This document shows, in pieces, positions 1 through 64,000 of a DNA stretch of 64,000 nt (within the stretch, counting starts at the first letter, position 1; each line of letters begins with the position of its first letter). Below the pieces are notes generated by a model. It searched no databases. It saw only the letters and a program-made list of their open reading frames with translations, and had not been told where the DNA came from. Origin of the DNA: Parcubacteria group bacterium GW2011_GWA2_42_14 (GTDB taxonomy: Bacteria > Patescibacteriota > Minisyncoccia > Sungbacterales > GWA2-42-14). A program made the translations under genes and the position numbers. The stretch is taken from contig LCCV01000001.1 in the NCBI GenBank assembly GCA_000998135.1, positions 8,958 through 72,957 on the forward strand. The letters are read 5' to 3'.

Positions 1-73
1 AGGGTATAGTAACTATCCACCCGAAACACGAATCACTATACGTTAAAAACTAAATTTTACACAGACAACTGAA

Positions 74-1384
74 TTACTCCTTCTTACCCTTTCTAACGCC
101 CGCCCCCTCTCCGTGGATACGTTCTTCAGGTTTCAAAATCGCGTCTATATCAGATTCACTGAGCGAAATAAAATTTTCTGTTGCTTTTACCAAAAGCTGG
201 CGTTTTTCCTCATTGGTCATATATTGTTCGGGGCCGCCTGATGGTTTGCCGTTTCGAACCCATTGCTTAAAATATTCATTAAGCTTATCGAATTGCACTT
301 TTACAAGTGCCAATTCCTGCACAGGGCGCTTCACAAAACTACTTGTTATTTTTATTCGTTCCCGCCCCTCCGCCATTTTACTTTCTTTGCCCAGTCCCCC
401 GCCAACAGTAAACTGAACACCAAGCTTCTTTATGTCAGATTTTAAATTCTCGTCTTCAACAATGATTCCGCGCGCCCGAAATCTTTTTTGCAGACGAAAA
501 TCATACTTAAGAAACGTATCTTCATATGCATTCGCTCTCTGGACGGCAAAGCCAAGCTCCGGATTATCTATAGAAACGCGGGTTAAAAATTCCCGAGCCA
601 TATTCTCGCCCACAACCCCTTTTAAAGTATCCTGCATTTTAGTTTCGTTGATTCGTTTTTCAACACCCGCCATGCCTCCAAAAATCATATCGGCTGTTTT
701 AGATATGCCAAATCTATAACCAAAACACTCAACCAACTCTTTATTATATATATCTTCTATGTCGCGCCGCGCTTCATTCACGGCAATTCGTTTTGAAAGC
801 AATCTCCGAAATCGCGGAGGCATGCTTGATGAAAGCCGGTATTTAATACCCCACCCGTAATCAGCCGCAATATCGCCCAAACTGATATTTTTTTGTTTTC
901 CGTTGTGCTCCACAAAAAACGAGTTGCGGGCCTCATCAAAAGTTATTTCTCTTCGTCCTTCATCTGTCGTTTCCGTATTCCACGTTTTCTCATCAACACT
1001 TATGTCGGCAATCCATAACTTCTTTCTTAAGGATTCCATCCGACTTCGTTTCATAAGGTCAAATTTCAAAATATCAATCCTCCGGTTTATATAATTTACG
1101 AATATAGAACTATCTTCTGAAGAAATGGGGTTCTTCAAAGCAGCTTTCCTTACGACATCTGCGACGCCCTTCGGCAATAGATCGGTTTGTGATTTTAAGC
1201 GCTCGACCCAATATTTAAACCATCCTTTTGTGCTCACTTTCATTTTTAAATCCTTGAGTTCCCGATTGCTGACCACTGACGCGCTTTTCTCGAAAGCGCT
1301 TTCCGTTCCATTATCATTTCCAACGCCATTTTCCGGCTCAGGGATACTTTCCGGCGTATTAAATTGTTTTTCACCTTCTTGCAT
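74..1384 (-). CDS. Hypothetical protein of 436 aa with no motif I recognise.
   Basis: Long ORF in the six-frame track with a hairpin plus T-run downstream at 1428-1462. Confidence 0.4.
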   Translation of the reverse strand: MQEGEKQFNTPESIPEPENGVGNDNGTESAFEKSASVVSNRELKDLKMKVSTKGWFKYWVERLKSQTDLLPKGVADVVRKAALKNPISSEDSSIFVNYINRRIDILKFDLMKRSRMESLRKKLWIADISVDEKTWNTETTDEGRREITFDEARNSFFVEHNGKQKNISLGDIAADYGWGIKYRLSSSMPPRFRRLLSKRIAVNEARRDIEDIYNKELVECFGYRFGISKTADMIFGGMAGVEKRINETKMQDTLKGVVGENMAREFLTRVSIDNPELGFAVQRANAYEDTFLKYDFRLQKRFRARGIIVEDENLKSDIKKLGVQFTVGGGLGKESKMAEGRERIKITSSFVKRPVQELALVKVQFDKLNEYFKQWVRNGKPSGGPEQYMTNEEKRQLLVKATENFISLSESDIDAILKPEERIHGEGAGVRKGKKE

Positions 1385-1427
1385 ATTTCCACCATACCAA
1401 ATTCAGATTAAAAATAACAATAAAAAA

Positions 1428-1462
1428 GACCCTTAACGGGTCCTTAACTTTTTTCTCTTTGC
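1428..1462. terminator. Bidirectional intrinsic terminator.
   Basis: Stem gaccc-ttaa-cgggtc flanked by an A-run on the left and a T-run on the right. Confidence 0.4.
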
Positions 1463-1502
1463 TTTTGGCCGAAAATATCCGCTCCAAGAACCTTTTTTAT
1501 CG

Positions 1503-1685
1503 TTACGCGCCAATTCCCAAAGAATCTTCTTTTTGATAAAGTTCGTCACCTTCCGATTCCCGCGCCATTTTTTCCAAAACAGCTCCGACAATAAACCATG
1601 CCAGCACTGCGCCGCCGATAAATAACCAGCATTTCACTTTCATTGTTGTTCCTCCTTTGTCCTCCGTAGCTTTCTTGCCCGCCAT
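1503..1685 (-). CDS. Small hydrophobic protein, hypothetical.
   Basis: A 60-aa ORF whose central segment WLFIGGAVLAWFIVGAVL is a predicted TM helix. Confidence 0.3.
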   Translation of the reverse strand: MAGKKATEDKGGTTMKVKCWLFIGGAVLAWFIVGAVLEKMARESEGDELYQKEDSLGIGA

Positions 1686-1711
1686 AGCTTCAGTCCTACT
1701 CCGTAGCAGTG

Positions 1712-2080
1712 CTACTGCGAAGGACGTAGCGAAGACGGTGGCGTAGGAGGATTGGCCGTTCTGTTATACGCGTAGTTAGGCCCACGGACTATTCCATCCG
1801 GTGATTTTGGCGGCGTTTCCATCACCTTAAAAAACTCAACGCCTTTTAACTCCGGAAATTTTCCGATTATTCTCAACCTGATGCCAGATTCTATTTCCCT
1901 TTTTTGGCGTCCGGAAACGGAATTCTGCCACAAAACCTCAAGGCAAAGAGTTACCGCGCCATCAATGTCTATAAACAAACCGACTCGTTTAATGTCAAGC
2001 CGCGGTTCAAAAATATATTCCCGCACGGACAAATCAAATTTTTCCAACAACCGCTTGTCGTCATCGGTTATTCCGGCCAA
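1712..2080 (-). CDS. Hypothetical protein whose C-terminal tail is encoded by a dispersed repeat.
   Basis: A 122-aa ORF; its 3' end (1690-1760) belongs to a repeat family also seen at 37640-37760. Confidence 0.35.
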   Translation of the reverse strand: MAGITDDDKRLLEKFDLSVREYIFEPRLDIKRVGLFIDIDGAVTLCLEVLWQNSVSGRQKREIESGIRLRIIGKFPELKGVEFFKVMETPPKSPDGIVRGPNYAYNRTANPPTPPSSLRPSQ

Positions 2081-2280
2081 CGGCTTTTTACCCCGTAAAA
2101 ATTTTCAAATAGCCGCGCGCTAACAGTATCAAAACTCATTGCCCGTGTCAAGATTTTGATAAACCCCGTTAGAGGTTCGAAATTGGACAATGGTTTAAAA
2201 TAATACGCAAAGCGAAAGCGGCTTACGCCTTATATTATTAGATGCAAAAAGGATTATATTAAACCTCTAACGGGATAAAA

Positions 2281-5217
2281 CTACAAAACAAAATTTATCA
2301 GACGGCCAGGAATATAAATAACTTTTTTAACCGGCTTATTTTCCAAATATTTTTTTACTTTTTCACGGCTTAAAACAATTTCGGCAGCGTCTTTTTCCGA
2401 AATTTCAACCGTAACCTCAATAGAATCGCGTACTTTCCCGTTAATCTGCACCACCAGTTCAAAAATATTTTCTTGAATTAGTTTTTGGTCATATTCCGGC
2501 CATTTCTCAAAATGAATAGAATTTAATTGTTTTATATTTTGAATTTTGGAATTTTGAATTTGTTTGGGATTTGGGATTTGGGATTCGGGACTTCCAAAGA
2601 ACTGTTGATATAACTCTTCGGATAGGTGCGGCGCAAACGGCGCTAAAAGTTTTAAAAATATTTTAAGGTACTCAATGGAAACTTTTTCGGAATTTTTCTC
2701 AAACTCATTCAGCAAAATCATCAGCGAAGATATCGCCGTATTATACCGCAAACTTTCAATATCTTCTCCTACTTTTTTTATGGTTTTGTGCAACAGTCGT
2801 TCCAAATCATTTCTAATTTTGGGTTTGGGATTTGGAATTTGTTTGTAATTTGTGATTTGTGATTTATAATTTACAAAACTATATACTCTATTCAAAAACC
2901 TGTATATCCCATTTATCCCTCCGGAATTCCACGGCCCCCCTTGGTCATACGGCCCCATAAACGCCAAATACATTCTTACTGTGTCAGCGCCGTATTTTAC
3001 CACCTCCTTATCCGGGTCAATGACATTGCCGCGCGATTTAGACATTTTCTGAAAATCAGGACCCAGAATTATGCCATGATTCTTTCTGCCGGTAAATGGT
3101 TCCGAAAAATCAACAAAATTCAAATCATATAAAACCTTGATGAAAAAACGGGAATAAAGAAGGTGCATAGTATTATGTTCGGCTCCTCCTATATAAAGAG
3201 GTACGGGCAGCCATAATTTCATTTTTTCTTCGGATGCGAATTTTTGAAAATTTTTCGGATCAACATAACGGATAAAATACCAGGAAGAATCAACAAAAGT
3301 ATCCATAGTATCGGTTTCCCGTTCTGCCGGCCCATTACATTTAGGACACTTCGCACCTGCCCATTTTTCTGCCCTGGCTAAAGGAGAACGCCCGTCGTCA
3401 GTTGGCATAAAATTTTTAAGCAGGGGAAGTTTTACCGGCAAATTTTCTTCGCTGACCGGCTGCCAGCCGCACTTTCTGCAATTAACCATTGGTATGGGAG
3501 TGCCCCAATAACGTTGGCGGGAAATTACCCAATCATGAAGCCGATAATTTACTTTTCTCTCTCCCCTAACAAATTTCGCAATCTCCCACTTCGCATTCTC
3601 TGAATCCATGCCGCTAAATTCTCCGGATTCAATAAGAATTCCGCCATCAATATACGCCCGCTCTTTTCCTTCTAAGCGCACAAGCAATTCGGGAATCTCC
3701 GCGCCTCTTACAAAATCTTTTACTTTTTCTCTCTCTATCCAAACGGCATCGTGTGTTTCTGTTTCCTTTGTAGAAACCGGGAGTTTCTTATCACTCTTCA
3801 GCTCAAAACAGAGTCCGTATACCTCGGATAACCTGTTCTCGCTTTTATGCGCTGCAAAATACTTTGCATAAACGGGCGGACCCAGTTGTTTTACAAAACG
3901 AATATCCATATAGCCGGTTTCTTCTCGTATTTCCCGCATGCCTGCCCCAGCCATATCTTCCCCTTCTTCAACTCCACCAATAATAAAGGTTTGCCAATCA
4001 TATTTTTTCCACTTAAGACATAAATATTTATTTTCGTTCCAGTGTTTTACGATACACTGTACCGTTTTTCTTTTTATCGTAGACGCGCCATCGCGCGGAG
4101 GATTAGTATAATCAACAAATATAGGCGCTACAACATGACAAATAGGAAGATTATATTTCTTCGCAAATTCAAAATCCCGTGAGTCATGGGCCGGAACGGC
4201 CATAATCGCGCCGGTTCCGACATGACCCAGCACGTAATCGGCGACCCAAACCGAAATTTCTTCTTTATTGGCCGGATTTATCGCCTTTACACCTTTTAAT
4301 TCCACGCCGGTTTTTTCTTTCCCTTCGGCTATACGCTCTTCATAATTTTTAACTTTCGCTTTTTTGATATATTCAACAACTTTTCCATAATTCATAATTC
4401 CTAATTCATTATTCTTAAGGAGTGGGTGTTCCGGACCCAAAACCATGTAAGTCGCGCCGAAAAGAGTATCCGAGCGAGTCGTGAATACTTGTATCTTGTA
4501 TCCTGTATCTTGTATCTTAAAATCTATTAATACTCCTTCCGACCTGCCGATCCAGTTTTTTTGTGCAAGTTTTGTGGTTTCCGGCCAATTCAACCCTTGC
4601 ATATCGTTAATTAACCGCTCCGCGTAATCGGTTATCCGAAACATCCATTGTTCAAGTTCTTTTTTAATAACAGAGCTGTCGCACCGCTCGCAACAACCAT
4701 CAACTACCTGTTCATTGGCAAGCACGGTTTTATCCTTAGGGCACCAATTCACCATGGTTTTGGCGCGATACGCCAATCCTTTTTCGAACATCTTCAAAAA
4801 CATCCATTGCGTCCATTTATAATATTCGGGCTCAATGGTTGATACGGTTCTAGACCAATCAAAACTCGCCCCCATGCTTTTTAACTGCTTGGTCATATAC
4901 ATTATATTCTTCTTTGTCCAATCACGGGGATTAATTTTATTTTTAATAGCGGCATTTTCCGCGGGCAGGCCAAAAGCGTCAAAACCAATGGGGTATAAAA
5001 CATTGCGCCCGTTCATTCTTAAAAAACGAACGGAAATATCCGGTACGGCAAACGCGTACCAGTGGCCTATATGCAAATTGCCGGATGGATAAGGAAATTC
5101 CACCAATACCATGTAATTATTTTTCCCGGCAATCTTATCTTTCGTTTCATAAAGCTTCTGTCCCTGCCAGATTTTCTGCCACTTCTTCTCAATTTTTGAA
5201 GAATTATACTTCACCAT
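2281..5217 (-). CDS. leuS: Leucyl-tRNA synthetase carrying an internal Nudix-hydrolase domain.
   Basis: Class I HIGH motif (PSGNLHIGH), KMSKS, the editing-domain TTRSDTLFGATY box and the RQRYWG motif are all present. The start is placed at the ATG giving MVKYNSSKIEKKWQKIW. Residues ~411-560 hold a perfect Nudix box, GGVEEGEDMAGAGMREIREETGY. Confidence 0.95.
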   Translation of the reverse strand: MVKYNSSKIEKKWQKIWQGQKLYETKDKIAGKNNYMVLVEFPYPSGNLHIGHWYAFAVPDISVRFLRMNGRNVLYPIGFDAFGLPAENAAIKNKINPRDWTKKNIMYMTKQLKSMGASFDWSRTVSTIEPEYYKWTQWMFLKMFEKGLAYRAKTMVNWCPKDKTVLANEQVVDGCCERCDSSVIKKELEQWMFRITDYAERLINDMQGLNWPETTKLAQKNWIGRSEGVLIDFKIQDTGYKIQVFTTRSDTLFGATYMVLGPEHPLLKNNELGIMNYGKVVEYIKKAKVKNYEERIAEGKEKTGVELKGVKAINPANKEEISVWVADYVLGHVGTGAIMAVPAHDSRDFEFAKKYNLPICHVVAPIFVDYTNPPRDGASTIKRKTVQCIVKHWNENKYLCLKWKKYDWQTFIIGGVEEGEDMAGAGMREIREETGYMDIRFVKQLGPPVYAKYFAAHKSENRLSEVYGLCFELKSDKKLPVSTKETETHDAVWIEREKVKDFVRGAEIPELLVRLEGKERAYIDGGILIESGEFSGMDSENAKWEIAKFVRGERKVNYRLHDWVISRQRYWGTPIPMVNCRKCGWQPVSEENLPVKLPLLKNFMPTDDGRSPLARAEKWAGAKCPKCNGPAERETDTMDTFVDSSWYFIRYVDPKNFQKFASEEKMKLWLPVPLYIGGAEHNTMHLLYSRFFIKVLYDLNFVDFSEPFTGRKNHGIILGPDFQKMSKSRGNVIDPDKEVVKYGADTVRMYLAFMGPYDQGGPWNSGGINGIYRFLNRVYSFVNYKSQITNYKQIPNPKPKIRNDLERLLHKTIKKVGEDIESLRYNTAISSLMILLNEFEKNSEKVSIEYLKIFLKLLAPFAPHLSEELYQQFFGSPESQIPNPKQIQNSKIQNIKQLNSIHFEKWPEYDQKLIQENIFELVVQINGKVRDSIEVTVEISEKDAAEIVLSREKVKKYLENKPVKKVIYIPGRLINFVL
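2534..2597 (-). repeat. Repeat family A, (GGGATTT)n / caaattcaaaattc, inserted in-frame in leuS.
   Basis: The DNA gaattttggaattttgaatttgtttgggatttgggatttgggatt encodes SPESQIPNPKQIQNSKIQNIKQ. Other copies occur at 2815-2875, 19921-19982, 27031-27146, 51183-51230 and 58164-58232. Confidence 0.8.
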
Positions 5218-5312
5218 ACTATTTACCATAATCAATAAATCGGACATTGACAAGATACAGCTTTTGTGGAACATATCTATCAGGACTTTAAAAAAATGGG
5301 GGCCGTGATTTC

Positions 5313-5828
5313 GTGAAAAAACCAAACATTGAGGAACTAAAAACGCTTCTTTTTGAAATTGGAAAAATTACCCAGCAGCAGCGCATCACCCTTGAATACG
5401 GCCTCAAAGACGAAATGAAAAAACTGAATACGGAATTTAATGAAAAAATAACCGAATGGTCTCAAAAATATAACATCGGAATCTGTGTTGCCGAAACCAT
5501 GCGCTATGTTGAACCCGAAGGAAATCATTTTTATTTCACGCCTCCTCATACGCATTGGCGCCCGCGGGAATCGGGCTCTCCCTACTACCGCGAAAAATAT
5601 AACGCCGAACTGGTTGTTTGTTGTAAAATAGATTTTTCCCGAGGGCACGCCGAAATACTTCCGGACGGAATTAAAGCAATCGTCACGGCAATTCCGGAAG
5701 AATATCAGGAAGAAGACCGCGGAACAGAAGACGAAACGCCGCCGAACCCCTTTAATACTCTTTCCGATAAAGATTTTTTAAAATCCATCGGAATTAAGGA
5801 TAACGAAGAAAAAAAAGACGATAAATAA
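5313..5828 (+). CDS. Hypothetical protein.
   Basis: A 171-aa ORF followed by a strong terminator. Confidence 0.4.
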   Translation: MKKPNIEELKTLLFEIGKITQQQRITLEYGLKDEMKKLNTEFNEKITEWSQKYNIGICVAETMRYVEPEGNHFYFTPPHTHWRPRESGSPYYREKYNAELVVCCKIDFSRGHAEILPDGIKAIVTAIPEEYQEEDRGTEDETPPNPFNTLSDKDFLKSIGIKDNEEKKDDK

Positions 5829-5832
5829 AGAA

Positions 5833-5862
5833 AAAACCCCGCGTTTCGCGGGGCTTATTTAT
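5833..5862. terminator. Bidirectional rho-independent terminator.
   Basis: Sequence aaaaaaccccgcgtttcgcggggcttatttattt, giving stem ccccgcg/cgcgggg with A- and T-runs on either side. Confidence 0.65.
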
Positions 5863-5871
5863 TTAAAAAAA

Positions 5872-6819
5872 TTAAGCCGTAATTCTAAAAATCTTTACCG
5901 CGTTTTGTTTAACAATTTCCGAAATTTTATCAAATTCCATTCCCTTAATTTCTCCTATTCTTTTTGCTGTTTCAATTATAAATTCGGGCTCATTTCGCTT
6001 GCCGCGATAAGGGGCCGGCGCGACATATGGAGCGTCTGTTTCCAACAAAATTCTATCGGAGGGTATATATTTAACGACTTCATCATAATCACTGGTAAAA
6101 GTGACGACCCCGCCGAAAGAAAAAGAAAACCCTAAATCCATAAGTTTTTTAGCATCATGTTTGGTGCCGGAAAAAAAATGAATTATACCAGGAGGAGAAT
6201 TCAAAATATCTTTCCTGGAATCCAGCATTTTTAAAAGATATTCAAGGGCGCTGCTTCCCGCCGCGCCGGAAAGCGAAGTTCTTCCGGAGCGACAATGAAT
6301 CATTAAGGGTTTTTTTACCACATAGGCCAACTCAATATGGCGCAAAAAAACTTTTTTCTGTTTCCCTTTTGTTTGCGGATTCAAGCGATAAAAATCAAAA
6401 CCACATTCTCCAATAGCCACGACTTTCGGATCCTGCGCCAATTGCAAATAATATCCGTAATCAAAATCCTCCCCTTTACTGGTAAATCCTGCCAGACCGC
6501 TATTCTCTAATTCGCGCGAATTAGAGATAGATTGATTAGGAATATCTGAAATAACAGACGAAGCGGGCGACGCACCTAGTTCTTGTGAGTCATGGTAAGA
6601 TTTTTCAGTATGAATCGGGTGCAATCCAACAGTTGCCCATACCCCCTTAGGGTACTTATTGGCAATTTCAACTGCTTTAGCGGAAGTATCACGCTGTGTG
6701 CCGACATTTATAAGCCACACCCCGGCATCTAAGGCCCGCTGAATTACTGCCTCCCTATCTTTATCAAAAGCGGCAAATTGCGCATGCGTATGAACATCAA
6801 AAAGTTTTGGGCTTGACAT
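5872..6819 (-). CDS. TatD-family metal-dependent hydrolase/DNase.
   Basis: N-terminal LFDVHTHAQF (the TatD HxH motif) and a C-terminal GxxFSFGG.. VVLETDAPY segment. An extra low-complexity insertion (SDIPNQSISNSRELENSG) is present. Confidence 0.75.
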   Translation of the reverse strand: MSSPKLFDVHTHAQFAAFDKDREAVIQRALDAGVWLINVGTQRDTSAKAVEIANKYPKGVWATVGLHPIHTEKSYHDSQELGASPASSVISDIPNQSISNSRELENSGLAGFTSKGEDFDYGYYLQLAQDPKVVAIGECGFDFYRLNPQTKGKQKKVFLRHIELAYVVKKPLMIHCRSGRTSLSGAAGSSALEYLLKMLDSRKDILNSPPGIIHFFSGTKHDAKKLMDLGFSFSFGGVVTFTSDYDEVVKYIPSDRILLETDAPYVAPAPYRGKRNEPEFIIETAKRIGEIKGMEFDKISEIVKQNAVKIFRITA

Positions 6820-6959
6820 AAATACTTCCGCCAAGTAACCTTGTCTTAGGCCTTTGGAGTCAACATCAAGGGGTTAGCGAATGAAACCTATCTTTAGAGA
6901 ACTAATAAAGTGGAAACTAAAGTAATTATCAATATCGCGGGACCACATTCCCGCTTTTT

Positions 6960-8456
6960 TTATTTTAGCCGCGGGAATAAATTCCCTCCTTTTTTTATTT
7001 TCAAAATCGAATCATCAACCAATATTTGTTTCTTAATTTTTTCAACTGTTTCCGGCAAAAATGGCGCAAGTAAATTGACTATGGCGCCGATTATATAACT
7101 TACGTTTATTATTATACCACGAAGCTCCTTTTTGTCGCTAATGCCCCACGGCTTTTTATCGTTTATATATTTATCGGCAAAAGAAACAAGCTCCCAAATT
7201 GAAGCTAAGGCCTCATTCAAACGGATTTCTTCAAAGCATGCTTCATATTTTTTGAATGTTTTTTCGGCAATTTCTTTCACACCACTCTCAACGTCCTTCT
7301 GGAAATCAAAATTTATCGGGCTTATTTTTTCTCCAAGAGTCGCAACCCGCGCCACCAAATTTCCAAGGCCATTTGCCAAGTCGCCGTTATAACGGTCTTC
7401 AAATTTTTTGTACGAAAAATCGCCGTCCTCTCCCGAAGGAATTTCACGAAGCAAAAAGTAGCGCACCGAATCCGTTTCGTATTTTTTTACCAATTCTATC
7501 GGATCAATGACGTTGCCAATGGTTTTAGACATTTTTTGGCCTTCAACTGTAACAAAGCCGTGAACAAAAATTGCTTTAGACAAAGAAAGCCCAGCCGACA
7601 AAAGCATTCCCGGCCAAATTGCGGCGTGAAACCGCAAAATATCCTTGCCGATTACGTGCAAATCTGCTGGCCAAAGTTGCTCAAATCCATAATTCCTAAT
7701 TCCTAATTCATAATTCTTCTCTTGGCCGTAGCCGATTGCCGTAATATAATTCGCCAAGGCGTCGCACCAAACATACATAGTATGCTCGGGGTCATTCGGC
7801 ACCGGAATTCCCCACGATAAATCTTTCCGGGGACGCGAAAAACTCACATCCTCCAGTCCGGATTCAATAAGCGATAAAATTTCGTTTTTTCGGGATTCAG
7901 GAATTATTCTTAATTCATTATTCCTGATTCTTAATTCAACTTCTTTGGAATACTTTGAAAGTCGGAAAAAATAATTTTCCTCCTCAATAACTTCCGGCTC
8001 TTTTTGGTGGTCGCGGCATTTGCCTTGAACCAAATCTTTTTCCGTAACAAACGCCTCATGCCCAACGCAATAAAGCCCGCGATACTTTTTCTTATACAAA
8101 TCGCCTGCTTCAAAAAGTTTTAGCCATAATTTTTGCGCTCCTGGCCAATGGCGTTTTTGGTCAGAAGTTCTTATGAAGTCATTCCACGACAAATTAAGAA
8201 CATTTTTAATTTTAAGTTCCCTAAATTTTTCTGAATTCTCATCCACAAAATCTTTCGGGTTTTTTCCCGCCGCTTCCGCGGCTCTTGCGATTTTCGCGCC
8301 GTGTTCATCGGTTCCAGTCAAAAACCAAACATCATCGCCTTTTATACGATGGAAACGGGCCAAAACATCCGCCTGAATTTTTTCCAAAGCATGCCCGATA
8401 TGCGGTTTGGCATTTACATAATCAATTGCTGTTGTAATATAATACTTGCTTGACAT
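6960..8456 (-). CDS. metG: Methionyl-tRNA synthetase.
   Basis: N-terminal ITTAIDYVNAKPHIGHA (HIGH), KMSKT, and an anticodon-binding C-terminus. Start placed at the ATG giving MSSKYY. Confidence 0.95.
   Translation of the reverse strand: MSSKYYITTAIDYVNAKPHIGHALEKIQADVLARFHRIKGDDVWFLTGTDEHGAKIARAAEAAGKNPKDFVDENSEKFRELKIKNVLNLSWNDFIRTSDQKRHWPGAQKLWLKLFEAGDLYKKKYRGLYCVGHEAFVTEKDLVQGKCRDHQKEPEVIEEENYFFRLSKYSKEVELRIRNNELRIIPESRKNEILSLIESGLEDVSFSRPRKDLSWGIPVPNDPEHTMYVWCDALANYITAIGYGQEKNYELGIRNYGFEQLWPADLHVIGKDILRFHAAIWPGMLLSAGLSLSKAIFVHGFVTVEGQKMSKTIGNVIDPIELVKKYETDSVRYFLLREIPSGEDGDFSYKKFEDRYNGDLANGLGNLVARVATLGEKISPINFDFQKDVESGVKEIAEKTFKKYEACFEEIRLNEALASIWELVSFADKYINDKKPWGISDKKELRGIIINVSYIIGAIVNLLAPFLPETVEKIKKQILVDDSILKIKKGGNLFPRLK
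7688..7717 (-). repeat. Repeat family B, AATTCCTAATTCATAATTC, in-frame in metG.
   Basis: Encodes KNYELGIRNYGF. Further copies occur at 7903-7938 in metG (NNELRII), at 4386-4420 in leuS (NNELGIMNYG) and at 27526-27548 inside the tmRNA. Confidence 0.75.
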
Positions 8457-8478
8457 AATAATAGCCCTATGATACATA
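8450..8478 (+). promoter_or_regulatory. Putative sigma70 promoter of secreted-protein paralogue A.
   Basis: TTGACA, a 17-nt spacer, then TACATA(TAA). A block of the same architecture, TTGCAA-17-TACATATAAT, sits upstream of paralogue B at ~9720-9752. Confidence 0.4.
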
Positions 8479-8519
8479 TAACCTGCGTTCTTTTCAAGAT
8501 AATAAAAAGGGTAAACAGG

Positions 8520-9011
8520 ATGCTAAAATTCATCTGGGGGCTCTCCATTTTCACAATTCTCTCACTCTTAACTCTCGCGCTTAATAATCAGGAAAGTATC
8601 AATAAATGGCTTCATGCGCCAAAGCCAGAAGTTCAGAAAATAAAACAGAGCTCGCCCGCTACCGACAAAACCGGACAAAATTCTATCGTTGATAAAATTA
8701 TCAAACAATCCCGGGAATTAAAGGCAAAAAATTTAGAAACGGAAAAACGTATTGGTGATTTTCGAAAGAACGTAGATATTAAATGCACTTTCATGGTAAA
8801 AGCCGAGGATTGCGAAAAGTTTATAGCGATGCTGACCAGTGACGAAGAGGTTATTGATATCTTCAAAAAACTATCAAAAAGCGGGGTTGCTTTATGGATA
8901 TATTACTCATTCGGAACTAGAAATGAAATTTATCTTGACCAGAACGGCAACCTTATAATGACGCAAAAGGCGGATATTTCTAAAATAAGAAAATTTTTAG
9001 GGGTAAAATAG
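8520..9011 (+). CDS. Secreted or membrane-anchored protein, paralogue A.
   Basis: N-terminal signal/TM (MLKFIWGLSIFTILSLLTLA), a PATDKT motif, and a C-terminal KKFLGVK that it shares with the 9806-10294 ORF. Confidence 0.5.
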   Translation: MLKFIWGLSIFTILSLLTLALNNQESINKWLHAPKPEVQKIKQSSPATDKTGQNSIVDKIIKQSRELKAKNLETEKRIGDFRKNVDIKCTFMVKAEDCEKFIAMLTSDEEVIDIFKKLSKSGVALWIYYSFGTRNEIYLDQNGNLIMTQKADISKIRKFLGVK

Positions 9012-9045
9012 GCGCCATTCCGGCGCTCTTTTTTTATTTTCAATA
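9011..9045 (+). terminator. Intrinsic terminator.
   Basis: Stem gcgcc-attcc-ggcgc followed by tctttttttatttt. A byte-identical copy follows paralogue B. Confidence 0.6.
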
Positions 9046-9088
9046 TTTACCGCGCATATCAAAATCCGCCAACAGACGGATTTTGAAA

Positions 9089-9346
9089 TTATCTATAAAT
9101 ATCATGAGTACCAATGTTGATAAAATCTGCGCAATTTGAATTGACAAAAGAAAATATAATTCTATATTGGCTAACTACGCTAAATGACCAGTAATCTTTA
9201 TATTTGCCATGAAGTTTATGAGTTTCGAGGCGGGAGTCAAAAGGATTTGCTATAAAAATTTTTCCTTTTTCTTCGGCGTGTTCTTTTACAAATTTCGGCA
9301 TTTTCTTATAAGATTTCGTGAATTTTGAAGTAACGCGAATTTTCAT
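9089..9346 (-). CDS. RelE/ParE-family type II toxin.
   Basis: An 85-aa protein whose C-terminus (YRIIFSFVNSNCADFINIGTHDIYR) matches the RelE/ParE signature. It begins 11 nt after the upstream small ORF. Confidence 0.7.
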   Translation of the reverse strand: MKIRVTSKFTKSYKKMPKFVKEHAEEKGKIFIANPFDSRLETHKLHGKYKDYWSFSVVSQYRIIFSFVNSNCADFINIGTHDIYR

Positions 9347-9356
9347 AAAATCAATA

Positions 9357-9596
9357 TCAGCGCAACTCGGCTAAAGAATTAATCGTCTTTAGTTTTCCCT
9401 GACGCTTTTCCTTTTTATATATTTTAATCGCCTTATCAGTATCTACTTCTTCCACAAACCACTTTTTAACCATTTTTTGTAAATTCATAAATTCCTCGTA
9501 TTTCTTGCGAGGAATAATAATCAATTCTTTTTCTTTTATTAATTCTTTGGGAATAGTAAGAGTATTCATATTTTCATCATACGGCATCAAAAACAA
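9357..9596 (-). CDS. Putative cognate antitoxin.
   Basis: A 79-aa ORF immediately upstream of the toxin on the same strand, in the usual antitoxin-first arrangement. Assignment rests on position; no family was recognised. Confidence 0.45.
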   Translation of the reverse strand: MFLMPYDENMNTLTIPKELIKEKELIIIPRKKYEEFMNLQKMVKKWFVEEVDTDKAIKIYKKEKRQGKLKTINSLAELR

Positions 9597-9805
9597 AAAA
9601 ACAAGGTGGAGTATTGACCCCGTTAAAAATCTAAATAAAACTTAATTTTATTACGTAAGACGCGAGGCGAAGCCGCTTCGCTTCACACCACCATGTCATT
9701 GCTGTCATGTCGTAAGGATTGCAATAGTAATAGCTATATGATACATATAATTTACGTTCTTTTCAAATATATATCCTAAGCCCCGAGAAAGAGAAAGCGA
9801 TAAAA

Positions 9806-10294
9806 ATGAACAGAATCAGCGCGATTTTAGCATCCCTTGCCGTAATTCTCGTATTTTCCATGTTTATTTTTCCAAACTTTTTTTTCGGCGATAAAGTCCA
9901 AAAAATTCAAGAAATCAAACAGGGCGCGCCTGCTACCGATAAAACCGAAACGAGCTCCCGGCCGGCCAACCAGGCCCGCCTCAACGAAATTATTCAAATG
10001 GCGGAATCAGCCAAACAAAAAGAAAAAGATTTAAACGCGAAGGTTGACGAATTGGCTAAAGCAGTCAAATGCGCCAATACCCTTGAATCGATTTTTTGCG
10101 ACAATACATTAAGAACCCTAGCTCGTGATAAAAAAGTCGCGGAAAGTCTTATCACGCTTTCTAAATCAATACCCATTGTCATCACCGTACACCTATACCC
10201 TTTTGGCAGCATCTATGTCAGTAGTGACGGTTGGCTCATTATAACGGAGGAACCGGATATTGAAGGAGTCAAAAAATTTTTAGGGGTAAAATAG
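9806..10294 (+). CDS. Secreted or membrane-anchored protein, paralogue B.
   Basis: Signal/TM at the N-terminus, the PATDKT motif and the same KKFLGVK C-terminus, with a duplicated promoter and terminator. Confidence 0.5.
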   Translation: MNRISAILASLAVILVFSMFIFPNFFFGDKVQKIQEIKQGAPATDKTETSSRPANQARLNEIIQMAESAKQKEKDLNAKVDELAKAVKCANTLESIFCDNTLRTLARDKKVAESLITLSKSIPIVITVHLYPFGSIYVSSDGWLIITEEPDIEGVKKFLGVK

Positions 10295-10330
10295 GCGCCA
10301 TTCCGGCGCTCTTTTTTTATTTTCAATATT
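10294..10330 (+). terminator. Intrinsic terminator, an identical copy of the one at 9011-9045.
   Basis: Sequence taggcgccattccggcgctctttttttattttcaatatttacc. Confidence 0.6.
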
Positions 10331-10555
10331 TACCTGCGAGCGCGAACCAAAGGGCAAGGCGCGAGCAGTTGTAAATATTGAAACGAGCACTCAATTTAAA
10401 ATCGTGTATTTCTTGTATCAAAACATTTGCTTTCGCGCGTTTTATTGATAAACTTAATTATTATGTATACTAAGCTCAAATTGAATGCTCGGTGCTCAAT
10501 TTTCTAGCATCTCGGCTTCGCAAGCAAGATTGTTTGCCTCGCTAAGAAAATTAGC

Positions 10556-11083
10556 ATGACTTTAACCACCCACATTTTAATCGCCACCGCGGCCGCCAAG
10601 CCGTTTTTCTCCGTGCATCCGGCGCTGGTTTTTGTTGCGGCCATAGCTTCACATTATCTTGCCGATGCCATTCCTCACTGGGACTGGCATTTGTCATCCG
10701 TTAAAGAAGATTTAAGCGACAAACATGACCACAATCTTATTTTAGAAAAAACCATCAATGTTCGTGATCTTCTTAAAATATCTCTTGATATATTTACGGG
10801 CTCGCTAATTGCTTTTTTAATATTACGGCCCGAACTTAACATAAAAGAGCTAACGCCGTTAGCCCTTTCCATTTTCGGAGGAATTCTTCCCGATATGCTT
10901 CAGCCGGTTTTCTGGGTCTGGAAAGAAAAAAATCCGTTTATGTTTATAAAACGCTTCCATAGTTTCATGCACTCAAAAATTTATTTGGGAAGACATTTTT
11001 GGACCGCAAAAAAATATATTATCATCGGCAAAGTTTCTCAAACAATTATTGCGCTTCTGACAATCTGGCTTATTTATTCATGA
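10556..11083 (+). CDS. Membrane protein, possibly of the DUF457/YdjM-like metal-dependent hydrolase family.
   Basis: Several TM helices and a His-rich N-terminus (THILIA...SHYLADAIPHWDWH). Confidence 0.3.
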   Translation: MTLTTHILIATAAAKPFFSVHPALVFVAAIASHYLADAIPHWDWHLSSVKEDLSDKHDHNLILEKTINVRDLLKISLDIFTGSLIAFLILRPELNIKELTPLALSIFGGILPDMLQPVFWVWKEKNPFMFIKRFHSFMHSKIYLGRHFWTAKKYIIIGKVSQTIIALLTIWLIYS

Positions 11084-11138
11084 ATCATAAAACATGAAAC
11101 ATGAAACTTTTTATGTTACATGCTTCATGTTACATGAA

Positions 11139-12197
11139 TCATGCTGAGTGGACTTCTTGCAGCAGCCCTCTCTTTCTCCTGTCAATATCAATTACGAATT
11201 CAACAAGAACCGAAGCAATGGGTACGGCTAAAAACAGTCCAAGAATTCCTCCAAGTTTGGCTCCAACCAGCAAAGCTACAACCACCACCAAGGGATTCAA
11301 ACCGACCGTTTTTCTCATGACCACCGGCACAATCAAATGGCTTTCCATCTGCTGAATAACGAAATAAACCAGAACCACGATTATCGCCAATATCGGGTCC
11401 TGTAAAAAAGCGGTAAAGGCGGCCGGAGCCGCGGCCATAATCGGGCCAATTACGGGAATTAATTCAAATATAGCCGCCACAAAAGCAAGAAGCAAAGCAT
11501 ATTTAACGCCCAAAAATGACAAAGCAGTAAATACCAATATTCCGATCAAAACCCCGAGGAGAAGTTGGGCCCTTAACCAATGGCCCATTTTTTTTTGGGA
11601 ACGAGTCCAAAGGTCAATCATGTATTCCTCGTACTCAAGCGGGGTTACCAGACGCAAAAAATTTTCAATACCGCTTTCCTGCGTTGCCAGATAAAAAGAA
11701 ACAACAATCAAAATCACCACGGATATAAGCCCGCCAAAAATGGCAGAAAGAATTCCAAAAGCGTTTCCCGTAAGCTGCCCTATCGGAATAGAACCGTTCT
11801 CAATAAAATCTTCAGCTCCGTCAGAAAGATAATCAAAAAACGGCAATCCTTCAAATTCCTTAAGTTCGCTTAAAAATTTGGATTGATAGGCATAATAAAC
11901 TTCCCGAAAAGAATCAAATTCTTCGGCAAGCGTAGGAATCAAAAAATAAAAAATAACGGCAAAAATTAAAAATACCGCAAGATAAATTATAATAACCCCC
12001 GCAATACGCGGGATTTTATATTTTTTAAACCAAAATATGACTGGCTCCATGGCCGAAGCAATAACAACCGCGAATAAGAGGGCGGCCAAAACATCCGAAA
12101 GAATATAGAGCAAAAGCGCCCCGCCAACAACGAGAAAAAATTTTATGAAGACTTTATATGATATATCTATGGGGTGAAGAGGGTTTTTGGTGGGCAT
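11139..12197 (-). CDS. AI-2E family (PerM/UPF0118) transporter.
   Basis: Eight predicted TM helices and the LGLFLAVPIASV motif near the C-terminus. The ORF's first ~19 codons lie in a dispersed repeat, so the start is placed at MPTKNP. Confidence 0.75.
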   Translation of the reverse strand: MPTKNPLHPIDISYKVFIKFFLVVGGALLLYILSDVLAALLFAVVIASAMEPVIFWFKKYKIPRIAGVIIIYLAVFLIFAVIFYFLIPTLAEEFDSFREVYYAYQSKFLSELKEFEGLPFFDYLSDGAEDFIENGSIPIGQLTGNAFGILSAIFGGLISVVILIVVSFYLATQESGIENFLRLVTPLEYEEYMIDLWTRSQKKMGHWLRAQLLLGVLIGILVFTALSFLGVKYALLLAFVAAIFELIPVIGPIMAAAPAAFTAFLQDPILAIIVVLVYFVIQQMESHLIVPVVMRKTVGLNPLVVVVALLVGAKLGGILGLFLAVPIASVLVEFVIDIDRRKRGLLQEVHSA

Positions 12198-12290
12198 GCG
12201 CCATTCGCCAATCAGTCGCGAATTATTTCGCAAATGGTTTGATAAACTCACCATAAATATTCGCGAATAAAATTAGAGATTGATTAGAGA

Positions 12291-13556
12291 TCAAAATTTC
12301 AAAATTTTCTCGAATTCTTTCTTTTCTTTATATGGCCCGAGCAGTGCCATGTTTAGAGAAGCAGGCTGAAAAATAAAACGAGCCACTCTATTTATATCAT
12401 TAACGGTAACTTTATCTATTTTACCAAAAACCTCATCAATTGTCAAAGGTTTACCGGTTATAATTTCCTCAATTCCTATAAAATCAGCCACTGCGTCAGA
12501 CGCTTCCATTCCTATAAGCGAAGTACCTTTAATATAATCCTTGGCAAGTTTCAACTCCTTTTGACTAACTCCTTTCCCCCTGAGCTTCTTATATTCATTA
12601 AGAATGGTCTGAATAGCCTTTTTTGCGTTAGAATGATCAACCCCGGCATAAGTAACAAAATATCCACGATTGGAAAAAGAATCCTCAACAGTTCGAACAT
12701 TATAGGCCAAACCAAGTTTTTCGCGTATTGTCTCAAACATTCTAGAACTCCAATTTCCGCCGGTAATTATTGATAAAACCTGAAGCGCGTAAATATCCTT
12801 ATGGCTGACGGGAAACCCCCTGAACCCGATGACGACATGGGTTTGGTCGGTTTCCTTATAACCGATTCCTATCATCGGTTTTTTTTGCCCCTCCATGACC
12901 GTGGGCGAATTTCCGGTTTTCGCAACTCTTATGCTGGAAAAATATTTTTTTATTTTTTCAACAGTTTCTTTTTCATCAAAATTTCCGGCAACAATAACCG
13001 CTGTATTTGCCGAAACATAGTGGGTGCTCCAATAATTTACAAAGTCATTTCTTTTAAGTTTTTTCAAAACCTCTTCCGTTCCGACGATTTCCCATCCGGC
13101 TGGCTGGTCACCATATAAAAGATGTTCCCACATCCTCCAAATAAAAGAGGTTGGCGTATCTTTATACTTGTGAATTTCTTCTATTATTACCTGGCGTTCT
13201 TTTATCAATTCTTCTTCTTTTAATAGAGAATTTTTATAAATATCAGACAAAAGGTCCAAAGAAAAATCCAAATGAATTTTTCCGGCCTTTATGAAGTATC
13301 CCGTGAATTCGTGCGAAGTAAAAGCGTTTGAAATTGAACCAATGGAATCAAGTTCACGCTTAATATCAAGGGGCTTGGGCCTTTTTTTCGTGCCCTTGAA
13401 AATCATATGCTCCAAAAAATGCGAGATGCCGTTATTATTTTTAGTTTCGTAATCCGAACCGGTTCCGACCATAACCAAAGTAGTAACAGTGTTGGTGTCC
13501 TTCATAGGAGCAGTAAGTATTCTTAAGCCATTTGGTAAAACAATTTTTTTAAACAT
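12291..13556 (-). CDS. M16-family (insulinase-like) zinc peptidase.
   Basis: Inverted zinc-binding motif HFLEHMIFKG (HxxEH) near the N-terminus. Confidence 0.8.
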   Translation of the reverse strand: MFKKIVLPNGLRILTAPMKDTNTVTTLVMVGTGSDYETKNNNGISHFLEHMIFKGTKKRPKPLDIKRELDSIGSISNAFTSHEFTGYFIKAGKIHLDFSLDLLSDIYKNSLLKEEELIKERQVIIEEIHKYKDTPTSFIWRMWEHLLYGDQPAGWEIVGTEEVLKKLKRNDFVNYWSTHYVSANTAVIVAGNFDEKETVEKIKKYFSSIRVAKTGNSPTVMEGQKKPMIGIGYKETDQTHVVIGFRGFPVSHKDIYALQVLSIITGGNWSSRMFETIREKLGLAYNVRTVEDSFSNRGYFVTYAGVDHSNAKKAIQTILNEYKKLRGKGVSQKELKLAKDYIKGTSLIGMEASDAVADFIGIEEIITGKPLTIDEVFGKIDKVTVNDINRVARFIFQPASLNMALLGPYKEKKEFEKILKF

Positions 13557-13682
13557 AAAGAAATTTAATCAACGAATAACGAATCTTTTACGAATTTACA
13601 AATAAACGAGTTACGAATAATTCGTTATTCGCTTATTCATTTTTTCGCGATAAATTCGTTGTTCGCTGATTTCTGAAAATTG

Positions 13683-14981
13683 TCACTTTAACCTCTCGCT
13701 GAAATACTGTATCAATTCTTGCACTGAAATCCTTTCCTGTTTTGCCGTATCCCTGTCGCGAACCGTAACAGTATCATCTTCTAATGTCTGAAAGTCAATT
13801 GTAACACACCATGGAGTCCCGATTTCGTCTTGGGCATAATAACGTTTTCCAATATTGCCCCTATCGTCCCAAGCAACAATAAATCCTGAATCGTGAACCA
13901 TTGAGTCCTTTAAACTATCATATACCCTCCTGGCTTTTGTTACCAAATTCTCCTTATTGGCAAGAAGCGGAAAAACCGCGGCCTTTATTGGCGAAATTTT
14001 AGGCGGCAATTTCAAAACAACCCGCTTGCCGCCGTCTTCTTCGGCATATGAATTGACCAAAGCCGCAAGAAATGTGCGGTCAACTCCGAATGTCGGCTCA
14101 ATCACGCGCGGAATAAAGCGTTCTTTTGTTTCTTCGTCATAATACAAAATATCAACACCCGATTTTTCCGCATGGCTTTTTAAATCAAAATCGGTTCGGT
14201 AAGCAATCCCGTAAAGTTCTTCCTTGCCGAAAGGAAAATCAAAATCCAAATCAACCGTGCGCTCGGAATAATGAGCACGCTCTTCATCAGGAACTTCCCG
14301 GTCGTAAATTTTGGAAATGCCGATTGATTCCGCCCAGTTATGCATTTCTTTGAGCCACTCTTCAAAATACTTTTTCCAATCGGACGCTTTAACAAAATAT
14401 TCAATTTCCATCTGCTCAAACTCGCGGGTGCGGAAAATAAAATTTCCTGGAGTAATTTCGTTTCGAAAGGCCTTGCCTATTTGCGCGATTCCAAACGGCA
14501 ATTTCGGATGCATTGAATCAATAACATTTTTAAAATTAATAAACATCCCCTGCGCGGTTTCGGGACGCAGATAAGTTTCTGAAGCGGTATCTTCAACCGG
14601 CCCGACAAAAGTTTTAAACATCATGTTAAAAGAACGGGGTGGCGTAAAATCTTTTATCCCGCATTCCGGGCACCCCTTACTTACGTCAATCTTATCGGCG
14701 CGAAATCTTGCCTTGCATTTTCTGCAATCAACCATCGGGTCAACGAAATTTTTCAGATGCCCCGACGCTTCCCAAACCTTGGCGTTCATCAAAATCGCCG
14801 TATCAACTCCAAAAACATCATCTCGCCCCTGAACAAATCTTTTCCACCACTCTTTCTTAATATTATTTTTCAACTCAACCCCCAACGGACCGTAATCCCA
14901 TGTTCCAGCCAGTCCACCGTAAATCTCGGAGCCGGGATAAATAAAACCCCGCCTTTTTGCCAAAGATACAATCTTGTCCAT
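13683..14981 (-). CDS. glyQS: Glycyl-tRNA synthetase, alpha2 type.
   Basis: MDKIVSLAKRRGFIYPGSEIYGGLAGTWDYGPLGVELKNN is the canonical GlyRS N-terminus, and class II motifs follow. Confidence 0.9.
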   Translation of the reverse strand: MDKIVSLAKRRGFIYPGSEIYGGLAGTWDYGPLGVELKNNIKKEWWKRFVQGRDDVFGVDTAILMNAKVWEASGHLKNFVDPMVDCRKCKARFRADKIDVSKGCPECGIKDFTPPRSFNMMFKTFVGPVEDTASETYLRPETAQGMFINFKNVIDSMHPKLPFGIAQIGKAFRNEITPGNFIFRTREFEQMEIEYFVKASDWKKYFEEWLKEMHNWAESIGISKIYDREVPDEERAHYSERTVDLDFDFPFGKEELYGIAYRTDFDLKSHAEKSGVDILYYDEETKERFIPRVIEPTFGVDRTFLAALVNSYAEEDGGKRVVLKLPPKISPIKAAVFPLLANKENLVTKARRVYDSLKDSMVHDSGFIVAWDDRGNIGKRYYAQDEIGTPWCVTIDFQTLEDDTVTVRDRDTAKQERISVQELIQYFSERLK

Positions 14982-15080
14982 TAAATTCTTTGAACCTGCT
15001 TCCTTATTCATGTTCTTGACAAATAATTTATATAATATATAATTAGAATTGCAAAAGTCCTTTTAAAAACGGGTCTGATA

Positions 15081-15389
15081 ATGCGCAAAATGCTCTACCA
15101 ACTCGCCTCCTTTGCTGTTTTATACTATATCATTGCCCTTGCCGTCGGTACTACCCTATTCTTTGTGCTGGGATGGAAGAGCCTTCTATTCTTATGGCTT
15201 GGTTCGGCATCAGTAAACATCTTCATTATGTGGCTTGTCGACAAAAAAAGACAACGCAATAACCTTCCTCCCCAATGGTTTCTTGATGACCCAAGCGGCG
15301 CCACAATATCTTCTTGTTTAGCAGGACTGTTAGTGCTCCCTTTTACTATTGCCGCCCTATTTGAACGAACTGGACAAATCAATAAATAA
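15081..15389 (+). CDS. Small membrane protein, hypothetical.
   Basis: A 102-aa ORF with three TM segments, followed by a strong terminator. Confidence 0.4.
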   Translation: MRKMLYQLASFAVLYYIIALAVGTTLFFVLGWKSLLFLWLGSASVNIFIMWLVDKKRQRNNLPPQWFLDDPSGATISSCLAGLLVLPFTIAALFERTGQINK

Positions 15390-15427
15390 AAGTATAAAAA
15401 ATAAATTTGCCAAAATATTTTTCAGCG

Positions 15428-15462
15428 GCCGTGCGCCGCTTTTTTCTTTTTAACAAAACTTA
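15428..15462 (+). terminator. Rho-independent terminator.
   Basis: Stem gcggc-cgtgc-gccgc followed by ttttttcttttt. Confidence 0.65.
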
Positions 15463-15859
15463 CCTCAAGCAAATAATGCCACAAAATTTTTCATTGTGGT
15501 ATTTCAAAATAAGATAAACCCGTCATCACGTCCCACCCCCCTCTCTTTTATATTCAAGCGGCCCTGATTTTATTAAGAAAACCATCTCGCAGGCCGAGCG
15601 GGGTCGTGAAGCGACGGGTTGTTCGGAGGACAACCCCGGGCTTTTGCGAGAAGCAAAAGTGGTTCCCGCTATTCAATTAAAATAAATAAAGAGCGGGAGA
15701 GCGAGGGCGAAAAAGTAATGTTATTACTTTTTCGCGGGCATTGCGAGCAGTCAGACCGCAGTCGGACAGCACAGCAGGATGCCCGGGAACGAGAGTGAGC
15801 GCAATTTCCACGCTGGGGAAATTGATAGCGTGTTTTCGTATAAAATCAGGACCACTTCA

Positions 15860-17872
15860 TCACTCCACCACGCTCCAATCCTTGTTCACCGTCTGCAAAT
15901 CTTCTTTCAATTCAGTGGTTACATCATCGGCGATACTTTCAAGGGCGGTTTTAGTAAAAGAATCCACGCCGGCAATTCTTATATTCTTAACCAACAGGGC
16001 GCGGTTGTTCACCGCGTTTTCACCCGGAGTAATGGCGACATTGAAAGCCAAAAACATTCTGGGCCTGACAACGCCGGTTCCGGCAAAAACATCTCCCGCA
16101 TCCCAAATAAGTTCTCCCGAAGACGGATTAAAACTTAATTTTTCTTTTTTATCGCCCGTTATCTGGTCCAGCCACCTTACGTTCCCCGGCAAAGAAGCGT
16201 ATAATTTTACGCCCTTGGCATCACTAGACAGATTGGAAATTTGAAAAACAACAGTATAGCCGGTTTCTCTGCCGACGGCAGGAGGTAGCGTTCCGATATT
16301 TGGACCCAGAGGAGAATTATAAAATACGGCCTTGGACAAAACAGACAATTGCGTTTTTAATTTAATCTCCAGTAAATTTTCGTATTCAAGCTTAATCCCT
16401 TCAAATCCTTCAGGCGCGGTTTTAGTGATGATTTTTGCCAAAGACGATATGACAAAATCTTTATCAAAAAAACTTGTTATTGACGGTTGTTTCTTAACAA
16501 CTGCGGAAAACGTCACATAACCGTTTTCACCAGGATCCAATTCTTTTAATTCCGGAAAAGAGGATGCGTTCCAAACAAGCTCGCGCGATGCCCCGTCAAA
16601 AAAACCTTTTTCAATTTTCAAATCCCTTAAGTCCATGAGCCCCTCGGAAAGGCGCACTCTTATAAAAACGTCTCTCACCGCCACAGGAAGATTGTTTTTG
16701 TAATAAACAGAAAAGTTTAAGGGCTCCCCAAACCTGGCGGCATAATTTTCGGCCCTGTTTACGTCCTGCCTGACAAAAAGAGGAGGAGATGCTAGATGAA
16801 TTTCTCCCACCTTATCAACAAATGTTTTGAATTGCCTTGTCTGGGGATTATATTCTCCGATGCTGGTAATGAATAATTTGACTTCTTCAGGAAAACCGAT
16901 AATTCTGGAGTTAATCGTAATGCGGCGGCTTTCACCCCGGAGCAAATCGCCCAATTTCCAAATACTATTTTCATAATCAGGTTTCTTATTAGAAGATAAA
17001 AATTCCAAACCGGTAGGCCAGTCCACCCTCATATACAAATTATTAAAGTCCACCTTGGAACTTGATGTAACCTCAACCACTATTTTTATGTCTTGTCCGC
17101 TGATAACTTTTTCAGGAATATCATAAAACACCGCAATCGGCACCAAAGAAATCACCATGGAAAAACTTGCCTGTTTTTGAAAACGCGAGGAAATATTTTC
17201 CGGCTGATACAAAAACAGGACCTCCGCTGTTTTTTCTTCGCCTGTATTTCCGAAAATCCGCGCCGTAAAATCAAACTCCCTTTCTTCACCGGGTTTCATT
17301 TCTTCAACCCTTATTTTGCTTCTTAAATTTTTTGAAACGTTTTCGCCGTCAACGGGTACTGCTCCCTTGGGATAGATAAAATTAAGTTCGGAGTTTTTAA
17401 CAGCTACACCAAGATTATTGCGTATAGTTACCGTCCATGTTTGGGTATCACCGGCTTCAACCGCGGCCTCACCCGATATTTCAAGCGTTACCGCGCCTCC
17501 TTTTTGAAAAACTCCGTAATAGACAAAACCCGCCGCGGCAACCACGGACACAAAAAAAACAATTGACGTAAAAATAAAAATTTTTGATTTATAAAAAGAT
17601 TTTTTGGTTTTTGGCATATTGGTAGTTGTTAAAACCGGCTCTTCTCCACCACCCGCTATCCTACGCATTTCTTCGGGTGAAGAAGGCCTAAAAGATCCAA
17701 TTTCATGACGCCCGGCCCCGTCCTCCGCCGAATCAACCACCCTATCTTCCCCATACGTTCTATCGCTATCCGTTTTTTTTCTCTGTACCTCATAGAGTTC
17801 TTTCTGTTTTCGTTCTTTGGGCCCTTTTCTGGAATAAATTTTTTCCTTTAGTTCTTCGAGTTTATCAGACAT
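15860..17872 (-). CDS. Large membrane-anchored, probably extracellular, protein of unknown function.
   Basis: A 670-aa ORF with a charged N-terminus, a single TM (IFIFTSIVFFVSVVAAAGFVYYGVF) and a long beta-rich ectodomain. Confidence 0.5.
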   Translation of the reverse strand: MSDKLEELKEKIYSRKGPKERKQKELYEVQRKKTDSDRTYGEDRVVDSAEDGAGRHEIGSFRPSSPEEMRRIAGGGEEPVLTTTNMPKTKKSFYKSKIFIFTSIVFFVSVVAAAGFVYYGVFQKGGAVTLEISGEAAVEAGDTQTWTVTIRNNLGVAVKNSELNFIYPKGAVPVDGENVSKNLRSKIRVEEMKPGEEREFDFTARIFGNTGEEKTAEVLFLYQPENISSRFQKQASFSMVISLVPIAVFYDIPEKVISGQDIKIVVEVTSSSKVDFNNLYMRVDWPTGLEFLSSNKKPDYENSIWKLGDLLRGESRRITINSRIIGFPEEVKLFITSIGEYNPQTRQFKTFVDKVGEIHLASPPLFVRQDVNRAENYAARFGEPLNFSVYYKNNLPVAVRDVFIRVRLSEGLMDLRDLKIEKGFFDGASRELVWNASSFPELKELDPGENGYVTFSAVVKKQPSITSFFDKDFVISSLAKIITKTAPEGFEGIKLEYENLLEIKLKTQLSVLSKAVFYNSPLGPNIGTLPPAVGRETGYTVVFQISNLSSDAKGVKLYASLPGNVRWLDQITGDKKEKLSFNPSSGELIWDAGDVFAGTGVVRPRMFLAFNVAITPGENAVNNRALLVKNIRIAGVDSFTKTALESIADDVTTELKEDLQTVNKDWSVVE

Positions 17873-17874
17873 AA

Positions 17875-17950
17875 ATCGCTAATCAATCTCTAATTTTATT
17901 CGCGAATGGTTCGACAAGCTCACCATAAATATTCGCGAATGAATTCGTGT
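17875..17950. repeat. Element of about 80 bp with terminal inverted repeats, one of three copies, sitting immediately upstream of minus-strand gene starts.
   Basis: Sequence cgctaatcaatctctaattttattcgcgaatggttcgacaagctcaccataaatattcgcgaat. Near-identical copies occur at 18497-18570 and 12215-12290. The terminal IR is ctaatcaatctctaattttattcgcgaa / ttcgcgaataaaattagagattgattag. Confidence 0.7.
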
Positions 17951-17961
17951 TTGATTCGTGA

Positions 17962-18495
17962 TTATATACCCATTATATCATACTTTGCCCCAAAATGACT
18001 CGCCACCGCCATTTTAATTGATTCTGGCGTAATGCCCGGAGAAGGAAGAAGGCCAAAAATATGAAGAAATCCCGCGTTAAACTCAAACAATATTTTTTCT
18101 AATCCCGGCCCATTTTGAACATCAACCGTATCTAATCTTTCCAACGTTAAATGCATCAAATCAAAAAGGCGCCCATCGCCCCTTTCTTCAAAAACATTGG
18201 AGTCAGTAAGATTAACAATATAAAAAGCGCATCTCAATTTATTCAAATTGCCTCTTAGGTCAATAAAAAAATCCTTGACTTCGGCTGAAGTAATACGGTA
18301 AAAATTTTTTCCAATGACAAAACTTATGGCCGAGTGAGTCAACGGCTCCAAATGCCCCTTAAGCTTGGCCGCTTCTTTTCTCACTCCCTGCGCCATTACT
18401 TTTATTTTCCCGAAATCCTTGGTCAAAATCGTAATCAACAAATCCGCCTCGCCATAAGGTTCTTTTTTTAAGATGATGCCCTCTGTACTATGCAT
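17962..18495 (-). CDS. recO: DNA repair protein RecO, short form.
   Basis: N-terminal OB-fold signature EGIILKKEPYGEADLLITILTKDFGKIKVMAQGVRK. Confidence 0.6.
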   Translation of the reverse strand: MHSTEGIILKKEPYGEADLLITILTKDFGKIKVMAQGVRKEAAKLKGHLEPLTHSAISFVIGKNFYRITSAEVKDFFIDLRGNLNKLRCAFYIVNLTDSNVFEERGDGRLFDLMHLTLERLDTVDVQNGPGLEKILFEFNAGFLHIFGLLPSPGITPESIKMAVASHFGAKYDIMGI

Positions 18496-18595
18496 ACTCG
18501 CTAATCAATCTCTAATTTTGTTCGCGAATGGTTCGACAAGCTCACCATAAATATTCGCGAAATAATTCGCGATTGATTAGTGATTTTATTATCGC

Positions 18596-18632
18596 ATTTT
18601 CCGGACAAAGAAAAAAGGCCGTATGTGCGGCC
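18596..18632 (-). terminator. Intrinsic terminator on the minus strand.
   Basis: Read on the minus strand: ggccgcacatacggcc followed by ttttttctttg. Confidence 0.5.
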
Positions 18633-18635
18633 GAA

Positions 18636-18893
18636 TTAATCATCGTGCGAACAACTATTTTTTAAACTTGATACAAGACAAAAAAAGAAAGGTAAGAAAA
18701 AAACAAACAATATAAGCGTAAATGTAAAGATAACGGCTAAAATCAATAATACGGATAGAAGAGGTGAAAAAATAAGTCTTACGATGCCAAACAAAGAAGT
18801 CGGGCGCGAAAATAGCTCGCCAAGCGGTTCTGCATAAAATCCAACAAAATAATCCTTAATTACAAAGCCGAAATTTTTACTATCAAAGAACAT
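18636..18893 (-). CDS. Small membrane protein, hypothetical.
   Basis: An 85-aa ORF with two TM helices, ending 2 nt before ileS. Confidence 0.35.
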   Translation of the reverse strand: MFFDSKNFGFVIKDYFVGFYAEPLGELFSRPTSLFGIVRLIFSPLLSVLLILAVIFTFTLILFVFFLPFFFCLVSSLKNSCSHDD

Positions 18894-18894
18894 T

Positions 18895-21800
18895 TTACCA
18901 TCCGTTTTCTACTTTTGTTTTGTTGTTTTGATACTCCCTGAATGATAATTTGTCAATCCCCGCCCAAACTTGCTTGCCTTCAATCTCCAGATCGCACTCG
19001 GCTTTAAAAATCTTTTTTCCGCCGATGTAAAATTCTTTAGCGCCCGCTTCAGCCATAATAAATTTTTTCCATTTTTCCAAAACAATATCTAAATCCGGAG
19101 CGACTTTGAGATTCCTCGCTTCGCTCGGAATGACGCCGAAGGGGTTCGAAATGATACCGGAAGAAAATTGTACCCGGATTTTATCTCTGGGATGAAGTCC
19201 TAAATCTTTACGCATTTCCTGAATGTTTCTGACAATTTCACGCATCATTCCTTCTTCTTTTAATTCCGGCGTAATCACCGTATCAAGTTTCAATTCTTTC
19301 CCAAAGGTGATTTCTTTCACATTCACTTCTTCTTTAATCAATTCTAATAAATCCTTGCGGAGTTGTCGGTTGTTGGTTGTAAGTTGTAAGTTGGCAAGCG
19401 GCTGTCTTACTTTAATCCCCACCTCGGCTCTTAACTTCAGCGCCTCGGCAACAACCTTTCGTACTGTTTCCATGTCTTTGAAAAGTTTCTTATCGCCCTC
19501 AGTCATCCTGAGCCGCAGCGAAAGATCTTTTGAGATTCTTCGCCCCGCTGCGGCTCCGCTCAGAATGACACCCGAAGAGGGCCACTCCGCTAAATGTACG
19601 CTCTCCTCCTCGAGTCGTATTTTTTTTCTCAATTCCCGCCATATCGCATCGGAAAGAAAGGGAATAAACGGCGCTGTTAATTTTGAAAGCTGTACTAATA
19701 TATATGCTGTTGTTAGAGCCGCCTCATTTTTTTCAACAATTGTTTTTGGTTTCTGAAATCTTCGCCTAGAACGTCTCAAATACCAATTGGAAAAATCATT
19801 AAGAGTAAATTCTTCAATTGCCCGCGCCGCCCCGGTAATATCATATTTATCAAGTTTTTTTGTGACTTCAACAGCCAAATTTTCCAATTTTAAAATAATC
19901 CATTGATCAAGGAAGTTTCTTTTTTTTGAATTTTGAATTTTGAATTTGTTTGGGATTTGGGATTTGGGATTTGGGATTTTATCTATGTATGTATCAAAAA
20001 ACACAAAACTGTTCCAAAGCGTTCCTAAAAATCCCCGAAGTTTTACCTGCAAATCTTTCTCATCAAATTTTTTTGGCTCACCCGGGGAATTAATCGTATA
20101 AAAATACCAACGTATGGTATCCGCCCCGTATTTATTAATCATATCCTTGGGGTTAATCACATTGCCCTTGGACTTAGACATTTTCTGTCCGTTCTTATCA
20201 AGCACGTGCCCAAGCGATATAACATTTTTATAAGGCGCGCCCTTTCCAAGAAGCGTTGCTACGGCAAGCAAAGTATAAAACCACCCTCGCGTCTGGTCCA
20301 CCGCCTCTGATATGTAGTCGGCCGGATACAATAATGTTGTTGGTTGTTGGTTGTTGGTTGTTGGTTGTTTTGCGAAAGGCCAATGACCTTGAGCAAATGG
20401 CATAGCGCCCGAATCAAACCATACATCAATTATCTCCGGAACTCTCTTCATTTCTCCCCCGCATTTTTTACAAGAAAAAACAACGGCATCAATATAGGGC
20501 CGGTGGAGATTCACAGCGCCGGTAAAATCCCGCGGCAAATTTTTTAACGGCAAATCAAGCGTTTCGGCAAAAAAAATAAAATCATCTTCACGCTTCCCCA
20601 TATGCTCACGAATCGTTTCTTCATTAGACCAGCCCAAGGCCCCGCTAAACATCATCCAAATCGGATATTCATGGCTTACAATAAGAATAGTTTTTCCGGA
20701 GTGTTTTTGTTCCATATCCGCCATAAAATCCATAATCCTCGCCCTAAGCTCCGAAAGAGTTTCACCGTTAGGGGGGCGTTTCGTAAATTTTTCCAGATGC
20801 GATGAAAAATAACTATGATACATATGGTCAGGCCTTTCGTGAAAATCACCGACATTCACTTCCTGAATCCTTTTGTCAAAATGAACCGGAAGTTCAATAA
20901 TTTTTCCGACAATTTCCGCGGTTTCCCTTGTTCGCAAAACCGGCGAAGAAATAATCAAATCAATACCCCTTTTTTTCAAAAGACCGGCTCTTTTTTCAGC
21001 TTGGACTCTGCCTTTCAGCGTCAAAGGATGTCCGTCAATAGAACCGCAGAGATTTTTAATATTGGAAAGCGACTCGCCGTGACGCATAACCATATATTTA
21101 TTTCTGGCGACACCGCTCCTTTCATGAAGTTCTTCAAGAGAACCGACGGCCTCAATATTTTCACATTTCCCGCACCTCCATACCGGCAAGGGCGTTCCCC
21201 AAAATCTCTCACGAGAAAAAGCCCAATCGCGGACTTCCCGCAAAAATTCACCGAAACGGCCGTCCTTGATATGCTCCGGCATCCAATTTATTTTAAAATT
21301 GCCTGACAATAATTTTTCTTTCAGCACTGTCATTTTTATCCACCAGGCATTTTTTGCAAAATACAAAAGCGGCGTATCGCACCGCCAGCAATGCGGGTAA
21401 TCATGCTCATGCGGTTTTACAAAAAATAGCAGATTCCGCTTCTTCAAATATTCAATAATGTCGCGGTCCGCGGTTTTTACAAACTTTCCTTCGCCGACAA
21501 TTCCTTTTTTAACCGTGCCGTCAACATTTACCGTGTGCAGTATCGGATAATTTAGCTGAACGTCATTCTGAGCCACAGGCGAAGAATCCCCTCCTTGAGA
21601 TCCTTCGCTTCGCTCAGGATGACGATAATACGACTTTACCGCCCGCATATCATCATCGCCAAACGCCGGCGCTATATGCACCATGCCCGTTCCTTCCTCC
21701 GTAGAAACAAAATCTCCTGGTATAACGCTAAACCCCGGAGGACTGCCCAAAAAATATTCTTGAGGAACGCTGAATAACGGTTCATATTCCGTCCCCAGCA

Positions 21801-22659
21801 GAGATTTTCCCGAAACTTTTTCAACCACCTCAATTTTTTCCTCGGGGCTGTGAGGCGGTATAGTCGCCGACCACACACAATATCTTCCGCCGCCCGCGGC
21901 CCCGTCACCCACTTCCCATTTAGTGTATTCAATCTTCGGATTAACCGCCACCGCCACATTTGCGGGCAGGGTCCATGGCGTAGTTGTCCAAATAAGCAGG
22001 TATTCATTTCTTTCTCCTTTGATTTTTAATTTAACAAAAACAGAATTTTCTTTTACCGTCCTATATGCTCCCGGCTGGCCCAATTCATGCGTGGAAAGGC
22101 CGGTTTCACACCGCGGGCACCACGGCACCACTTTAAAATCCTGATACAAAAGTTTTTTCTTCCAAATTTCTTTGATAATCCACCATAAACTTTCTATATA
22201 CTTGGTTTCATACGTAATGTAAGGGTTTTCAAGGTCAAGCCAAAAACCGATACGCTTGGTTGATTTTTCCCACTCTTCCTTGAACTGCCACACGGACTGG
22301 CGACATTTTTCGTTGAACGCCGCAATGCCATATTTCTCAATATCCTTTTTGGTTTTAATTCCCAACATCTTTTCCACCTGAATTTCAACCGGCAAACCGT
22401 GCGTATCCCACCCGGCTTTTCTCGGCACAAAAAACCCGCGCATAGTTTTATAACGCGGAATAATATCTTTGAACGAGCGCGACTCCAAATGATGAATTCC
22501 GGGAGCAGCATTGGCAGTAGGCGGACCTTCGTAAAATATAAATGTTTTACCCCGTTTATTTTTGGCAAGCGACTTCTCAAAAATCTTGTTTTTCTCCCAA
22601 AATTCCAAAATTTTTTCTTCCCGTTCGGGCAAACTAAGTTGTTTATTATCATCAGACAT
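18895..22659 (-). CDS. ileS: Isoleucyl-tRNA synthetase with an inserted histidine-phosphatase domain and several in-frame repeat insertions.
   Basis: HIGH-region (PPTANAAPGIHH), WCPRCET zinc motif, KMSKS, and a C-terminal zinc-binding region. Residues ~525-715 carry the RHGESLSN, SSPVLRTRETAEIV and ILIVSHEYP motifs of the PGAM/histidine-phosphatase superfamily. Confidence 0.95.
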   Translation of the reverse strand: MSDDNKQLSLPEREEKILEFWEKNKIFEKSLAKNKRGKTFIFYEGPPTANAAPGIHHLESRSFKDIIPRYKTMRGFFVPRKAGWDTHGLPVEIQVEKMLGIKTKKDIEKYGIAAFNEKCRQSVWQFKEEWEKSTKRIGFWLDLENPYITYETKYIESLWWIIKEIWKKKLLYQDFKVVPWCPRCETGLSTHELGQPGAYRTVKENSVFVKLKIKGERNEYLLIWTTTPWTLPANVAVAVNPKIEYTKWEVGDGAAGGGRYCVWSATIPPHSPEEKIEVVEKVSGKSLLGTEYEPLFSVPQEYFLGSPPGFSVIPGDFVSTEEGTGMVHIAPAFGDDDMRAVKSYYRHPERSEGSQGGDSSPVAQNDVQLNYPILHTVNVDGTVKKGIVGEGKFVKTADRDIIEYLKKRNLLFFVKPHEHDYPHCWRCDTPLLYFAKNAWWIKMTVLKEKLLSGNFKINWMPEHIKDGRFGEFLREVRDWAFSRERFWGTPLPVWRCGKCENIEAVGSLEELHERSGVARNKYMVMRHGESLSNIKNLCGSIDGHPLTLKGRVQAEKRAGLLKKRGIDLIISSPVLRTRETAEIVGKIIELPVHFDKRIQEVNVGDFHERPDHMYHSYFSSHLEKFTKRPPNGETLSELRARIMDFMADMEQKHSGKTILIVSHEYPIWMMFSGALGWSNEETIREHMGKREDDFIFFAETLDLPLKNLPRDFTGAVNLHRPYIDAVVFSCKKCGGEMKRVPEIIDVWFDSGAMPFAQGHWPFAKQPTTNNQQPTTLLYPADYISEAVDQTRGWFYTLLAVATLLGKGAPYKNVISLGHVLDKNGQKMSKSKGNVINPKDMINKYGADTIRWYFYTINSPGEPKKFDEKDLQVKLRGFLGTLWNSFVFFDTYIDKIPNPKSQIPNKFKIQNSKKRNFLDQWIILKLENLAVEVTKKLDKYDITGAARAIEEFTLNDFSNWYLRRSRRRFQKPKTIVEKNEAALTTAYILVQLSKLTAPFIPFLSDAIWRELRKKIRLEEESVHLAEWPSSGVILSGAAAGRRISKDLSLRLRMTEGDKKLFKDMETVRKVVAEALKLRAEVGIKVRQPLANLQLTTNNRQLRKDLLELIKEEVNVKEITFGKELKLDTVITPELKEEGMMREIVRNIQEMRKDLGLHPRDKIRVQFSSGIISNPFGVIPSEARNLKVAPDLDIVLEKWKKFIMAEAGAKEFYIGGKKIFKAECDLEIEGKQVWAGIDKLSFREYQNNKTKVENGW
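19921..19982 (-). repeat. Repeat family A copy inserted in-frame in ileS.
   Basis: The DNA ttgaattttgaattttgaatttgtttgggatttgggatttgggatttgggatt encodes IDKIPNPKSQIPNKFKIQNSKK. Confidence 0.8.
20335..20372 (-). repeat. Repeat family C, (GTTGTTGG)n / (TTGTAAG)n, in-frame in ileS.
   Basis: Encodes KQPTTNNQQPTT. Other copies occur at 19368-19396 (LANLQLTTNNRQL), 44716-44786 (intergenic, rpmI-rplT) and 63838-63940. Confidence 0.75.
21562..21624 (-). repeat. Repeat family D, the palindromic unit gtcattctgagc...gctcagaatgac, in-frame in ileS.
   Basis: The DNA gtcattctgagccacaggcgaagaatcccctccttgagatccttcgcttcgctcaggatgacg encodes HPERSEGSQGGDSSPVAQNDV. Other copies occur at 19502-19571 (SLRLRMTEGDKK), 19108-19135 (VIPSEARNL), 55075-55135, 56900-57045 and 59255-59365. 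Confidence 0.8.
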
Positions 22660-22722
22660 ATTACCAATCATATATAAATTCGGCATAAATGCAAAATAAA
22701 AACGGCTTTTGGGGCCGCATAT

Positions 22723-23109
22723 TTATTTCCAAAGAATCGCCACCAAGGCGCAAACCAAAAATAACAGCGCAACAACCATATTTTTAGCCGGCAGTTCTCC
22801 CAGATAAAGCCATGCCGTAAAAAACATTATCAAGATGCTTGAAAACCAAACCGTAAGCTGAACAAGCCAAACCCTCTCCGAAAACACGTTATGATACCCA
22901 TACCAATAAATGTATGAGTTCAATACACCCATGGGAATAAAAATCGGCAGAAGAATAATGCAATAACCCAACCAAAAAGTCCCGATATTAGGAAATCGCA
23001 TACCTAAAAGTTCAAGTTTAGCGGCGTTTTGTATCTGCCAAAAGACGACGATATTGCCTATAACCTGAACAGCGCTTGCCAGGAAAAAAATCCATAACCA
23101 ACCAAGCAT
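22723..23109 (-). CDS. Membrane protein, hypothetical.
   Basis: A 128-aa ORF with four TM helices. Confidence 0.4.
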   Translation of the reverse strand: MLGWLWIFFLASAVQVIGNIVVFWQIQNAAKLELLGMRFPNIGTFWLGYCIILLPIFIPMGVLNSYIYWYGYHNVFSERVWLVQLTVWFSSILIMFFTAWLYLGELPAKNMVVALLFLVCALVAILWK

Positions 23110-23111
23110 TT

Positions 23112-24740
23112 TTACATCTTCTCCGGCTTAGAAATTCCTAAAAGACCTAATATATTATGTAACACAATTTGAGTTGAGCTGACAAGAACAAGGCGCGCGT
23201 TTTGCAATTCTAAATTTTCAGACAAAACATGCTGCTTTTCGTAAAAATTATGAAAAATTTTGGATAGCTCAAGAGCGTATCGCGTAAGGCGTATAACCTG
23301 AAAATCGCCCGCTGTATCTTCAACAACTTCCGGAAACTGCATCAGTTTTTTAATCAGCATCCGTTCCTCGTCCGTATTTAATAATTTAATAATTTGAATT
23401 TTGCTTGCCCGCCATAGCTTTAGCGAAGGCGGGGATTTTCCCAATATACTACTACATCTTACATACGCATACTGGACATAATACACCGGATTCTTCATTG
23501 ACCTTTCTTTGGCCAATTTCATGTCAAAGTCCATGTGGGTATCGGGCGAATGCATCAAAAAGAAAAAACGCGCCGCGTCCGGCCCCACTTCTTTTATCAA
23601 TTCCTCAAGCGTGATAAACTCTCCCCGGCGCTTGGACATTTTCACTTCTTTGCCGTCTTCAATCAGCCGCACCAGCTGGGTAATTATTATTTTTATTTTA
23701 TCTTGGCCGATGCCAAGCGCCTTCAACGCCGCGACCAAGCGGGGGGCGTAGCCATGATGGTCGGCCCCCCAAATATCAATTACTTTATCAAACTTGCGGA
23801 CCTTAAATTTATTCCAATGGTAAGACAGGTCGGGAAGGGCATATGTCGGCTCCCCTGTTTGCCTGACCAAAACACGGTCTTCAGTATCCCCGTATTCTTT
23901 TGCTTTAAGCCAAAGCGCTCCGTCTTTTTCGTAAACCAGGTTTTTTTTCTTAAGTTCTGCTTGTATTTTTTTTACAAGCCCGCTTTTATAAAGAGATTCT
24001 TCCGAAAAAAACTTATTAAATTTAATTTTAAAAATGTTTTCAATATTCACTTGGTTTTCTTTCTGAATTTTTTGCGTTAAAGCAAAACCGACTTCCCCCT
24101 CCATATTTCTCGGATTTTTTGACTTAATTTCTGAAATAATTTTTCTGAATTCCGGGCTTTGAAACTTTTCTTTTACGTATGGCGAAAGATAGCTCATTCC
24201 CCTGCCCAAAGCCGTTTTCCCCAATTCTTTAATTTGCGTGCTGGATTTGGCGTCGTTAATATAATATTCACGGCAAACCTTGGCGCCGAAAAATTCAAGA
24301 ACATTCGCAAGAACATCCCCCAAAAAAGCGCCTCTAGCATTTCCCATGGTAATAGGGCCTGTCGGATTGGCGGAAATGAATTCTATATTTATTGATTGTA
24401 GTTTGTGGATTGTGGTTTGTGGTTTACCATAAATGTTTTTCTTCTTTAAAATCTCTTGAAACTCGCTCTCAAGCGTCTCTTCTGATAATCGGAAATTAAT
24501 AAAACCGGGCGGAGCTGTTTCCGCCTCCCACATTCCACCCCCCACATTCTCTTTAAGAATACCCGCGATTTCCAACGGATTTTTATTCAAAATTTTAGAC
24601 AAAAGCAGGGCGATATTAGCGGAATAATCGCCGTGCGCCGGATTTTCCGGCGCCTCAACCAAAAATTCCGGCATTAAAATATTGCCGAATTTTTCAACAA
24701 CGGCTTTAAGAACGGCTTTTTTGATTTCTGTTCTAATCAT
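23112..24740 (-). CDS. argS: Arginyl-tRNA synthetase.
   Basis: EFISANPTGPITMGNARGA and a C-terminal NPVYYVQYAYVRC segment are standard ArgRS signatures. Confidence 0.9.
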   Translation of the reverse strand: MIRTEIKKAVLKAVVEKFGNILMPEFLVEAPENPAHGDYSANIALLLSKILNKNPLEIAGILKENVGGGMWEAETAPPGFINFRLSEETLESEFQEILKKKNIYGKPQTTIHKLQSINIEFISANPTGPITMGNARGAFLGDVLANVLEFFGAKVCREYYINDAKSSTQIKELGKTALGRGMSYLSPYVKEKFQSPEFRKIISEIKSKNPRNMEGEVGFALTQKIQKENQVNIENIFKIKFNKFFSEESLYKSGLVKKIQAELKKKNLVYEKDGALWLKAKEYGDTEDRVLVRQTGEPTYALPDLSYHWNKFKVRKFDKVIDIWGADHHGYAPRLVAALKALGIGQDKIKIIITQLVRLIEDGKEVKMSKRRGEFITLEELIKEVGPDAARFFFLMHSPDTHMDFDMKLAKERSMKNPVYYVQYAYVRCSSILGKSPPSLKLWRASKIQIIKLLNTDEERMLIKKLMQFPEVVEDTAGDFQVIRLTRYALELSKIFHNFYEKQHVLSENLELQNARLVLVSSTQIVLHNILGLLGISKPEKM

Positions 24741-24798
24741 GAATACACTCTAACAAAATTCAACCAATAAAAAAAGGCGGTTTTCCGCCTCCTATATT

Positions 24799-25062
24799 TT
24801 ATCCTCGTTTTCCTTCAGTTACATATAAAAACGCGCCTTCAAGAATATGCTCGTCTTCAAGTTCGCGCCACCCGCCGAACCCTTCTTCGGTATTCAAAAG
24901 CTGGCGTTCAACTAAATTATAAAATTCTCCGCATCCAAAACAAGAAAGTTCAAAAAGATATTCTGTGCCAAGCCACGAAACACCGCATCGTTCCCGTTCG
25001 CGCAGGATATACGTCTTGATGGCTTCCATTTTTTCTTCACGCGAACGCGCCATTTCAAGCAT
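24799..25062 (-). CDS. Small Cys-containing hypothetical protein, likely translationally coupled to purF.
   Basis: Its ATG overlaps the purF TAA stop, forming TAATG. It contains CGVSW...CFGCGEFY. Confidence 0.35.
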   Translation of the reverse strand: MLEMARSREEKMEAIKTYILRERERCGVSWLGTEYLFELSCFGCGEFYNLVERQLLNTEEGFGGWRELEDEHILEGAFLYVTEGKRG

Positions 25063-26480
25063 TATGTTTCTTTCCCGAATATCCCGTCTTTCAACGGAAT
25101 ATGATAATTTCCTGAAAAACAAGCGTCGCAAAAGTTATTCGCCTTTAATTTGTTTCCAGGAACTTCCATAACCGAACGCCTTAAACCTTCCAAGCTAAGA
25201 TAATGAAGCGAATCCGCGCCAATTTCTTTTCTAATTGCTTCAACGTCGCCGTTCAGCCGTTTGGCGATTAATTCATTTTCAACCCTGTAAGTATCAATCC
25301 CGTAGTAACATGGATATTTATACGGCGGGGAACTAATTCGCGTATGAATTTCTCGCGCTCCCGCCTCCCTTAACATGTTAATTACTCGCTTGATTACGGT
25401 AGAACGCACAATAGAATCATCAACCACAACCACACGCTTTCCTTCCACTAATTCCGGAATAACATTCAATTTTATACGCATTCCTTTTTCTCGACGCTCC
25501 TGAAGAGGCTCGATAAAGGTGCGCCCCACATAGTGAGAACGAAACAAAGCCATCTCTATCGGCAGGCCCGCTTCTTTAGCCAATCCGCAGGCGGCAAAAT
25601 TTCCTGAATCAGGAACCGGAACAACAATGTCGGCATCAACCGCGGATTCGCGCCACAAATTCCGCCCCATCTCCTCACGGACCCTTTGGGCTCTGCGGCC
25701 ATCAAATATGCTATCCGGACGCAAAAAATAAACATATTCAAAAACACAAAACTTCTGCTTTTGAAACGCTTCTGCAGTTGAACAAAACATCTGGTCTCCA
25801 TACGCTCCGGAAAGCGAACCTTGTTTCATCACAATTATTTCTCCGGGCCTGACGTCAAAAAGATATTTCATCCCAAGCACGTCGCAAGTGGCGCTCTCCG
25901 AAGCCAATACTTTAATGCCTCTGCCCTCGCCGTAAACCAGTGGCCTGTTGCCGGTTAAATCGCGCATGCCATAAATCACATCTTTATATAAAACAACCAG
26001 CGCATATGTTCCTTCTACGCGCGATAACGCCCGATACAAAGCTTCTTCAAATCCAAAAGATTCATTAAAATAAATCAAGGACGCAATAATTTCGGTGTCG
26101 GTTGTCGTGCGGAAAAAATATCCCTGCTTGACGCATTCCTGACGAAGCTTTTTTGTATTGGTAAGATTGCCATTGTGGGCGATCCAAAAAGGAACACTCT
26201 TAAATAAACCCTGAATTGGCTGAACATTCTCAAGAGTAGAACCGCCGGCAGTAGAATAACGAACATGGCCAATACCTATTTTCCCGAGAAGTCCGGAAAG
26301 AACTTCTCCCCCAAACACAACCTCAACAGTTCCCATGCCGCGCTTTTCATGATAAACGTTCCCATCATACGTCGCAATCCCCGCGCCCTCCTTTCCTCGG
26401 TGCTGAAGCGACCAAAGCCCGGCATAAATATCCTGAGATACTTCGCCGCTTTCAGAAACAATCCCCAGAATTCCGCACAT
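25062..26480 (-). CDS. purF: Amidophosphoribosyltransferase.
   Basis: N-terminal MCGILGIV places the catalytic Cys1 of an Ntn amidotransferase. The FEYVYFLRPDS and DDSIVRST PRTase motifs are present. Confidence 0.85.
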   Translation of the reverse strand: MCGILGIVSESGEVSQDIYAGLWSLQHRGKEGAGIATYDGNVYHEKRGMGTVEVVFGGEVLSGLLGKIGIGHVRYSTAGGSTLENVQPIQGLFKSVPFWIAHNGNLTNTKKLRQECVKQGYFFRTTTDTEIIASLIYFNESFGFEEALYRALSRVEGTYALVVLYKDVIYGMRDLTGNRPLVYGEGRGIKVLASESATCDVLGMKYLFDVRPGEIIVMKQGSLSGAYGDQMFCSTAEAFQKQKFCVFEYVYFLRPDSIFDGRRAQRVREEMGRNLWRESAVDADIVVPVPDSGNFAACGLAKEAGLPIEMALFRSHYVGRTFIEPLQERREKGMRIKLNVIPELVEGKRVVVVDDSIVRSTVIKRVINMLREAGAREIHTRISSPPYKYPCYYGIDTYRVENELIAKRLNGDVEAIRKEIGADSLHYLSLEGLRRSVMEVPGNKLKANNFCDACFSGNYHIPLKDGIFGKET

Positions 26481-26579
26481 AATCCACCTCTTTTTCAAAA
26501 AACAAAGTTTTATAAATATACCACATTTAAAATTAACTTTCAAGGTTTAAAATTTTTATTCAATGCTATAATTAAAGCT

Positions 26580-27032
26580 GTGAAAGTTATTGCCACAAAT
26601 AAACGCGCTTATTTTGACTACGAAATCCTGGAAACATACGAAGCGGGATTAGAATTATTCGGCTTTGAGGTAAAATCAATCAAAACCGGGCACGCAAATC
26701 TCGGCGGGTCTTTTATAGTGATTCAAGCTAAAACCGCCGGCTCGCCCGAGGCATGGCTTTTGAACGCCCACATTCCTCCATATCAGCCGAAAAACACTCC
26801 GGCAAGTTTTGACCCCTACCGAACCCGCCGACTGCTTTTACACAAATCAGAAATCCGGGAACTAATTGGCAAATCGGCCCAAAAGGGCTTGACTTTAGTG
26901 CCTCTTCGGGTATATAATAAAGGCGCACGGATAAAAATTGAATTCGGCTTGTCAAGACACAAGAAAAAGGAAGATAAGAGAGAAACGATTAAAGAAAGGG
27001 AAACCAAAAGAGAGATTGATCGATATAAATAA
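26580..27032 (+). CDS. smpB: SsrA-binding protein SmpB.
   Basis: IATNKRAYFDYEILETYEAGLELFGFEVKS...DPYRTRRLLLHKSEI is the SmpB signature. The probable start is a GTG at 26580, 7 nt downstream of a TATAAT at 26567-26572, so the mRNA may be leaderless. Confidence 0.85.
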   Translation: MKVIATNKRAYFDYEILETYEAGLELFGFEVKSIKTGHANLGGSFIVIQAKTAGSPEAWLLNAHIPPYQPKNTPASFDPYRTRRLLLHKSEIRELIGKSAQKGLTLVPLRVYNKGARIKIEFGLSRHKKKEDKRETIKERETKREIDRYK

Positions 27033-27159
27033 AATCCCAAATTCCAATTTCCAAATCTCAAATAAATTCTAAAATCAAATGTTCAAAATTTTTTTTGAAT
27101 TTTGGATTTCGGTAATTCGATATTATTTAGGATTTGATGCTTAGAATTTGGGATTTCAC

Positions 27160-27205
27160 CCCCCGAAATTATTTAATCGCGATTAAATAATTTCGGGGGG
27201 TGACA
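27160..27205. repeat. Perfect 21-bp-arm palindrome whose right arm is the 5' acceptor strand of the tmRNA.
   Basis: Sequence caccccccgaaattatttaatcgc|gattaaataatttcggggggtg. Confidence 0.7.
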
Positions 27206-27653
27206 GGCTTCGACAGGTCATTGAAAGCATTAAAAATCGGGTGGAAGACGTGGAGTAACTTCCTAAAATAATCTTCACAAAAATAAGTGCAAACTTATTG
27301 TCACGAGCAAAAGCAGTTTTTGCGTCAATTTTTGACACAACCGACTCATTTGCTCCAGCTTTTGCCTAACGGTAAAAGCGACTTGTTGCGATAGTAATAT
27401 CGCAACCATCGTCATAACTGGCGCTTGACCGGTTATCAAACGGTGTCATATACTCAAGCTTAATCGATTGATTTTTTCGGGATTAGTCGATGACAAATTT
27501 TCCGAAAGGGATTATGAGTGTTTTGCCTAATTCATAATTCATAATTCCCTGCCCCGAGTTAAATCGAGGGGTTAAACAATAATTCGGCTATCGCCCGTAC
27601 AAATTTTTGATGTAATATGCATCTGGACATGGGTTCGATTCCCATCACTTCCA
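27195..27653 (+). ncRNA. ssrA: tmRNA (ssrA).
   Basis: The 5' end GGGGGUGACAGGCUUCGACAGG matches the tmRNA consensus. The 3' end has a T-arm (auggg-UUCGAUU-cccau) followed by an acceptor strand CACUUCC and a discriminator A, then the sequence continues UCG, so no CCA is encoded. The acceptor stem pairs with a G3.U70 wobble, the Ala identity element. A resume-codon context AAAUAAGUGCAAAC resembles E. coli AAUAGUCGCAAAC. The gene lies immediately downstream of smpB. Confidence 0.8.
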
Positions 27654-27667
27654 TCGAATAAAAATAA

Positions 27668-27706
27668 AACTACCTATTGGGTAGTTTTATTTTTGTGCGA
27701 TTCAAA
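27668..27706 (+). terminator. Terminator downstream of the tmRNA.
   Basis: Stem aaactacc-tatt-ggtagttt followed by tatttttgtg. Confidence 0.6.
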
Positions 27707-27836
27707 TGGAATCTTCCGTTAAACCGCTGAAATTTTGTGTGAATTAGGGTCTTATGTTACTTTTTTGAGACGTATTCGATAATTTTATCCCAATCTAGAT
27801 TATCTTTGATGTAAAAAAGATTAACCACGTCCTTTG

Positions 27837-28028
27837 TCATTTCGTTGGTTTTCTTAAACCTAAAGAATAATCGATTGCTTCATCAATAACATCATACCAA
27901 GAAATCCTATCTCCTATTGGTTCAATTACCTTTTCTATTTCATTCTTGGTTAACCGCCTCCCATAAGTTTCTTTTGCTACTTGTTGAATATCTGTAACGG
28001 TAAGTTTGTAGATCGTCTTGTTTTTCAT
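27837..28028 (-). CDS. Small hypothetical protein.
   Basis: A 63-aa ORF at the edge of the island downstream of ssrA. Confidence 0.3.
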   Translation of the reverse strand: MKNKTIYKLTVTDIQQVAKETYGRRLTKNEIEKVIEPIGDRISWYDVIDEAIDYSLGLRKPTK

Positions 28029-28284
28029 GGTGTATTTAATTTAGAAATAAAAAATATTTTCACGATGCCATCGAGTTGAACTTCGATGCGGGTAGATTTC
28101 TTTTCTCTTTGGCAAAATAATTTTGTAGCCTTTACTCGATAAAACCCTAATGAAGTCATAATTTCCCATTCTCCCAAAATTAGACGGTAGAGAACTTACT
28201 TTCGGTGAAACTTTAATCTTGGAAAAATGTGCCTGGTGACTGACATCATTTTCATTTTTCTAACACCATTTTTTCTTTTTAGAA

Positions 28285-29136
28285 CTAAGCAACAAACCCT
28301 GAAGAAGCAATACCTGAATCATTTATTCTTTTTAATGCAAGTTTACAATAATGTTTATTATTATCTATGCCTATAAATTTTCTGCCGGTCATTTGAGCTA
28401 CAACAGGAAGAGTGCCGCTGCCCATAAATGGGTCAATAATAATATCTCCTTTATTGCTTGTACCGACGACTAGACGATTTATAAGCTCGACTGGTTTTTG
28501 TGAAGGATGTTTGCCATGTCTTTTTTCAGAAATAGAGGTTGATGGTATATCCCACATGTTTCTCATTTGTATACCGCCGTTTATTTCCTTAAGTTTTTTA
28601 TAATTAAAAATCCAGTTTTTTGCATTTTTTTTAGTTTCGTTCACAGCCCAAATTATATGCTCCGTACTTTCGCATAACATTCGCTGAGTAACATTAGGGA
28701 AAGCATTCCGCTTATACCAGATAATAGAATTTATCAATTTGCGATTTAGGTTTTGTAAGATAGTGCCAATTTGATATATGTTGTGATACGAACCGAAAAC
28801 AATAATATTGCCGTTTGGTTTGACAACCCTAGCCACTTCAAAAAGCCAATCTTTAGTGAATGATAAGTAATCGTCATCTGAAAATTTATCCCACCCTGCA
28901 TCGATTTTTGAAAAGTTTTTCTCTTTTGTCCAAACCTCATTAGATTGGAGCCAGCCGATTTTTTTCTTATGATCATAGCCAGAAATATTATAAGGCGGAT
29001 CGGTAATACAGTGGTCAACTGAATGACTCGGAAGCGACCTAAGAATTTTAATGGCATCGCCAAAAACCAAAGAACTTTCTCGGGTAGTGTCAATTTCCTC
29101 TTTTAATGATATGCTTTTCATCGATGAATACTTCAA
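28285..29136 (-). CDS. DNA methyltransferase of the beta class (N6-adenine or N4-cytosine).
   Basis: Motif IV DPPY (HCITDPPYNI) lies N-terminal and motif I FxGSG (DPFMGSGT) C-terminal, the beta-class order. A ParB/SPOUT-free core of about 280 aa. Confidence 0.8.
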   Translation of the reverse strand: MKYSSMKSISLKEEIDTTRESSLVFGDAIKILRSLPSHSVDHCITDPPYNISGYDHKKKIGWLQSNEVWTKEKNFSKIDAGWDKFSDDDYLSFTKDWLFEVARVVKPNGNIIVFGSYHNIYQIGTILQNLNRKLINSIIWYKRNAFPNVTQRMLCESTEHIIWAVNETKKNAKNWIFNYKKLKEINGGIQMRNMWDIPSTSISEKRHGKHPSQKPVELINRLVVGTSNKGDIIIDPFMGSGTLPVVAQMTGRKFIGIDNNKHYCKLALKRINDSGIASSGFVA

Positions 29137-30101
29137 ACGTAGACAATCTTATAAATCAGTTGAAACAACTTCAATCCGATTTCCATGCTACATTCGGCGT
29201 TACCGATATTATAACAAATAGTAAGATATTTGAGATCCTCATTGCCAACTCCCTTGACCATATTCTTATTCCTGGTCATTCAGGATCTCGCGACGCAAAA
29301 GACGCTACGGGCAAAGAATTCGAATATAAACATTATAAGGAAAGTAGCTCAAATCATTCGTGGACTTTTAATGACTTCTCCGACACTACTATTACCAAAC
29401 TAGCCAATACTAAGGCGGTTATTTTTGCACATATACAGGATGCGGATTTGCCGTTTCCAAAATTTGACTGGTATTACGAAGTGTCAGGCCGAGTAATATC
29501 AGATTATTTGGCAAAAGCTACCCGGAAAATAAAAAATAACAGGAAAATGATCAATGTGAGTCCTAAGCAAATTGAAGAACGCATGGGACTCACCAAACAG
29601 ATAGTAAGTCATTCCTCCGGCCGTTATTCTTCTTGGATCAAACGCATTATTGATGTTGCCGGTAAGATTGAAATTGAAGTCGGTACGGTCGGTATTCTCA
29701 CGAGTAATAAATTTTGGGAAGTTTTAGTTGCGCTTAAGTTGGGTCATAGGGTTCAATCCGAACAGGCCAAACATGACGCCACCGATAAAGCCGGCAATAT
29801 GTACGAGTATAAAGTGGCAAAAGGATCAAGTTGGAGTTTCCAAGATATTTCAAATGATGTTTTGCGTAAATATCTTTCCGACCAAAATATTATTTTGGCT
29901 TGTGTCGATAAGGACGATTTTTTGGTTAAGAAAATATATGTTGCCAACACTAAAAAGATTGTTGGCTTGTTAAGAAAAAAACTGCGTGAAAAAAAACGAC
30001 GGTACTCTCTACTGGGAAAGGAAGTTCGGCGAAAACAAATATCACTTACTGTAAAAGATCTAAGAAATATTCGAACAAAACTGATATATTCGGCTGACTA
30101 A
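29106..30101 (+). CDS. Putative restriction endonuclease: a tandem-duplicated PD-(D/E)xK domain on a single chain.
   Basis: Two internally repeated halves each carry D-x(n)-E-Y-K (GSRDAKDATGKEFEYKHYKESSSNHSWTFNDF and EQAKHDATDKAGNMYEYKVAKGSSWSFQDI). The gene is divergently overlapped with one methyltransferase and convergent with the second. Confidence 0.45.
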   Translation: MICFSSMNTSNVDNLINQLKQLQSDFHATFGVTDIITNSKIFEILIANSLDHILIPGHSGSRDAKDATGKEFEYKHYKESSSNHSWTFNDFSDTTITKLANTKAVIFAHIQDADLPFPKFDWYYEVSGRVISDYLAKATRKIKNNRKMINVSPKQIEERMGLTKQIVSHSSGRYSSWIKRIIDVAGKIEIEVGTVGILTSNKFWEVLVALKLGHRVQSEQAKHDATDKAGNMYEYKVAKGSSWSFQDISNDVLRKYLSDQNIILACVDKDDFLVKKIYVANTKKIVGLLRKKLREKKRRYSLLGKEVRRKQISLTVKDLRNIRTKLIYSAD

Positions 30102-31432
30102 AATAATTTTTTAGGTAAATTTTCTATTCTGTCCAATGATTGTTTCCAATACTGTTTTGATATCTCAAAACCAATATAATTTCTTTTCGCTTCGATACAA
30201 GCAACTGCGGTGGTCCCGCTACCCATAAATGGATCGAGAACCACATCCCCCTCTTTTGTGGTTAAGTTGATTAGTTTTTTAATCAACTCGACGGGTTTTT
30301 GTGTTGGGTGTATTCTACTTTTTCCTTTTGGTGCTTGAATTTTGATAATATTATGTTCGTAGGTGCTATTCCATACGGCCCCGGGCCTCTTTCCGATCAC
30401 TACCGCTTCCCACGCATTAAGAAATCTGGACTTTGCGTTTAGGGGAATGGGGTCTGGTTTTTGCCAAACAAGAACATCTATTGCTATAAATCCATTTTTT
30501 TCTAAACCATCAATAAAAAATCCGACATCTTTTTTTGCACAAAAGGTCATCATCCAACCCTTTGTCTTTTTTAACGCAATATCAAACCACTCTTTATTAA
30601 ACGTATCCCATTCACCAAAGTTAAAATTTAATTTTGCTGTCGTTCCGAGTCTTTGGCCCTTACAATTAAGCTCCCTGCTAATACCGTATGGGGGATCTGT
30701 TACTATCAAATCAACAGATTCATTGGGAAATTTTTGTAATTCTGCTACAGCATCTCCGCAAATAATTTTATTCAACGGTAGTTTTGAATATTGTTGTACC
30801 AATATTGCGGGCTTAGATTGATTAATTGGAGTAGTACTTTCATTTCTAATAACATCAACGACTATTCCCTGAATGGTGATCTCACGACCATTTTGTAATA
30901 TAATCGGTTCCATGCCTCTATTCGCCGGTTGCAAACGAATATGCCCACGCTCTTTATAAAATTTCTTTAGAGTTGCTTCGTGATTGTCTATAAGAGCTAC
31001 CACCTTCTGTCCGTTCTCGGCTGTTTCTTGTTGACGGACCAAAACAACATCACCGTCGTTGATATTTTCATCCACCATACTATTTCCAACCACGCGGAGA
31101 GCATAAACACCTGACGCATGAGGAAATTTACTTTTTGGTACAGCAATCATCTCTTTTTCTTGGACTGCTTCAATTGGCTCTCCGGCTGCAATAGTTCCCA
31201 ATAAAGGAATTCTTACTAACTTTTCTGTTTTTGAAACTTCGATGCTTCTTCGTTGATTTTTTTGCTTATCCAAATAACCTTTTGTCTTCAATGCTTCAAC
31301 GTGCTGATGAACAGTCGCAACAGATGACAAATGAAAACCCCTCTTAATCTCCTCCAGGGATGGGGAATAACCATATTTCTTATTGTATCCCTTAATAAAA
31401 TCCAGTATTTGTTTTTGTCTTTTTGTAAACAT
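30098..31432 (-). CDS. Fusion of a LexA-like repressor (HTH plus S24 peptidase) to a DNA methyltransferase.
   Basis: Residues 1-~205 contain a LexA winged HTH (RQKQILDFIKGY...VHQHVEALKTKGYL), the AAG cleavage site (IAAGEPIEA), the S24 catalytic Ser (VVGNSMVD) and Lys (ATLKKF). Residues ~206-444 contain DPPY (LIVTDPPYGI) followed by FxGSG (DPFMGSGT). Confidence 0.8.
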   Translation of the reverse strand: MFTKRQKQILDFIKGYNKKYGYSPSLEEIKRGFHLSSVATVHQHVEALKTKGYLDKQKNQRRSIEVSKTEKLVRIPLLGTIAAGEPIEAVQEKEMIAVPKSKFPHASGVYALRVVGNSMVDENINDGDVVLVRQQETAENGQKVVALIDNHEATLKKFYKERGHIRLQPANRGMEPIILQNGREITIQGIVVDVIRNESTTPINQSKPAILVQQYSKLPLNKIICGDAVAELQKFPNESVDLIVTDPPYGISRELNCKGQRLGTTAKLNFNFGEWDTFNKEWFDIALKKTKGWMMTFCAKKDVGFFIDGLEKNGFIAIDVLVWQKPDPIPLNAKSRFLNAWEAVVIGKRPGAVWNSTYEHNIIKIQAPKGKSRIHPTQKPVELIKKLINLTTKEGDVVLDPFMGSGTTAVACIEAKRNYIGFEISKQYWKQSLDRIENLPKKLF

Positions 31433-31716
31433 GTTGATTTTATTATAAAATATACTATACCGAAAGAAAACCGAAAGTTATCCACAGTTAAGCACTTGTA
31501 CTTACGAATAACTGTTATAGAATAATTTTGAAACGCGTTTTTTATAAGGATGGCGGGAATGAAATGACCATCCATGCAACTCTGCTACGCGGGGGGTCAT
31601 TAGGCCTGTTGCTTATTAAGATTTTAGCCGTTTTTTTAAAAAATTAGTGGCTTAAAATAAGGGTTTTTTGCATCAAATTTTCCCAAAAAATTATTAAGCA
31701 ACATCATATTTTTCCA

Positions 31717-32376
31717 GTGTCCTGGTATCCGGATTCAACCCCCGAAAACCTTGAAAAATGGACTGCTCCTTCCTGTGAAGAGTGTAATCAGAAACTTGGA
31801 AAAATTGAATCTGAAATATGCCTTCGGGTTGGACCTGCTACAAATCCATCTGATTCGGCCGCATCAGGGATTGCCGAGTCAACCATGCGAAGAATTAAGC
31901 CCGATTTAGCCCGAGATTCGCGAAGCAAGGGAAGAAAGATTGCCGAATTAAAAAAACTTTTTAAGGAGTTCGTAGTAACGACAAATTTACCTCCTGCGAT
32001 AATGAAAAACTTTGGCCCAAGTAATAAAAGCACACGTTATCATATTCTTTTCCTCCCTTATGATAAACTACTTGATCCTTTTGCTGAAAAAATTATTAGG
32101 GGACTTGAATATAAATTATACAATCGATTTGTAACCCGTGATAAAATCATAAGACCAGTATATCTTCCGGACTCAACCCATTTTAATGAAATCGAACAAC
32201 TAAAAGAAATTATTAAACAAAACGGAAAAGAAACAAATCGGGGTCCGGGATTTATTATTGAACATGCACACGACAAACATGGTACGTTTTTATATCACAT
32301 AACAATCTGGGGTAAATTTAAATTTTGGGCTGATGTGACTTCTAAGCATTTGGAGGGTGGTTCTAACCAAATCTGA
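31717..32376 (+). CDS. Hypothetical protein.
   Basis: A 219-aa ORF with a GTG start, adjacent to the R-M module. Confidence 0.35.
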   Translation: MSWYPDSTPENLEKWTAPSCEECNQKLGKIESEICLRVGPATNPSDSAASGIAESTMRRIKPDLARDSRSKGRKIAELKKLFKEFVVTTNLPPAIMKNFGPSNKSTRYHILFLPYDKLLDPFAEKIIRGLEYKLYNRFVTRDKIIRPVYLPDSTHFNEIEQLKEIIKQNGKETNRGPGFIIEHAHDKHGTFLYHITIWGKFKFWADVTSKHLEGGSNQI

Positions 32377-32736
32377 AATTTCTTAAAAAATCACAAATTA
32401 GCGTTTGTATTACACCGTGCCCCCAACAAATTCATATTAAAAATGATAGTTTTCTGAAAAGAAACAGGTTCTCCTCCTTCGTTAAAACTTAGGCGGACAA
32501 GTAACTTGATTCATTAACCTCCATGCTAAAACAAAAAATCCCTCAAGAGATTTTTTGTTCGCATACACGCGCCTTCGGCAAATTAGGACACCATTTTTTG
32601 AAAAAGGCCGCCTGTCTTCCATACCTAACGGCTTTTCCAGTGCAACAATAAGATTTTTTTGCTGAAGCTCAAGGTTTTCCACCATAGAAACGGCGAGTAT
32701 GCGTTTAAAATATCTTTTTTGCAATTACAAAAAGTT

Positions 32737-32768
32737 GACACCCATTTTTTCCGCCGTGTTATAATAAA
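32737..32768 (+). promoter_or_regulatory. Putative promoter for the permease gene; the transcript may be leaderless.
   Basis: TTGACA, then (tg)TTATAAT after a 17-19-nt spacer. The ATG at 32772 lies about 5 nt after the -10 element. Confidence 0.4.
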
Positions 32769-32771
32769 TTC

Positions 32772-33593
32772 ATGCCCGTAACATTCATCCCAACCCTTCT
32801 TGAATACGCAGGGGCCATACTCCCGTGGCTTGTTTTTGGTTCATTTATTGCCTACGCTGTTGAACGCCGCGTTTCGAAAGAAAGAATCAAAAAATACTTC
32901 GGCACGGCGACGGTGGGTAAATTTGTTTTCGCGCAGATTTTGGGAATGATTTCGCCGTTAAGCATCATGTCACAGTTGCCAGTTGCCGGTTCACTCGTGA
33001 AACTCGGAGCGCACCCCGGGCTTCTCTTGAGCTTCTTCGTCGCTGAGCGCGCGTACGACTTACAGTCGTTTCCCATTATCATCGGATTATTCGGGTTGAA
33101 ATTCGCCGTTCTGAACGCGGCAGCGATTTTCTTATCATTGCTTATAGCCGCCCTCGCGGTTCGCAATCTTTCCCTAACCGTAAAATCAGGCGCGGCTCCG
33201 GACTATAGCGGTTTTTGGACACGGCAAGGTAAAATCGCGGGCGTCGTGGTCATTGGCATCATAATTGGCGCAGCGCTCCGGGCGCTCGCGCCCGAAAACG
33301 CGTTCCGCGAAATCACGCATGAACCATTCGGCGGAATTCTAACGGCGCTTGCGATCGGTTTTGTGCTTTACTTCGGCACCATTCTCGGCAATTACCCGAC
33401 TGCAAAAGCATTTGCCGATCTTGGCATGCATCCTGCCGGCGTATTCGCCTTCATGACCGTTTCTCCCGTTTTCAATATAGTCATCATGTTCTTATTTGCC
33501 TCGGCTATACAGCCCCGATTCATCTTCCGGCAATTCGGCATCTACGCGATAACCGCGCTCTTGCTTACCGTCGCCTCCTCTTTACTATTATAA
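32772..33593 (+). CDS. Predicted permease of the COG0701/DUF318 (YraQ-like) family.
   Basis: A 273-aa protein with eight TM helices. Its GC content is well above the surrounding genome. Confidence 0.45.
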   Translation: MPVTFIPTLLEYAGAILPWLVFGSFIAYAVERRVSKERIKKYFGTATVGKFVFAQILGMISPLSIMSQLPVAGSLVKLGAHPGLLLSFFVAERAYDLQSFPIIIGLFGLKFAVLNAAAIFLSLLIAALAVRNLSLTVKSGAAPDYSGFWTRQGKIAGVVVIGIIIGAALRALAPENAFREITHEPFGGILTALAIGFVLYFGTILGNYPTAKAFADLGMHPAGVFAFMTVSPVFNIVIMFLFASAIQPRFIFRQFGIYAITALLLTVASSLLL

Positions 33594-33750
33594 ATATAAA
33601 ATCTTGTTTGTCTGTCATATAGACAAATTCAAAATCCAAACACAAATTCTGTCATTCAACAGAATCCCCTCGACACAGTTCAAGACAGACAACTTGTTAC
33701 GGCATTGCATAATTCAGAAAAACTGTTAGAATGACGGCAGCCCAATAATA

Positions 33751-34242
33751 ATGGGGAAGAAGATACGCATGCTTCAACCAAAAGTAGTATCCGACTCAAG
33801 CATGGAATTTTACCCGTATGAGATATTTCCCAACGACCTTAATCCTAATAACACGGTATTCGGCGGCACGGTTTTACAACTGATAGACCGCATAGCAGGC
33901 GGCATTGCCCAGCGCCACACGAGCAAAGTATGCGTAACGCTTTTTATTGATTCCGTAAGATTTTTAGCTCCAGGACGGCAAGGTGAAACACTTGTCTTTA
34001 AAGGCGCGGTTAATCGCGCATGGAACACCTCAATGGAAATAGGAATCAAGGTCTATGCGAAGAATTTTCGCACAGGAGAAGAACGGCATATTGTTTCAGC
34101 ATATCTTACATTCGTCGCCCTTGACGACAACGGACACCCGACCCCAATACCGCCAATTATGCCAAAAACAGAGGACGAAAAGCGCCGGTTCAACGAAGCC
34201 CAAACCCGCCGGGAACACCGGCTTGCCGTCGGAAAAAGATAA
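33751..34242 (+). CDS. Acyl-CoA thioesterase of the hotdog fold (YciA/4HBT-like).
   Basis: IFPNDLNPNNTVFGGTVLQLIDRIAGGIAQRH...VTLFIDSVRFLAPGRQGETLVFKGAVNRAWNTSMEIGIKV matches the family signature. Confidence 0.75.
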   Translation: MGKKIRMLQPKVVSDSSMEFYPYEIFPNDLNPNNTVFGGTVLQLIDRIAGGIAQRHTSKVCVTLFIDSVRFLAPGRQGETLVFKGAVNRAWNTSMEIGIKVYAKNFRTGEERHIVSAYLTFVALDDNGHPTPIPPIMPKTEDEKRRFNEAQTRREHRLAVGKR

Positions 34243-34259
34243 GATTTATTCGCCGCACT

Positions 34260-34634
34260 TTGCGGCTTTTTTATTTTTTACTCTTACACCGTAAACCCTC
34301 TGTATTCATTCTGAATTTTATAGTATACTGTAACTATTACATGAACACTATTATTAAAGCAGATATTTTTTTCTTCATTACCACGATTGCGGTTATTGCG
34401 CTTTCCGCTGTTTTTGTGGTAATTTTGATATATGTAATCCGCATTTTAAGGAATGTTAAAGATATTTCCGGGGACGTAAAACACATCTCGGACCAGGCGC
34501 GAAAAGGAAGCGATGTGCTCGCTAAAGATATATCCGAATTAAGAAATGATGTTAAAAAAAGGGGCGTAAGATTGAAAGAATTGCTTAATTTTTTCAAAAA
34601 TATTTTTATCATAAACAAAGGTCGAAAACGTTAA
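34260..34634 (+). CDS. Small TM protein, hypothetical.
   Basis: A 124-aa ORF with two TM helices. Confidence 0.3.
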   Translation: MRLFYFLLLHRKPSVFILNFIVYCNYYMNTIIKADIFFFITTIAVIALSAVFVVILIYVIRILRNVKDISGDVKHISDQARKGSDVLAKDISELRNDVKKRGVRLKELLNFFKNIFIINKGRKR

Positions 34635-34650
34635 TTCAAAACAAATCAAC

Positions 34651-35007
34651 ATGAAAAAAATAACAAAAATAAAAATTGCCACGGGGGTCAAAATTGGAGC
34701 CGCGACTGCAGCGGCCGCGGGAGTAGCCGCCGGAATATATCTTCTCTCCGGAAAACACGGCGCGAAAAACCGTAAAAAACTTAAAGGATGGGCGACCAAG
34801 GCGCGAAAAGAAGTTGCTTATGAAATGAAGCGCCTTAAAAAATTTGACAGGAAAGCATACGAAAAAATACTCCAAGGAGTCGCCATGAGGTATAAATCCC
34901 TAAGGGGGGTTAGCTCTCAGGAAATTAAAAAGGTTTTAGGAGAACTCCGGGGGGACTGGAAAAATATACAAAAACACGTTTCGCAAATCGCGCAAAATAA
35001 AAAATAG
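34651..35007 (+). CDS. Hypothetical, YtxH-like: N-terminal TM followed by a Lys-rich helical tail.
   Basis: A 118-aa ORF followed by a strong terminator. Confidence 0.35.
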   Translation: MKKITKIKIATGVKIGAATAAAAGVAAGIYLLSGKHGAKNRKKLKGWATKARKEVAYEMKRLKKFDRKAYEKILQGVAMRYKSLRGVSSQEIKKVLGELRGDWKNIQKHVSQIAQNKK

Positions 35008-35059
35008 CCCCATATACCCGCGCAAAACAGTTCTAAAGAATATATCTAATGTGTATTAA

Positions 35060-35097
35060 AAAAGGCCAGCATATATGCTGGCCTTTTTGGTTATCAA
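35060..35097. terminator. Bidirectional intrinsic terminator.
   Basis: Sequence aaaaaaggccagcatatatgctggcctttttgg. Confidence 0.65.
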
Positions 35098-35179
35098 ATT
35101 AATTGTGAAAGGAAGAGATAATACGATTGAAAAACTATATTAAAAAATCCAGTAAATACTGGTTTTTTCGCACGTGCTA

Positions 35180-35207
35180 TTGACTTTTTATTTTAAAAAT
35201 GCTATAA
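35180..35207 (+). promoter_or_regulatory. Near-consensus sigma70 promoter.
   Basis: TTGACT at 35180-85, a 16-nt spacer, TATAAT at 35202-07. It is followed by a ~120-nt leader containing a 16-bp imperfect hairpin (cttgcgacacaatagg...ccttattgcgtcgcaag) and the SD aaggag. Confidence 0.55.
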
Positions 35208-35334
35208 TTAAATTACAAAAAATAGTTCTTTTTCATACCACTTTTCTTGCGACACAATAGGTTAGAAAGAATTCTGCCTTATTGCGTCGCAAGAAATCAA
35301 CGAAACAAAACCCAAACCATTACGAAGGAGCGAG

Positions 35335-35622
35335 ATGACACGGGAAGAGTTTGCCGCACGAATCCATTGGTCCTGGATAATCTGGTTTTTGGGTATTGTC
35401 AACATCGTCGCGGTGCTGCCGCAGTTCGCGCAGCTCTGGCTGACGAGAAAAACTGAGGGTTTGTCGCTCACGATGTTCACTCTCATTTTCCTCGTACAGG
35501 TGGCATATAGCCTGCAGGGATTCTTCAGGCGAGATGCCATGCTGATGTGGACCGTAGGACTTGCCGGCATCCTTTCACTCGCCACGATATTCTCGGCTCT
35601 CTTCATGCGATACTTCAACTAA
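35335..35622 (+). CDS. SemiSWEET / PQ-loop family small transporter.
   Basis: A 95-aa, 3-TM protein with the PQ motif in TM1 (VAVLPQFAQLWLTRKTEGLSLTMF). A strong SD, aaggag, precedes it. GC content is ~55-60%, versus under 40% for the genome. Confidence 0.55.
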   Translation: MTREEFAARIHWSWIIWFLGIVNIVAVLPQFAQLWLTRKTEGLSLTMFTLIFLVQVAYSLQGFFRRDAMLMWTVGLAGILSLATIFSALFMRYFN

Positions 35623-35644
35623 AAAGAAACCCGGCAAAGGAGGA

Positions 35645-36061
35645 ATGATCATGAATGACCTACGTGTTATGGCGGCTCTCGCTGGAATATTCTTTGGTCT
35701 ATGGCCGCTCTTCATGAACCGAAGCGGCCTCACGGGAAACGTGTCATCTGCCGCGTTCTGCGTTGCGGCCTTCATAGGGGTGCTGCCATTCGCTATCAAG
35801 AGCGGCGTGGCATCGCTTGCCACAGCCAATTGGCTGATGGTGGCATTCGCGGGTCTGTTCGGGGCTCTCGGTCTGTTGTCCTTCAATGGCATGCTAGCCG
35901 GATCCTCGATTCAGAACGTCGGAAACATGTTCGTCCTCATGACTGTTGTACAAATCGTCGTGGCGTCGGTGTATCAAGCCATGATGAACGGACACGTGTC
36001 CATCGACAAAATTGGTGGATATGTTGCTGCTGCGATGGCGGCGTACTTGCTACTTCGCTGA
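35645..36061 (+). CDS. Four-TM small membrane protein of the SMR/DMT type, hypothetical.
   Basis: SD aaggagg 5-7 nt upstream. High GC. Overlaps the end of the SemiSWEET gene. Confidence 0.4.
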   Translation: MIMNDLRVMAALAGIFFGLWPLFMNRSGLTGNVSSAAFCVAAFIGVLPFAIKSGVASLATANWLMVAFAGLFGALGLLSFNGMLAGSSIQNVGNMFVLMTVVQIVVASVYQAMMNGHVSIDKIGGYVAAAMAAYLLLR

Positions 36062-36177
36062 ACAACCACCACAATACCGCCGGACAAACCCCTTCGAGGA
36101 AAACCTCAGGGTAAGTCCGGCGGGATTTTCTTTTTCAGACAAACTTAAAATCAAAACTCAAATATCGGCACCGTATT

Positions 36178-36852
36178 CTAATTCCACCTGATTTCCTCTA
36201 TTCCATGCTCTTTTAGATACAGGTTGGCTTTGCTGAAATGCCGGCAACCGAAAAAACCGTTATTCGCGGAAAACGGCGACGGATGCGCGGCTTCAAGCAC
36301 CAGGTGTTTTTTGCGGTCAATTATCATCCCTTTATTTTTTGCGTAGTTGCCCCACAGCATAAAAACGAGGTGTTCGCGCCCACTTGATAATTTTGCGATA
36401 GCGGCGTCGGTAAATTTTTCCCACCCCCTGTTCTGATGCGAACCGGGAATATTTGCCCGAACCGTCAGCGTTGCGTTTAAAAGCAACACCCCCTGTTTTG
36501 CCCAACGCGACAAATCCCCGCCACTCTCAGGGACCATATGGAGGTCTGTTTCAATTTCTTTAAAAATATTTTGTAAGGACGGCGGAAAAGTGATGTGTTC
36601 GTTCACCGCAAAACAAAGTCCATTTGCTTGTTTTGCTCCGTGATAAGGGTCCTGGCCCAAAATAACCACTTTTACCCGGTCATATGGACACATATCAAAT
36701 GCCCGAAATACGTCTTTCGGGTGAGGATAAATCTTATGTTTTACATATTCTTCCCGCACGAAACACGAAAGCTCTTTGAAGTACGGCTTTTCAAACTCCT
36801 CTGTAAGGGCATTTTTCCATAACGGTTCCATGCGTATGGTTGCCACTGTCAT
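36178..36852 (-). CDS. ung: Uracil-DNA glycosylase, family 1.
   Basis: VVILGQDPYHG, GVLLLNATLTV and HPSPFSA motifs are all present. Confidence 0.95.
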   Translation of the reverse strand: MTVATIRMEPLWKNALTEEFEKPYFKELSCFVREEYVKHKIYPHPKDVFRAFDMCPYDRVKVVILGQDPYHGAKQANGLCFAVNEHITFPPSLQNIFKEIETDLHMVPESGGDLSRWAKQGVLLLNATLTVRANIPGSHQNRGWEKFTDAAIAKLSSGREHLVFMLWGNYAKNKGMIIDRKKHLVLEAAHPSPFSANNGFFGCRHFSKANLYLKEHGIEEIRWN

Positions 36853-37029
36853 GGGTTGATTGTAGCGAGAATCATTTTCAATAACAACCCCCTTTATCCC
36901 GAAAATTTGTGAAACGAATAGTCGGAAATTAAAAAACTTTATTAAAAATTATTTGACTTTTGAATAATTGGTTATATAGTGTTTATATAATACGGATATA
37001 TTATTTAACATAAACAGGGGATACAAAAA

Positions 37030-37566
37030 ATGATGGATTGTAAACGGTTCATTGAATACATCTCCTTTGCCGCAACGGCTCATCAAGAAAAAGTATTGCC
37101 TACCGCTAAGGCGCTGCGCACATTTCCAAGCGGAGAAAAGACGCCATATTTTACGCACCCTCTTTGGTGCGCGGTAATGCTTTGGCTTGATTCCGATTTA
37201 CCTGAAAGCATCCGTTACCCCGGCGCAGAAACGCTTCTCTTCCATGATATCCTTGAAGATACGTCAGCGCCGTTGCCGGAAGATATCTCGGACGAAGTAA
37301 AACATCTTGTTCAAGAAATGACATACCAAGGCGGTTTTAACGAAGAAAAAACGGCTGTTCTAACCAAACCGCCTTTAATTCAATTATTAAAGCTCTACGA
37401 TAAAACCGCGACACTATACGATGGCGATATAAAACCGGGAAGAATTCAAGAGTGGACGGAGTTTATGCTGAAACTTATCAATACTGTAGAGCGCGAATAT
37501 GGAACCCTGAATATCGTTCTCTTCGCGCGAGAACTTATCAAAAAATACCGAGCACCAGCTCAATAG
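37030..37566 (+). CDS. HD-domain phosphohydrolase resembling the (p)ppGpp-hydrolase domain of SpoT/RelA (small-alarmone-hydrolase-like).
   Basis: YFTHPLWCAVML...ETLLFHDILEDT matches the H...HD(V/I)xEDT signature. The protein is 178 aa. Confidence 0.5.
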   Translation: MMDCKRFIEYISFAATAHQEKVLPTAKALRTFPSGEKTPYFTHPLWCAVMLWLDSDLPESIRYPGAETLLFHDILEDTSAPLPEDISDEVKHLVQEMTYQGGFNEEKTAVLTKPPLIQLLKLYDKTATLYDGDIKPGRIQEWTEFMLKLINTVEREYGTLNIVLFARELIKKYRAPAQ

Positions 37567-37849
37567 ATGGCCGGGAATACCCGGCTTTTTTTATTCTCCT
37601 TCGCCGAATACCGACCGGCTTGGTTTACTCCGCCGAAGTAGCTTCGCCCGTCCTCCGTCCATCCTTCACAGCCGAAGCGGCTGCTTCGGCGGAGTAGGCC
37701 AGTAGCTCTGCTACGTAGGATGGAGCTACGAAGACTGGGCTGGTCGGAGCTTCATTTCGTCCGCAAGCAATTCGCTTCGCTAACGTGAAGTGAATCCGCG
37801 CCGCTTGTCGGGACTGGATACGAAAACGAAGTGAAAATTTTTTCCAAAA

Positions 37850-37885
37850 AAAATAAAAACCCGTTAGGGTTTTTTGGGTTTAAAT
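37850..37885. terminator. Bidirectional terminator.
   Basis: Sequence aaaaaaaataaaaacccgttagggttttttgggttt. Confidence 0.5.
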
Positions 37886-38997
37886 AGATTAGGAGCGTAT
37901 CGCGCGGAGGGGTGCCACACAATCCATGAATCCATGCCGAGATCGTTTAAAGGACGTATCTGCTCGCGAAACCTCTTGGGATCTTTTTCATATTCCACAA
38001 TCGCGCCCTTTTTTCCTTTAATGCCAATTGTTTTACCTTCTTTGTTTTTGCCGAGCCCGCACCCGTTTATGTTTGGGAGATTAAAGCCCTGAAGCCACAT
38101 GATAAATTCCGTGTTAGCAAAACCCTTCGCATTCAAATACGCGCGTGCCTTCATAGTCGTTTTTCTATAAATAACATAGGGAACATAACTCGGGTCAGGA
38201 GCTTCATCATTACACGAATAGTGGGTGGGATAAGCCATACAGGAAATAATAAAGCCGTATAACGCGAAATCATCAAGATATTGCCCGACGCCCGGCTCAA
38301 AGCCGTAACATGCATAACCGAAAACCGATGCCGCAAGCGGTACATCAGGATACTCTTTACGAATCCCCGTAACCATCCTTCCGAGAAACAAATTCATTAC
38401 GCGCCGCTTCTCAACATTGCGTTCGTGTGAGGGATCGCCTGCGCGTTTTTTGGGGGCCGGAGGATATTTCGTATCCCGCGTATTACCGTCGCGCGGAGAA
38501 GGAAGCCGGATATAGTCAAAATTCAGAGAATCACAGCCGTCGCGGATTGCGCGAAGCGACACCTCAATAATATAGTCCGATGTTCCTTCAAGCGCCGGAT
38601 CAAGATATTTGCTTCCGCGCCTATCGGTCCATGCGCGTCCCTGCCTCGACATGCTTTTGAGCGTCAAACCCGCACCGTTCTGGCTTTTCGCGTAAACATT
38701 ATCTTTAAGGGCCACAATCCGGCACATAATGCCAGCACCGCTTGCCCGAAATGGAGCAATAAGTTTCTTAAAATAATCCCTTGACACTTCAATTCCGTTA
38801 TCATCTTTTTTATCAATAACTATTGTATTGATTTCGGTTTTTTTGAGAAGCTCAACAAGATTCGCGATCCGGCCACTATCGCCGAATTTATTTGACCCGT
38901 AATACACTCCCCTTACCGGTTCATTCGCCAAAGCGGCTGCCCCGCCGAATAATGTTATGAACGCGGCGGCAACAACAGCCGAGATTTTCACCTTCAT
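37864..38997 (-). CDS. Secreted protein, putative glycoside-hydrolase-like (GHL10/DUF4015-type).
   Basis: Signal peptide MKVKISAVVAAAFITLFGGAAALA, a (beta/alpha)-barrel-like composition, and GC higher than the genome average. Confidence 0.35.
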   Translation of the reverse strand: MKVKISAVVAAAFITLFGGAAALANEPVRGVYYGSNKFGDSGRIANLVELLKKTEINTIVIDKKDDNGIEVSRDYFKKLIAPFRASGAGIMCRIVALKDNVYAKSQNGAGLTLKSMSRQGRAWTDRRGSKYLDPALEGTSDYIIEVSLRAIRDGCDSLNFDYIRLPSPRDGNTRDTKYPPAPKKRAGDPSHERNVEKRRVMNLFLGRMVTGIRKEYPDVPLAASVFGYACYGFEPGVGQYLDDFALYGFIISCMAYPTHYSCNDEAPDPSYVPYVIYRKTTMKARAYLNAKGFANTEFIMWLQGFNLPNINGCGLGKNKEGKTIGIKGKKGAIVEYEKDPKRFREQIRPLNDLGMDSWIVWHPSARYAPNLFKPKKP

Positions 38998-39536
38998 AAG
39001 CCGTGCGCCTCCTTCGAGGTATAAGATGTCTTTTTCAAAAAGCAAAATACTTATTAATATAGTAAACATTTAAGGATACTTTTCAAGTGCGAAAAAATTA
39101 AGGGGCCGGAAAACCCCCATCAAAAAATAAATATCGGCATTTCTTCATTTTTTTAAAGAGCTTAGTGAATAATGCATAAAATCGTTACTTTTCGATCGGC
39201 CACCGAAAGCGGCGAGTCGATAGTTCGATAAACTCACCACAGGGAAATACACATAAAACGTAAACTTTTCGACTTCGCTTTGCCTCGCTCGAAGAATAAA
39301 ATGCGGCAAAATTCAATTATTCACCAAACTCCGGACGCTAAATTGACATCCTCCAAAAAATATGCAATAATAGAAAACTATCGGCTCATCCGGGCCGTAT
39401 TTGTTTGAAGATATAAATATGAATCCAGTTAGAGGCCGCGGTCGCAGGCTATTCTTACGGGAACTTAAATAGTTTTAACAAAAATCATGGTATAAAAGAC
39501 AGGCTCCGCGTCTGACCGCGACCTGCCTCTAACGGG

Positions 39537-41354
39537 ATGAACATCAGAAACGTCGCAATTATCGCCCATGTTGACCACGGCAAAACTACTCTTGTCGATT
39601 CTTTGCTTAGGCAGTCAAAAACAAAGCTTTCCAAGGAAAACGCGGAACGCGAATTCATTATGGATTCAAACGAACTGGAACGGGAACGCGGCATTACCAT
39701 ATTTTCAAAAAATGCTTCCGTGGAATGGCGGGGAACAAAAATAAATATTATTGACACGCCGGGACACGCGGACTTCGGAGGCGAGGTTGAACGGGTGCTT
39801 TCCATGGCCGACGGATGCCTCCTTTTGGTGGATGCCAAAGAAGGGCCCATGCCGCAAACCCGATTCGTTTTAAAACAAGCGCTTGCTAAAAAACACCGCA
39901 TCATTGTGGTAATCAATAAAATAGACAGGCCCGATGCCCGTCCCGATTTTGTTTTGAACAAAACATTTGACCTTTTCGTGGAACTCGGCGCGAGCGACGC
40001 TATTGCCGATTTTCCGGTTATTTACGCCTCGGCCAAACAAGGAAAAGCGGGCCAGTCCCCCATTTTGAATTCCATGACCGATATTTCTCCGATATTTGAG
40101 GCCATCCTTGAATATATTCCCGCTCCGGAAGCAAATGAATCAGCTCCGCTTCAAATGCTTATCACCACAATCAGCGGAGATGTTTTCAAGGGCAGAATCG
40201 CGACCGGCAGAATCGCTAACGGCATTCTTAAAGCAAACCAGGATGTCGTGCATATTTCGCGCTCGGGCGTTATGAAAAAATACCGCCCGCCTTCGGTCAT
40301 GACATTCACGGGACTGGAGCGGATTGACGCCAAAGAAGTAAGGGCAGGAGATATTGCGGCAATTTCCGGAATTCCCGATATCACCATCGGCGAAACAATT
40401 GCCGACCCCGATAATCCTTCGGCCCTGCCCCTTTTAAAAATTGAAGAGCCGACGGTCAAAATGAATTTCAGCGTAAACGATTCTCCGTTTTGCGGAAAAG
40501 AGGGGGAATTCAGCACTTCCCGCCAAATACGCGAAAGATTGTATCGAGAATTGGAAATAGACACGGCGCTTTTGGTTGAAGACGCTCCAAATGGAAACTG
40601 GATTGTATCGGGCAGAGGAGAACTGCACCTGGCAATTTTAATAGAACGGATGCGAAGAGAAGGATATGAATTTCAGGTATCGCGCCCGCGAGTTATTACC
40701 AAAGAAACTGACGGAAAAATAATGACTCCATACGAACAGGCCTTCATTGAAGTACCGGAAGCGTATAACGGAATCATCATCCAAAAACTCGGGGCAAGGC
40801 ACGGAGAAATTCAGGACATGAGAAGCGAAGAAGGAATAACGTTCCTTGAATTTTTGATTCCTACACAAGGGCTTTTGGGATACCGCTCTGAATTTCTGAC
40901 CGATACCAAGGGTCTCGGAATTTTAAATACGATATTTTACGGATACAAAGAAGACCCGGGCGGATGGAAAGAACGAAACCAAGGGTCTCTAGTGGCGCAC
41001 GAAACAGGAGTTACCAACATGTACGGCCTCATAAACGTGCAGGACCGCGGAGTACTTTTTCTGGGGCCGGCGATAAATGTATATAAAGGACAGGTAGTGG
41101 GACAAAACTCCAGAAGCAATGATTTAAGCGTGAATGTGTGCAAAACAAAAGAACTTTCCAATATGCGTTCAAGAAATGACGCGGCCGCGGAACACTTCAA
41201 CACTCCCCGCGACATGGACCTTGAAGACGCGCTTGAATACATCGGGGACGACGAGCTGGTAGAAGTTACGCCCAAAACCGTTCGCATAAGAAAAATGGTT
41301 CTTGATGAAGCCGATGAAAAAAGAAAAAAAGCATTGGGGTTAATCTCACGTTAA
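39537..41354 (+). CDS. typA: Ribosome-associated GTPase TypA/BipA.
   Basis: RNVAIIAHVDHGKTTLVD (G1), DTPGHADF (G3), NKID (G4), and an EF-G-like C-terminus. Confidence 0.95.
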   Translation: MNIRNVAIIAHVDHGKTTLVDSLLRQSKTKLSKENAEREFIMDSNELERERGITIFSKNASVEWRGTKINIIDTPGHADFGGEVERVLSMADGCLLLVDAKEGPMPQTRFVLKQALAKKHRIIVVINKIDRPDARPDFVLNKTFDLFVELGASDAIADFPVIYASAKQGKAGQSPILNSMTDISPIFEAILEYIPAPEANESAPLQMLITTISGDVFKGRIATGRIANGILKANQDVVHISRSGVMKKYRPPSVMTFTGLERIDAKEVRAGDIAAISGIPDITIGETIADPDNPSALPLLKIEEPTVKMNFSVNDSPFCGKEGEFSTSRQIRERLYRELEIDTALLVEDAPNGNWIVSGRGELHLAILIERMRREGYEFQVSRPRVITKETDGKIMTPYEQAFIEVPEAYNGIIIQKLGARHGEIQDMRSEEGITFLEFLIPTQGLLGYRSEFLTDTKGLGILNTIFYGYKEDPGGWKERNQGSLVAHETGVTNMYGLINVQDRGVLFLGPAINVYKGQVVGQNSRSNDLSVNVCKTKELSNMRSRNDAAAEHFNTPRDMDLEDALEYIGDDELVEVTPKTVRIRKMVLDEADEKRKKALGLISR

Positions 41355-41494
41355 TAAAACAAAGGGGCTTGTCTGAATCGGAATTTTGGAAAAAATGGCT
41401 GGAATAGAAAACTTTAACAAAACGCCCCCTTGACATTAAAAATAAATCCTATACACTTGAACTTACAATAGTTCTTTGCTCCTATAAAAGGAAA

Positions 41495-41719
41495 ATGGGC
41501 GCCATGGAAGCAAGGTGGCACTTCCACCCGGAAACCGGACTTGAGGTTTTTGGAACTCTCATTGAAAAAGGAACTCGGCTCGAAAAAGATGATGTATATG
41601 ATTCCACCAGCGGCAAATGGGAAAAATGCCCTTGTCCGGGAGCCGTCCTGCAAACATCAGAACCGAATGTTATTTGGATAAGGCCATGTTCTCCACGAAA
41701 ACCCGAGCAAGCCAATTAA
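41495..41719 (+). CDS. Small Cys-containing hypothetical protein.
   Basis: A 74-aa ORF followed by a terminator at 41740-41768. Confidence 0.3.
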   Translation: MGAMEARWHFHPETGLEVFGTLIEKGTRLEKDDVYDSTSGKWEKCPCPGAVLQTSEPNVIWIRPCSPRKPEQAN

Positions 41720-41774
41720 TTTTTCATTTAGTTTTCTATAATACCCGCCAAAACACCGGCGGGTTTTTCTTTTT

Positions 41775-41832
41775 ATAAAAACTGTCTTTGTTTTGTTTCA
41801 ATGTATTAATACATTGAAACAAAACAAAAAAC
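41775..41832. repeat. Long perfect palindrome.
   Basis: Sequence tttgttttgtttcaatgtattaa|ttaatacattgaaacaaaacaaa. A second palindrome, ttgtatcaatatactgataca, lies at 41855-41876. Confidence 0.6.
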
Positions 41833-41942
41833 CTGACAAAGATTCAAAATAGTTTTTGTATCAATATACTGATACACTGATACAAAGAAAAAATATAAAG
41901 AACTGCTTTTTTTAACATGCATTTTAATGTAAATTATAAATA

Positions 41943-43088
41943 ATGGGCATTTTAAAAAACATTTTAATACCGGCTTCGGCTATTTTTGTTTTGGGCGTTT
42001 TATTGGTTATGAATTTACTGAAACCCTCACCGAACATATCTTCCTTGTCCGAAACTCATAATATAACAAAAATTCTACAAGAAGAAACAAAGCAAACGCC
42101 AATTTTCGGTTCTGATACCGCGCCAACTCCGCAGAAACCGCTATCAACAACAAAACCTTATCCCCTGCCGCAACCCACGCCTCCAAAAACTTCAAAAATT
42201 AAAACACCGCAAGCCATTATTGCTCCAAAACCAACACCGCCGGCGTCAATACCATCGGCCATATTGCCGTTACCATTGGAAATTTCTGCTCTTATACCAA
42301 CAATAGTTGAAATGCCATCTGCGCCAACACCAGCACCACCAACAATTACTCCGGTAAACGAAGATGATTTAATGAGTTCAATAGTAAGAATCCGCTGCGG
42401 AAACATTTTTGGCTCCGGTTTTTCCGTAAACCCCAAAGGCCTTGTGCTTAGCGTAGCCCATGTGGTAATTGAAGCTATTGAGAAGGGCGGGGAAACCTGC
42501 GATATTATTTTTCCGGCAAAACACCCGAGTTTCGGATTTTATTCCGAGGCCCATTATAGAAAAGGGGCAATACTCTTGCCCCATGAAACAAAAAAACTTT
42601 ATAAAGAACAAGCGCTTGATGTGGCATTGCTTCAAACATCCTTTCTTGAAAATGACCCTGTTTTTCCGCAATCCTTTCCTTATATAAATTATCCTTTTTG
42701 CGAACCAGATACATTGGGAGACAAAATTCTTCTTTTTGGTTATGCGGCTAATTTGGGAACAAGCGCCATATCCCCCGGCTCAATATTGTCGCGCTTCAAA
42801 GGAGAAGTTCTGCAATACGAAGACATAACCGGAGTAAAACCGGATTATTTTCCGGAATCCGCAGGCACGCTGGATGATTCAATACAGCACCCTATAACCA
42901 TAATTTTCAGCAATAATAATTTTTCCGGAGCATCCGGAGGCCTTGTTTTCAACATTTCAAAAAATTGCATCGTCGGGGCGAATAGCGCCGTAGGAATTGT
43001 TTCCGGAGACCCGAAAGTATACGGCTTTATATTTAATTTCAATTTTCCTCAAGTAAAAAATTGGATTGGGCCGTTTCTCAATCAGTAA
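41943..43088 (+). CDS. Secreted trypsin-like serine protease with a Pro-rich linker.
   Basis: N-terminal TM, a PTPPKTSK-rich linker, LSVAHVV (His), and GASGGLVF (the catalytic Ser box). Confidence 0.55.
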   Translation: MGILKNILIPASAIFVLGVLLVMNLLKPSPNISSLSETHNITKILQEETKQTPIFGSDTAPTPQKPLSTTKPYPLPQPTPPKTSKIKTPQAIIAPKPTPPASIPSAILPLPLEISALIPTIVEMPSAPTPAPPTITPVNEDDLMSSIVRIRCGNIFGSGFSVNPKGLVLSVAHVVIEAIEKGGETCDIIFPAKHPSFGFYSEAHYRKGAILLPHETKKLYKEQALDVALLQTSFLENDPVFPQSFPYINYPFCEPDTLGDKILLFGYAANLGTSAISPGSILSRFKGEVLQYEDITGVKPDYFPESAGTLDDSIQHPITIIFSNNNFSGASGGLVFNISKNCIVGANSAVGIVSGDPKVYGFIFNFNFPQVKNWIGPFLNQ

Positions 43089-43191
43089 ATTCAAAAAGCT
43101 AAACCCTACCCGTCTCTTTAAATTTAATTGCTTTCTATCAAATACCTGCTAATATCGAAAACAGTAGCTTTCCAACAGAATTATATCGGTC

Positions 43192-43785
43192 ATGACCGAA
43201 ATCCGCTACGCCACCACTAATCAGGCCAAGGTTTTGTCGCTCAAGCGAAGAATCGAAAAATACGCTATAAAAATAATCCAGATTCCCCTAAAAATGCCCG
43301 AACCGCGCTCGTACGACGTAGAAGAAATCGCCAAGGCCAAAATAGAATTTGCCTACAAGCAAATCAGAAAACCTGTGGTGGTGCTTGATGCAGGATTTTA
43401 TATTCCTTCATTAAACGGGTTTCCGAGAGCATTTGTTAATTTCGCGCTTGATACGATAGACATAGAGGGAATTTTGAAACTTGTTGAAAACAAGCCGCGC
43501 TCCTGCGAATTTGTGGAATGCCTTGCCTATCACGACGCTTCGCTAAGCGAACCGAAATTATTCACTGCCAAAATCAAGGGCGAGCTTTCCGATTCTCCGG
43601 CCGGAACAATACAACCGCATCAATGGTCAAAATTAAGTCTAATATTCATTCCCCTGGGCCACGACAAAACGCTTGCCGAAATGTCCAAAGAAGAATATCT
43701 CAACTGGTCAGACGTAACCCTTAAAGAATCGGCATCAAAAATGTTCATTGATTGGTTTATAAAATCTGGAAATTATTCCGGTTAA
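43192..43785 (+). CDS. Non-canonical purine NTP pyrophosphatase (Ham1/RdgB family), divergent.
   Basis: IRYATTNQAKV corresponds to ATGNxGK and VVLDAGFYIPSLNGFPRAFV to DDSGL..AL.G.PG..S.R. Confidence 0.45.
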   Translation: MTEIRYATTNQAKVLSLKRRIEKYAIKIIQIPLKMPEPRSYDVEEIAKAKIEFAYKQIRKPVVVLDAGFYIPSLNGFPRAFVNFALDTIDIEGILKLVENKPRSCEFVECLAYHDASLSEPKLFTAKIKGELSDSPAGTIQPHQWSKLSLIFIPLGHDKTLAEMSKEEYLNWSDVTLKESASKMFIDWFIKSGNYSG

Positions 43786-43789
43786 TTAA

Positions 43790-43826
43790 TATTGCCCGTC
43801 GTAAAAAAGACGGGCTTTTGAATCTT
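43790..43826 (+). terminator. Intrinsic terminator.
   Basis: Stem cccgtc-gtaaaaaa-gacggg followed by cttttg. Confidence 0.5.
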
Positions 43827-43979
43827 TTTAATTTGACTTTCAAACGAATATAAGTTAATTTTACTGTATTACGTAAAAATTAAATTAAAAGGATTAGCGT
43901 CTGAATCAGCGGTAATTAACGCCAATCAGCGCCTAATCCGCATATTTTTATACAAAAACGGTATCGCACAAATCAATAT

Positions 43980-44477
43980 ATAAGAATATCGCCCGTTCAG
44001 GTAATTGATGAAAGCGGAAAAAATCTCGGTGTCATGGACACTTACGAGGCCTTGCGCATTGCGCAGGAACGAGGCCTTGACTTGATTGAAATTGCCCCGA
44101 CCGTAAGACCGCCGGTTTGCAAAATCATGGATTTCGGCAAATTCAAATATCAGCGCGAGAAAGGAGAACGGGAGCACGGAAAAAAACAAAAAGAAACGGA
44201 AATAAAATCGCTCCGCATCGGATTTACCACGGGCAAACACGATCTGGAATTAAGGGCGAAACAGGCTGAAAAATTTTTAGCAGAAGGCGATAAGGTAAAA
44301 ATAGACATGATCCTTCGCGGCAGAGAAAAATCACTCAGGGACTTTGCCCAGAAAAAATTCGGTCAGTTCCTGGAAATGATTCCTGAAAAAGAATTAGAAC
44401 AAGCATTAAAAAGAACGCCTCAGGGATTTATTGCGATAATAAAACCACAAATAAAAACACGAATTTCTCACGAATAA
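43980..44477 (+). CDS. infC: Translation initiation factor IF-3, with a non-AUG (AUA/AUU) start.
   Basis: ISPVQVIDESGKNLGVMDTYEALRIAQERGLDLIEIAP...PPVCKIMDFGKF matches the IF3 N- and C-domains. The frame is open back to 43920 with no in-frame ATG upstream, so an ATA at 43980/43986 or an ATT at 43944 is the likely start, as in the classical infC autoregulation case. Confidence 0.8.
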   Translation: MRISPVQVIDESGKNLGVMDTYEALRIAQERGLDLIEIAPTVRPPVCKIMDFGKFKYQREKGEREHGKKQKETEIKSLRIGFTTGKHDLELRAKQAEKFLAEGDKVKIDMILRGREKSLRDFAQKKFGQFLEMIPEKELEQALKRTPQGFIAIIKPQIKTRISHE

Positions 44478-44523
44478 CACAAAAGCTTTAATTCGTAAGA
44501 TTCGCAAAAAAAATTGTGATTGA

Positions 44524-44715
44524 TTGATGGCCAAAGGCAAACCTAACAAATCCATTCTAAAGCGAATAAGGTTTTCCAAGGGAGGAAAAATTTCCAAACG
44601 GAAGGCCGGTTTGAATCATTTTAACGCCAAAGCGTCTAGATGCTCCCAGCACCGGAAAAACCAGCCCGCGACTTTTTCAAAAGCGTTTGAGAGAAAAATT
44701 AAACAGATGATATAA
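44524..44715 (+). CDS. rpmI: Ribosomal protein L35.
   Basis: A 63-aa, highly basic protein (KGKPNKSILKRIRFSKGGKISKRKAG) in the conserved infC-rpmI-rplT gene order. Confidence 0.85.
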   Translation: MMAKGKPNKSILKRIRFSKGGKISKRKAGLNHFNAKASRCSQHRKNQPATFSKAFERKIKQMI

Positions 44716-44785
44716 CCGACAACCAACAGCCAACAACCAACAACACAAAAAGTTGTAAGTTGTAAGTTGTAAGTTGTAAGTTGTT

Positions 44786-45133
44786 TTGACACGAGTTAAA
44801 CGAGGAGTAATTGCCCACAAAAGAAGAGAAAAACTGCTGAAACACGCCAAGGGTTTCATGTGGGGCAGAAAATCAAAAGAACGGCTGGCAAGAGAAGCCC
44901 TGCTCCACGCTTGGTCCAATAAATTTGCCGGAAGAAAGCTTAAAAAAAGAGACATGCGGTCCTTATGGCAGATTAAAATAAACGCGGGCGTTCGCGAACA
45001 TGGCTTAAATTACAGCCGGTTTATCCATAAATTAAAAACAAAGAATATTCAGCTTGATAGAAAAATCCTGGCAGACTTAGCAGAAAACTATCCGGCTGTA
45101 TTCAAAAAAGTGGTTGAGGCCACAACAAAATAA
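44786..45133 (+). CDS. rplT: Ribosomal protein L20, with a TTG start directly abutting a tandem repeat.
   Basis: (M)TRVKRGVIAHKRREKLLKHAKGF is the L20 N-terminus. No SD is present; the gene is preceded by (ttgtaag)n. Confidence 0.9.
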   Translation: MTRVKRGVIAHKRREKLLKHAKGFMWGRKSKERLAREALLHAWSNKFAGRKLKKRDMRSLWQIKINAGVREHGLNYSRFIHKLKTKNIQLDRKILADLAENYPAVFKKVVEATTK

Positions 45134-45304
45134 TTCATAAGTTCACCAAAAATCCGATATCTATACAGATATCGGATTTTGTTTTGGCTTATTTTAAAGA
45201 GTTTTTACGCTTTTTTACCTATCCTCATTGCCCGTGGCACTTCTTATATTTCTTAGCGTACCAGCATAAAATCCCATCCCCGCCAAAACAAATGGCGGTT
45301 TTTA

Positions 45305-46069
45305 TTATCCCTTTTTAAAAACTAAAGATACGATAAATAGTCCTACTCCCAGTAAAATAATTGCCGGGCCGGGAAGAAGGTGGAATGAAGAAGCAATAAA
45401 AAGTCCGCCCACAGCGATAACTCCGCCAAAAACCAAACTTAAAACTACATACCAGGTCATATTACGAGAAAAATTTTTGGCGACAGATGCGGGAATAATT
45501 GTTAAAGCGCCCATAAGAAGCGTGCCGACCAATTTGATGCCAAGGGCCACAGTAAAAGCAAAAATCAAAAGAAACAGCAAATTAATCCGAGGGCCCCATT
45601 TTTCGGCCTTAGCCAATTCGGGAGATATAATGTAAAAAATTATTTTTTGTGAAAATTTAAGCAAAAGAAAAGTCAGCAAAATGGCCGAGCCGATAAAAAA
45701 CCAAAACTCAATCACACTCAATCGCGGAAACTCGCCAAAAAGCGACTCAAGAATTTCCGTATCCGGAATCAATAAAATGCCAATGGCTAAGCTTGCTGTA
45801 AATAAAAGACCGATAACCGCGTCAGTCGGAAGTTTTGTTTTACCCTCAAGCCACCAAACAAGAACCGCGGCCGAAAGCAAAAAAACCAAAACGCCCCAAA
45901 ATGGGTCAATTGAATAAACCAAGGCCAGAGCAATACCAGGAAGCGCTACATGAGAAAGCGCGTCACCGACCAAAGCCATCCTTTTCAAAATTATAAAACT
46001 GCCCACAAAGCCCGAGGTTATTCCCACAATAAGCGCAATGATGTATGGTTGATAAAAATTAAAATCCAT
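45305..46069 (-). CDS. ABC-3 family metal (Zn/Mn) transporter permease.
   Basis: LVGDALSHVALPGIA motif and eight TM helices (the ZnuB/MntB family). Confidence 0.85.
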   Translation of the reverse strand: MDFNFYQPYIIALIVGITSGFVGSFIILKRMALVGDALSHVALPGIALALVYSIDPFWGVLVFLLSAAVLVWWLEGKTKLPTDAVIGLLFTASLAIGILLIPDTEILESLFGEFPRLSVIEFWFFIGSAILLTFLLLKFSQKIIFYIISPELAKAEKWGPRINLLFLLIFAFTVALGIKLVGTLLMGALTIIPASVAKNFSRNMTWYVVLSLVFGGVIAVGGLFIASSFHLLPGPAIILLGVGLFIVSLVFKKG

Positions 46070-46072
46070 TTT

Positions 46073-46789
46073 TTATTTAGGCAATTGATGCATATGAAGA
46101 TAAAATTTACCTTCCCCATATAACTTGGCAAGCTGTTCAGGGCTCAAAACCTCTCTTGGCTCACCCTGGCAAACCATTGATTTATTAACACAAAGCACCT
46201 TGGTTGCATATCGATAAATTACATTAAGATCGTGGGAAATAAGCAAAATGGTTGTTCTCCGTTCATCCTGCAATTTATGCATGACGCTATAAATGGTTTC
46301 CTCCGACCCGATGTCAATTCCGGCAGTCGGCTCGTCAAAAAGCAAAACATCGGGATGAGCCAAAAGCGACCAGGCAATAAGCACCCTTTGAAAAAGCCCC
46401 ACAGAAATCTCTCCCAATCTTTTTTTAAGAATATCCGCACCAATACCAACTAAAGACAACTCGTGGCTTAAATGCTCACGAAATTTTTTTTCGGGAAACC
46501 AAAAATTTTTGGATTTAAGCAAAAAAAATTCCTCTACGCTCAAAGGAAAACTCCGCTCCACATAAAGTTTTTGCGGAACATATCCGATTTTAATTCCCTC
46601 TTTCCATTGGATAGAGCCGGAAAAAGGCACCAGGCCGAGAAGCGCCCGAAATAAAACTGTCTTGCCGGCGCCATTCGGCCCGATAATAGCGAGGGCTTCC
46701 CCCCGACCCACTTCAAAAGAAAGCTCTTTTAAAAGCTCCTCGCCATCCAGGGTTACCGATAAATTTTTTACTTCTAAAATTTTATCCAT
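46073..46789 (-). CDS. ABC transporter ATP-binding protein (ZnuC/MntA-like).
   Basis: Walker A GPNGAGKT, the LS(V)G signature and Walker B LLFDEP. It lies 4 nt downstream of the permease. Confidence 0.9.
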   Translation of the reverse strand: MDKILEVKNLSVTLDGEELLKELSFEVGRGEALAIIGPNGAGKTVLFRALLGLVPFSGSIQWKEGIKIGYVPQKLYVERSFPLSVEEFFLLKSKNFWFPEKKFREHLSHELSLVGIGADILKKRLGEISVGLFQRVLIAWSLLAHPDVLLFDEPTAGIDIGSEETIYSVMHKLQDERRTTILLISHDLNVIYRYATKVLCVNKSMVCQGEPREVLSPEQLAKLYGEGKFYLHMHQLPK

Positions 46790-47073
46790 GAATATTTTTT
46801 CAAATTTACTCTTCTATTTTTTATCAAAACTCCTTCTTTTACTAAAAGACATATTTTCTTTTTTACTCCCCTGTTATAACCCCCGACAAAACCGTCTTTT
46901 CGTAGCACCCGATGACAGGGAATATCTTTGCTGTGATTTTTATTAAGAGTGTTGCCTACCGCACGAAACGAGCGCGGATTGCCTATGAAACAGGCAATAT
47001 CGGAATATGCCGCTACTCTGCCGCGCTTAATCTTTCTAACCGTATTATACACCTTTTTCTCGAATTCAGTCAT
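46774..47073 (-). CDS. MGMT-family protein, the short form carrying only the Ogt DNA-binding/active-site domain.
   Basis: The active-site motif IPCHRV is present, in a 99-aa protein. Confidence 0.75.
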   Translation of the reverse strand: MTEFEKKVYNTVRKIKRGRVAAYSDIACFIGNPRSFRAVGNTLNKNHSKDIPCHRVLRKDGFVGGYNRGVKKKICLLVKEGVLIKNRRVNLKKYSWIKF

Positions 47074-47149
47074 CTTTTAATAACCGTGGATTTACGCGTA
47101 GTTAATAAAATCCGGCTTCAATAGTTCTTTGATAGTTTTTTATTTTTAT

Positions 47150-47185
47150 CCCTACTATACGCTTAAGCGTATAGTAGGGATATTT
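47150..47185. repeat. Perfect 16-bp-arm palindrome.
   Basis: Sequence tccctactatacgc|ttaa|gcgtatagtaggga, sitting between the Nudix and MGMT genes. Confidence 0.6.
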
Positions 47186-47199
47186 TAATTTTCTTTCAA

Positions 47200-47649
47200 T
47201 TATGAAGTTGCTAATAAATAATTTTTCAAAAATTTTTCTGCTTTCTCTGTCGCTTTTTTCATAGATGGTAACGTAATTCTTTTACGGGCACCCTTATACG
47301 CCAACCATTCATATTTATCATGTTCCCATGATAGTTTTACACGATTTGTCTTGGTTTCCCCCAAAAACATAGCCACAAATTTGGGAACCGGTTTTCCGTT
47401 CCTCCGGGTAAAATATCGCACGGTTGCCTTAAAATTCGGCATCAATTCAATTTTTTTAATACCTGTTTCCTCTTTTAATTCGCGCCGGGCCGCCTCAAGA
47501 CCCTTCTCTCCCTTGTCCAAAATCCCCTTGGAGAAATCCCAAAAATCGGGTTTGGGAATATGTTTTTGCGCCACGCGAATAACCAAATACTTCCTTCCTT
47601 GCGGGGTATTACGAAAAATTATTATTCCGGCTGAACGCTCGACTGGCAT
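47200..47649 (-). CDS. Nudix hydrolase (MutT/Ap4A-hydrolase-like).
   Basis: Nudix box GILDKGEKGLEAARRELKEETGI, which fits Gx5Ex7REUxEExGU. Confidence 0.8.
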   Translation of the reverse strand: MPVERSAGIIIFRNTPQGRKYLVIRVAQKHIPKPDFWDFSKGILDKGEKGLEAARRELKEETGIKKIELMPNFKATVRYFTRRNGKPVPKFVAMFLGETKTNRVKLSWEHDKYEWLAYKGARKRITLPSMKKATEKAEKFLKNYLLATS

Positions 47650-47738
47650 AACTAATATAGTAACATTGATTTGAACAAAAACAAAAATGGGCCTAATGGC
47701 CCAAAACTTTTTAATTAATTTCCGTGTCTAATTCGTGA

Positions 47739-48362
47739 TTACTCCCGCGCTTCATCTTTCTTATGCTTCGCCGGGTTATAAAAAGTTACGTCTTTATAAT
47801 CGCCAACTTTATCCAACATCTTAAACGGCTGAGGCAAAAACTGATTACGGGCAATCGCGTGAAGACGCCAAAAACGTTTTTTGGATTCCTGTAAATGCTT
47901 GCGGGTTCGGCAAAGCCAGTTTTCAAAATTTGCGACATCTTCACAGAAAATAGAAGTAGGGACTGCTTCACCCGAAACAAAACCTCTCAAAATCTCTAAA
48001 AGTCTTTTCTCTTCAGAGCAGTTGTAAAAAAAACTTCTTGCCAACACCCCCAAACAATCATCAACTTTCCGCTGAAGCGCATCTCTTGCTTCCGGCGTTA
48101 CCGGCGGCAAAAATTTGAATTCTTTTCTGAATTTGCGAATCGCGTTAAACGGCTTAATAATAAATGTGCCCGCACCGACCACAAAAACGTAACCCAATAA
48201 AAAGACAGTAAAAGCAAAAAACACATCATTATTTGCGCGCGTGTCCTCAAACCAAAAAGATAAACCAAATAAACAAAAACTAATACCCATTATAAAAAAT
48301 AACACGCTAGCACCAATACGCTTAGGCGAACTCTGCCATAAAATCCTAAACGCTTCTCTCAT
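47739..48362 (-). CDS. Hypothetical membrane protein.
   Basis: A 207-aa ORF with two N-terminal TM helices and a strong SD (gaaggaggg). It is preceded by a ~230-nt GC-rich leader. Confidence 0.4.
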   Translation of the reverse strand: MREAFRILWQSSPKRIGASVLFFIMGISFCLFGLSFWFEDTRANNDVFFAFTVFLLGYVFVVGAGTFIIKPFNAIRKFRKEFKFLPPVTPEARDALQRKVDDCLGVLARSFFYNCSEEKRLLEILRGFVSGEAVPTSIFCEDVANFENWLCRTRKHLQESKKRFWRLHAIARNQFLPQPFKMLDKVGDYKDVTFYNPAKHKKDEARE

Positions 48363-48600
48363 GAATCCCTCCTTCAGGAATCAGCCGTTCTTCGGCTGGT
48401 TTTTTTGCGGCATCGATGGTTCTTCCATCGCAAGGCCGGACTTTCGTCCATGGTGTTCTTATCACCGCCTCACACCGCTTTTAGCGAACCTCGCCGGTTG
48501 GCGAGCCGCTCGGCCTCTCGTTTTTTCGAGTCAGGCCGGTATGTAAAGGAGCTGACGATTGCGTTTCTTGGCCGCAACCGTCAGATTGACAATACCATTT
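48363..48600 (-). promoter_or_regulatory. Structured GC-rich 5' leader, a candidate riboswitch or cis-regulatory RNA, with a putative promoter at its upstream end.
   Basis: On the minus strand there is a TTGACA with an 18-nt spacer and an extended -10, tgGTATTGT, at about 48625-48592. Downstream lie nested hairpins (gacggttgcg/cgcaatcgtc, ggac-GAAA-gtcc, ctcgcc-aacc-ggcgag, cgatgg/ccatcg, cagccg-aagaa-cggctg) and then the SD. Confidence 0.35.
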
Positions 48601-48687
48601 TTATTCTATATTTGTCAAATTGACTTAAATTAACTTAGGTTTTAACATGTTTTTATAATTGCTCTTTAAAATCTAAAAGAGGGGGCC

Positions 48688-49122
48688 ATGAAAATCCTTG
48701 TTTTTTTCCTGCTTATTTCAATTAATCTTCTGTCCCCCATACAACTATTCGCCGAAAATTATCCTTCCAAAATTCAAGAGTTAATTGAAAAAGCAGATCA
48801 AAAAGTGGTTTGCGAAACGGAAAAACCACGCAGAGTTGGAACGATTTTTTACAGAAAAACCAAAAAGGATTGGCTGGTACGTATTTTTACCAAAGACGGC
48901 CAAGAGTTAGAAATCTGGCAAAACGATAACGAACACTGGCTTACCGGATATTACAGTCCGGATAAAGTTTTTTATAATGTACCTGGTCGCGGGTGGATAA
49001 ACCAAAGAAATGTTCCCCCCGATGATGCGGAAAAATTTGATAAACGGCTTAAATTTACGCGCGACGAACTCAAATTTTTCAAGTCATGCCTCGAAGAAAA
49101 AAATAAGGGAATAAAAAAATGA
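48688..49122 (+). CDS. Secreted hypothetical protein.
   Basis: Signal peptide MKILVFFLLISINLLSPIQLFA. Confidence 0.4.
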   Translation: MKILVFFLLISINLLSPIQLFAENYPSKIQELIEKADQKVVCETEKPRRVGTIFYRKTKKDWLVRIFTKDGQELEIWQNDNEHWLTGYYSPDKVFYNVPGRGWINQRNVPPDDAEKFDKRLKFTRDELKFFKSCLEEKNKGIKK

Positions 49123-49541
49123 AAATTAGGGGTATTATCTTTATTAGCATACTGCTCTTAACGGGTTGTGCTTCTTTCAAACCCCCATGGCCCCTTGATT
49201 CATACCAAACAGTTAAAACGTGCGAAACAAAAAATTTAAAACTCACGTTCCTGATTAAGGGAGCAGACGCAAGTTCGGCTGATGATATATTCATACGCGA
49301 ACTTATTATCAAGGCAAAACTTCGCCATGAAGAATACGGAAAAATTCAAATATGGCTTTATTACCCAAAAATGAGCGCGCCGGAAGTTCGCACTCTTCCG
49401 GAATATCCGCCGGAAAAAATCTATGTACAAATGGAATTCGGAGAAAAGAGAGGAAAAACAAAAAATTTCCTGAAAATCTGGAAACAATTCTTAACCGCCG
49501 ACCGCCTTACGTTTATTGAAAACTGCGTTTATGAATTCTAA
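49119..49541 (+). CDS. Lipoprotein, hypothetical.
   Basis: Lipobox LLLTGCAS after an N-terminal signal. The gene overlaps its upstream neighbour by 4 nt. Confidence 0.45.
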   Translation: MKIRGIIFISILLLTGCASFKPPWPLDSYQTVKTCETKNLKLTFLIKGADASSADDIFIRELIIKAKLRHEEYGKIQIWLYYPKMSAPEVRTLPEYPPEKIYVQMEFGEKRGKTKNFLKIWKQFLTADRLTFIENCVYEF

Positions 49542-49953
49542 AAGGAGGAATGTAATGCGACAAATTCTTTTTCCCCGCGATATTTTCCTGGTCGGAAAAA
49601 GAACGATATGCAAACTTGATAAAAAGGGGCTTCTGATAAATATAGAGCTTTACTTTGAAAAATCGGATTTATTCTTCCACGGCCAGTTTATAGGAGAGCG
49701 TGTTATAATGGCATCAGAAGATAAAACTATGTTTTTGGGAATTTCCAAAATTATATCTCCCGAAGGATATAAGACCCATTACCGGGAATACGAAGACGGC
49801 AAATTTAAAGCGATTTCGGAGGAAAGCGCGGAAAAAATAATCAGAACATTTGAAAAAGAATTTCAGGAAAAATATGAAATTATAATTACCGGCGAAGAAA
49901 CCGATGAGCTTATTTGTCAAAAAATAGATTCTGCCAAATGGCAATATTTTTAA
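49516..49953 (+). CDS. Hypothetical protein.
   Basis: A 145-aa ORF with a terminator (aaacggcttcttttaagccgctttttt) at 49957-49992. Confidence 0.35.
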   Translation: MKTAFMNSKRRNVMRQILFPRDIFLVGKRTICKLDKKGLLINIELYFEKSDLFFHGQFIGERVIMASEDKTMFLGISKIISPEGYKTHYREYEDGKFKAISEESAEKIIRTFEKEFQEKYEIIITGEETDELICQKIDSAKWQYF

Positions 49954-49993
49954 AAAACGGCTTCTTTTAAGCCGCTTTTTTGTTTCAAAATCA

Positions 49994-50671
49994 TCAGCGC
50001 CTTTTCAAACGGCTCGCCGTTCTTGCGCTTCTTTCCCGGACAACGCTTGAATACACGATTTTTCCGCGTTCAAAAACATGAAAATCTCCCGTTTCCTCGG
50101 AAAGGGTATAAACAGCAGTATTTTTAAAAATATAAGACGCGCTAATCGCGGAAAGGTGCCGGGCATGCACTTTCGTTTTAAAACCGAAGACTGCTGAAAG
50201 ATCGGATTTATGGTTGTGTCCCGGATAAAGTTTTTCAGCAATTGTTTTAGGGCGAAGCCCTTCAATATAAACGCCGGAATCAACAATAACGCCATGCTTG
50301 TCAATTAAAATTGCTCCGTCAAATTTAATCAGTTTGGCAATATGGCGCGACATAAATCTGTCTTCGCTTAAATCCTGAAGTTCTTTTTTATGGAATTCAA
50401 AAACGCGAACATGATGATTTTTAAAAATATTCTGGGTTATATCGGGCGTATCGGCAAAATCCTTCCATTTCTGCCGCCAGCCAAAAATGATAAAAATACC
50501 GAATTTTTTATGGAACCGCTTTTTTAATCGGATAACGAATTCCGCTATCCTAAGTTTATAAAAAAGCGGCAGGTCTATTTTTGACCCAATAAAAGATTTT
50601 TCGATTTTTTTAATCGCATTCCCGACTGAACGGTCTTTTTTAATTTTTTGATACCACTCTTGAGAAAACAT
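49994..50671 (-). CDS. Diadenylate cyclase (DAC/DisA_N domain; CdaA-like c-di-AMP synthase).
   Basis: The segment FDGAILIDKHGVIVDSGVYIEGL...KVHARHLSAISASYIFKNTAVYTLSEETGDFHVFERGKI carries the DGA..., RHR/RHL and SEETG motifs of the DAC domain. Confidence 0.5.
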   Translation of the reverse strand: MFSQEWYQKIKKDRSVGNAIKKIEKSFIGSKIDLPLFYKLRIAEFVIRLKKRFHKKFGIFIIFGWRQKWKDFADTPDITQNIFKNHHVRVFEFHKKELQDLSEDRFMSRHIAKLIKFDGAILIDKHGVIVDSGVYIEGLRPKTIAEKLYPGHNHKSDLSAVFGFKTKVHARHLSAISASYIFKNTAVYTLSEETGDFHVFERGKIVYSSVVRERSARTASRLKRR

Positions 50672-50695
50672 AAATATATAAATTTATTGAACTAA

Positions 50696-52534
50696 TTATT
50701 TCAAAAACTTCAGCATTTTTTCAAGAGACCATCCGTTGATAATATCCTTACGTTCCGCCCATCCTCTTCTGGCTTGCGCAATTCCAAACTCCAACATTTT
50801 AAAATGCTGAATTGAATGCGCATCAGAATCAATTGACATTTTTACTCCTGCCCTAACGCATTTTCTAATATATTCATCTTTTATATCGGCGCGATTAGGA
50901 TACGCGTTGACTTCCAAAATGGTTCCGGTACGTTTCGCGGCCGCGATAATTTCATCAATATCCAACTCAATCGGCTCGCGTTTATTGATAAGACGACCGG
51001 TAAGATGAAAAATAATATCAACATTCGTATTTTCCATGGCGCGGATAATGCGTTTGGTTTGTTCTTGGCGCGAAAGGTTAAAATGACTATGAACGGCCGC
51101 GCCAACAACATCCAATTTTGCCAAAACCTCGTCTTTGATGTCCAGCTCACCGTTTTTCCCAATATTTACTTCCGCTCCCTTTAATATTTTGAATTTGGAA
51201 TTTGGAATTTGTTTGGAATTTAGCTTGTCTATATATGCCATTTGTTTCAAAAGTTTCTTCTCGTCCGAACCGCCGGTCATGGCAAGGGAACGGGTATGGT
51301 CCGTAATCACAATATATTGAAGTCCGGCTTCCATAGCCGCTTTGGCCATTTCTTCAATAGAATTTTCTCCGTCGGTCCAATCGGTTTGAACTTGCATATC
51401 GCCTTTTAAATCGCCATATTTGATTAAATCCGGTAGCAAGGGCCCGACCCGTGCGCGACCAAGGTCGGACCTTGCATGTATAACGAGTTTACCCTGAGCA
51501 TGTCGAAGGGCCGCTTCAATTTCTCCTGTATTTTCACGCATTTCCGGCTCGATATAACTAAGTCCAAGGGCCTTATATAATTCTTCCTCGGTTTTTCCGG
51601 CAACCAATATCTCCGCTGAACCACGCAGACCGTTTCCGCGACTGTCTGCGTCCTGTCCGCGTGAGTCCGCGCTTCGAAAGAGACCATATTCATTAAGCTT
51701 CCACCCTTTCTTAATCGCAATTTGCCGCAAAGCGACATTATGGTCTTTTGAGCCGGTAAAATAATTAAGGGCCGCGCCGAATGATTCCTTTGGCACGACG
51801 CGCAAATCCGCATCAAGACCATTTTTTAATTTCACGGCTGTTTTGGTTTTGCCGTGCGCGTAAACATGGGCAATAAAAAGCAAACCCAGAAATCTCTCCA
51901 TTACTATTTCCGGCTTTGATGACGTAACCAAAATATCAATATCACCAATGGTTTCTTTGCTCCTCCTAACTGAACCGGCCACAACCGCCTTTTCAACTTC
52001 GGGAAACGACTGAATCATTTTTTCAAGCGTACGAATTTCCGGCAAAATAAATCCCAAAACAGCTCTTCCGCCGGATTTTTTCAAAAATTCAATTCCTTTT
52101 AAAATTTTTTGCTCTGATTTATCTCCAAAGTGTTCAAGTTTCCGGATTTTCCCGGCTTTAGCCGCTTTTTCCAAATCCGCCAAGTTGCGAATTCTTAATT
52201 TCTGCCATAGTGTTTTTACCATTCTGGGCCCAACGCCTTCCACCGCAGTCAATTCAGAAATATTCACCGGAATTTTTTTCTTCAATTTTTCATATTCGTC
52301 AAAATTTCCTTTTTCCAAAAGCTGTTTGATATGAAAAGCAATTCCTTTTCCCACGCCGGGAATTTCCAAAAGAGCTTTTTCTCCTCCTTCTTTATAAATT
52401 TCTTTTACTTCTTGAGCAAGCGATTCAACACCCAATGCCGCCTTCTCATAAGCGCGCGGTTTAAATAAAACTCCTTCCATTTCGTACAATACAGCCATCT
52501 CATTTAATATTTTAGCAATCTCACTATTGGTCAT
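50696..52534 (-). CDS. Family X DNA polymerase with a C-terminal PHP domain (PolX).
   Basis: N-terminal HhH motifs (LLEIPGVGKGIA, LTAVEGVGPRMVKTLW), the palm motif GSVRRSKETIGDIDILV, and a C-terminal PHP region (HARSDLGRA, ITDHTRS, HSHFNLS...DSDAHS). Confidence 0.85.
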   Translation of the reverse strand: MTNSEIAKILNEMAVLYEMEGVLFKPRAYEKAALGVESLAQEVKEIYKEGGEKALLEIPGVGKGIAFHIKQLLEKGNFDEYEKLKKKIPVNISELTAVEGVGPRMVKTLWQKLRIRNLADLEKAAKAGKIRKLEHFGDKSEQKILKGIEFLKKSGGRAVLGFILPEIRTLEKMIQSFPEVEKAVVAGSVRRSKETIGDIDILVTSSKPEIVMERFLGLLFIAHVYAHGKTKTAVKLKNGLDADLRVVPKESFGAALNYFTGSKDHNVALRQIAIKKGWKLNEYGLFRSADSRGQDADSRGNGLRGSAEILVAGKTEEELYKALGLSYIEPEMRENTGEIEAALRHAQGKLVIHARSDLGRARVGPLLPDLIKYGDLKGDMQVQTDWTDGENSIEEMAKAAMEAGLQYIVITDHTRSLAMTGGSDEKKLLKQMAYIDKLNSKQIPNSKFKILKGAEVNIGKNGELDIKDEVLAKLDVVGAAVHSHFNLSRQEQTKRIIRAMENTNVDIIFHLTGRLINKREPIELDIDEIIAAAKRTGTILEVNAYPNRADIKDEYIRKCVRAGVKMSIDSDAHSIQHFKMLEFGIAQARRGWAERKDIINGWSLEKMLKFLK

Positions 52535-52736
52535 ATGAATTTAGAAGCGAATAGACGCAGATACGTTGTTAGCTGGGAGCTGACAACGCAGATATACGCG
52601 GATACCCTTTACTGTTCGAGTGAAATCGGGAACGTTACAATAACGTAGCTTCTCGACCCGGCTCGAAGAATAAAATTAATATCAAAGCTTTTTATTTCTT
52701 CATTACTATCGTACCAAAAAGAAAAAGGGCCGCCTA

Positions 52737-52764
52737 TTGACAAATTCTGTGGATTTGGTATAAT
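52737..52764 (+). promoter_or_regulatory. Consensus sigma70 promoter pointing into the non-coding GC-rich region.
   Basis: TTGACA at 52737-42, a 16-nt spacer, TATAAT at 52759-64, predicting a transcription start near 52771. Confidence 0.6.
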
Positions 52765-52770
52765 TAAAGT

Positions 52771-54337
52771 AATCTAGAATGGTGCTGGGAAGCACTAAAA
52801 CGCTGGAGGGGATCGAGGCCCGTATGGGCTTCGGCAAGGGAAAAAAACCCGGCAATTGCGTCAGGAAGAAACATTACCCTTGTGAGGGCGGATAGTGGCG
52901 GATTCCCCGGCAGAAATGCCGCAGAAACCACAATTCCAACATCCTATTTTTGCCTCCCATTTTTCTTGACAAAAAATCCTGTATAGACTACATATTAAAG
53001 TCCAACCTTAAAAACATAAAAAACAGGCCGTTTGGCGAAAAAAGCCCATAATTCCTACATTAAGCAACACTCAGTGTTGCTAAGGGGTGTCGGCTGGCCA
53101 AAGACGCCGCTCCCACAAAAGAAGTATTTTTATCGTCAAAAAAAGCTCGTAATAATACCCTGAAGATCTAGGATTGAAGCATTCACAAATTCATATTTGT
53201 TAGAGAATAGCAGAAATTTACGGGTTTTTTCCGCCGATAAAAGGCGAAAAGTTTACCGCAGTTCAAAATACACCGACGGGTGTAGGGTGCTCGGAATGCC
53301 CGTGGCATCCCTGCGGTTCTGCTTAGCAGCCAAACCGGCTGCAAACAAAAACTTGGGCTAGGCGGGAAGGTCGCACCAGGAACACAAGCGTAAAGGTACC
53401 AGCCCGCCGAAAGGATCGGAAGTAGGTCTGCCCAAGCGGGGCCGGGAGATATTAGGACAGAAATAAAGTCAAAAATCTCCCGGCTCCACCCTTTTTTTAA
53501 AAATTAAAAATAAAAAATCGGCTGTTGATTAATGGATAACTCGTTACATGTTTCATGTCACATGTTTCAGGAAAATCTATTAATCAGCCGCCGATACCAG
53601 CCCTAACTCCACTAAAGCGCAATGCGCTGGAAGGACTGGTCAAAACGGTGGCTCAAAATACAATACTGCGGCTGTTGCTTGACTGCGCGCGAAAGCGAAG
53701 CAGAAAGGCGATAGAAGAGGTAGCCCCTCTTACCGGCCGGCCTTGGATTATTGGCCGGTTCCGCAAAAAAATCGCAAACTGGGCCTTGAGTTTCGCGGCG
53801 AAATTTAACGCGAAGTACGAGGGGACGCTCCTCACTCGCCGCGCAACTGACAAACGGACCCCAACAAGAAGGGTTCGGGCCAAACTACAAACAGCTTCTT
53901 GGTGGGAATGTGGAGCGTCCTGTACAGGTGTTCGCAAACGAACAAACCGCCTGAAAAGACCGGTCCTGTACACCCAGCAACCCTCCACCAAGAACCATCT
54001 TCGGCGCCGCTTACCGCGGACGCCGAAGGACTCGCCAACCAAGGCGGGTCATTTCAACCCCTCGACGCCAGACCGAGACCGAGAAGGCTTATAAAATCGG
54101 CGTCGAGCATCGCCGTACCCGGAAAACGGGAAGCGGCAGCGCAGGGACGAATCCGCAAGGGTACGGAGCACACACCAGCACCAGCCGCTCCACCCAATTC
54201 GGGCCCGCGCAACCAACCCGCCCGACCGATTACAAATCAGTTTAGGGCGGGTCCCAAAAAAAACCGTCCCTCCCGCTTGCGGGAGGGACGACAAAATAAT
54301 TCAAGAAGCCTTGTCTCGCGACAAGGCCTGTTTTTTA
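52771..54337 (+). ncRNA. Candidate large structured non-coding RNA of about 1.57 kb, or two RNAs split near 53500. I could not assign it to any known family.
   Basis: No credible ORF; only overlapping spurious ORFs on both strands, as expected for GC-rich sequence. GC content is far above the genomic background. A consensus promoter lies upstream and a strong intrinsic terminator downstream. There are many nested GC helices with GNRA/tetraloop caps: gtgct-GGGA-agcac, cggca-GAAA-tgccg, gcaacac-tca-gtgttgc, gcagcc-aaac-cggctgc, cttcggcg...cgccgaag, ctcgacgcc...ggcgtcgag, gtaccc...gggtac, and ccgtccctcccgc-ttg-cgggagggacg. Confidence 0.5.
54303..54337 (+). terminator. Strong rho-independent terminator.
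   Basis: Stem gccttgtc-tcgcg-acaaggc followed by ctgttttttattt. Confidence 0.7.
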
Positions 54338-54358
54338 TTTATTTGTTTCAATATGAGG

Positions 54359-55021
54359 TTAAATCTGCTTTTGGCCGTAAAATTGGGCAAGGTCATGCGG
54401 AACTTTTGGTTTAATATAAGGCCTCAAAAAAATAAGTATTATTAATCCGATAAGGCTGAAAGTTCCGCTGACAAAAAAAATCGGGCGAATCCCGACAATG
54501 GCCGCAAGAATTCCGGAAAACAAACTTCCCAAAGCAGTTCCTGCTCCAATGGAAAAACTTGACCAAAGCGACCATTCAAATGCTTCCTTGTCTTTATCCA
54601 AATGGCGTGAAAACATTCCAAAAAAAGGCGGAACATACAGCGCGTACCCGACCGCTAACAAAATTTGAAGAAAATAAATTTGCCAGACCGAGCCGACAAA
54701 ATAATACATAAATTGCACAACCATAATAACGGCAAGGCCTATAAGCATTGAATAATAATCATCAATTTCTCCGTGGTTTTTATCAAGCTGGCGGGCAACC
54801 GGCAGCTGCACTATTGATTTTACCGCCCAAAAAATTGCCACGGCAATTCCCACGACGGTTACCGGCGCCAAAATATCATTCACGATAAACAGCGCAAAGA
54901 GAGGCGTAATGAAAGCCGTTGAAGCCCCAATGACAAATTCGGCAAAAATAATAATCAAAATAACCTGATTTATTTGGGGAAATGAAAATTTTGGAAAATT
55001 TACGTTAAATATAAATTTCAT
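54359..55021 (-). CDS. Membrane transporter-like protein (MFS-type half); the N-terminus of the tracked ORF comes from a repeat.
   Basis: Six TM helices. The start is placed at MKFIFNV because upstream codons fall in repeat family D. Confidence 0.4.
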   Translation of the reverse strand: MKFIFNVNFPKFSFPQINQVILIIIFAEFVIGASTAFITPLFALFIVNDILAPVTVVGIAVAIFWAVKSIVQLPVARQLDKNHGEIDDYYSMLIGLAVIMVVQFMYYFVGSVWQIYFLQILLAVGYALYVPPFFGMFSRHLDKDKEAFEWSLWSSFSIGAGTALGSLFSGILAAIVGIRPIFFVSGTFSLIGLIILIFLRPYIKPKVPHDLAQFYGQKQI

Positions 55022-55246
55022 GTTTTTATTGAAACTATCAAATAATTTATTGCCCGAGCCTGTCGAAGGCATACCTTAAGAATCTATAGAATAATGTAAC
55101 CCTTCGACTTCGCTCGGCTTCGCTCAGGGAATAATTCAACACTCTTATTTATTATAGCAAAAAATCAAAAGCCCCGCTATAAGCGGAGCTTTTGGCTTAA
55201 AAATATCTGTGTTAATCCGCGTTATTATCAGTGTTTATCCGCGTTT

Positions 55247-56422
55247 CTATTGAACAGCGAGATTCGCCCTTACTCTTCCCCAGCCGTAATCATTGTCTTT
55301 TCCTGACTTTCCCAAATCCTTGGCCGTAGAAAGCAAAGCATTTTGCACTTGAGCTACTGTCAAAGTCGGATGTGCGGATTTAACTAAGGCCACAGTTCCC
55401 GAAACAACTGGTGTAGCCATGCTTGTTCCGCTCCAAGAAGCATAGCTTGAACCGAGTGTTGAAGAATAAATGGTAACTCCCGGCGCGGAAATATCAACCG
55501 CACTCCCCCTTCCAGAAAAACTGGCGACCTTATCAAAGTCATTAACAGCGCCAACCGTAGTTGAATAACTTATACATCCTGGAATGGAAACTCCTGCCCT
55601 GCCGCTGTTTCCGGCAGCCACCACAACCAAAACTCCGTGGTCAACGGCATATTTAATCGCCGCAGTTAAAGAAGGCAGTACACTATCACAAAATCCTTTA
55701 TAAACATAGGGCTTTCCTGTTCCAAGACTCAAACTAATGGCATCAACAACAACATCATCGCTAGTACCTGCCAAACCATCTGCTCCTTTAGTAGCCACAT
55801 CAACCGCCCAATAAATCGCTTCTTCCACATCGCTGAAATATCCCGAACCGGCGGCATCAAGAACTTTTCCGGCAATTACTCCTGCATCGGGCGCTACGCC
55901 CTTGGCAGTTGCATTTACCCCATCAGCAGTAATAATTCCCGCAACATGACTGCCGTGCCCATTATCGTCTGCCGGGTCATCATCATTATTTACAAAATCT
56001 TTTCCTCCGAGGTAGCTTGAAGAAAGTTCCGGATGACCGTAGTTATAACCGGTATCCAAAACAACAACTTTTCTACCGCTACCCGTGTTTCCATTGGTTT
56101 GAACCGCATTGGCTCCAATCTGGGCATTGGCCGTAGAATCCTGCGCAAAAACCCTTATATCTTCCTGAAGTCCAAGTTGTGTTCCTATATTAGGGTCGCA
56201 ACTTAACACGGTAAGCGCCTTTCCGCTTTCTTTAACTTTCTTACATCCCATAGCAATTCCTTGAGCTGCCCGTTCCGGAAGTTCTGTTACAAAGCGCGCT
56301 TTTGGGCCTTTATCCGGCGAAGCAAGAGTTATTTGATACAGACCCCATAGCAAAAGGGCTCCTATTAATACAAAAATAAATGAATAAAATAATGCTTTTT
56401 GCTTATTGAGCGTATTTATCAT
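55247..56422 (-). CDS. Secreted subtilisin-like serine protease (S8).
   Basis: Signal peptide, then the catalytic triad motifs VVVLDTGY (Asp), HGSHVAGI (His) and GTSMATPVVSG (Ser). Confidence 0.9.
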   Translation of the reverse strand: MINTLNKQKALFYSFIFVLIGALLLWGLYQITLASPDKGPKARFVTELPERAAQGIAMGCKKVKESGKALTVLSCDPNIGTQLGLQEDIRVFAQDSTANAQIGANAVQTNGNTGSGRKVVVLDTGYNYGHPELSSSYLGGKDFVNNDDDPADDNGHGSHVAGIITADGVNATAKGVAPDAGVIAGKVLDAAGSGYFSDVEEAIYWAVDVATKGADGLAGTSDDVVVDAISLSLGTGKPYVYKGFCDSVLPSLTAAIKYAVDHGVLVVVAAGNSGRAGVSIPGCISYSTTVGAVNDFDKVASFSGRGSAVDISAPGVTIYSSTLGSSYASWSGTSMATPVVSGTVALVKSAHPTLTVAQVQNALLSTAKDLGKSGKDNDYGWGRVRANLAVQ

Positions 56423-56685
56423 AAATTTTGTTAAAAAGTTGCTGTTTTGCCAAGAAAAATGGATTATTTATAAGCTAAATTTCCTTTGCAAAAAGCTGTT
56501 TTAGATTATGTTTTAATTATACTATAAAATTTATTAAAAGTCAATAGTTCAGGCGTTATGCTGCTTTCCTCAATCGGGTATCAAAAATCGCCAAAACATA
56601 GGCACAAACAACGGCAATGATTCCCGCGATGGCAACACTAAATAATATGTCCGCAAAAAGGTTAAAAATACCTGAACACATAAAA

Positions 56686-56883
56686 TTATAAAGCCGAATC
56701 TATTTCGTCTTTAATGATGTGGAGCTGATTGCGAATTGCTTCATCTATTCGAGCCCTATCTAATCCGCCAAGAAAACGAGAAAATTCTATTAGTTTATCC
56801 AATGTTTCTGTGTTTTTCTCTTTCTCCCTTGCCTCCTGTCTTATATTGTATGGTGGTTTCGGCCCGCCTTCCATAAAACCCAT
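56686..56883 (-). CDS. Small hypothetical protein.
   Basis: A 65-aa ORF. Confidence 0.3.
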   Translation of the reverse strand: MGFMEGGPKPPYNIRQEAREKEKNTETLDKLIEFSRFLGGLDRARIDEAIRNQLHIIKDEIDSAL

Positions 56884-56899
56884 AGATTTATAAAATTAG

Positions 56900-57045
56900 C
56901 CTAATACGGGGCTGTCCCAAAACTGTCATTCCGAATTTTGTAAAGAATCTCAATTATTTAGAAACGGCTTAAATACAAGATTCTTCGCTTCGCTCAGAAT
57001 GACGAAAATACTGTTTTCGTAGTTTTGGGACAGCCCCAATACATA
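56900..57045. repeat. Composite inverted-repeat element of the GTCATTCTGAGCGAAGCGAAGAATC family.
   Basis: Outer arms ggggctgtcccaaaac / gttttgggacagcccc. Inner arms tgtcattccgaa / ctcagaatgacg flank attcttcgcttcgctcagaatgac. Confidence 0.6.
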
Positions 57046-57113
57046 GGTTCTTTATAAAGCTTAACACCAATCCAAATTATAGTTTAATTAAAAAATAATG
57101 CAAGCGGAGTTAT

Positions 57114-58424
57114 TCAGAAGAGGCTCGCCTGTTTGGAAATCTCTCTCCTCTCCCCTTCCTCGAAAATTCTCACTTTGCCGTAAAGACCGTCGTAGCCGGG
57201 CTCTATATGAAGCCGCCCCTCGCGAACCCGCATAATACCCTCAACAATTTCCGGCTTAATTTTTCCTTCAAGGTCAGCGCGGGAAACATCAAATAGTACC
57301 GATATCTCGTTTCCGAATTCAGCAACAATATTCTTAAACTCCTCCTGAATTTTTTTTGTCGTAGCCGAAGCAACCCCTAATGACTCGGCAATAATCTCAT
57401 CAAGCGGAACCATATTTTTATACGGAATCGCTTTTTCCGGTTTAAATCCTTCAGATTTAAATCCTTCCGGTCTATCCGCCAATTCTTCCACACGGCTCAT
57501 CACTCCCACGGTAACCTTTTTTCCGCACTTGGGGCAAAGGCCTTTTAATTTTCTGGTTTCTTCGGGAGCAAGCCTGATATTGCAATCCCTATGGCCGTCA
57601 TAGTGATAAATCCCCTCTTCCGGAAAAAATTCTATGGTGGAAAGAAAACGTTTGGGGTCTTTAGATTTTATTGCTTCAATAATCCCGTTATATGAAAGTT
57701 CTGCGTCAAAAATATTCGCTTCTCGCCCAATGCGTCTTAAAGAATGGCTGTCGGAATTGGAAATCAGCGCATATTTATCAAGCGCTGAAACCCGCCAATT
57801 CATGGCCGGGTCACTAGACAAACCCGTTTCCAGAGCAAAAATATGCTTTGAGTACTCATCAAAACATTCTTCAATTGAATCAAAACCGGATTTGGAACCG
57901 AACACGGAAAACCAAGGGGTCCATATATGCGCCGGAACAAAAAAACAATTGGGGTCGGCATTTAAGACAATCTTCAAAAGCTCTTTAGAATCAAGCCCCA
58001 AAATCGGCCGGCCATCGGATTTAATATTTCCGCGGATATTCAACTGCGCGTTTATTTTTTCCGCCGTCTCAACTGACGACGCAAAAATCAGATTGTGAAT
58101 TCTTCTAACCTTCCCGCCTTTGGAATAAATGCTTGAAATTTCCACCGTCAGCATAAAACGCGTTTTGGAATTTGAGTTTTGGTCATTTGAATTTATTAGG
58201 GATTTGGGATTTGGGATTTGGGATTTTAGTTTAAAGATTCCTTGCTCCGCCGGCTCCAGTTTCTCTTTAATTTCTTTTATCCATTTAGGATGCGTAAAAT
58301 CTCCAGTCCCCATAACCGTAATTCCCTTGAGCCCTGCCCAATAATCCAAATTCTCCAAAGTCATTTCTTTGGAAACCGCGCGCGCGTATGGCGAATGAAT
58401 ATGAAAATCAGCAATTATTCTCAT
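57114..58424 (-). CDS. PHP-domain protein with a Zn-ribbon (EndoQ-like / TIGR00375-type).
   Basis: MRIIADFHIHSPYA marks the PHP N-terminus; the HIWTPWFSVFG, DSHSLRRIG and CPKCGKK motifs follow. An in-frame repeat A insertion, KSQIPNPKSLINSNDQNSNSK, is present. Confidence 0.5.
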   Translation of the reverse strand: MRIIADFHIHSPYARAVSKEMTLENLDYWAGLKGITVMGTGDFTHPKWIKEIKEKLEPAEQGIFKLKSQIPNPKSLINSNDQNSNSKTRFMLTVEISSIYSKGGKVRRIHNLIFASSVETAEKINAQLNIRGNIKSDGRPILGLDSKELLKIVLNADPNCFFVPAHIWTPWFSVFGSKSGFDSIEECFDEYSKHIFALETGLSSDPAMNWRVSALDKYALISNSDSHSLRRIGREANIFDAELSYNGIIEAIKSKDPKRFLSTIEFFPEEGIYHYDGHRDCNIRLAPEETRKLKGLCPKCGKKVTVGVMSRVEELADRPEGFKSEGFKPEKAIPYKNMVPLDEIIAESLGVASATTKKIQEEFKNIVAEFGNEISVLFDVSRADLEGKIKPEIVEGIMRVREGRLHIEPGYDGLYGKVRIFEEGERREISKQASLF

Positions 58425-58476
58425 ACGGACATATTGTAAAGTATTTTTGAAAAGAAAAAAAGCCGTTAAAACGGCT

Positions 58477-58854
58477 TTACTTACTCTCTGCTTTTTCCTG
58501 GGCCGATAATTCAAAAAAAGTTATTACAAAATTAACTAAGGCCAAAACCACAAAAAAGAGAGCTAATCCCAGATAACCAAACATAAAAAACTCTTCCATC
58601 GCAATTCCCCACCAAAGGGCAACCACGCCAAATATTACCGCAACTACCGCCCAATAAATCGCCCAAAAGGTTAAAACAAACGGCATCCGCTTAGTATCAA
58701 CCATACGATCAAAACCATAAATCATCCATCCCCATACAACCACCAAAATCGAGGGAATAACCTGAACAAACTCAAGGTTCGGCCAAATTTTAAAGTACGT
58801 AAAGAACAATCCGGCACTCATTAAAAATAACCCAGCCGCGTTCCACTTTCGCAC
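58477..58854 (-). CDS. Membrane protein, hypothetical.
   Basis: A 125-aa ORF with four TM helices. Confidence 0.4.
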   Translation of the reverse strand: MRKWNAAGLFLMSAGLFFTYFKIWPNLEFVQVIPSILVVVWGWMIYGFDRMVDTKRMPFVLTFWAIYWAVVAVIFGVVALWWGIAMEEFFMFGYLGLALFFVVLALVNFVITFFELSAQEKAESK

Positions 58855-58927
58855 TGTATTTTCTCCTTATTTTTAAAGGCCTATCAGCATAATAATTAAT
58901 CCGTAAAAATAGTCAAGTATTGTATTT

Positions 58928-58965
58928 TTTACTATACCCCTTATTCGCGCGAATAAGGGGTATAG
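58928..58965. repeat. Perfect palindrome.
   Basis: Sequence ctatacccttattcgcgcgaataaggggtatag. Confidence 0.6.
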
Positions 58966-59033
58966 TTTAACGCGCAAAAATTTGGCCGGCAATTAAAAAG
59001 CCGCGGGCAAACGCGGCACTGACTAAAAATTAT

Positions 59034-59258
59034 TTATTTATTTTCTTTATCTTCTTCCAAACTATTATTCTCCGGCTTTTTAAACCATTTTTTAAAATAA
59101 TTTCCTCCGCCGAAAAGCCATAAACCGGCGACAATCAAAAGAATGCCCGGAACAAACGGAACAAAAAGAGATAATATCCCGAGAAAAATCAAAACCAGTC
59201 CTAAAAATTTTCTGAATAAATTTAAAAACCAAGAAAACATAAAATCTTTTTTCGTCAT
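59034..59258 (-). CDS. Small membrane protein, DUF454/YbaN-like.
   Basis: The core, MTKKDFMFSWFLNLFRKFLGLVLIFLGILSLFVPFVPGILLIVAGLWLFGGGNYF, fits the family. The tracked ORF's N-terminal 35 codons are encoded by a palindromic repeat and are excluded. Confidence 0.45.
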   Translation of the reverse strand: MTKKDFMFSWFLNLFRKFLGLVLIFLGILSLFVPFVPGILLIVAGLWLFGGGNYFKKWFKKPENNSLEEDKENK

Positions 59259-59512
59259 TGCGAGGAGCGAAGTAATACGGCAATCCCACACATAAATCAT
59301 ACATAAATCCAAAAGATTGCTTCCCGCCACGCTCCCCTCGGTCGCTCGCGGTCGCAATGACACGAAACGCGTAAGTCCTAATATTTTTAAAAAGTATCCG
59401 CGTATATCCGCGTATCCGCCTCGATTATCCCCCGGATAATCAAGTCCGCTTCTACGAGCCGCAGACCATAATTAAAATGCAAAAGAAAGTTGCCAAACAA
59501 GATAAACAAATA

Positions 59513-62176
59513 TTATCTCCTATGAAACAGGAAAAATTTCAGAACTTCCGCAACCAACAATGAGCCCAACCCGTAACTGACTATAATAGCCCAATCGGAA
59601 AAATTCAAGGGAACTGTTTTAAGAAGCGATTGCAAAAACGGAACATAAACCGCCGACAAAAGCATTAAAAACCCTATTACAATAGACGGTATCATATAAG
59701 GATTTTCTTTTAAAGAAACTTTCCAAAAGGGCTTATGAAAATTCCTGATGCTTAAAATATAAAAAAGGGAGTCCCCGCCGACAAAAAGAAACAGCATAGT
59801 TCTGATATAAGAAATATCCCTGCCCTGCGAAAGAAAAAGCAGAAAAAAAGAAATAATAACGGAGATAGTAATCAGTCCGAAAAACAGGGTCAGTAAAAAA
59901 GAGCGCCGGTCAAAAAGCTTGCGAAAAAATTCCGGTTTTTCTTTCATAACCTCCCCATTGCCCTCTTCAAAAGCAAGGGCGGTATTGGGCAAAGTGTCCT
60001 CTACCAAATTTATCCAAAGAATCTGTGCCGGAAGTAAGGGAAGGGGGTATCCCATAATGATGCTAAAAGAAACCAGAATTGTTTCGGCAAAGGCGTCTGA
60101 CAGCAAAAAAACAACAATCTTCCTGATATTTTCAAAAATTATTCTCCCCTCTTTGATAGCCGTAACAATTCCGGAAAAGCTGTTGTTAATTAAAACTATA
60201 TCCGATGCTTCTTTGGCCAAGTCGGTTCCGGAACCAAGCGCCACCCCGATATCGGCCCTGCGAAGGGCGGGTGCATCATTTACCCCGTCTCCGGTCATGG
60301 CTAAAACATCGCCGTGTTTCTGCCAGCCCTCAACAATGCGCAATTTCTGCTCCGGAGTAACTCTGGCAAAAACGTCAATTTTGGAGACCCTTTTTTGAAA
60401 ATCCGCATCCGACATTTTATCAAATTCTTTTCCGTCAATAATATGAGTGCGATGGCTTTCGGTAATAATTCCGACCTCTTCGGCAATTGCTTCAGCCGTA
60501 AAACGATGGTCTCCGGTAATCAAGACCGTGCCAATGCCGGCTTCATGCGCAATTCTTACCGCTTCTTTGGCATCAGAACGAAGCGGGTCGCGAAGCGCTA
60601 TAAGCCCAACAAAAACAAAGTCCTCCAAAAGATGTTCGGAATCATCAAGGGAATCTTTTTGGCTTAAACGGAATCCGGCGGCAATAACCCGAAGACCTTT
60701 TTGGGTGAGCCCTTCAAAATGGCGGAGAATTTCTCCTCTTTTGTTTTCGGTTAAAACTCCGTATGAACCATCAAGCTGAATTGAGCTGGAGCGGGAAAGA
60801 ATTATTTCAGGCGCTCCCAGCATAAATACAACATTCCGGTTTTGGTTAAGGTCGCGATGAAGAGCATAAGAATATTTCCGACCGGAATCAAAAGGAACAA
60901 AATCAATTCTGGGAAATTCTTTTAAAATATTTTCTTTCCTTAATCCTGTTTCAAATGCGGCCTTAACCAATGCTTTTTCCGTAGGATTGCCGTGAAGCTT
61001 CAATTCCTCAAGTTCGGCATCGGGATTTTCGATTTCCGCTTCCGAAAGCATCAAAGCAACGCGCAAAAGCGTTACATGGGAATTTTCTTTTTCCTCGGGA
61101 AACGGCTTTAAATATTTCTTCCCGTCATGAAGCAATTCTCCGGTTCCGGTAAGAAGCTGGGATACCTGCATATTCGCCTCGGTAAGAGTTCCTGTTTTAT
61201 CGGTCGCGATTAAAGACACCGAGCCCAAGGTTTGCGCCGCAAAAAGATGCCGCACTAAGGCCTGTTTTTTAAAAAGCTTCTGCATCCCGATAGCCATTAC
61301 AATGGTTACTGAAATGGCCAGGCCTTCTGGAACAGCGGCCACTGCCAAAGCGGCTGACGAAAGAAACATTTCCAAAGCATTTATATGGCGCCAAAATACG
61401 CCGAGCAAAAATAACGAAGACATAACAAAAACTATGGCCAGAGTAATATAGGAGGTAAGCGTTTTTAATTCTTTTTCCAGAGGGGTTTTTGTTTCCTCCA
61501 CTTCCGATACAAGTTCGGCAATTTTACCGATCTCGGTATTACTGCCGGTCGCGACCACCACACCTCTGCCCGCGCCCTCGGTAATAATGGTTCCGGCAAA
61601 AGCCATATTGGAACGGCTTAATAAATTAGTGCCTATCGGGATCATATTGGTATTTTTTTTAACTGCCAGCCATTCTCCGGTAAGGATTGCTTCATCAGCC
61701 AAAAAATTTTTGGAGGCAATAATTCTTGCATCCGCCGGAATTTTTTCTCCTGCCCTAAAAACAACAATATCTCCGGGCACGACCTCTTCTCTTTTTAACA
61801 AAAGCTCTTTTCCGTCCCGAATCACATAAGCCGATTCCTCCAGCGCCCTTTTTAAAGAAACAAAAGATTTTTCCGCTTTAGCTTCCTGCCAGAAACCAAG
61901 AAAAATATTGACCAGCACGGCCGCGCCGATTATTATGGCATCGGTATTATCCCCCAAAAAAAATGAAATGACCCCGGCCCCGACCAGAATTAAAATAAAG
62001 GCATTTTTAAACTGCCCCAAAAATATGGATAAAAAAGAGCGCCCTGCTCCGGTTTTAAATTCATTGGGGCCGTATTTTTCCAGGCGCTTTTTTGCTTCCT
62101 CAATCGAAAGGCCCGAGGGAGAAGTATGCAGTTTTTTTAGAACCGAATCAGCGGATTCGGCATGCCAGTTTTCCAT
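59513..62176 (-). CDS. P-type cation-transporting ATPase, Ca2+-type (IIA-like).
   Basis: The phosphorylation-site motif DKTGTLT, the hinge motif TGDGVNDAPALRRADIGVA, PEGL in TM4, and ten TM helices. Start placed at MENWHAES. Confidence 0.9.
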   Translation of the reverse strand: MENWHAESADSVLKKLHTSPSGLSIEEAKKRLEKYGPNEFKTGAGRSFLSIFLGQFKNAFILILVGAGVISFFLGDNTDAIIIGAAVLVNIFLGFWQEAKAEKSFVSLKRALEESAYVIRDGKELLLKREEVVPGDIVVFRAGEKIPADARIIASKNFLADEAILTGEWLAVKKNTNMIPIGTNLLSRSNMAFAGTIITEGAGRGVVVATGSNTEIGKIAELVSEVEETKTPLEKELKTLTSYITLAIVFVMSSLFLLGVFWRHINALEMFLSSAALAVAAVPEGLAISVTIVMAIGMQKLFKKQALVRHLFAAQTLGSVSLIATDKTGTLTEANMQVSQLLTGTGELLHDGKKYLKPFPEEKENSHVTLLRVALMLSEAEIENPDAELEELKLHGNPTEKALVKAAFETGLRKENILKEFPRIDFVPFDSGRKYSYALHRDLNQNRNVVFMLGAPEIILSRSSSIQLDGSYGVLTENKRGEILRHFEGLTQKGLRVIAAGFRLSQKDSLDDSEHLLEDFVFVGLIALRDPLRSDAKEAVRIAHEAGIGTVLITGDHRFTAEAIAEEVGIITESHRTHIIDGKEFDKMSDADFQKRVSKIDVFARVTPEQKLRIVEGWQKHGDVLAMTGDGVNDAPALRRADIGVALGSGTDLAKEASDIVLINNSFSGIVTAIKEGRIIFENIRKIVVFLLSDAFAETILVSFSIIMGYPLPLLPAQILWINLVEDTLPNTALAFEEGNGEVMKEKPEFFRKLFDRRSFLLTLFFGLITISVIISFFLLFLSQGRDISYIRTMLFLFVGGDSLFYILSIRNFHKPFWKVSLKENPYMIPSIVIGFLMLLSAVYVPFLQSLLKTVPLNFSDWAIIVSYGLGSLLVAEVLKFFLFHRR

Positions 62177-62258
62177 TCTGTAGAAGCTGATTCGTCGCTG
62201 ATTAGTACGCTGATTAAACGCTGATTCAGCGTATTTCGGCGTACTCAATCAGCGTATT

Positions 62259-63401
62259 TCAGCTTCTAATAATATGCATTATCTCCCACCCAATTCCTAA
62301 TATAAACATTGCCGCTAGAGCATAAATTACTGTTTTTGATAAAGATAAAGAATACTCCGGAATTCTTTTGCCTAATTTTTTCGCTTTTTGAAATACCGCC
62401 AAAGTGAGAATAGCGTCAATTCCTCCGGTTACCGCTCCCAAAAAACCGATTATAACTATAAAATTAGCCACGCCCAAAACAAAAAGCAGTAACGGAAAAA
62501 AAGACGTTACGGCCCAGGAAACCCAATGGCGCATGCCAAAATCAAAATATAAAGTTTCTTTAAGCGTAAGTCCTATAACAATAAAGGATGTAAATGCGGC
62601 AAGAATCCCAACAACCATGCCAAGATTCAAAAGATAAGAAGGCAAAAACCCCATAACTCCCGAAAGAGCGTCAGGCGAAGTGTTTATTCCTGAAACACCG
62701 GCCACCGATAACGCAAAGAAAAAATAAAGAACAGCCGGAATGACAGTGCCGAAAATTATTATGAACTTAAGCAAACTGCCGGAGTTTTTGCCGACCAATG
62801 CTCTCACTTCCGGAACGGCAGTAGCCCCGGCCAAAGAAAAAAGCAAAACTCCATACGGAAGGAAAACATTATCAAAACTATAAAGAGGCGGGGTTATTTC
62901 ACGAAAATAAGGCAGCGCCCCAAAAACAAAATAAGCAAGAAAGCCCACCAATAAAGTATTGATTAATGTATCAATCAATCCCAACTGTCTGATGCTGAAA
63001 AAAATAAATACGGTTCCGGCGGCCCAGAAAATAATTTCGCCTCCGAAATTCGGCAAATTTAGAAGATTATTCAAAAATTTACCGCCAATCACGATATAAA
63101 CCAGCAAAGCCCCCATGAGCCCTATCAAATAAGAAAAAGACGAAAAAAACTTTAAGCGCTTTCCAAAATAAATATTTACGTAGCCGGGCAAGCGATGAAT
63201 GGTATCGGTTCGCAAAAGTATTTCGCCGTAAGCCAGATGAATAACGGTTAAAGCCGCCGTAATAATAAGAAGTTCCATGGCCCCTACGATAAAACCAGCT
63301 TTAGAAAACACAAAAGGGATGCCAAACATCCCCACGCCAATAATCGTTCCGGAAAGAAGAAACACCCCTTGAATAAATTTCTTATTAAAAAACTTAATCA
63401 T
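62259..63401 (-). CDS. Amino-acid permease-like transporter (aromatic amino acid / TnaB-Mtr-TyrP-type).
   Basis: Eleven predicted TM helices and the N-terminal GTIIGVGMFGIPFVFSKAGF motif. Confidence 0.5.
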   Translation of the reverse strand: MIKFFNKKFIQGVFLLSGTIIGVGMFGIPFVFSKAGFIVGAMELLIITAALTVIHLAYGEILLRTDTIHRLPGYVNIYFGKRLKFFSSFSYLIGLMGALLVYIVIGGKFLNNLLNLPNFGGEIIFWAAGTVFIFFSIRQLGLIDTLINTLLVGFLAYFVFGALPYFREITPPLYSFDNVFLPYGVLLFSLAGATAVPEVRALVGKNSGSLLKFIIIFGTVIPAVLYFFFALSVAGVSGINTSPDALSGVMGFLPSYLLNLGMVVGILAAFTSFIVIGLTLKETLYFDFGMRHWVSWAVTSFFPLLLFVLGVANFIVIIGFLGAVTGGIDAILTLAVFQKAKKLGKRIPEYSLSLSKTVIYALAAMFILGIGWEIMHIIRS

Positions 63402-63837
63402 TTTTATGAGCGCTATGAAAATACGGCTCAAACCATCTCAAAACCCTAAGAACAAAAATAGCAAGAAAAGAAGCAAAAATAGAAATCCAATACATTTTTA
63501 CCGCCACGCTCATGCCAACGGCGGCAGAAATCCAAAGACCGGCCGCGGTAGTTAACCCCTGAATCTCGTTAGCGCGAAGAAAAATCAGACCGGCGCCGAT
63601 AAAACCAATGCCCACAACGACCTGCGAGGCAATACGGGAAGGGTCAAAGCCCACGGGCGCGAATTCCCGAAAACCATAAATTGAAATTATGGTAAAAAGA
63701 CAGGCGCCCAATGACACCAAAGAATAAGTGCGAAGACCGGCGGCTTTGCCGTGAACTTCGCGCTCCATTCCTATACCCGCCCCCAAAAACATCGCGAGCG
63801 CCAATTGGAAGAAAAATTGTAGAGTTAATTCGTCCAA
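63394..63837 (-). CDS. MgtC/SapB family membrane protein.
   Basis: N-terminal LALAMFLGAGIGMEREVHGKAAGLRTYSLVSLGACLF is the MgtC signature. Confidence 0.85.
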   Translation of the reverse strand: MDELTLQFFFQLALAMFLGAGIGMEREVHGKAAGLRTYSLVSLGACLFTIISIYGFREFAPVGFDPSRIASQVVVGIGFIGAGLIFLRANEIQGLTTAAGLWISAAVGMSVAVKMYWISIFASFLAIFVLRVLRWFEPYFHSAHKND

Positions 63838-63937
63838 CCCTTTCGTAACCTATAACTTACAACAAACAACGTACAACACATAACATAATAAGTCGTTTGT
63901 TGTTGGTTATCGGTTGTTGGTTGTTAGTTAGGCCTTC

Positions 63938-64000
63938 TTGTATACTACATCTCCTTCCTTCGCCTTTCCGTCCACTTTAATCGCTACATCCTCTCCGGCT
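63938..64000 (-). CDS. C-terminal fragment of a gene that runs off the window edge.
   Basis: The reverse strand ends ...AGEDVAIKVDGKAKEGDVVYKKA followed by a stop. Confidence 0.3.

Follow-up and report, generated by a model that had tools for sequence, protein, structure and literature searches.

The tmRNA-SmpB pair is the main ribosome-rescue system of bacteria, and in Mollicutes the tags encoded by tmRNA end in ...AFA. To our knowledge almost nothing is known about RNA processing in uncultivated Patescibacteria, and no paper on their tmRNA turned up in a search of the literature. The tag of M. pneumoniae is 27 aa long and rich in hydrophobic and aromatic residues, and Mollicutes tags are recognised by Lon (PMC8403727). 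The 5' ends of tmRNA are made by RNase P (PMC3985003), an enzyme whose kcat/Km is lowered by stable leader structure and by leader pairing near the cleavage site, and by orders of magnitude where the leader pairs with its own distal part or the 3' RCCA (PMC10731613). Two described systems tie such processing to a neighboring message: in Carsonella, where smpB and ssrA are one unit, the smpB mRNA is cut as the tmRNA matures (Hudson, Lau and Williams 2014; PMC4131195), and a hairpin of arfA is cut by RNase III, linking arfA expression to trans-translation (PMC3985003).

The locus described here lies in a window of 64 kb, the whole stretch of DNA that was analysed. Its features, in order along the sequence, are:

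26580-27032, + strand: smpB (SsrA-binding protein), GTG start, 150 aa, Pfam PF01668, 100% identical to SmpB of 'Parcubacteria group bacterium GW2011_GWA2_42_14'
26889-26918, + strand: sigma70-like promoter TTGACT-18-TATAAT within smpB codons 104-113, matching 11 of 12 consensus positions
27033-27156, + strand: AT-rich imperfect long hairpin of inverted period-7 arrays, AAATCCC/AAATTCC ... GGGATTT (RNA folding, TRF)
27156-27203, no strand: perfect palindrome of 48 bp, arms 24+24 without spacer, centre TCGCGA, the right arm containing tmRNA nt 1-8
27196-27653, + strand: mature tmRNA (ssrA), 458 nt up to the discriminator A (RF00023, 117 bits)
27196-27202, + strand: acceptor stem 5' strand GGGGGUG, pairing with CACUUCC at 27646-27652 (read from the sequence)
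27289-27369, + strand: tag frame ANLLSRAKAVFASIFDTTDSFAPAFA and TAA, its frame, start and end kept in relatives (ARAGORN agrees in relatives and, at -ps80, in the window)
27508-27548, + strand: PK4-region hairpin, GGGAUUAUGA (27508-27517) pairing with UCAUAAUUCC (27539-27548) (Rfam alignment, inverted repeat, TRF)
27629-27645, + strand: T-arm AUGGG-UUCGAUU-CCCAU (Rfam alignment)
27660-27694, + strand: canonical intrinsic terminator after ssrA, with 15-bp arms, loop TATTG, and an A-run and a T-run on its flanks

The Rfam covariance model RF00023 matches 27196-27656 on the + strand over its complete length (model 1-374), with 117 bits against a gathering score of 47 (E 4.8e-45); this match, directly 3' of an intact smpB, falls where the earlier note had put ssrA. 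By sequence criteria the locus is a genuine tmRNA gene of the ordinary one-piece type, belonging to a Sungbacteria-related groundwater Parcubacteria bacterium. Its tRNA-like domain has a 7-bp acceptor stem with G3.U70, a T-arm and a discriminator A, and the acceptor pairing described earlier (GGGGGUG/CACUUCC, with wobbles at G3.U70 and G4.U69) is confirmed, as is the statement that CCA is not encoded, discriminator A27653 being followed by UCG. Every helix of RF00023 could be aligned; covariance models and RNAfold are blind to pseudoknot pairings, and the PK4-region hairpin at 27508-27548 was examined individually. The mature tmRNA is 91% identical to that of the closest relative, L081, with compensatory changes between them in the T-stem, which reads GCGAG/CUCGC in L081 and GGCGG/CCGCC in L163. 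The gene thus resembles standard one-piece tmRNA (RF00023, e.g. that of E. coli) in its tRNA-like domain with G3.U70, its T-arm GGUUCGAUUCC, an adjacent smpB, a GCA resume codon in an A-rich context and a pseudoknot region aligned as a whole to the model, and departs from it in its length of 458 nt, the extra G4.U69, the unencoded CCA and a 26-aa tag ending in AFA. The length has a practical consequence: ARAGORN at default settings reported no tmRNA in the window, and at a lowered threshold (-ps80) it recovered the gene with the same tag peptide, so that this check of the earlier proposal failed in the one form and succeeded in the other. Since the program misses all tmRNAs of at least 439 nt in the comparison set and finds those of 430-436 nt, the default miss is attributable to the length of the tmRNA rather than to a bad gene. 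In the relatives, tmRNA 5' ends were located with an nhmmer profile built on the 5'-terminal 95 nt, simple regular expressions having missed most loci.

The reading frame proposed for the tag, from the resume codon GCA at 27289 through 26 codons to TAA at 27367-27369, holds, and is the one returned by ARAGORN at the lowered threshold. Conservation of the N-terminal 'ANL' among relatives leads us to reject a shorter alternative starting at the second GCA, and a tag that had appeared unusual is ordinary for its lineage. About 100 related Parcubacteria tags share its types of start (ANL, ANK or AKN) and end (PA[FLY]A or AFAFA), nearly all of those recovered ending in PA[FLY]A, AFAFA or ALAFA, which argues that the window's tag is typical of the clade; lengths of 24-29 aa are seen in several of them, and an ANL... 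start and a ...FAPAFA end are common to the window, L081, L001 and L004. Like the tags of Mollicutes (Mycoplasma/Mesoplasma), that of the window is long, rich in hydrophobic and aromatic residues and ends in AFA, but it has no homology to them past the C-terminal A-F-A, and the analogy to a Lon-type tag may serve as a lead rather than a result.

Within the mature RNA a copy of a dispersed 'repeat B' had been noted, and the match at 27526-27548 is exact; this stretch is no foreign insertion but a base-paired helix strand, 100% conserved in L081. It is the heptamer array (TAATTCA)2.9 on the 3' side of the PK4-region hairpin, detected by TRF as period 7 with 2.9 copies at 27528-27547, and belongs to a period-7 microsatellite class that occurs throughout this genome, two related copies of the repeat lying at 4386 and 7695 of the window and related arrays (TAATTCA/TAATTCC) at 4386, 7690 and 7906. 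A strain variant, L161, carries A27541G in this hairpin, the pair being kept as U.G. At the other end of the gene, a 29-nt inverted repeat at 27646-27708 (83%) that joins the 3' acceptor strand with the trailer was dismissed, as it consists mostly of the terminator and for the rest lies beyond the likely 3' end.

Linkage of smpB and ssrA is present in all 37 loci checked with Rfam, and in most relatives ssrA starts between -35 and +20 nt from smpB. Among 108 unique Parcubacteria loci the gap is below 40 nt in 66, and in 26 (24%) the smpB stop codon lies inside ssrA, which leaves no room there for a separate ssrA promoter. The promoter embedded in smpB is presumed to be that of ssrA, with a transcription start placed near 26925. 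Its pattern, TTGAC-N19-TAnnnT, recurs in 143 of 145 unique Parcubacteria smpB genes: the Leu104 codon is TTG in 143 (background 20%), that of Tyr112 is TAT in 138, and codon 113 has T as its last base in all 145, whichever amino acid is encoded. Judged from this codon usage, the embedded promoter is conserved beyond coding constraint across the clade. Its position about 110 nt before the stop codon and the small gaps imply that ssrA transcripts should need 5' processing, and its location inside smpB would put the palindrome in the 5' leader of a pre-tmRNA.

In the window the smpB stop occupies 27030-27032, and the gap of 163 nt that separates it from ssrA is made up wholly of two hairpins, of which the palindrome is the second. 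The first, AT-rich hairpin includes dispersed family D1, a family of six copies, and cannot be aligned with the L081 spacer, which is a different inverted heptamer array. The smpB-ssrA overlap in 26 of the 108 loci recalls Carsonella; the window differs in that its structured spacer preserves the stop codon and would give the smpB mRNA a structured 3' end. In relatives, a GIY-YIG ORF with a structured module that ends in a hairpin is inserted exactly 5' of G1. Rfam searches at permissive E-value with the leader and with the GIY-YIG module returned generic hairpin (miRNA-precursor) noise far below the gathering scores.

The palindrome reported at the tmRNA 5' end is real, although it had been described as 44 bp at 27160-27205 and in fact extends over 48 bp with an offset of 3-4 nt. 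It reads TCACCCCCCGAAATTATTTAATCG followed by CGATTAAATAATTTCGGGGGGTGA, with 100% arm complementarity; the chance of a perfect 24-nt arm is about 1e-10, and the arm has no further occurrence in the 64-kb window (0 matches expected in shuffles). Four independent ENA assemblies (L161-L164) contain the identical palindrome, so that it is not an assembly artefact. As RNA it is predicted to form a 22-bp stem with a 4-nt loop (-33.4 kcal/mol), which by its 22 bp and 24 complementary positions would also qualify as a substrate of RNase III, for which uninterrupted double-stranded RNA of about 20 bp or more suffices. The earlier note had suggested that the palindrome competes with the acceptor stem in a precursor, and in the folding predictions it wins by 10-12 kcal/mol. 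Enforcing the acceptor stem in the leader context is predicted to cost 10 to 17 kcal/mol, about 12, compared with 0-6 in most relatives, and the isolated acceptor duplex is predicted at -7.6 kcal/mol versus -15.3 for the competing base of the palindrome; a large masking energy was seen only in the window, L081 and L097. Unlike standard tmRNA, the window's gene would be expressed, from the presumed promoter in smpB, with a nearly completely double-stranded leader of about 270 nt masking nt 1-8. According to these models, the palindrome should hinder the maturation of its own tmRNA.

We put at roughly 50% the probability that the palindrome functions as an RNA leader hairpin, insulating and capping the smpB mRNA and delaying or gating maturation by RNase P, a more explicit form of the processing or regulatory element that had been suggested for it. 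Under this reading, smpB and ssrA would constitute one transcription unit, and transcripts reaching ssrA would start upstream and hence need 5' processing, presumably by RNase P. The palindrome would act at the RNA level rather than as a DNA site, in a stretch that serves both as pre-tmRNA 5' leader and as smpB 3' UTR; its 22-24 bp stem would take up tmRNA nt 1-8, beating the weak acceptor stem. Both RNAs could thereby be insulated, the upstream cleavage product, smpB mRNA, being left with a flush 3' stem resistant to exonucleases, while for RNase P the hairpin would be an anti-determinant, slowing or gating its cut. For the tRNA-like domain to fold, some activity specific for double strands would then have to act first, the most plausible being RNase III, cutting the perfect duplex of at least 20 bp, with a helicase as the alternative. 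RNase III alone may not suffice, as the cleaved arms would stay paired over about 10-12 bp in a bimolecular, GC-rich duplex that continues to mask the 5' strand. Neither rnc nor rnpB was found within the 64-kb window, and among 17 of its ORFs scanned with Pfam there was no RNase III, Lon or Clp, a result that is uninformative for the whole genome.

The proposed hairpin has partial counterparts in known systems. As in the anti-determinants of RNase P in pre-tRNAs, leader pairing occurs at or near the cleavage site with stable structure beside it (PMC10731613); the pre-tRNA cases involve a few base pairs, whereas in the window a perfect stem of 22-24 bp is predicted to sequester the whole 5' acceptor strand of the tmRNA. 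Like the stems of arfA and of rRNA operons, it would be a long perfect RNA duplex at the border of two functional RNAs, but unlike them it includes part of the downstream mature RNA, and RNase III cleavage here is conjectural.

Conservation of the palindrome, checked in relatives, gave a divided answer. In L081 the 20-bp arms are identical and the loop, AACA, differs at three of its four positions; the arms agree at 40 of 40 positions, yet the adjoining upstream spacer cannot be aligned and identity in smpB DNA is no more than 80%, which argues for constraint on the stem. In L167, by contrast, there is no hairpin, though its SmpB (86%) is about as similar to that of the window as is that of L081. 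Since L167 and the compact loci do without it, any function of the hairpin must be non-essential, and the element would be confined to its lineage, tmRNA function as such not depending on it. In L002, L003, L004, L012, L049, L057, L069, L077, L089 and L097, hairpins unrelated in sequence end a few nt from G1, and across the 42 loci with a gap of at least 40 nt, the 50 nt 5' of the tmRNA hold more structure than their shuffled versions (mean z -2.8), most of all in the window (z -10). Pairing of tmRNA nt 1-8 with the leader is clade-wide no commoner than in shuffled leaders (4.2 versus 4.5 nt), and the overlap of tmRNA and palindrome could be incidental. Strand asymmetry was considered as evidence for RNA structure and rejected: in an initial test the + strand was the more stable in 38 of 42 loci (p 3e-7), but this signal came from the tmRNA G-run, on exclusion of which the upstream hairpins gave z -2.62 on the + strand versus -2.72 on the - strand. 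The comparative data therefore cannot tell an RNA structure from a DNA palindrome.

A reading without any selected function, which we consider unlikely but worth serious attention, takes the palindrome as a by-product of a repeat- and hairpin-prone spacer, in which intramolecular template switching in replication perfected an ancestral L081-like quasi-palindrome and lengthened it into the fixed 5' sequence of the tmRNA, the result being tolerated by the cell. The hypervariable spacer is indeed built of inverted heptamer arrays, every difference of the window from L081 makes the palindrome longer, two pairs being added on the outside and the centre being self-complementary, and the element is missing from L167. 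Moreover, 6 of the 11 perfect inverted repeats in the window with arms of at least 11 nt are spacer-free; a self-complementary 4-nt loop would be expected in 1/16, and so large an excess suggests a genome-wide mutational bias, and the upstream hairpins show no strand asymmetry. Against this, arms identical at 40/40 positions in L081 despite complete turnover of the adjoining spacer point to purifying selection on the stem, and selection should remove a neutral element that makes an important RNA harder to fold by about 12 kcal/mol. A DNA-level site would also fit the palindrome's two-fold symmetry, which is perfect and extends through the centre, and its AT-rich core flanked by GC clamps; it could be an operator for a dimeric regulator, a promoter, or both, the promoter starting ssrA in the G-run 27196-27199 from the -10-like AATAAT/TAAATAAT of the right arm. 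No RNA would then include the left arm, masking would not arise and the maturation problem would vanish; AATAAT at 27186-27191 sits 5-8 nt before G27196-27199, and other perfect palindromes of the window (58931-58966, 47147-47182) lie in promoter regions, with TATAGT on both strands. We regard this as improbable, given that there is no -35 (the best, CCGAAA, has 3/6) and no TG extension, that symmetry would also give antisense firing into smpB, that hairpins at the same position in relatives lack a consistent -10, that the centre is not conserved in L081, and that the clade-wide promoter is the one inside smpB. A sigma70 promoter inside the palindrome, with hexamers 16-18 nt apart and a start at or near G27196, was itself rejected: the consensus scan lists none, and manual inspection shows only the -10-like AATAAT.

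Two further readings fare worse. A strong stem-loop with GC clamps that follows smpB in intergenic DNA would fit an intrinsic terminator of that gene, ssrA relying on read-through or another promoter, and in L004, L005, L012, L033, L077, L110 and L156 an equivalent hairpin is followed by UUUUA/UUUU directly before G1. The window's stem, however, is followed by ACAGGCUUCGAC without the U-tract that should come within 0-2 nt of a terminator stem, on which ground we reject this reading as very improbable; the terminator scan is silent there, real terminators of this genome have T-runs (27660-27694, 35059-35088, and a stem plus T-run at about 41741-41771), and a stop here would sever ssrA from its conserved embedded promoter. 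As tmRNA genes are integration hot spots, the palindrome might also be the scar or recombination site of a mobile element targeting the gene, be it a genomic-island att site or the GIY-YIG cassette of relatives. That cassette stands at the 5' boundary of the tmRNA, its conserved CGCCCGAAC has 'CCCGAA' in common with the left arm of the window's palindrome, and restriction-modification genes lie downstream of ssrA. Island integration is known at the 3' part of ssrA, not at its 5' end; in the 64 kb the tmRNA 3' end has no second copy (with up to 3 mismatches), on which ground an island att site was rejected, and no integrase is among the downstream genes scanned. Between smpB and ssrA of the window there is neither a GIY-YIG ORF nor a GGGCUAAA...CGCCCGAAC motif, the one match to a relaxed pattern, at 10798, being at chance level, and we give a mobile-element origin hardly any credence.

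Returning to the leader hairpin as the preferred reading, it can be extended to a 'pro-tmRNA', a proposal that we offer as speculative and, taken as a whole, rather doubtful. The hairpin would be a built-in inhibitor that masks the acceptor end until a dsRNA nuclease or helicase removes it, as part of an undescribed, clade-wide logic of the smpB-ssrA operon: transcription would proceed from the smpB-embedded promoter, RNase P cleavage would either destroy the smpB stop (24% of loci) or leave a hairpin-capped smpB mRNA, and tmRNA maturation would hence feed back on SmpB synthesis.

At a practical level, the long tmRNAs of this group are silently missed by ARAGORN. The smpB stop inside ssrA in a quarter of loci is an arrangement formerly thought unique to Carsonella, and together with the embedded promoter (143/145) and the GIY-YIG cassette, this overlap would alter the annotation of smpB-ssrA in this large radiation. 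If the hairpin truly gates maturation, it would represent the first natural tmRNA made as a masked precursor, and an extreme natural test of the rules for RNase P anti-determinants.

The tmRNA gene that the earlier note had placed close to smpB is borne out: the forward strand of the window matches the full Rfam tmRNA model at 117 bits (E 4.8e-45; gathering score 47), beginning 163 nt downstream of the smpB stop codon. The features of this region are as follows.

26580-27032: smpB (150 aa)
26889-26918: sigma70-like promoter TTGACT-18-TATAAT within smpB codons 104-113, from a consensus scan
27156-27203: perfect palindrome, 48 bp
27196-27656, forward strand: ssrA, the tmRNA gene
27660-27694: canonical terminator 3' of ssrA
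28285-31432: restriction-modification-like genes just 3' of ssrA, namely an N4/N6 methyltransferase (reverse strand), a PvuII-like endonuclease (weak; forward strand) and an unusual fusion of a LexA DNA-binding domain, an S24 peptidase and an N4/N6 methyltransferase (reverse strand)

The encoded SmpB is 100% identical to a protein of Parcubacteria group bacterium GW2011_GWA2_42_14, its closest species-level relatives being those of Candidatus Sungbacteria MAGs (69-80% identity), and in all 37 smpB loci scanned with Rfam a tmRNA lies just downstream. The acceptor stem, GGGGGUG/CACUUCC, carries G3.U70 and an additional G4.U69, and CCA is not encoded, the discriminator A27653 being followed by UCG; both features are as originally described. 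The T-arm is canonical, and in its model score, tRNA-like domain and tag frame the gene shows the sequence-level features that define the tmRNA family. In L163, a strain variant with identical (100%) SmpB, three T-stem base pairs are swapped in a fully compensatory manner (27629-27631, 27643-27645). ARAGORN, suggested earlier as a check, returned no gene from the window at default settings, and at a relaxed threshold gave the tag described below. Run locally on the comparison set, it missed every tmRNA of at least 439 nt (the window and the relatives L081, L001, L002 and L084) and found those of 430-436 nt, so that length explains the failure, which is no argument against the gene. Annotation pipelines that depend on ARAGORN will list Parcubacteria genomes with tmRNAs of such length as lacking ssrA.

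The tag read from GCA 27289 is ANLLSRAKAVFASIFDTTDSFAPAFA, followed by TAA. Among about 100 non-redundant Parcubacteria tmRNAs, in which the resume position was fixed with an nhmmer profile (ARAGORN calls agreeing in every locus where it found the gene), tags start with ANLF, ANLL, ANK or AKN, end in PAFA, PALA, PAYA, AFAFA or ALAFA, and span 10-29 aa (for example ANLLSKVRNAVASVFGPDERAFAPALA in L001 and ANLSTWQKAFAAFNGRIGFAPAFA in L004). Described at first as unusual, the window tag is odd only against Proteobacteria and, judged by these sequences, typical rather than novel inside its clade. In L081, the closest relative to retain the palindrome, the tag (ANLLSRARSAVASLFDRVPVFAPAFA) has diverged in the DNA of its middle while frame, start and end are preserved, which upholds the 26-codon frame and rules out the shorter alternative. 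Tags of the window type, long and hydrophobic with an AFA end, may be likened to the Lon-degraded tags of Mollicutes, which also end in AFA. The latter are degraded by Lon in organisms without ClpXP (PMC8403727).

The dispersed repeat reported inside the mature RNA ("repeat B") is present at 27526-27548, as 2.9 copies of the heptamer TAATTCA, and is now read as a base-paired strand: in the Rfam alignment its 3' portion (27539-27548) forms a PK4-region helix with 27508-27517, and the segment is identical in L081. In L161, another strain variant with 100% identical SmpB, both tmRNA heptamers show the same A-to-G change (window-equivalent 27534 and 27541), a concerted alteration; with A27541G, a U-A pair becomes U.G. 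The pseudoknot region of the L012 tmRNA holds another heptamer array, that of L001 has an ordinary helix (CCAAUGGG...CCCAUUGG) at about the same place, as matched by eye, and arrays related to TAATTCA occur at 4386, 7690 and 7906 in the window. Together with the abundance of period-7 repeats, these findings identify "repeat B" as the lineage's form of a structural helix, drawn from the same repeat material as intergenic spacers and not novel inside the clade.

Period-7 tandem arrays pervade the window (TTTGGGA, ATTTTGA, TAATTCC, AAGTTGT, GTTGTTG and others), examples being 2536-2590, 2810-2872, 4386-4518, 7690-7938, 11079-11143, 19361-19393, 19924-19979, 20336-20369, 24394-24425, 44714-44784, 51186-51221, 58162-58226 and 63895-63929. 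A composite (TTTTGAA)n(TTTGGGA)n family has six copies, and in relatives other heptamers occupy the same kinds of places. Two pairs of long direct repeats are also present, at 8952-9051 and 10235-10334 (100 nt, 84% identity, including a terminator-like GGCGCCATTCCGGCGCC hairpin) and at 17876-17967 and 18498-18589, also 12227-12271 (92 nt, 92% identity, carrying a ATTCGCGAATGGTTCGACAAGCTCACCATAAATATTCGCGAA unit).

The promoter embedded in smpB is conserved well past coding needs. When 145 unique Parcubacteria smpB genes are aligned by codon, 143 encode Leu104 as TTG, a codon that accounts for 20% of Leu at their other positions; 136 have ACT or ACA for Thr105, 138 have TAT for Tyr112, and codon 113 ends in T in all 145, be its residue T, N, I, S, A or D. 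At adjacent Gly, Pro and Leu positions every synonymous codon occurs. TTGAC-N19-TAnnnT is found in 143/145 genes, and the promoter (TTGACW-18-TATAMT) is conserved at synonymous sites in 143 of the 145; in L163 TTGACT has become the consensus TTGACA. Of 108 unique loci, 66 have a smpB-ssrA gap below 40 nt, and 26 of the 108 have the stop codon of smpB within the 5' end of the tmRNA, via GGGGAUGA or GGGGAUGUAA (among them L006, L008, L087, L090, L092, L094, L095 and L099). Such overlap, which Hudson et al. (2014, PMC4131195) reported only in Carsonella, is common among these loci. Conservation of the promoter, together with these short gaps and overlaps, makes it the obvious candidate for, and presumably the, ssrA promoter of the clade. 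The window pre-tmRNA leader would then be about 270 nt long; its last 171 nt are predicted to fold as two abutting hairpins, one formed by a pair of inverted heptamer arrays (27033-27156) and the other by the palindrome.

The palindrome had been reported with the correct string, but split at the wrong place and with coordinates 3-4 nt too large; it consists of TCACCCCCCGAAATTATTTAATCG followed directly by CGATTAAATAATTTCGGGGGGTGA, occurs once within the 64-kb window, and includes tmRNA nt 1-8 in its right arm. Four assemblies, independent of one another and from a single strain-level population, carry the identical sequence. As to its presence in relatives, L081 (85% identity in SmpB, 80% in smpB DNA and 91% in tmRNA) retains 20-bp arms identical to the window at 40/40 bases, with a loop of AACA versus CGCG, the two outermost pairs absent, and an unalignable spacer immediately 5'; L167 (SmpB 86%) has no significant structure ahead of its tmRNA (z 0.15). 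Other perfect spacerless palindromes in the window lie at 41787-41828, 47147-47182, 58931-58966, 35059-35088 and 6504-6527; two have TATAGT on both strands and intergenic or promoter-like positions, and that at 35059 looks like a bidirectional terminator.

Folding energies, which are indicative, being computed without pseudoknots, tertiary contacts or proteins, are -33.4 kcal/mol for the palindrome alone and -15.3 for its basal 8 bp versus -7.6 for the acceptor duplex. Enforcing the acceptor stem is predicted to cost +10 to +17 kcal/mol, varying with construct, in keeping with the competition proposed earlier for the precursor. A uniform 60-nt leader gives costs of +12.2 kcal/mol for the window, +11.6 for L081, +9.0 for L097, and 0 to +5.7 for 21 other loci; the window and L081 have the weakest acceptor stems, because U69 gives G4.U69. 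As modeled, their lineage is a clear outlier in acceptor masking. Across 42 loci with spacers of at least 40 nt, the 50 nt before the tmRNA are more structured than shuffles (mean z -2.8; below -2 in 52%), with the window extreme at -10. Hairpins of unrelated sequence in relatives end a few nt from the first tmRNA nucleotide (G1) or overlap it, and UUUUA follows some of them, not that of the window. Leader pairing with tmRNA nt 1-8 is not enriched over shuffles among the clade loci; hence the clade as a whole is marked by stable hairpins that abut the tmRNA 5' end, and strong masking is peculiar to the window lineage. An apparent RNA-strand asymmetry of leader hairpins vanished once the tmRNA G-run was excluded.

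Some relatives carry, inserted exactly 5' of G1, a small GIY-YIG nuclease ORF (PF01541) and a conserved structured module, GGGCUAAA-stem-CGCCCGAAC-hairpin-UUUUAG (L012 4450-4854; L004 4440-4847; L001 4458-4835; L077 ~1290-1705; L089 ~430-751; L005 4449-4519). The module has no Rfam match, and its first stem shows covariation in 7/13 pairs. Sporadic across lineages, duplicated in tandem in L012 and L077, and with the ORF decayed in L004 and absent in L005, the whole looks like a homing cassette aimed at the smpB-ssrA junction. A second conserved, two-hairpin leader (L071 4445-4507, L093 3078-3137, L032 ~4440-4509) comprises GGGCYUUGCCCG followed by YCGAAG-stem-loop-CGAAGRC, which abuts G1, and shows a compensatory change of GCC/GGC to GUC/GAC; an internal loop resembling a kink-turn is suggested by its tandem G-A juxtapositions.

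The 5' ends of tmRNA are produced by RNase P (PMC3985003), whose efficiency is lowered by leader structure and by leader pairing beside the cleavage site, the loss reaching orders of magnitude where the pairing involves distal leader sequence or the 3' RCCA (PMC10731613). On these grounds we read the palindrome, with a probability of about 0.5, as an RNA leader hairpin that would separate the smpB mRNA from the pre-tmRNA, leave the former ending in a flush 3' stem once cleavage has occurred, and delay or gate tmRNA maturation. A double-strand-specific cut, proposed because the stem is long enough for RNase III, or a helicase would probably be needed before maturation. It is less probable, if the strongest competing explanation, that the palindrome arose as a by-product, tolerated by the cell, of a mutational process that perfects palindromes: such a process would suit the lack of any spacer in 6/11 perfect inverted repeats (arms of at least 11 nt) in the window, but not the fully conserved arms in L081 beside a wholly turned-over spacer. 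A DNA operator or promoter with its start site in the G-run is unlikely, there being no -35 and no consistent -10 among relatives, and a smpB terminator, the stem having no U-tract after it, is more doubtful still. Least credible is the scar of a mobile element, since neither an att repeat in the 64 kb nor an integrase among the genes checked was found and the smpB-ssrA spacer of the window is without the GIY-YIG module.

A leader palindrome that masks the acceptor strand would be a novel version of the known theme of RNase P leader anti-determinants; our literature search found no work on Patescibacteria tmRNA. The main points of note are the maturation problem and the operon-level by-products, rather than the tmRNA itself. 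In loci whose smpB stop codon falls within the tmRNA, maturation of the latter by RNase P would yield a non-stop smpB mRNA.

Follow-up and report, generated by a model that had tools for sequence, protein, structure and literature searches.

A LexA–methyltransferase fusion in type II restriction-modification cassettes of Patescibacteria

Described systems and the composition of the cassette

How restriction-modification systems avoid killing their hosts when methylation lags, as on entry into a new cell, during repair synthesis, or after DNA damage, is a long-standing question. The type II answers have until now been controller proteins and methyltransferase-borne HTH regions. Methyltransferases of the SsoII, EcoRII, MspI, and ScrFIA type have an N-terminal HTH autoregulatory region, and in C-protein systems (PvuII, AhdI, Esp1396I), a dedicated transcription factor times the expression of methyltransferase and nuclease. 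LexA and the LexA-like repressors of mobile elements (lambda CI, SetR) are self-cleaving and autoregulated via an operator at their own promoter; to our knowledge, no LexA, lambda CI, or SetR-type repressor has ever been described as fused to an enzyme. In type I systems, restriction alleviation after DNA damage proceeds by ClpXP proteolysis of HsdR or by assembly failure (PMC12707154), and the word LexA is absent from that review (EcoSal Plus 2025). A sequence-only reading of the DNA studied here proposed a LexA–methyltransferase fusion and was aware of no described precedent for the control logic that it would imply. We found no published description of such a fusion in the literature searched; Sanchez-Osuna et al. 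2017 (Environ Microbiol) may mention one.

The fusion lies in a three-gene type II restriction-modification cassette 3′ of the tmRNA gene in the window (the whole 64-kb stretch of DNA that was analyzed, from whose first nucleotide positions are counted). The host is a tiny groundwater bacterium. The principal features are the following:

27196..27656, plus strand: tmRNA (ssrA); Rfam RF00023, 117 bits (gathering score 47), E = 4.8e-45
28285..29121, minus strand: M2, beta-class CcrM-like DNA methyltransferase, 278 aa; PF01555 and PADLOC MTase_II
29124..30101, plus strand: nuclease, 325 aa, predicted single-chain tandem PvuII-fold pseudo-dimer; AF2 model, PDB match, and homologues
29292-29330, plus strand: nuclease catalytic D57/E67/K69; conserved in homologues
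29775-29813, plus strand: nuclease catalytic D218/E228/K230; conserved in homologues
30098..31432, minus strand: M1, LexA–methyltransferase fusion, 444 aa; Pfam and NCBIfam

All four elements that the sequence-only reading had listed, the tmRNA and three genes, were found where it had placed them or within a few codons. The tmRNA, missed by ARAGORN and detected by Rfam, is context of the cassette and no member of it. The start codons of the nuclease and M2 genes are 2 nt apart, and the M1 gene, convergent with the nuclease gene, overlaps it by 4 nt at its 3′ end. In the window cassette, no controller (HTH_3) gene is present 5′ of the nuclease. Domain matches of the cassette genes far exceed curated thresholds, which excludes chance.

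M2 matches PF01555 N6_N4_Mtase (E = 2e-49, 168.9 bits against a Pfam threshold of 26.7) and PADLOC MTase_II (E = 4.7e-75). Its DPPY (residue 41) and FMGSG (residue 232) are in beta-class order, as had been read for a minus-strand gene at 28285-29136 (DPPY then FxGSG). The ORF reaches 29136 if begun at TTG; because homologues are 277-279 aa long, we take the Met at 29121 (278 aa) as the true start.

The nuclease ORF spans 29106-30101 on the plus strand; public annotation and homologues begin at 29124, giving 325 aa. Its halves align to each other (28% identity, E = 4e-12), and each carries an intact D-x9-E-Y-K site whose residues show little or no variation among 56 homologues. An AF2 model (pLDDT 91.9) has as its best PDB match by Foldseek an engineered single-chain PvuII (3ksk, E = 5.7e-15, TM 0.61-0.67), with E values of 4e-07 to 4e-05 against wild-type PvuII chains. 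PF09225 scores below its gathering score (21.0 bits against 25) and on the N-terminal half only; homologues are tagged PF09225 in precomputed Pfam lists. The single-chain pseudo-dimer with two repeated D-x(n)-E-Y-K halves that had been proposed was thus borne out by self-alignment and the 3ksk match, and the model identifies the nuclease as a PvuII-fold enzyme with two predicted, nonidentical catalytic sites per chain, of the Type IIT kind. Single-chain enzymes of this kind include BsrBI, BssSI, AciI, and Mva1269I (PMC4081073); they and 3ksk likewise have two catalytic sites in one polypeptide. The fold and domain arrangement of 3ksk match those of the cassette nuclease, which differs from the engineered protein in being a natural tandem duplication with halves just 28% identical. 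A likeness to type IIS systems, suggested earlier, was not retained: the two PvuII-like halves fill the whole chain, leaving no extra cleavage domain. That there are two methyltransferases, and that the nuclease halves have diverged, suggests an asymmetric recognition sequence.

M1, 100% identical to a protein annotated "repressor LexA" (P0001), is organized as follows, with cleavage-site and catalytic residues placed by alignment to E. coli LexA:

31238..31432, minus strand: LexA winged-helix DNA-binding domain, residues 1-65; PF01726, E = 7.5e-16
30842..31219, minus strand: S24 autoprotease/dimerization domain, residues 72-197; PF00717, E = 2e-30
31181-31186, minus strand: cleavage site Ala83/Gly84
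31079-31081, minus strand: Ser118
30965-30967, minus strand: Lys156
30770..30841, minus strand: linker, residues 198-221, largely disordered; AF2 pLDDT <50 at residues 198-211
30110..30769, minus strand: beta-class methyltransferase domain, residues 222-441; PF01555, E = 2.4e-42

The Pfam matches themselves span residues 3-62 (LexA_DNA_bind), 76-192 (Peptidase_S24), and 240-432 (N6_N4_Mtase, 145.8 bits against a threshold of 26.7). Against TIGR00498 lexA (cut-off 111), the whole protein scores 197.7 bits and the head (residues 1-205) 200.7 bits, and residues 2-196 align to a LexA structure from T. maritima (3k2z, E = 4e-35). The winged-helix domain has AF2 helices at residues 4-20, 26-33, and 38-50 and the recognition helix SVATVHQHV. 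A83-G84, S118, and K156 correspond to A84-G85, S119, and K156 of E. coli LexA, so that careful alignment finds both catalytic residues. In the methyltransferase domain, DPPY (246-249) precedes FMGSG (402-406), both invariant in 31 homologues, and the best solved relative is 5hek/5hfj, a DpnA-type adenine methyltransferase (E = 2.7e-35). By these alignments and profile matches, M1 is a complete LexA with a predicted intact cleavage apparatus joined to a beta-class methyltransferase. The 444-aa minus-strand fusion at 30098-31432 that had been read from the DNA is confirmed by TIGR00498, Pfam, and the Ser/Lys alignment; Pfam matches and motif order also agree with a cassette containing two beta-class methyltransferases.

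As proposed for the fusion, SsoII/EcoRII-type methyltransferases carry on the same polypeptide a DNA-binding domain that represses their own promoter. Those methyltransferases are C5 enzymes, however, and their heads are short HTH segments that contain no protease and receive no damage signal, whereas the fusion head is a full ~200-aa LexA with cleavage site and Ser/Lys dyad and is found on five methyltransferase families. The fusion resembles C-protein systems in devoting a transcription factor to the timing of expression. C proteins, in contrast, are separate small HTH_3 proteins acting on the nuclease operon; 25 fusion loci have both, and the window cassette has none. With lambda CI and SetR, the fusion shares a wHTH or HTH plus S24 arrangement, the Ala-Gly site, and the Ser/Lys dyad, but here the regulated product and its repressor are covalently linked.

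Distribution of the fusion and its genomic settings

A search for other LexA–methyltransferase fusions, proposed with the first reading, found many in Patescibacteria. Full-length fusions occur in at least 75 species-representative genomes, with the frame uninterrupted in ~100 protein clusters from independent assemblies. One type of LexA head is joined to five methyltransferase families (beta, gamma/Eco57I, C5, MT-A70, and D12), and heads up to 98% identical are carried by methyltransferases <40% identical. None of the 171 distinct fusions, including those with heads as low as ~55% identity, has lost the Ala-Gly site, the Ser, or the Lys. The fusion is thus a widespread Patescibacteria design and no oddity of the window island. 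Representatives of intermediate length (259-393 aa) consist of LexA with a cut or unassigned tail, and the nearest stand-alone relatives of the fused head (~50% identity) include LexAs from outside Patescibacteria. In a split version of the cassette, a separate, predicted self-cleaving S24 repressor gene lies directly 5′ of the methyltransferase gene; this repressor differs from the fused head, yet keeps cleavage site and dyad.

In 75 of 76 loci, the fusion stop has a neighboring gene no more than 200 bp away, usually a nuclease from one of at least seven recognizable families; the commonest partner genes (c1, c3, and c8) have no match in Pfam or PADLOC. Among 56 convergent pairs of fusion and nuclease genes, 45 have a 3′-end overlap, and an HTH_3 controller protein is also present at 25 related loci. 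A scan of viral contigs returned zero fusions and a single LexA-like match, and among 72,556 plasmids and 50,697 phages searched by tblastn, no record spanned both halves.

Integration at the tmRNA had been proposed for the window cassette. The same cassette, however, is found elsewhere in unrelated contexts: M2, nuclease, and M1 are kept together as a block in four loci (L001, L010, L006, and L017), and Liptonbacteria have it among other neighbors, with DNA similarity confined to 28324-31157. ORF and repeat searches agree with the sequence-only reading in finding no integrase (between 27.6 and 32.8 kb in the window) and no second copy of the 3′ end of the tmRNA; no long repeat bounds the island either. 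The GC content of the candidate island is only modestly lower (36.7% versus 41.1%). With no integrase and no ssrA 3′-end repeat at the far border, a tmRNA-targeting integrative island is not supported.

Promoter elements of the fusion genes

Four elements were located upstream of the M1 gene:

31442-31447, minus strand: candidate −10 TATAAT, 9 nt before the ATG; read from sequence
31454-31459, minus strand: candidate −10 TATAGT; read from sequence
31459..31476, minus strand: putative operator of the LexA head, a direct repeat (TTTCGGT-N4-TTTCGGT, 11-bp period) across the core promoter
31477..31486, minus strand: TGTGGATAAC element, whose reverse complement holds TTATCCACA, a consensus DnaA box; sequence match

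A consensus sigma-70 scan called no promoter for the fusion gene, because the −35 is weak. The direct repeat occurs once in the 64-kb window at 0 mismatches and, at ≤1 mismatch, in 63 of 71 fusion upstream regions, where it overlaps the −35/−10 region. Across 964 kb of flanking DNA, it has 69 matches at fusion starts and 7 one-mismatch matches within ORFs. A metagenome scan for the operator gave 81 matches, 21 of which precede LexA-head genes and 1 an AbiU2 gene (L129); the other 59 look random. Recognition helices pair with repeat units (H-F-H with TTTC(T/G)AT, H-Q-H with TTTCGGT, and H-E-H mostly with TTTCGGG), a covariation confounded by shared ancestry because it comes from few lineages only. 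The TGTGGATAAC element also occurs once in the window and, at ≤1 mismatch, in 65 of 71 fusion upstream regions, and it lies 5′ of all seven stand-alone Patescibacteria lexA genes examined. We found no report of a DnaA box at lexA promoters in the literature searched.

Direct-repeat operators have precedents. LexA of Alphaproteobacteria binds GTTC-N7-GTTC (PMC8565304), letters also present in some fusion promoters (L039), and the part of PMC7739468 that cites Sanchez-Osuna 2017 reports a direct-repeat LexA motif for Patescibacteria. Such boxes are tandem units with an 11-bp period, as at the fusion promoters. The fusion promoters differ in their unit, TTTC(G/T)(G/A)T, in the DnaA-box-like flank, and in being found just at methyltransferase promoters. 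Palindromic LexA boxes had been suggested instead (ACAGTT-N18-AACTGT and AAACGCGTTT); because neither recurs in the upstream regions of related fusions, both were dropped as operators, and the conserved elements are the direct repeat and the DnaA-box-like 10-mer.

Proposed coupling of DNA damage to modification

From the observed architecture, conservation, and operator statistics of the fusion, we infer DNA binding, cleavage, and a direction of effect on methylation. Our favored reading, held with moderate confidence, is a mobile type II cassette in which M1 represses itself and is released by RecA-stimulated cleavage, so that damage would be coupled to modification. As one polypeptide forming a PvuII-like pseudo-dimer with two active sites, the nuclease is likely to cleave an asymmetric or degenerate site on both strands; the two DPPY-type methyltransferases, probably forming m6A, would each protect one strand. 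The LexA head would dimerize via its S24 domain and bind the 11-bp-period direct repeat at its own promoter, so that the methyltransferase would repress its own synthesis, which would be high in a naive cell on entry and low at steady state. RecA–ssDNA filaments, whether due to external DNA damage or to the cassette nuclease breaking undermethylated sites, would then induce self-cleavage at Ala83-Gly84, removing the 83-residue DNA-binding domain, opening the promoter, and yielding more methyltransferase. Since the genes are convergent with a 4-nt overlap and no terminator space, induced fusion transcription should also extend, as antisense, into the nuclease gene. Overall, DNA damage would trigger a shift to modification, a brake on self-restriction that would be the type II counterpart of restriction alleviation. 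The proposed logic is that of the type I process, in which damage tips the balance away from restricting the cell's own DNA; type I alleviation, unlike the proposed mechanism, operates neither through transcription nor through LexA. The proposed mechanism assumes recA in the host genome; no RecA gene lies within the 64-kb window. It would also carry a cost: if phage infection induces RecA filaments, more methyltransferase would help the phage. The direction of the effect might, moreover, be the opposite: E. coli LexA fragments are degraded after cleavage, so cleavage of M1 could lower rather than raise methyltransferase activity.

The head might instead be only a built-in autorepressor and dimerizer with no link to damage, its protease residues an inherited leftover. 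Beta-class methyltransferases often act as dimers, so a dimerizing head could be useful by itself, and the only nearby copy of the operator lies over the promoter of the fusion itself. Yet a simple HTH would be enough for repression alone, and all 171 distinct fusions, whose methyltransferases span five families and whose heads go down to ~55% identity, retain cleavage site and dyad, as does the different S24 repressor of the split variant. We consider this explanation unlikely.

Cleavage might, alternatively, be a suicide switch in the style of abortive infection, exposing degradation signals and thereby removing the methyltransferase, whereupon the nuclease would kill cells that are damaged or infected. 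The cleaved N-terminal fragment would end in ...IAA, which, going by the E. coli fragments, we take to be like a ClpX tag. The same operator, moreover, precedes a HEPN_AbiU2 abortive-infection gene in L129. Against these points, the S24–methyltransferase product retains the entire catalytic domain, cleavage would also derepress synthesis of new full-length fusion, and ordinary DNA damage of any sort would kill the cell, making such a switch improbable.

That the fusion serves as the principal SOS repressor of the cell, with the methyltransferase a passenger and the cassette a core SOS gene rather than a defense module, we regard as quite improbable. Its head is indeed more canonical (200.7 bits, TIGR00498) than the stand-alone LexAs of Patescibacteria (~235 aa, 121-131 bits), no other LexA lies within the 64-kb window, and the TTATCCACA promoter element is common to both LexA types. 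However, stand-alone LexAs of this family occur widely in Patescibacteria, next to ordinary cellular genes, and one Liptonbacteria contig has a stand-alone LexA and a fusion together. The fusion, for its part, is always accompanied by variable methyltransferase and nuclease modules in nonsyntenic contexts, and its operator occurs in 964 kb only at the fusion promoter, plus at one AbiU2 gene in the metagenome scan. An assembly or gene-calling artifact joining two adjacent genes, for which nothing speaks beyond the metagenome-assembled source, is refuted by the recurrent uninterrupted frame in the window, ~100 protein clusters, and at least 75 genomes.

Returning to the self-repressing, cleavable fusion, we tentatively propose a broader reading, for which the odds are less good. 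Throughout Patescibacteria, a portable "LexA head plus promoter" module, grafted onto all major methyltransferase classes, may serve as a hard-wired sensor of damage and self-restriction in which the methyltransferase is itself the RecA-cleavable repressor; the TTATCCACA box, common to stand-alone lexA promoters, would suggest that all LexA-family genes are tied to replication status by a shared factor, DnaA or another.

Strand-specific nickases might be obtained from the natural single-chain PvuII-type nuclease, which gives it practical interest. If the proposed mechanism is true, the fusion adds to the known type II controls a direct feedback loop from damage to modification, recurring in many systems and five methyltransferase families. 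It also bears on the biology of the Candidate Phyla Radiation, whose bacteria largely lack CRISPR and rely on restriction-modification.

The three-gene cassette and its surroundings

The cassette proved to be as the sequence-only reading described it: domain matches and motif residues confirmed M2 (a stand-alone beta-class methyltransferase), a tandem PvuII-type nuclease, and the fusion, a protein joining a LexA head to a methyltransferase.

Genes of the cassette (window positions)
28285-29136, minus strand: M2 ORF; probable start 29121, giving 278 aa; PF01555, E 2e-49
29106-30101, plus strand: nuclease ORF; annotated start 29124, giving 325 aa
30098-31432, minus strand: fusion ORF, 444 aa, with an uninterrupted reading frame (LexA_DNA_bind, residues 3-62; Peptidase_S24, 76-192; N6_N4_Mtase, 240-432)

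The claim that the LexA head is complete held: this part of the fusion passed NCBI's equivalog model (200.7 bits; cut-off 111), solved LexA structures aligned with it end to end, and it keeps the Ala83-Gly84 cleavage site and the Ser118/Lys156 dyad. In the AlphaFold model, the fusion folds into three domains, and residues 198-211 form a disordered linker. A protein of Candidatus Sungbacteria bacterium RIFCSPLOWO2_12_FULL_41_11 (Patescibacteria/Candidate Phyla Radiation), annotated "repressor LexA", is 100% identical to the fusion.

The two halves of the nuclease share 28% identity (E 4e-12), and its sequence match to PvuII was sub-threshold (21 bits vs. 25). The top PDB match of its structural model (pLDDT 91.9) was 3ksk, an engineered single-chain PvuII (E 5.7e-15; TM 0.61-0.67 across ~335 columns), and each half was matched by wild-type PvuII chains. 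Both triads, D57/E67/K69 and D218/E228/K230, were invariant or nearly so among 56 homologues. The two-motif tandem proposed from sequence was thus borne out, but not its likeness to Type IIS: enzymes that hold two catalytic sites in one chain are already recognized as Type IIT (PMC4081073), and the nuclease is therefore a new member of that kind. Its family has at least 574 members of ~325 aa and was found outside Patescibacteria in Clostridioides difficile and in one genome each of Zixibacteria and Oligoflexia. M2 and the nuclease are divergent genes whose start codons (29121/29124) have only 2 nt between them, as they do in the related locus L001 (10309/10312), so that each promoter must sit inside the opposite gene.

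Features flanking the cassette (window positions)
27156-27203: 24-nt perfect palindrome, its second arm comprising the first 8 nt of the tmRNA and upstream flank
27196-27656: tmRNA (ssrA), Rfam match of 117 bits; ARAGORN gave no call here
27296-27378: ~85 nt inserted compared with the Rfam model, at the expected place of the tag reading frame
27837-28028 and 28025-28177, minus strand: small ORFs of 63 and 50 aa overlapping by 4 nt, between tmRNA and cassette
31717-32376, plus strand: 219-aa ORF carrying a CxxC motif and transcribed divergently from the fusion gene

Located between smpB and ssrA, the palindrome may serve in processing or as a terminator. No family match was found for the 63-, 50-, or 219-aa ORFs; the small pair has a toxin-antitoxin-like layout, and a homologue of the 219-aa ORF lies beside another LexA-methyltransferase system (L086, 10448-11215). 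Integration of the window copy at the tmRNA, suggested earlier, was not upheld; our searches agreed with the initial inspection in finding neither an integrase nor an att repeat.

Spread and modularity of the fusion

The fusion is not a peculiarity of this island: of the top 120 protein clusters, ~100 are full-length fusions of 430-540 aa, and 80 loci were recovered when each species was represented by one genome. Full-length fusions occupy at least 75 of these loci, which come from Parcubacteria and Microgenomates lineages. Identity to the window fusion was 56-75% in the LexA head and only 23-92% in the methyltransferase part, and the same head was borne by gamma-class/Eco57I-type, C5-cytosine, MT-A70, and D12 methyltransferases. 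Because heads at least 85% identical (maximum 98%) accompanied methyltransferases less than 40% identical in 750 pairs, and 280 pairs showed the reverse (methyltransferases alike, heads diverged), the LexA head is a shuffled module.

Within 200 bp of the fusion stop, 75 of 76 loci have a neighboring gene, which is convergent in 56. Partner nucleases fell into seven recognizable families (EndoVII/His-Me, RE_TaqI, HNH, MutH-like, PD-(D/E)xK, RE_MamI, and the tandem PvuII type). Among the remaining partners, two clusters that are common in the convergent position had no Pfam or PADLOC match and are candidate new restriction nuclease families: c1 (312-365 aa; 20 loci, e.g., L035 2395-3369, L018, L020, and L024) and c3 (~230 aa; 7 loci, e.g., L078 4462-5148). 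An HTH_3 controller protein is additionally present in 25 loci.

The three-gene cassette also occurs in Liptonbacteria among different neighbors, where DNA similarity to the window is confined to 28324-31157. In a split form, what is shared with the window reduces to M2, the nuclease, and the methyltransferase part of the fusion (28322-30729); the fused head is replaced by a separate gene directly upstream for a 214-aa S24 repressor that retains a Cys-Gly site, Ser, and Lys. No fusion was found in plasmid or phage records (tblastn) or in viral contigs.

A composite element at the fusion promoter

Fusion upstream regions share a composite element of a DnaA-box-like sequence and an 11-bp-period direct repeat, the putative operator of the LexA head.

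Composite element and DnaA-box consensus
31486-31459, minus strand: TGTGGATAAC-TTTCGGTTTTCTTTCGGT, followed by TATAGT and TATAAT
Window 31477-31486 and L001 ~870-885: perfect or near-perfect DnaA-box consensus (TTATCCACA / TGTGGATAA), just upstream of the promoters of LexA-methyltransferase or stand-alone lexA genes
L209, L211, and L213, ~2935-2960, and L214-L216, ~945-960: perfect or near-perfect DnaA-box consensus, in the same kind of position

The repeat was present in 63 of 71 nonredundant upstream regions, at many loci between recognizable -35 and -10 hexamers (e.g., TTGACT...TATAAT). It occurs once in the window, at the fusion promoter; across 964 kb of flanking DNA, 69 occurrences stood at fusion starts vs. 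7 one-mismatch matches within ORFs. That LexA can bind direct repeats is established in Alphaproteobacteria (PMC8565304) and cited for Patescibacteria (PMC7739468). Recognition helices with H-F-H go with TTTC(T/G)AT units, H-Q-H with TTTCGGT, and H-E-H mostly with TTTCGGG; this apparent tracking is suggestive and confounded by shared descent.

The box, TGTGGATAAC, which includes the consensus DnaA box TTATCCACA, lies upstream of the fusion in 65 of 71 regions, recurs with one mismatch in the split form, and occurs once in the window. It also precedes all seven stand-alone Patescibacteria lexA genes examined, there abutting a different tandem repeat, GTATATA-N-GTATATA. Its orientation varies by locus and its sequence stays constant where the adjoining lineage-specific repeats change, so a third factor is likely. 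Many window-type promoters carry a second copy, TGTG(G/A)A(A/T)AAC, between the -10 and the start codon (metagenome loci L091, L092, L094, L105, L108, L133, L139, and L147); the window has none.

Proposed self-repression and its release

In the best-supported reading, for which we infer binding, cleavage, and direction of effect, the LexA head would repress the fusion's own gene. When RecA filaments form, also after breaks by the cassette's own nuclease, the fusion would cleave itself, lifting repression and shifting the balance toward modification. The 3′ ends overlap in 45 of 56 convergent fusion/nuclease pairs (by 4 nt in the window), so that induced transcription must proceed antisense into the nuclease gene.

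That the head represses without damage input is unlikely: cleavage site and Ser/Lys dyad were retained in all 171 distinct fusions. Somewhat less probable is that cleavage instead causes damage-triggered loss of methylation and suicide. Also unlikely is that the cell relies on the fusion as its main SOS repressor, even though its head scores as a more canonical LexA than the stand-alone family, since that ~235-aa family is widespread among ordinary cellular genes and occurs with a fusion on one contig.

As the sequence-only reading knew of no precedent, so our full-text searches, within the literature that they covered, found no description of the fusion, and LexA is absent from a 2025 review of restriction-modification biology (PMC12707154). 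Methyltransferase-borne autoregulation is known; what would be new is its reliance on a self-cleaving SOS repressor. Among 81 metagenome matches to the window-type repeat, 21 precede LexA-head genes, 59 look random, and one (L129, 3386-4050) separates a fusion gene from a HEPN_AbiU2 (abortive infection) gene that diverges from it. This box-plus-repeat operator suggests that the LexA head may control further defense genes.

Follow-up and report, generated by a model that had tools for sequence, protein, structure and literature searches.

A putative giant, fast-evolving structured RNA gene at the PolX-MFS junction of a Sungbacteria genome

In a Sungbacteria (CPR) genome from groundwater, the 1.6-kb locus between PolX and an MFS membrane protein gene probably encodes, on the plus strand, a fast-evolving structured non-coding RNA that is both new and very large (~1.57 kb), a reading to which we assign a probability of about 0.6. 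A novel structured RNA had already been proposed from the sequence alone, and each named refutation test that was run (Rfam, coding potential, helix conservation) favored it. The locus occupies most of a non-coding stretch at 52535–54358 of the window, the 64-kb stretch of DNA that was analysed. It is flanked by PolX (50696–52534) and the MFS gene (54359–55072). The sequence-only reading had placed MFS on the minus strand, which is correct, and PolX in divergent orientation to it, which is not; both genes are on the minus strand, an arrangement in which PolX and the plus-strand RNA unit diverge while the RNA unit and MFS converge. Judging from the signals described below, transcription would start near 52771 from a sigma70 promoter (52737–52764) and the full-length RNA would end at an intrinsic terminator (54308–54337). 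Some transcripts may stop at a leaky internal terminator near 53498, giving a 5′ species of 0.73 kb. In the predicted fold, GC-rich helices, most of them local, follow one another with A-rich single strands between them. Our best guess is that the RNA works in trans as an abundant structural molecule, serving as a scaffold or binding protein; a role as an mRNA or cis-regulator is unlikely.

The predicted promoter, TTGACA-N16-(TG)TATAAT, matches the consensus at 12/12 positions with the N16 spacer first described for it, carries a TG ahead of the −10 element, and is one of two perfect sigma70 sites in the 64 kb, where 0.03 would be expected. At the other end, a terminator scan places the intrinsic terminator (GCCTTGTC-TCGC-GACAAGGC, then CTGTTTTTT) with its hairpin at 54308–54327 and its T-run reaching 54337. 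Its presence and position are as first proposed, with an 8-bp GC stem, a 4-nt TCGC loop and T6 in place of the 5-nt loop and T7 originally given. Hairpin and T-run are retained on the plus strand in 5/5 alleles, the T-run being invariant; three stem pairs covary across the five alleles (slid controls ≤1), and two one-sided changes both give C.A on the plus strand. Two internal features noted earlier are also real: a terminator-like hairpin (53438–53487; inverted repeat I13; 13–16 bp stem, ~18-nt loop) with a T7 that extends the feature to 53498 and has its T-run on the plus strand only, and a long imperfect hairpin (53517–53595, plus strand; inverted repeat I3) with 21-nt arms, 86% complementarity and MFE pair probabilities of ~1. 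The sequence-only reading had suggested that the locus may encode two RNAs of ~730 and ~800 nt; downstream of the internal terminator the promoter scan found no site with at least 10/12 matches. On the minus strand, the terminator scan identified a GC hairpin of 12–13 bp with T8 (54264–54291), probably the MFS mRNA terminator, lying inside the 3′ end of the plus-strand RNA; the 3′ ends of the two transcripts overlap by ~70 nt, and a strain change in this hairpin (54266 G>A) produces G.U on the minus strand. The hairpin is missing from lineage-C alleles, where the two terminators do not overlap and each allele has a different long perfect hairpin beside the terminator. The PolX leader and presumed promoter region (52535–52736, minus strand) lies within the 1.8-kb insertion described below and outside the RNA; it has local structure (z ~ −3.5), and the promoter scan found no consensus minus-strand promoter in it.

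Base composition and predicted folding both set the element apart from its surroundings, though not uniformly. GC content had been described as far above that of the window, which is true of 53200–53500 (51–55%) and 53600–54300 (55–63%) and untrue of 52900–53200 (40–42%), which equals the window mean of 41%. The highest-GC 300-nt stretch of the whole window is in the 3′ part of the element, and other intergenic gaps of the genome have 28–45% GC; as a calibration, the remaining GC islands without periodicity in relatives proved to be clusters of tRNAs. On the plus strand, folding z-scores against shuffled sequence are −6.1 for the 5′ domain (52771–53498; ~730 nt, 40–55% GC, no codon periodicity) and −13.7 for 53499–54337, and 200-nt sliding windows give −0.6 to −6.0, mostly below −2, compared with ~0 in the flanking genes. 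A central multi-helix domain (53596–53992, plus strand) is predicted by both MFE and centroid structures, with sliding z of −1.9 to −5.7. The structure of 52771–53498 and 53596–53990 is predicted from folding energies, and comparative evidence covers 53993–54340 only. Most of the local helices listed in the sequence-only reading were recovered. GNRA tetraloops are only mildly enriched (2/12), too weakly to serve as a strand test. A residues are unpaired far more often than G residues in the MFE structure (69% against 16%). An internal tandem duplication with a ~494-nt period, considered from repeat spacings, was not above shuffles.

Evidence for a conserved structure comes from the 3′ domain, in a comparison that is essentially with one diverged allele, L114 (564 nt, 75–80% identical), plus short fragments. 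Pair counts were taken from alignments fitted by covariance models (CMs) built from the window's own predicted structure, because MAFFT block alignments (A1, A2) misplaced three 1-nt indels in helix H4. L114 keeps helices H1–H5, with eight compensatory base-pair changes (5 + 3) relative to the window. The model of 53993–54055 (CM R2), containing H1 (53999–54028) and H2 (54029–54050), matches L114 at 40.7 bits (E=4e-10) with three compensatory pairs, where slid controls give 0. That of 54056–54220 (CM R1), containing H3 (54061–69/54099–107), H4 (54112–37), H5 (54159–95) and enclosing helices, matches at 67 bits (E=8e-18) with 97.9% of cells paired; five of its pairs changed on both sides, whereas 0/500 shuffles and none of the slid controls showed as many. 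Across the covariation models (53993–54340), 88–98% of cells are paired. An independent MFE fold of L114 yields the same H1–H5 helices (z=−7.4), and the H1 loop of L114 carries an additional helix of 33 nt. Further downstream, a nested plus-strand hairpin, H7/H6 (54216–54252; ACCCGCCC[ACCGATT-ACA-AATCAGT]GGGCGGGT), is homologous in L109, and its pair 54225:54241 is A-U, G.U and G-C over three alleles. Helix conservation, including that of the covarying terminator, was thus borne out in this part of the RNA.

These comparisons indicate that selection acts on the helices, which are kept between lineages through compensatory changes, while loops and linkers change at or above the neutral rate. 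In the alignment of 54056–54220 (A5), identity is 82% in paired and 58% in unpaired columns, against 73% at MFS third codon positions; two blocks of 20–24 nt (54127–54150 and 54197–54218) are invariant. In helix contexts on the plus strand, G.U outnumbers A.C by 13 to 5 (shuffles 3.0 vs 5.2; p=0.002), which points to plus as the functional strand. Large indels with direct repeats at their edges also occur, and entire helices are gained and lost as modules. Among near-identical strains, the element is ~20-fold more variable than its flanks. Variants at this level were uninformative as a covariation test (5 predicted pairs kept and 4 broken on the plus strand, 6 kept and 3 broken on the minus).

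Searches for known relatives of the element were negative. With cmscan at gathering score, the Rfam models (GOLLD, ROOL, OLE, HEARO, raiA, RNase P, tmRNA, 6S, SRP, group I/II introns and all other 4227 models) gave no match in the element and only the tmRNA at 27196–27656 in the window; at E≤10, 52500–54500 returned only weak terminator-like matches of 12–28 bits against thresholds of 38–90 bits. A search with nhmmer of 80 PolX loci (GTDB species), the three nearest relatives and the window itself found nothing, and CM R1 found only an identical allele among 93 related loci (1.3 Mb). There was no match to the element in phage and plasmid collections (blastn) or in three pattern scans of IMG/VR. 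A metagenome 22-mer scan gave only a chance match (high-GC contig L103), in a collection apparently without the JGI contigs that carry the element. None of the element's hairpins recurs within the 64-kb window or the 1.3 Mb of related loci, no terminal inverted repeats were found there, and the element has no internal repeat family. PADLOC returned only a generic subtilase match as defence-island context.

In ~30 relatives, MFS and PolX are direct neighbours on one strand with no element between them; the 1.8-kb unit is a lineage-specific insertion that split an ancestral MFS-PolX operon. It is found only in one narrow clade of Sungbacteria from the Rifle aquifer, and its alleles have been swapped between lineages via homologous recombination. 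In divergent lineages, all recovered contigs stop inside the element or just short of it; the locus breaks assemblies, which may explain why such loci go unnoticed. Elsewhere, the junction holds protein genes (L027/L030 and L050–53) or non-coding units unrelated to this one (L101, L024, L031, L033). Homology of the window RNA to the latter was considered and found no support (Smith-Waterman z≤2.4), and a 12-mer common to the window RNA and L024 is not significant.

The variety of inserts at this junction favors the chief alternative, namely that the element is a transcribed but functionless hairpin-rich spacer, without a trans function, at a site that collects lineage-specific DNA. Its terminator-like, 3′-protective palindromes would then be kept by selection for termination or insulation, or by templated repair at the DNA level. 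Hypervariability among strains, loop divergence at or above the neutral proxy, large indels with flanking direct repeats and the differing perfect hairpins of lineage C would all be at home in such a spacer. Against this, the compensatory changes fall in internal, non-terminator helices, two blocks of 20–24 nt are invariant, and DNA palindromes would not be expected to produce an excess of G.U on the plus strand. Nor does it account readily for 55–63% GC being held in a 41% GC genome whose other gaps have 28–45%, or for a perfect consensus promoter, costly in a ~1-Mb genome if its product is useless. We consider this explanation unlikely, while giving it more weight than any other alternative.

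A cis-acting regulatory or insulating module, with the transcript body incidental, is a more doubtful proposition. It might control PolX and MFS by coupling to the PolX promoter, whether through promoter interference or through supercoiling, and by 3′ overlap with the MFS mRNA. Six species have strong antisense promoters 70–200 nt upstream of PolX, with similar spacers in the window allele (W), L101, L024 and L031, while the transcribed sequences behind them show no relationship to one another and differ widely in length (70–1570 nt); the ~70-nt overlap with MFS is also in its favor. However, such a module leaves 1.5 kb of GC-rich covarying helices, distant from both genes, unexplained, the lineage-C terminators do not overlap, and many relatives have a single MFS-PolX operon without such a promoter.

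A bolder version of the RNA gene reading, which we hold equally doubtful, casts the element as a giant (~1.6 kb) structured RNA shaped by diversifying or frequency-dependent selection, with a part in genetic conflict or in the dealings of an episymbiotic CPR bacterium with its host. It might serve, for example, as a decoy, as an immunity RNA or as an effector RNA that is exported. In this picture the helices hold their architecture, surface loops and modules outpace synonymous sites, and homologous recombination spreads successful alleles from lineage to lineage; the analogous PolX-upstream units of related species would be extremely diverged orthologs of one old, ever-changing RNA gene.

That the element is a remnant of foreign or mobile DNA (a GC-rich donor gene, a prophage or IS fragment, or mobile GC-rich palindromes) is very improbable. 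It is an insertion relative to relatives, its GC is well above that of the genome, recombination has carried it between lineages, and the contig end of L112 joins it to high-GC hydrolase-like sequence. However, that junction, at a contig end, looks chimeric, the six frames lack protein similarity, phages, plasmids and IMG/VR lack a match, and the element has neither terminal inverted repeats, nor repeat copies in the window or the 1.3 Mb of relatives, nor an internal repeat family.

The first description of the locus as lacking a credible ORF agrees with the coding tests. Periodicity of the element is 3.3/kb by chi2 (p=0.53), compared with 34–104/kb in neighbouring genes, and its GC-rich part is open in all six frames. 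Neither Pfam scanning of all six frames of the element nor a protein search with the six frames concatenated gave a match, on which basis a pseudogene was rejected, and a decayed copy of the opposite-strand genes found at the junction in relatives was rejected by tblastn. The larger candidate product, ORF 53555–54094 (179 aa), annotated as a hypothetical protein (KKS38984.1/OHA14136.1), has no codon periodicity (p=0.47) and no homologs among 5.8e9 clustered or 1.84e9 representative proteins; it is disrupted by a 1-nt deletion in strain L004, and the L114 allele differs from the window by non-triplet indels of 1 and 2 nt. A 38-aa plus-strand ORF in the 5′ domain (52779–52895), called in only a few assemblies, is probably spurious. 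A protein-coding locus, with either ORF as the real product, is thus scarcely credible: gene callers annotate both and one 6-nt indel keeps the frame, but that indel is slippage in tandem AGACCG, the longer ORF fails every coding test above, and the 38-aa ORF lacks a Shine-Dalgarno sequence and a Pfam family match.

If real, the structured RNA would rank with the longest that bacteria make outside the ribosome, and would belong to the Candidate Phyla Radiation, whose genomes measure ~1 Mb. On that scale, 1.6 kb of non-coding DNA with a perfect promoter is expensive. Its mode of evolution would combine conserved helices with roughly neutral turnover of primary sequence, modular helix gain and loss, and allele exchange between lineages. 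RNAs that keep helices and shed sequence in this way are missed by design in family-based searches (Rfam, CMfinder), and many orphan large RNAs may lie in metagenome-assembled genomes under the label of hypothetical proteins, as here.

The large "ornate" bacterial ncRNAs GOLLD, ROOL, OLE and raiA are Rfam families whose functions are obscure or have only recently come into view, with cryo-EM work in PMC12286853. The predicted RNA resembles them as a large multi-helix ncRNA in a GC-rich island of an AT-richer genome, with its own predicted promoter and intrinsic terminator, covariation-supported helices and a context that does not reveal function. Unlike them, it has no covariance-model match even at E≤10, no phage context, modular helices and loops and linkers evolving at the neutral rate; they are widespread, whereas it is found in one narrow Sungbacteria clade, and its length (~1.57 kb) is about double that of GOLLD.

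Sponge RNAs such as CsrB/RsmZ and CrcZ share with it a chain of many local hairpins with A-rich linkers, a strong promoter and intrinsic terminator (predicted here), and fast sequence turnover with a hairpin-module number that varies between relatives. However, the window RNA is four times longer and its helices are individually conserved by covariation, not interchangeable. It also lacks a repeated loop motif, and no enriched motif points to a binding partner: in the window allele, GGA is mostly paired (28% unpaired), CAAC, CAAAC or A-rich motifs are not enriched above shuffles, and no k-mer stands out in loops (4-nt all z≤2.9, 5-nt all z≤3.2), on which basis a sponge RNA was rejected.

Intergenic GC-rich palindromes that vary between strains are also a feature of REP/BIME, BOX and Correia elements and of the GC clusters of yeast mtDNA, and such REP/MITE-like elements are able to stabilise or terminate transcripts. 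The hairpins of the window RNA differ in that each is unique within the 64-kb window and the 1.3 Mb of related loci, and the plus-strand G.U bias that distinguishes it from such elements argues for constraint at the level of the RNA.

The candidate RNA is encoded on the plus strand at 52771-54337, in the gap that separates the PolX gene (50696-52534) from that of a small membrane protein of MFS type (54359-55072). Both neighbours are minus-strand genes, so the RNA unit diverges from PolX and converges with MFS. Identical sequence is found in two Rifle aquifer MAGs, Candidatus Sungbacteria bacterium RIFCSPLOWO2_12_FULL_41_11 (contig MHQY01000013.1) and Parcubacteria bacterium GW2011_GWA2_42_14. 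The most likely reading of the element is a very large structured non-coding RNA that is transcribed independently, and we put the probability that it is a functional structured RNA at about 0.6. The sequence-only reading had described a GC-rich region lying between a promoter and a terminator, and both signals were recovered: a sigma70-type promoter (TTGACA-N16-TATAAT, 52737-52764, plus) with a 12/12 match and an extended -10 TG, of which two perfect copies occur in the 64-kb window vs. 0.03 expected, and a final terminator hairpin with T6 (54308-54327, plus), returned by a terminator scan. The proposed internal hairpin with T7 (53438-53487) and long hairpin (53517-53595) are also real, both being inverted repeats on the plus strand. 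GC-richness, compared with a window mean of 41%, holds for 53200-53500 (51-55%) and 53600-54300 (55-63%) and fails for 52900-53200, which is ordinary; the plus strand of the GC-rich part is A- and C-rich and T-poor (14.7% T in 53600-54300). The second perfect promoter (15016-15043, plus) drives a 102-aa ORF for a membrane protein (15081-15389), and a terminator follows near 15425-15450; the ~400 nt 3′ of this ORF (15460-15860) are hairpin-rich, lack codon periodicity and an Rfam match, and may be either another orphan structured RNA or a long 3′ UTR.

Folding energies bear out the claim of extensive structure, being far below those of dinucleotide shuffles for both 52771-53498 (z=-6.1 plus, -8.0 minus) and 53499-54337 (z=-13.7 plus, -8.7 minus). 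In 200-nt windows, plus-strand z ranges from -0.6 to -6.0 and is mostly below -2, with flanking genes near 0; it is lower than minus-strand z in most windows. Of the rival readings, the main one, a hairpin-rich spacer that is transcribed and has no function, is unlikely; a cis-acting promoter/terminator module serving PolX and MFS is improbable, and a remnant of foreign DNA very improbable. The element varies ~20-fold more than its flanks among near-identical strains: of 20 events over 18 kb in strain L004, 14 lie within the 1.8 kb (p=3e-10). L017 and L003 show the same concentration, and almost all changes are transitions, plus slippage indels.

A truly diverged allele is carried by a third lineage (contigs L106-L115), whose MFS has diverged by 12% as a whole and by 27% in third codon positions; every contig breaks off 32-564 nt after MFS. 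The longest allele, L114 (564 nt), has homologous blocks 75-80% identical to 53993-54220, an H1 loop enlarged by an inserted 33-nt helix, a ~155-nt insert between GTTTCA..CCTC direct repeats, and hairpins near the 3′ end that differ from those of the window. Folded alone (z=-7.4 on the RNA-sense strand, -5.1 on the other), it recovers helices H1-H5 of the 3′ domain (H1 53999-54028, H2 54029-54050, H3 54061-69/54099-107, H4 54112-37, H5 54159-95). A covariance model made for 54056-54220 on the MFE structure of the window matches L114 at 67 bits (E=8e-18), and 97.9% of cells in the resulting alignment pair. Both partners have changed in five pairs, of which H3 has one, inner H4 two and H5 two, vs. 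1.0±0.9 in shuffles (0/500 reach 5) and 0 in six slid controls. The model of 53993-54055 scores L114 at 40.7 bits with three further compensatory pairs, and a MAFFT alignment of the terminator hairpin from five alleles gives three covarying pairs and an invariant plus-strand T-run. The predicted helices of 53993-54220 and the terminator are kept in the diverged allele, by counts that rest on essentially one informative diverged sequence and on model-guided alignments that lean to the modelled structure. Identity in 54056-54220 is 82% in paired vs. 58% in unpaired columns, with many indels; 54127-54150 and 54197-54218 are invariant. Most likely, the helices are under selection and the single-stranded parts nearly free to change. 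The end of one third-lineage contig (L112 3051-3102, after window position 54195) passes from the RNA into high-GC sequence whose opposite strand encodes ...VGHSMGGAVAMRLAANFPE, a nucleophile elbow of the alpha/beta-hydrolase type, and is probably chimeric.

The hairpin with T8 at 54264-54291 (minus; terminator scan) probably serves as the MFS terminator. The stem of the final terminator has two one-sided changes, and these speak for the minus strand, a small discordance with the plus-strand assignment. T-runs after the unit's own hairpins are both on the plus strand. Since Watson-Crick helices are strand-symmetric, G.U was counted against A.C at single positions that are not Watson-Crick pairs and have three such pairs on either side: the plus strand has 13 G.U vs. 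5 A.C, and shuffles 3.0 vs. 5.2 (binomial p=0.002). The PolX leader (52550-52700, minus; local z ~-3.5) contains two hairpins, GTTGTTAGC-TGGG-AGCTGACAAC, flanked by CGCAGATA repeats, and CTTCTCGA-CCCGG-CTCGAAG; no consensus PolX promoter was found.

In ~30 related Parcubacteria, MFS adjoins PolX on the same strand, with a gap from overlap to ~150 nt, so the 1.8 kb split an ancestral operon. Three close relatives with PolX 76-77% identical, the nearest that were sampled, differ here: L100 and L102 have a gene reaching PolX and no insert, and L101 has a gap of 630 nt. The junction recurrently takes up lineage-specific material and is an insertion hot spot. Opposite-strand genes for a Cys-rich ~225-aa or lipoprotein-like ~240-aa protein, unrelated to the window sequence, occupy it in L027/L030 and L050/L052/L053. 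Non-coding units antisense to PolX occur in L101 (~520 nt), L024 (~270), L031 (~230), L033 (~200) and L034 (~70), each with a terminator at one end and, 70-200 nt from where PolX starts, an 11-12/12 promoter at the other. In L101 the unit (1910-2470, minus) is 70% GC with z=-6.3 and has no Rfam match. Promoter spacers are alike among the window, L101, L024 and L031; no significant similarity links the transcribed parts of the five units with one another or with the window RNA, and orthology of these units across species is possible but unproven. In L104, L105 and L018, from a lineage with MFS and PolX 10-23% different in DNA, 52116-54418 has at most one difference from the window, with breakpoints common to independent assemblies; the allele was therefore recently exchanged by homologous recombination. 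Mosaic contigs (these three and L009), with PolX, MFS and S8 protease patches 10-23% diverged (51770-52115, 54419-55009, 55607-55897) around 2.3 kb identical to the window, point to frequent homologous recombination between co-existing lineages.

A protein-coding element is scarcely credible. The region, proposed to be non-coding, lacks codon periodicity (chi2 3.3/kb, p=0.53; neighbouring genes 34-104/kb), as does ORF 53555-54094 alone (p=0.47), a 179-aa GenBank hypothetical protein with no relatives among 5.8e9 clustered proteins or 1.84e9 representatives and a 1-nt deletion in L004. All six frames of the GC-rich part are open, as expected of non-coding GC-rich sequence, and the remaining frames have no Pfam match or homolog. 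A 38-aa ORF (52779-52895, plus; MVLGSTKTLEGIEARMGFGKGKKPGNCVRKKHYPCEGG) begins ~8 nt after the inferred transcription start, is called as a gene in a few assemblies and has a K>N variant in one strain; with no Shine-Dalgarno sequence or family match, it is probably spurious, a dual-function RNA being possible. As a calibration, screening related loci for GC-rich islands without codon periodicity yields tRNA clusters. Rfam 15 gave nothing at gathering score for the region, in line with the claim that it matches no known RNA family; at E<=10 the only matches were weak and terminator-like, at the level of noise. Elsewhere in the window, Rfam detects an unusually long tmRNA gene (27196-27656, plus; 117 bits, 461 nt) missed by ARAGORN, which called neither tRNA nor tmRNA genes anywhere in the window, and only noise at E<=1 in a hairpin-rich ~230-nt non-coding gap (37600-37830; 53% GC) with terminators on both sides.

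The most likely role of the RNA is as a trans-acting scaffold or protein-binding RNA, any specific role being much less probable than function itself. Nothing in the sequence or its surroundings points to a specific function: the RNA has no repeated loop motif or complementarity to the rest of the window, and the locus no defence-gene context or phage link. The element fits no known family and belongs to a known kind, the large structured bacterial non-coding RNAs of unknown function, from whose known members it differs in size, narrow distribution, modular and rapid evolution, and recombinational spread.
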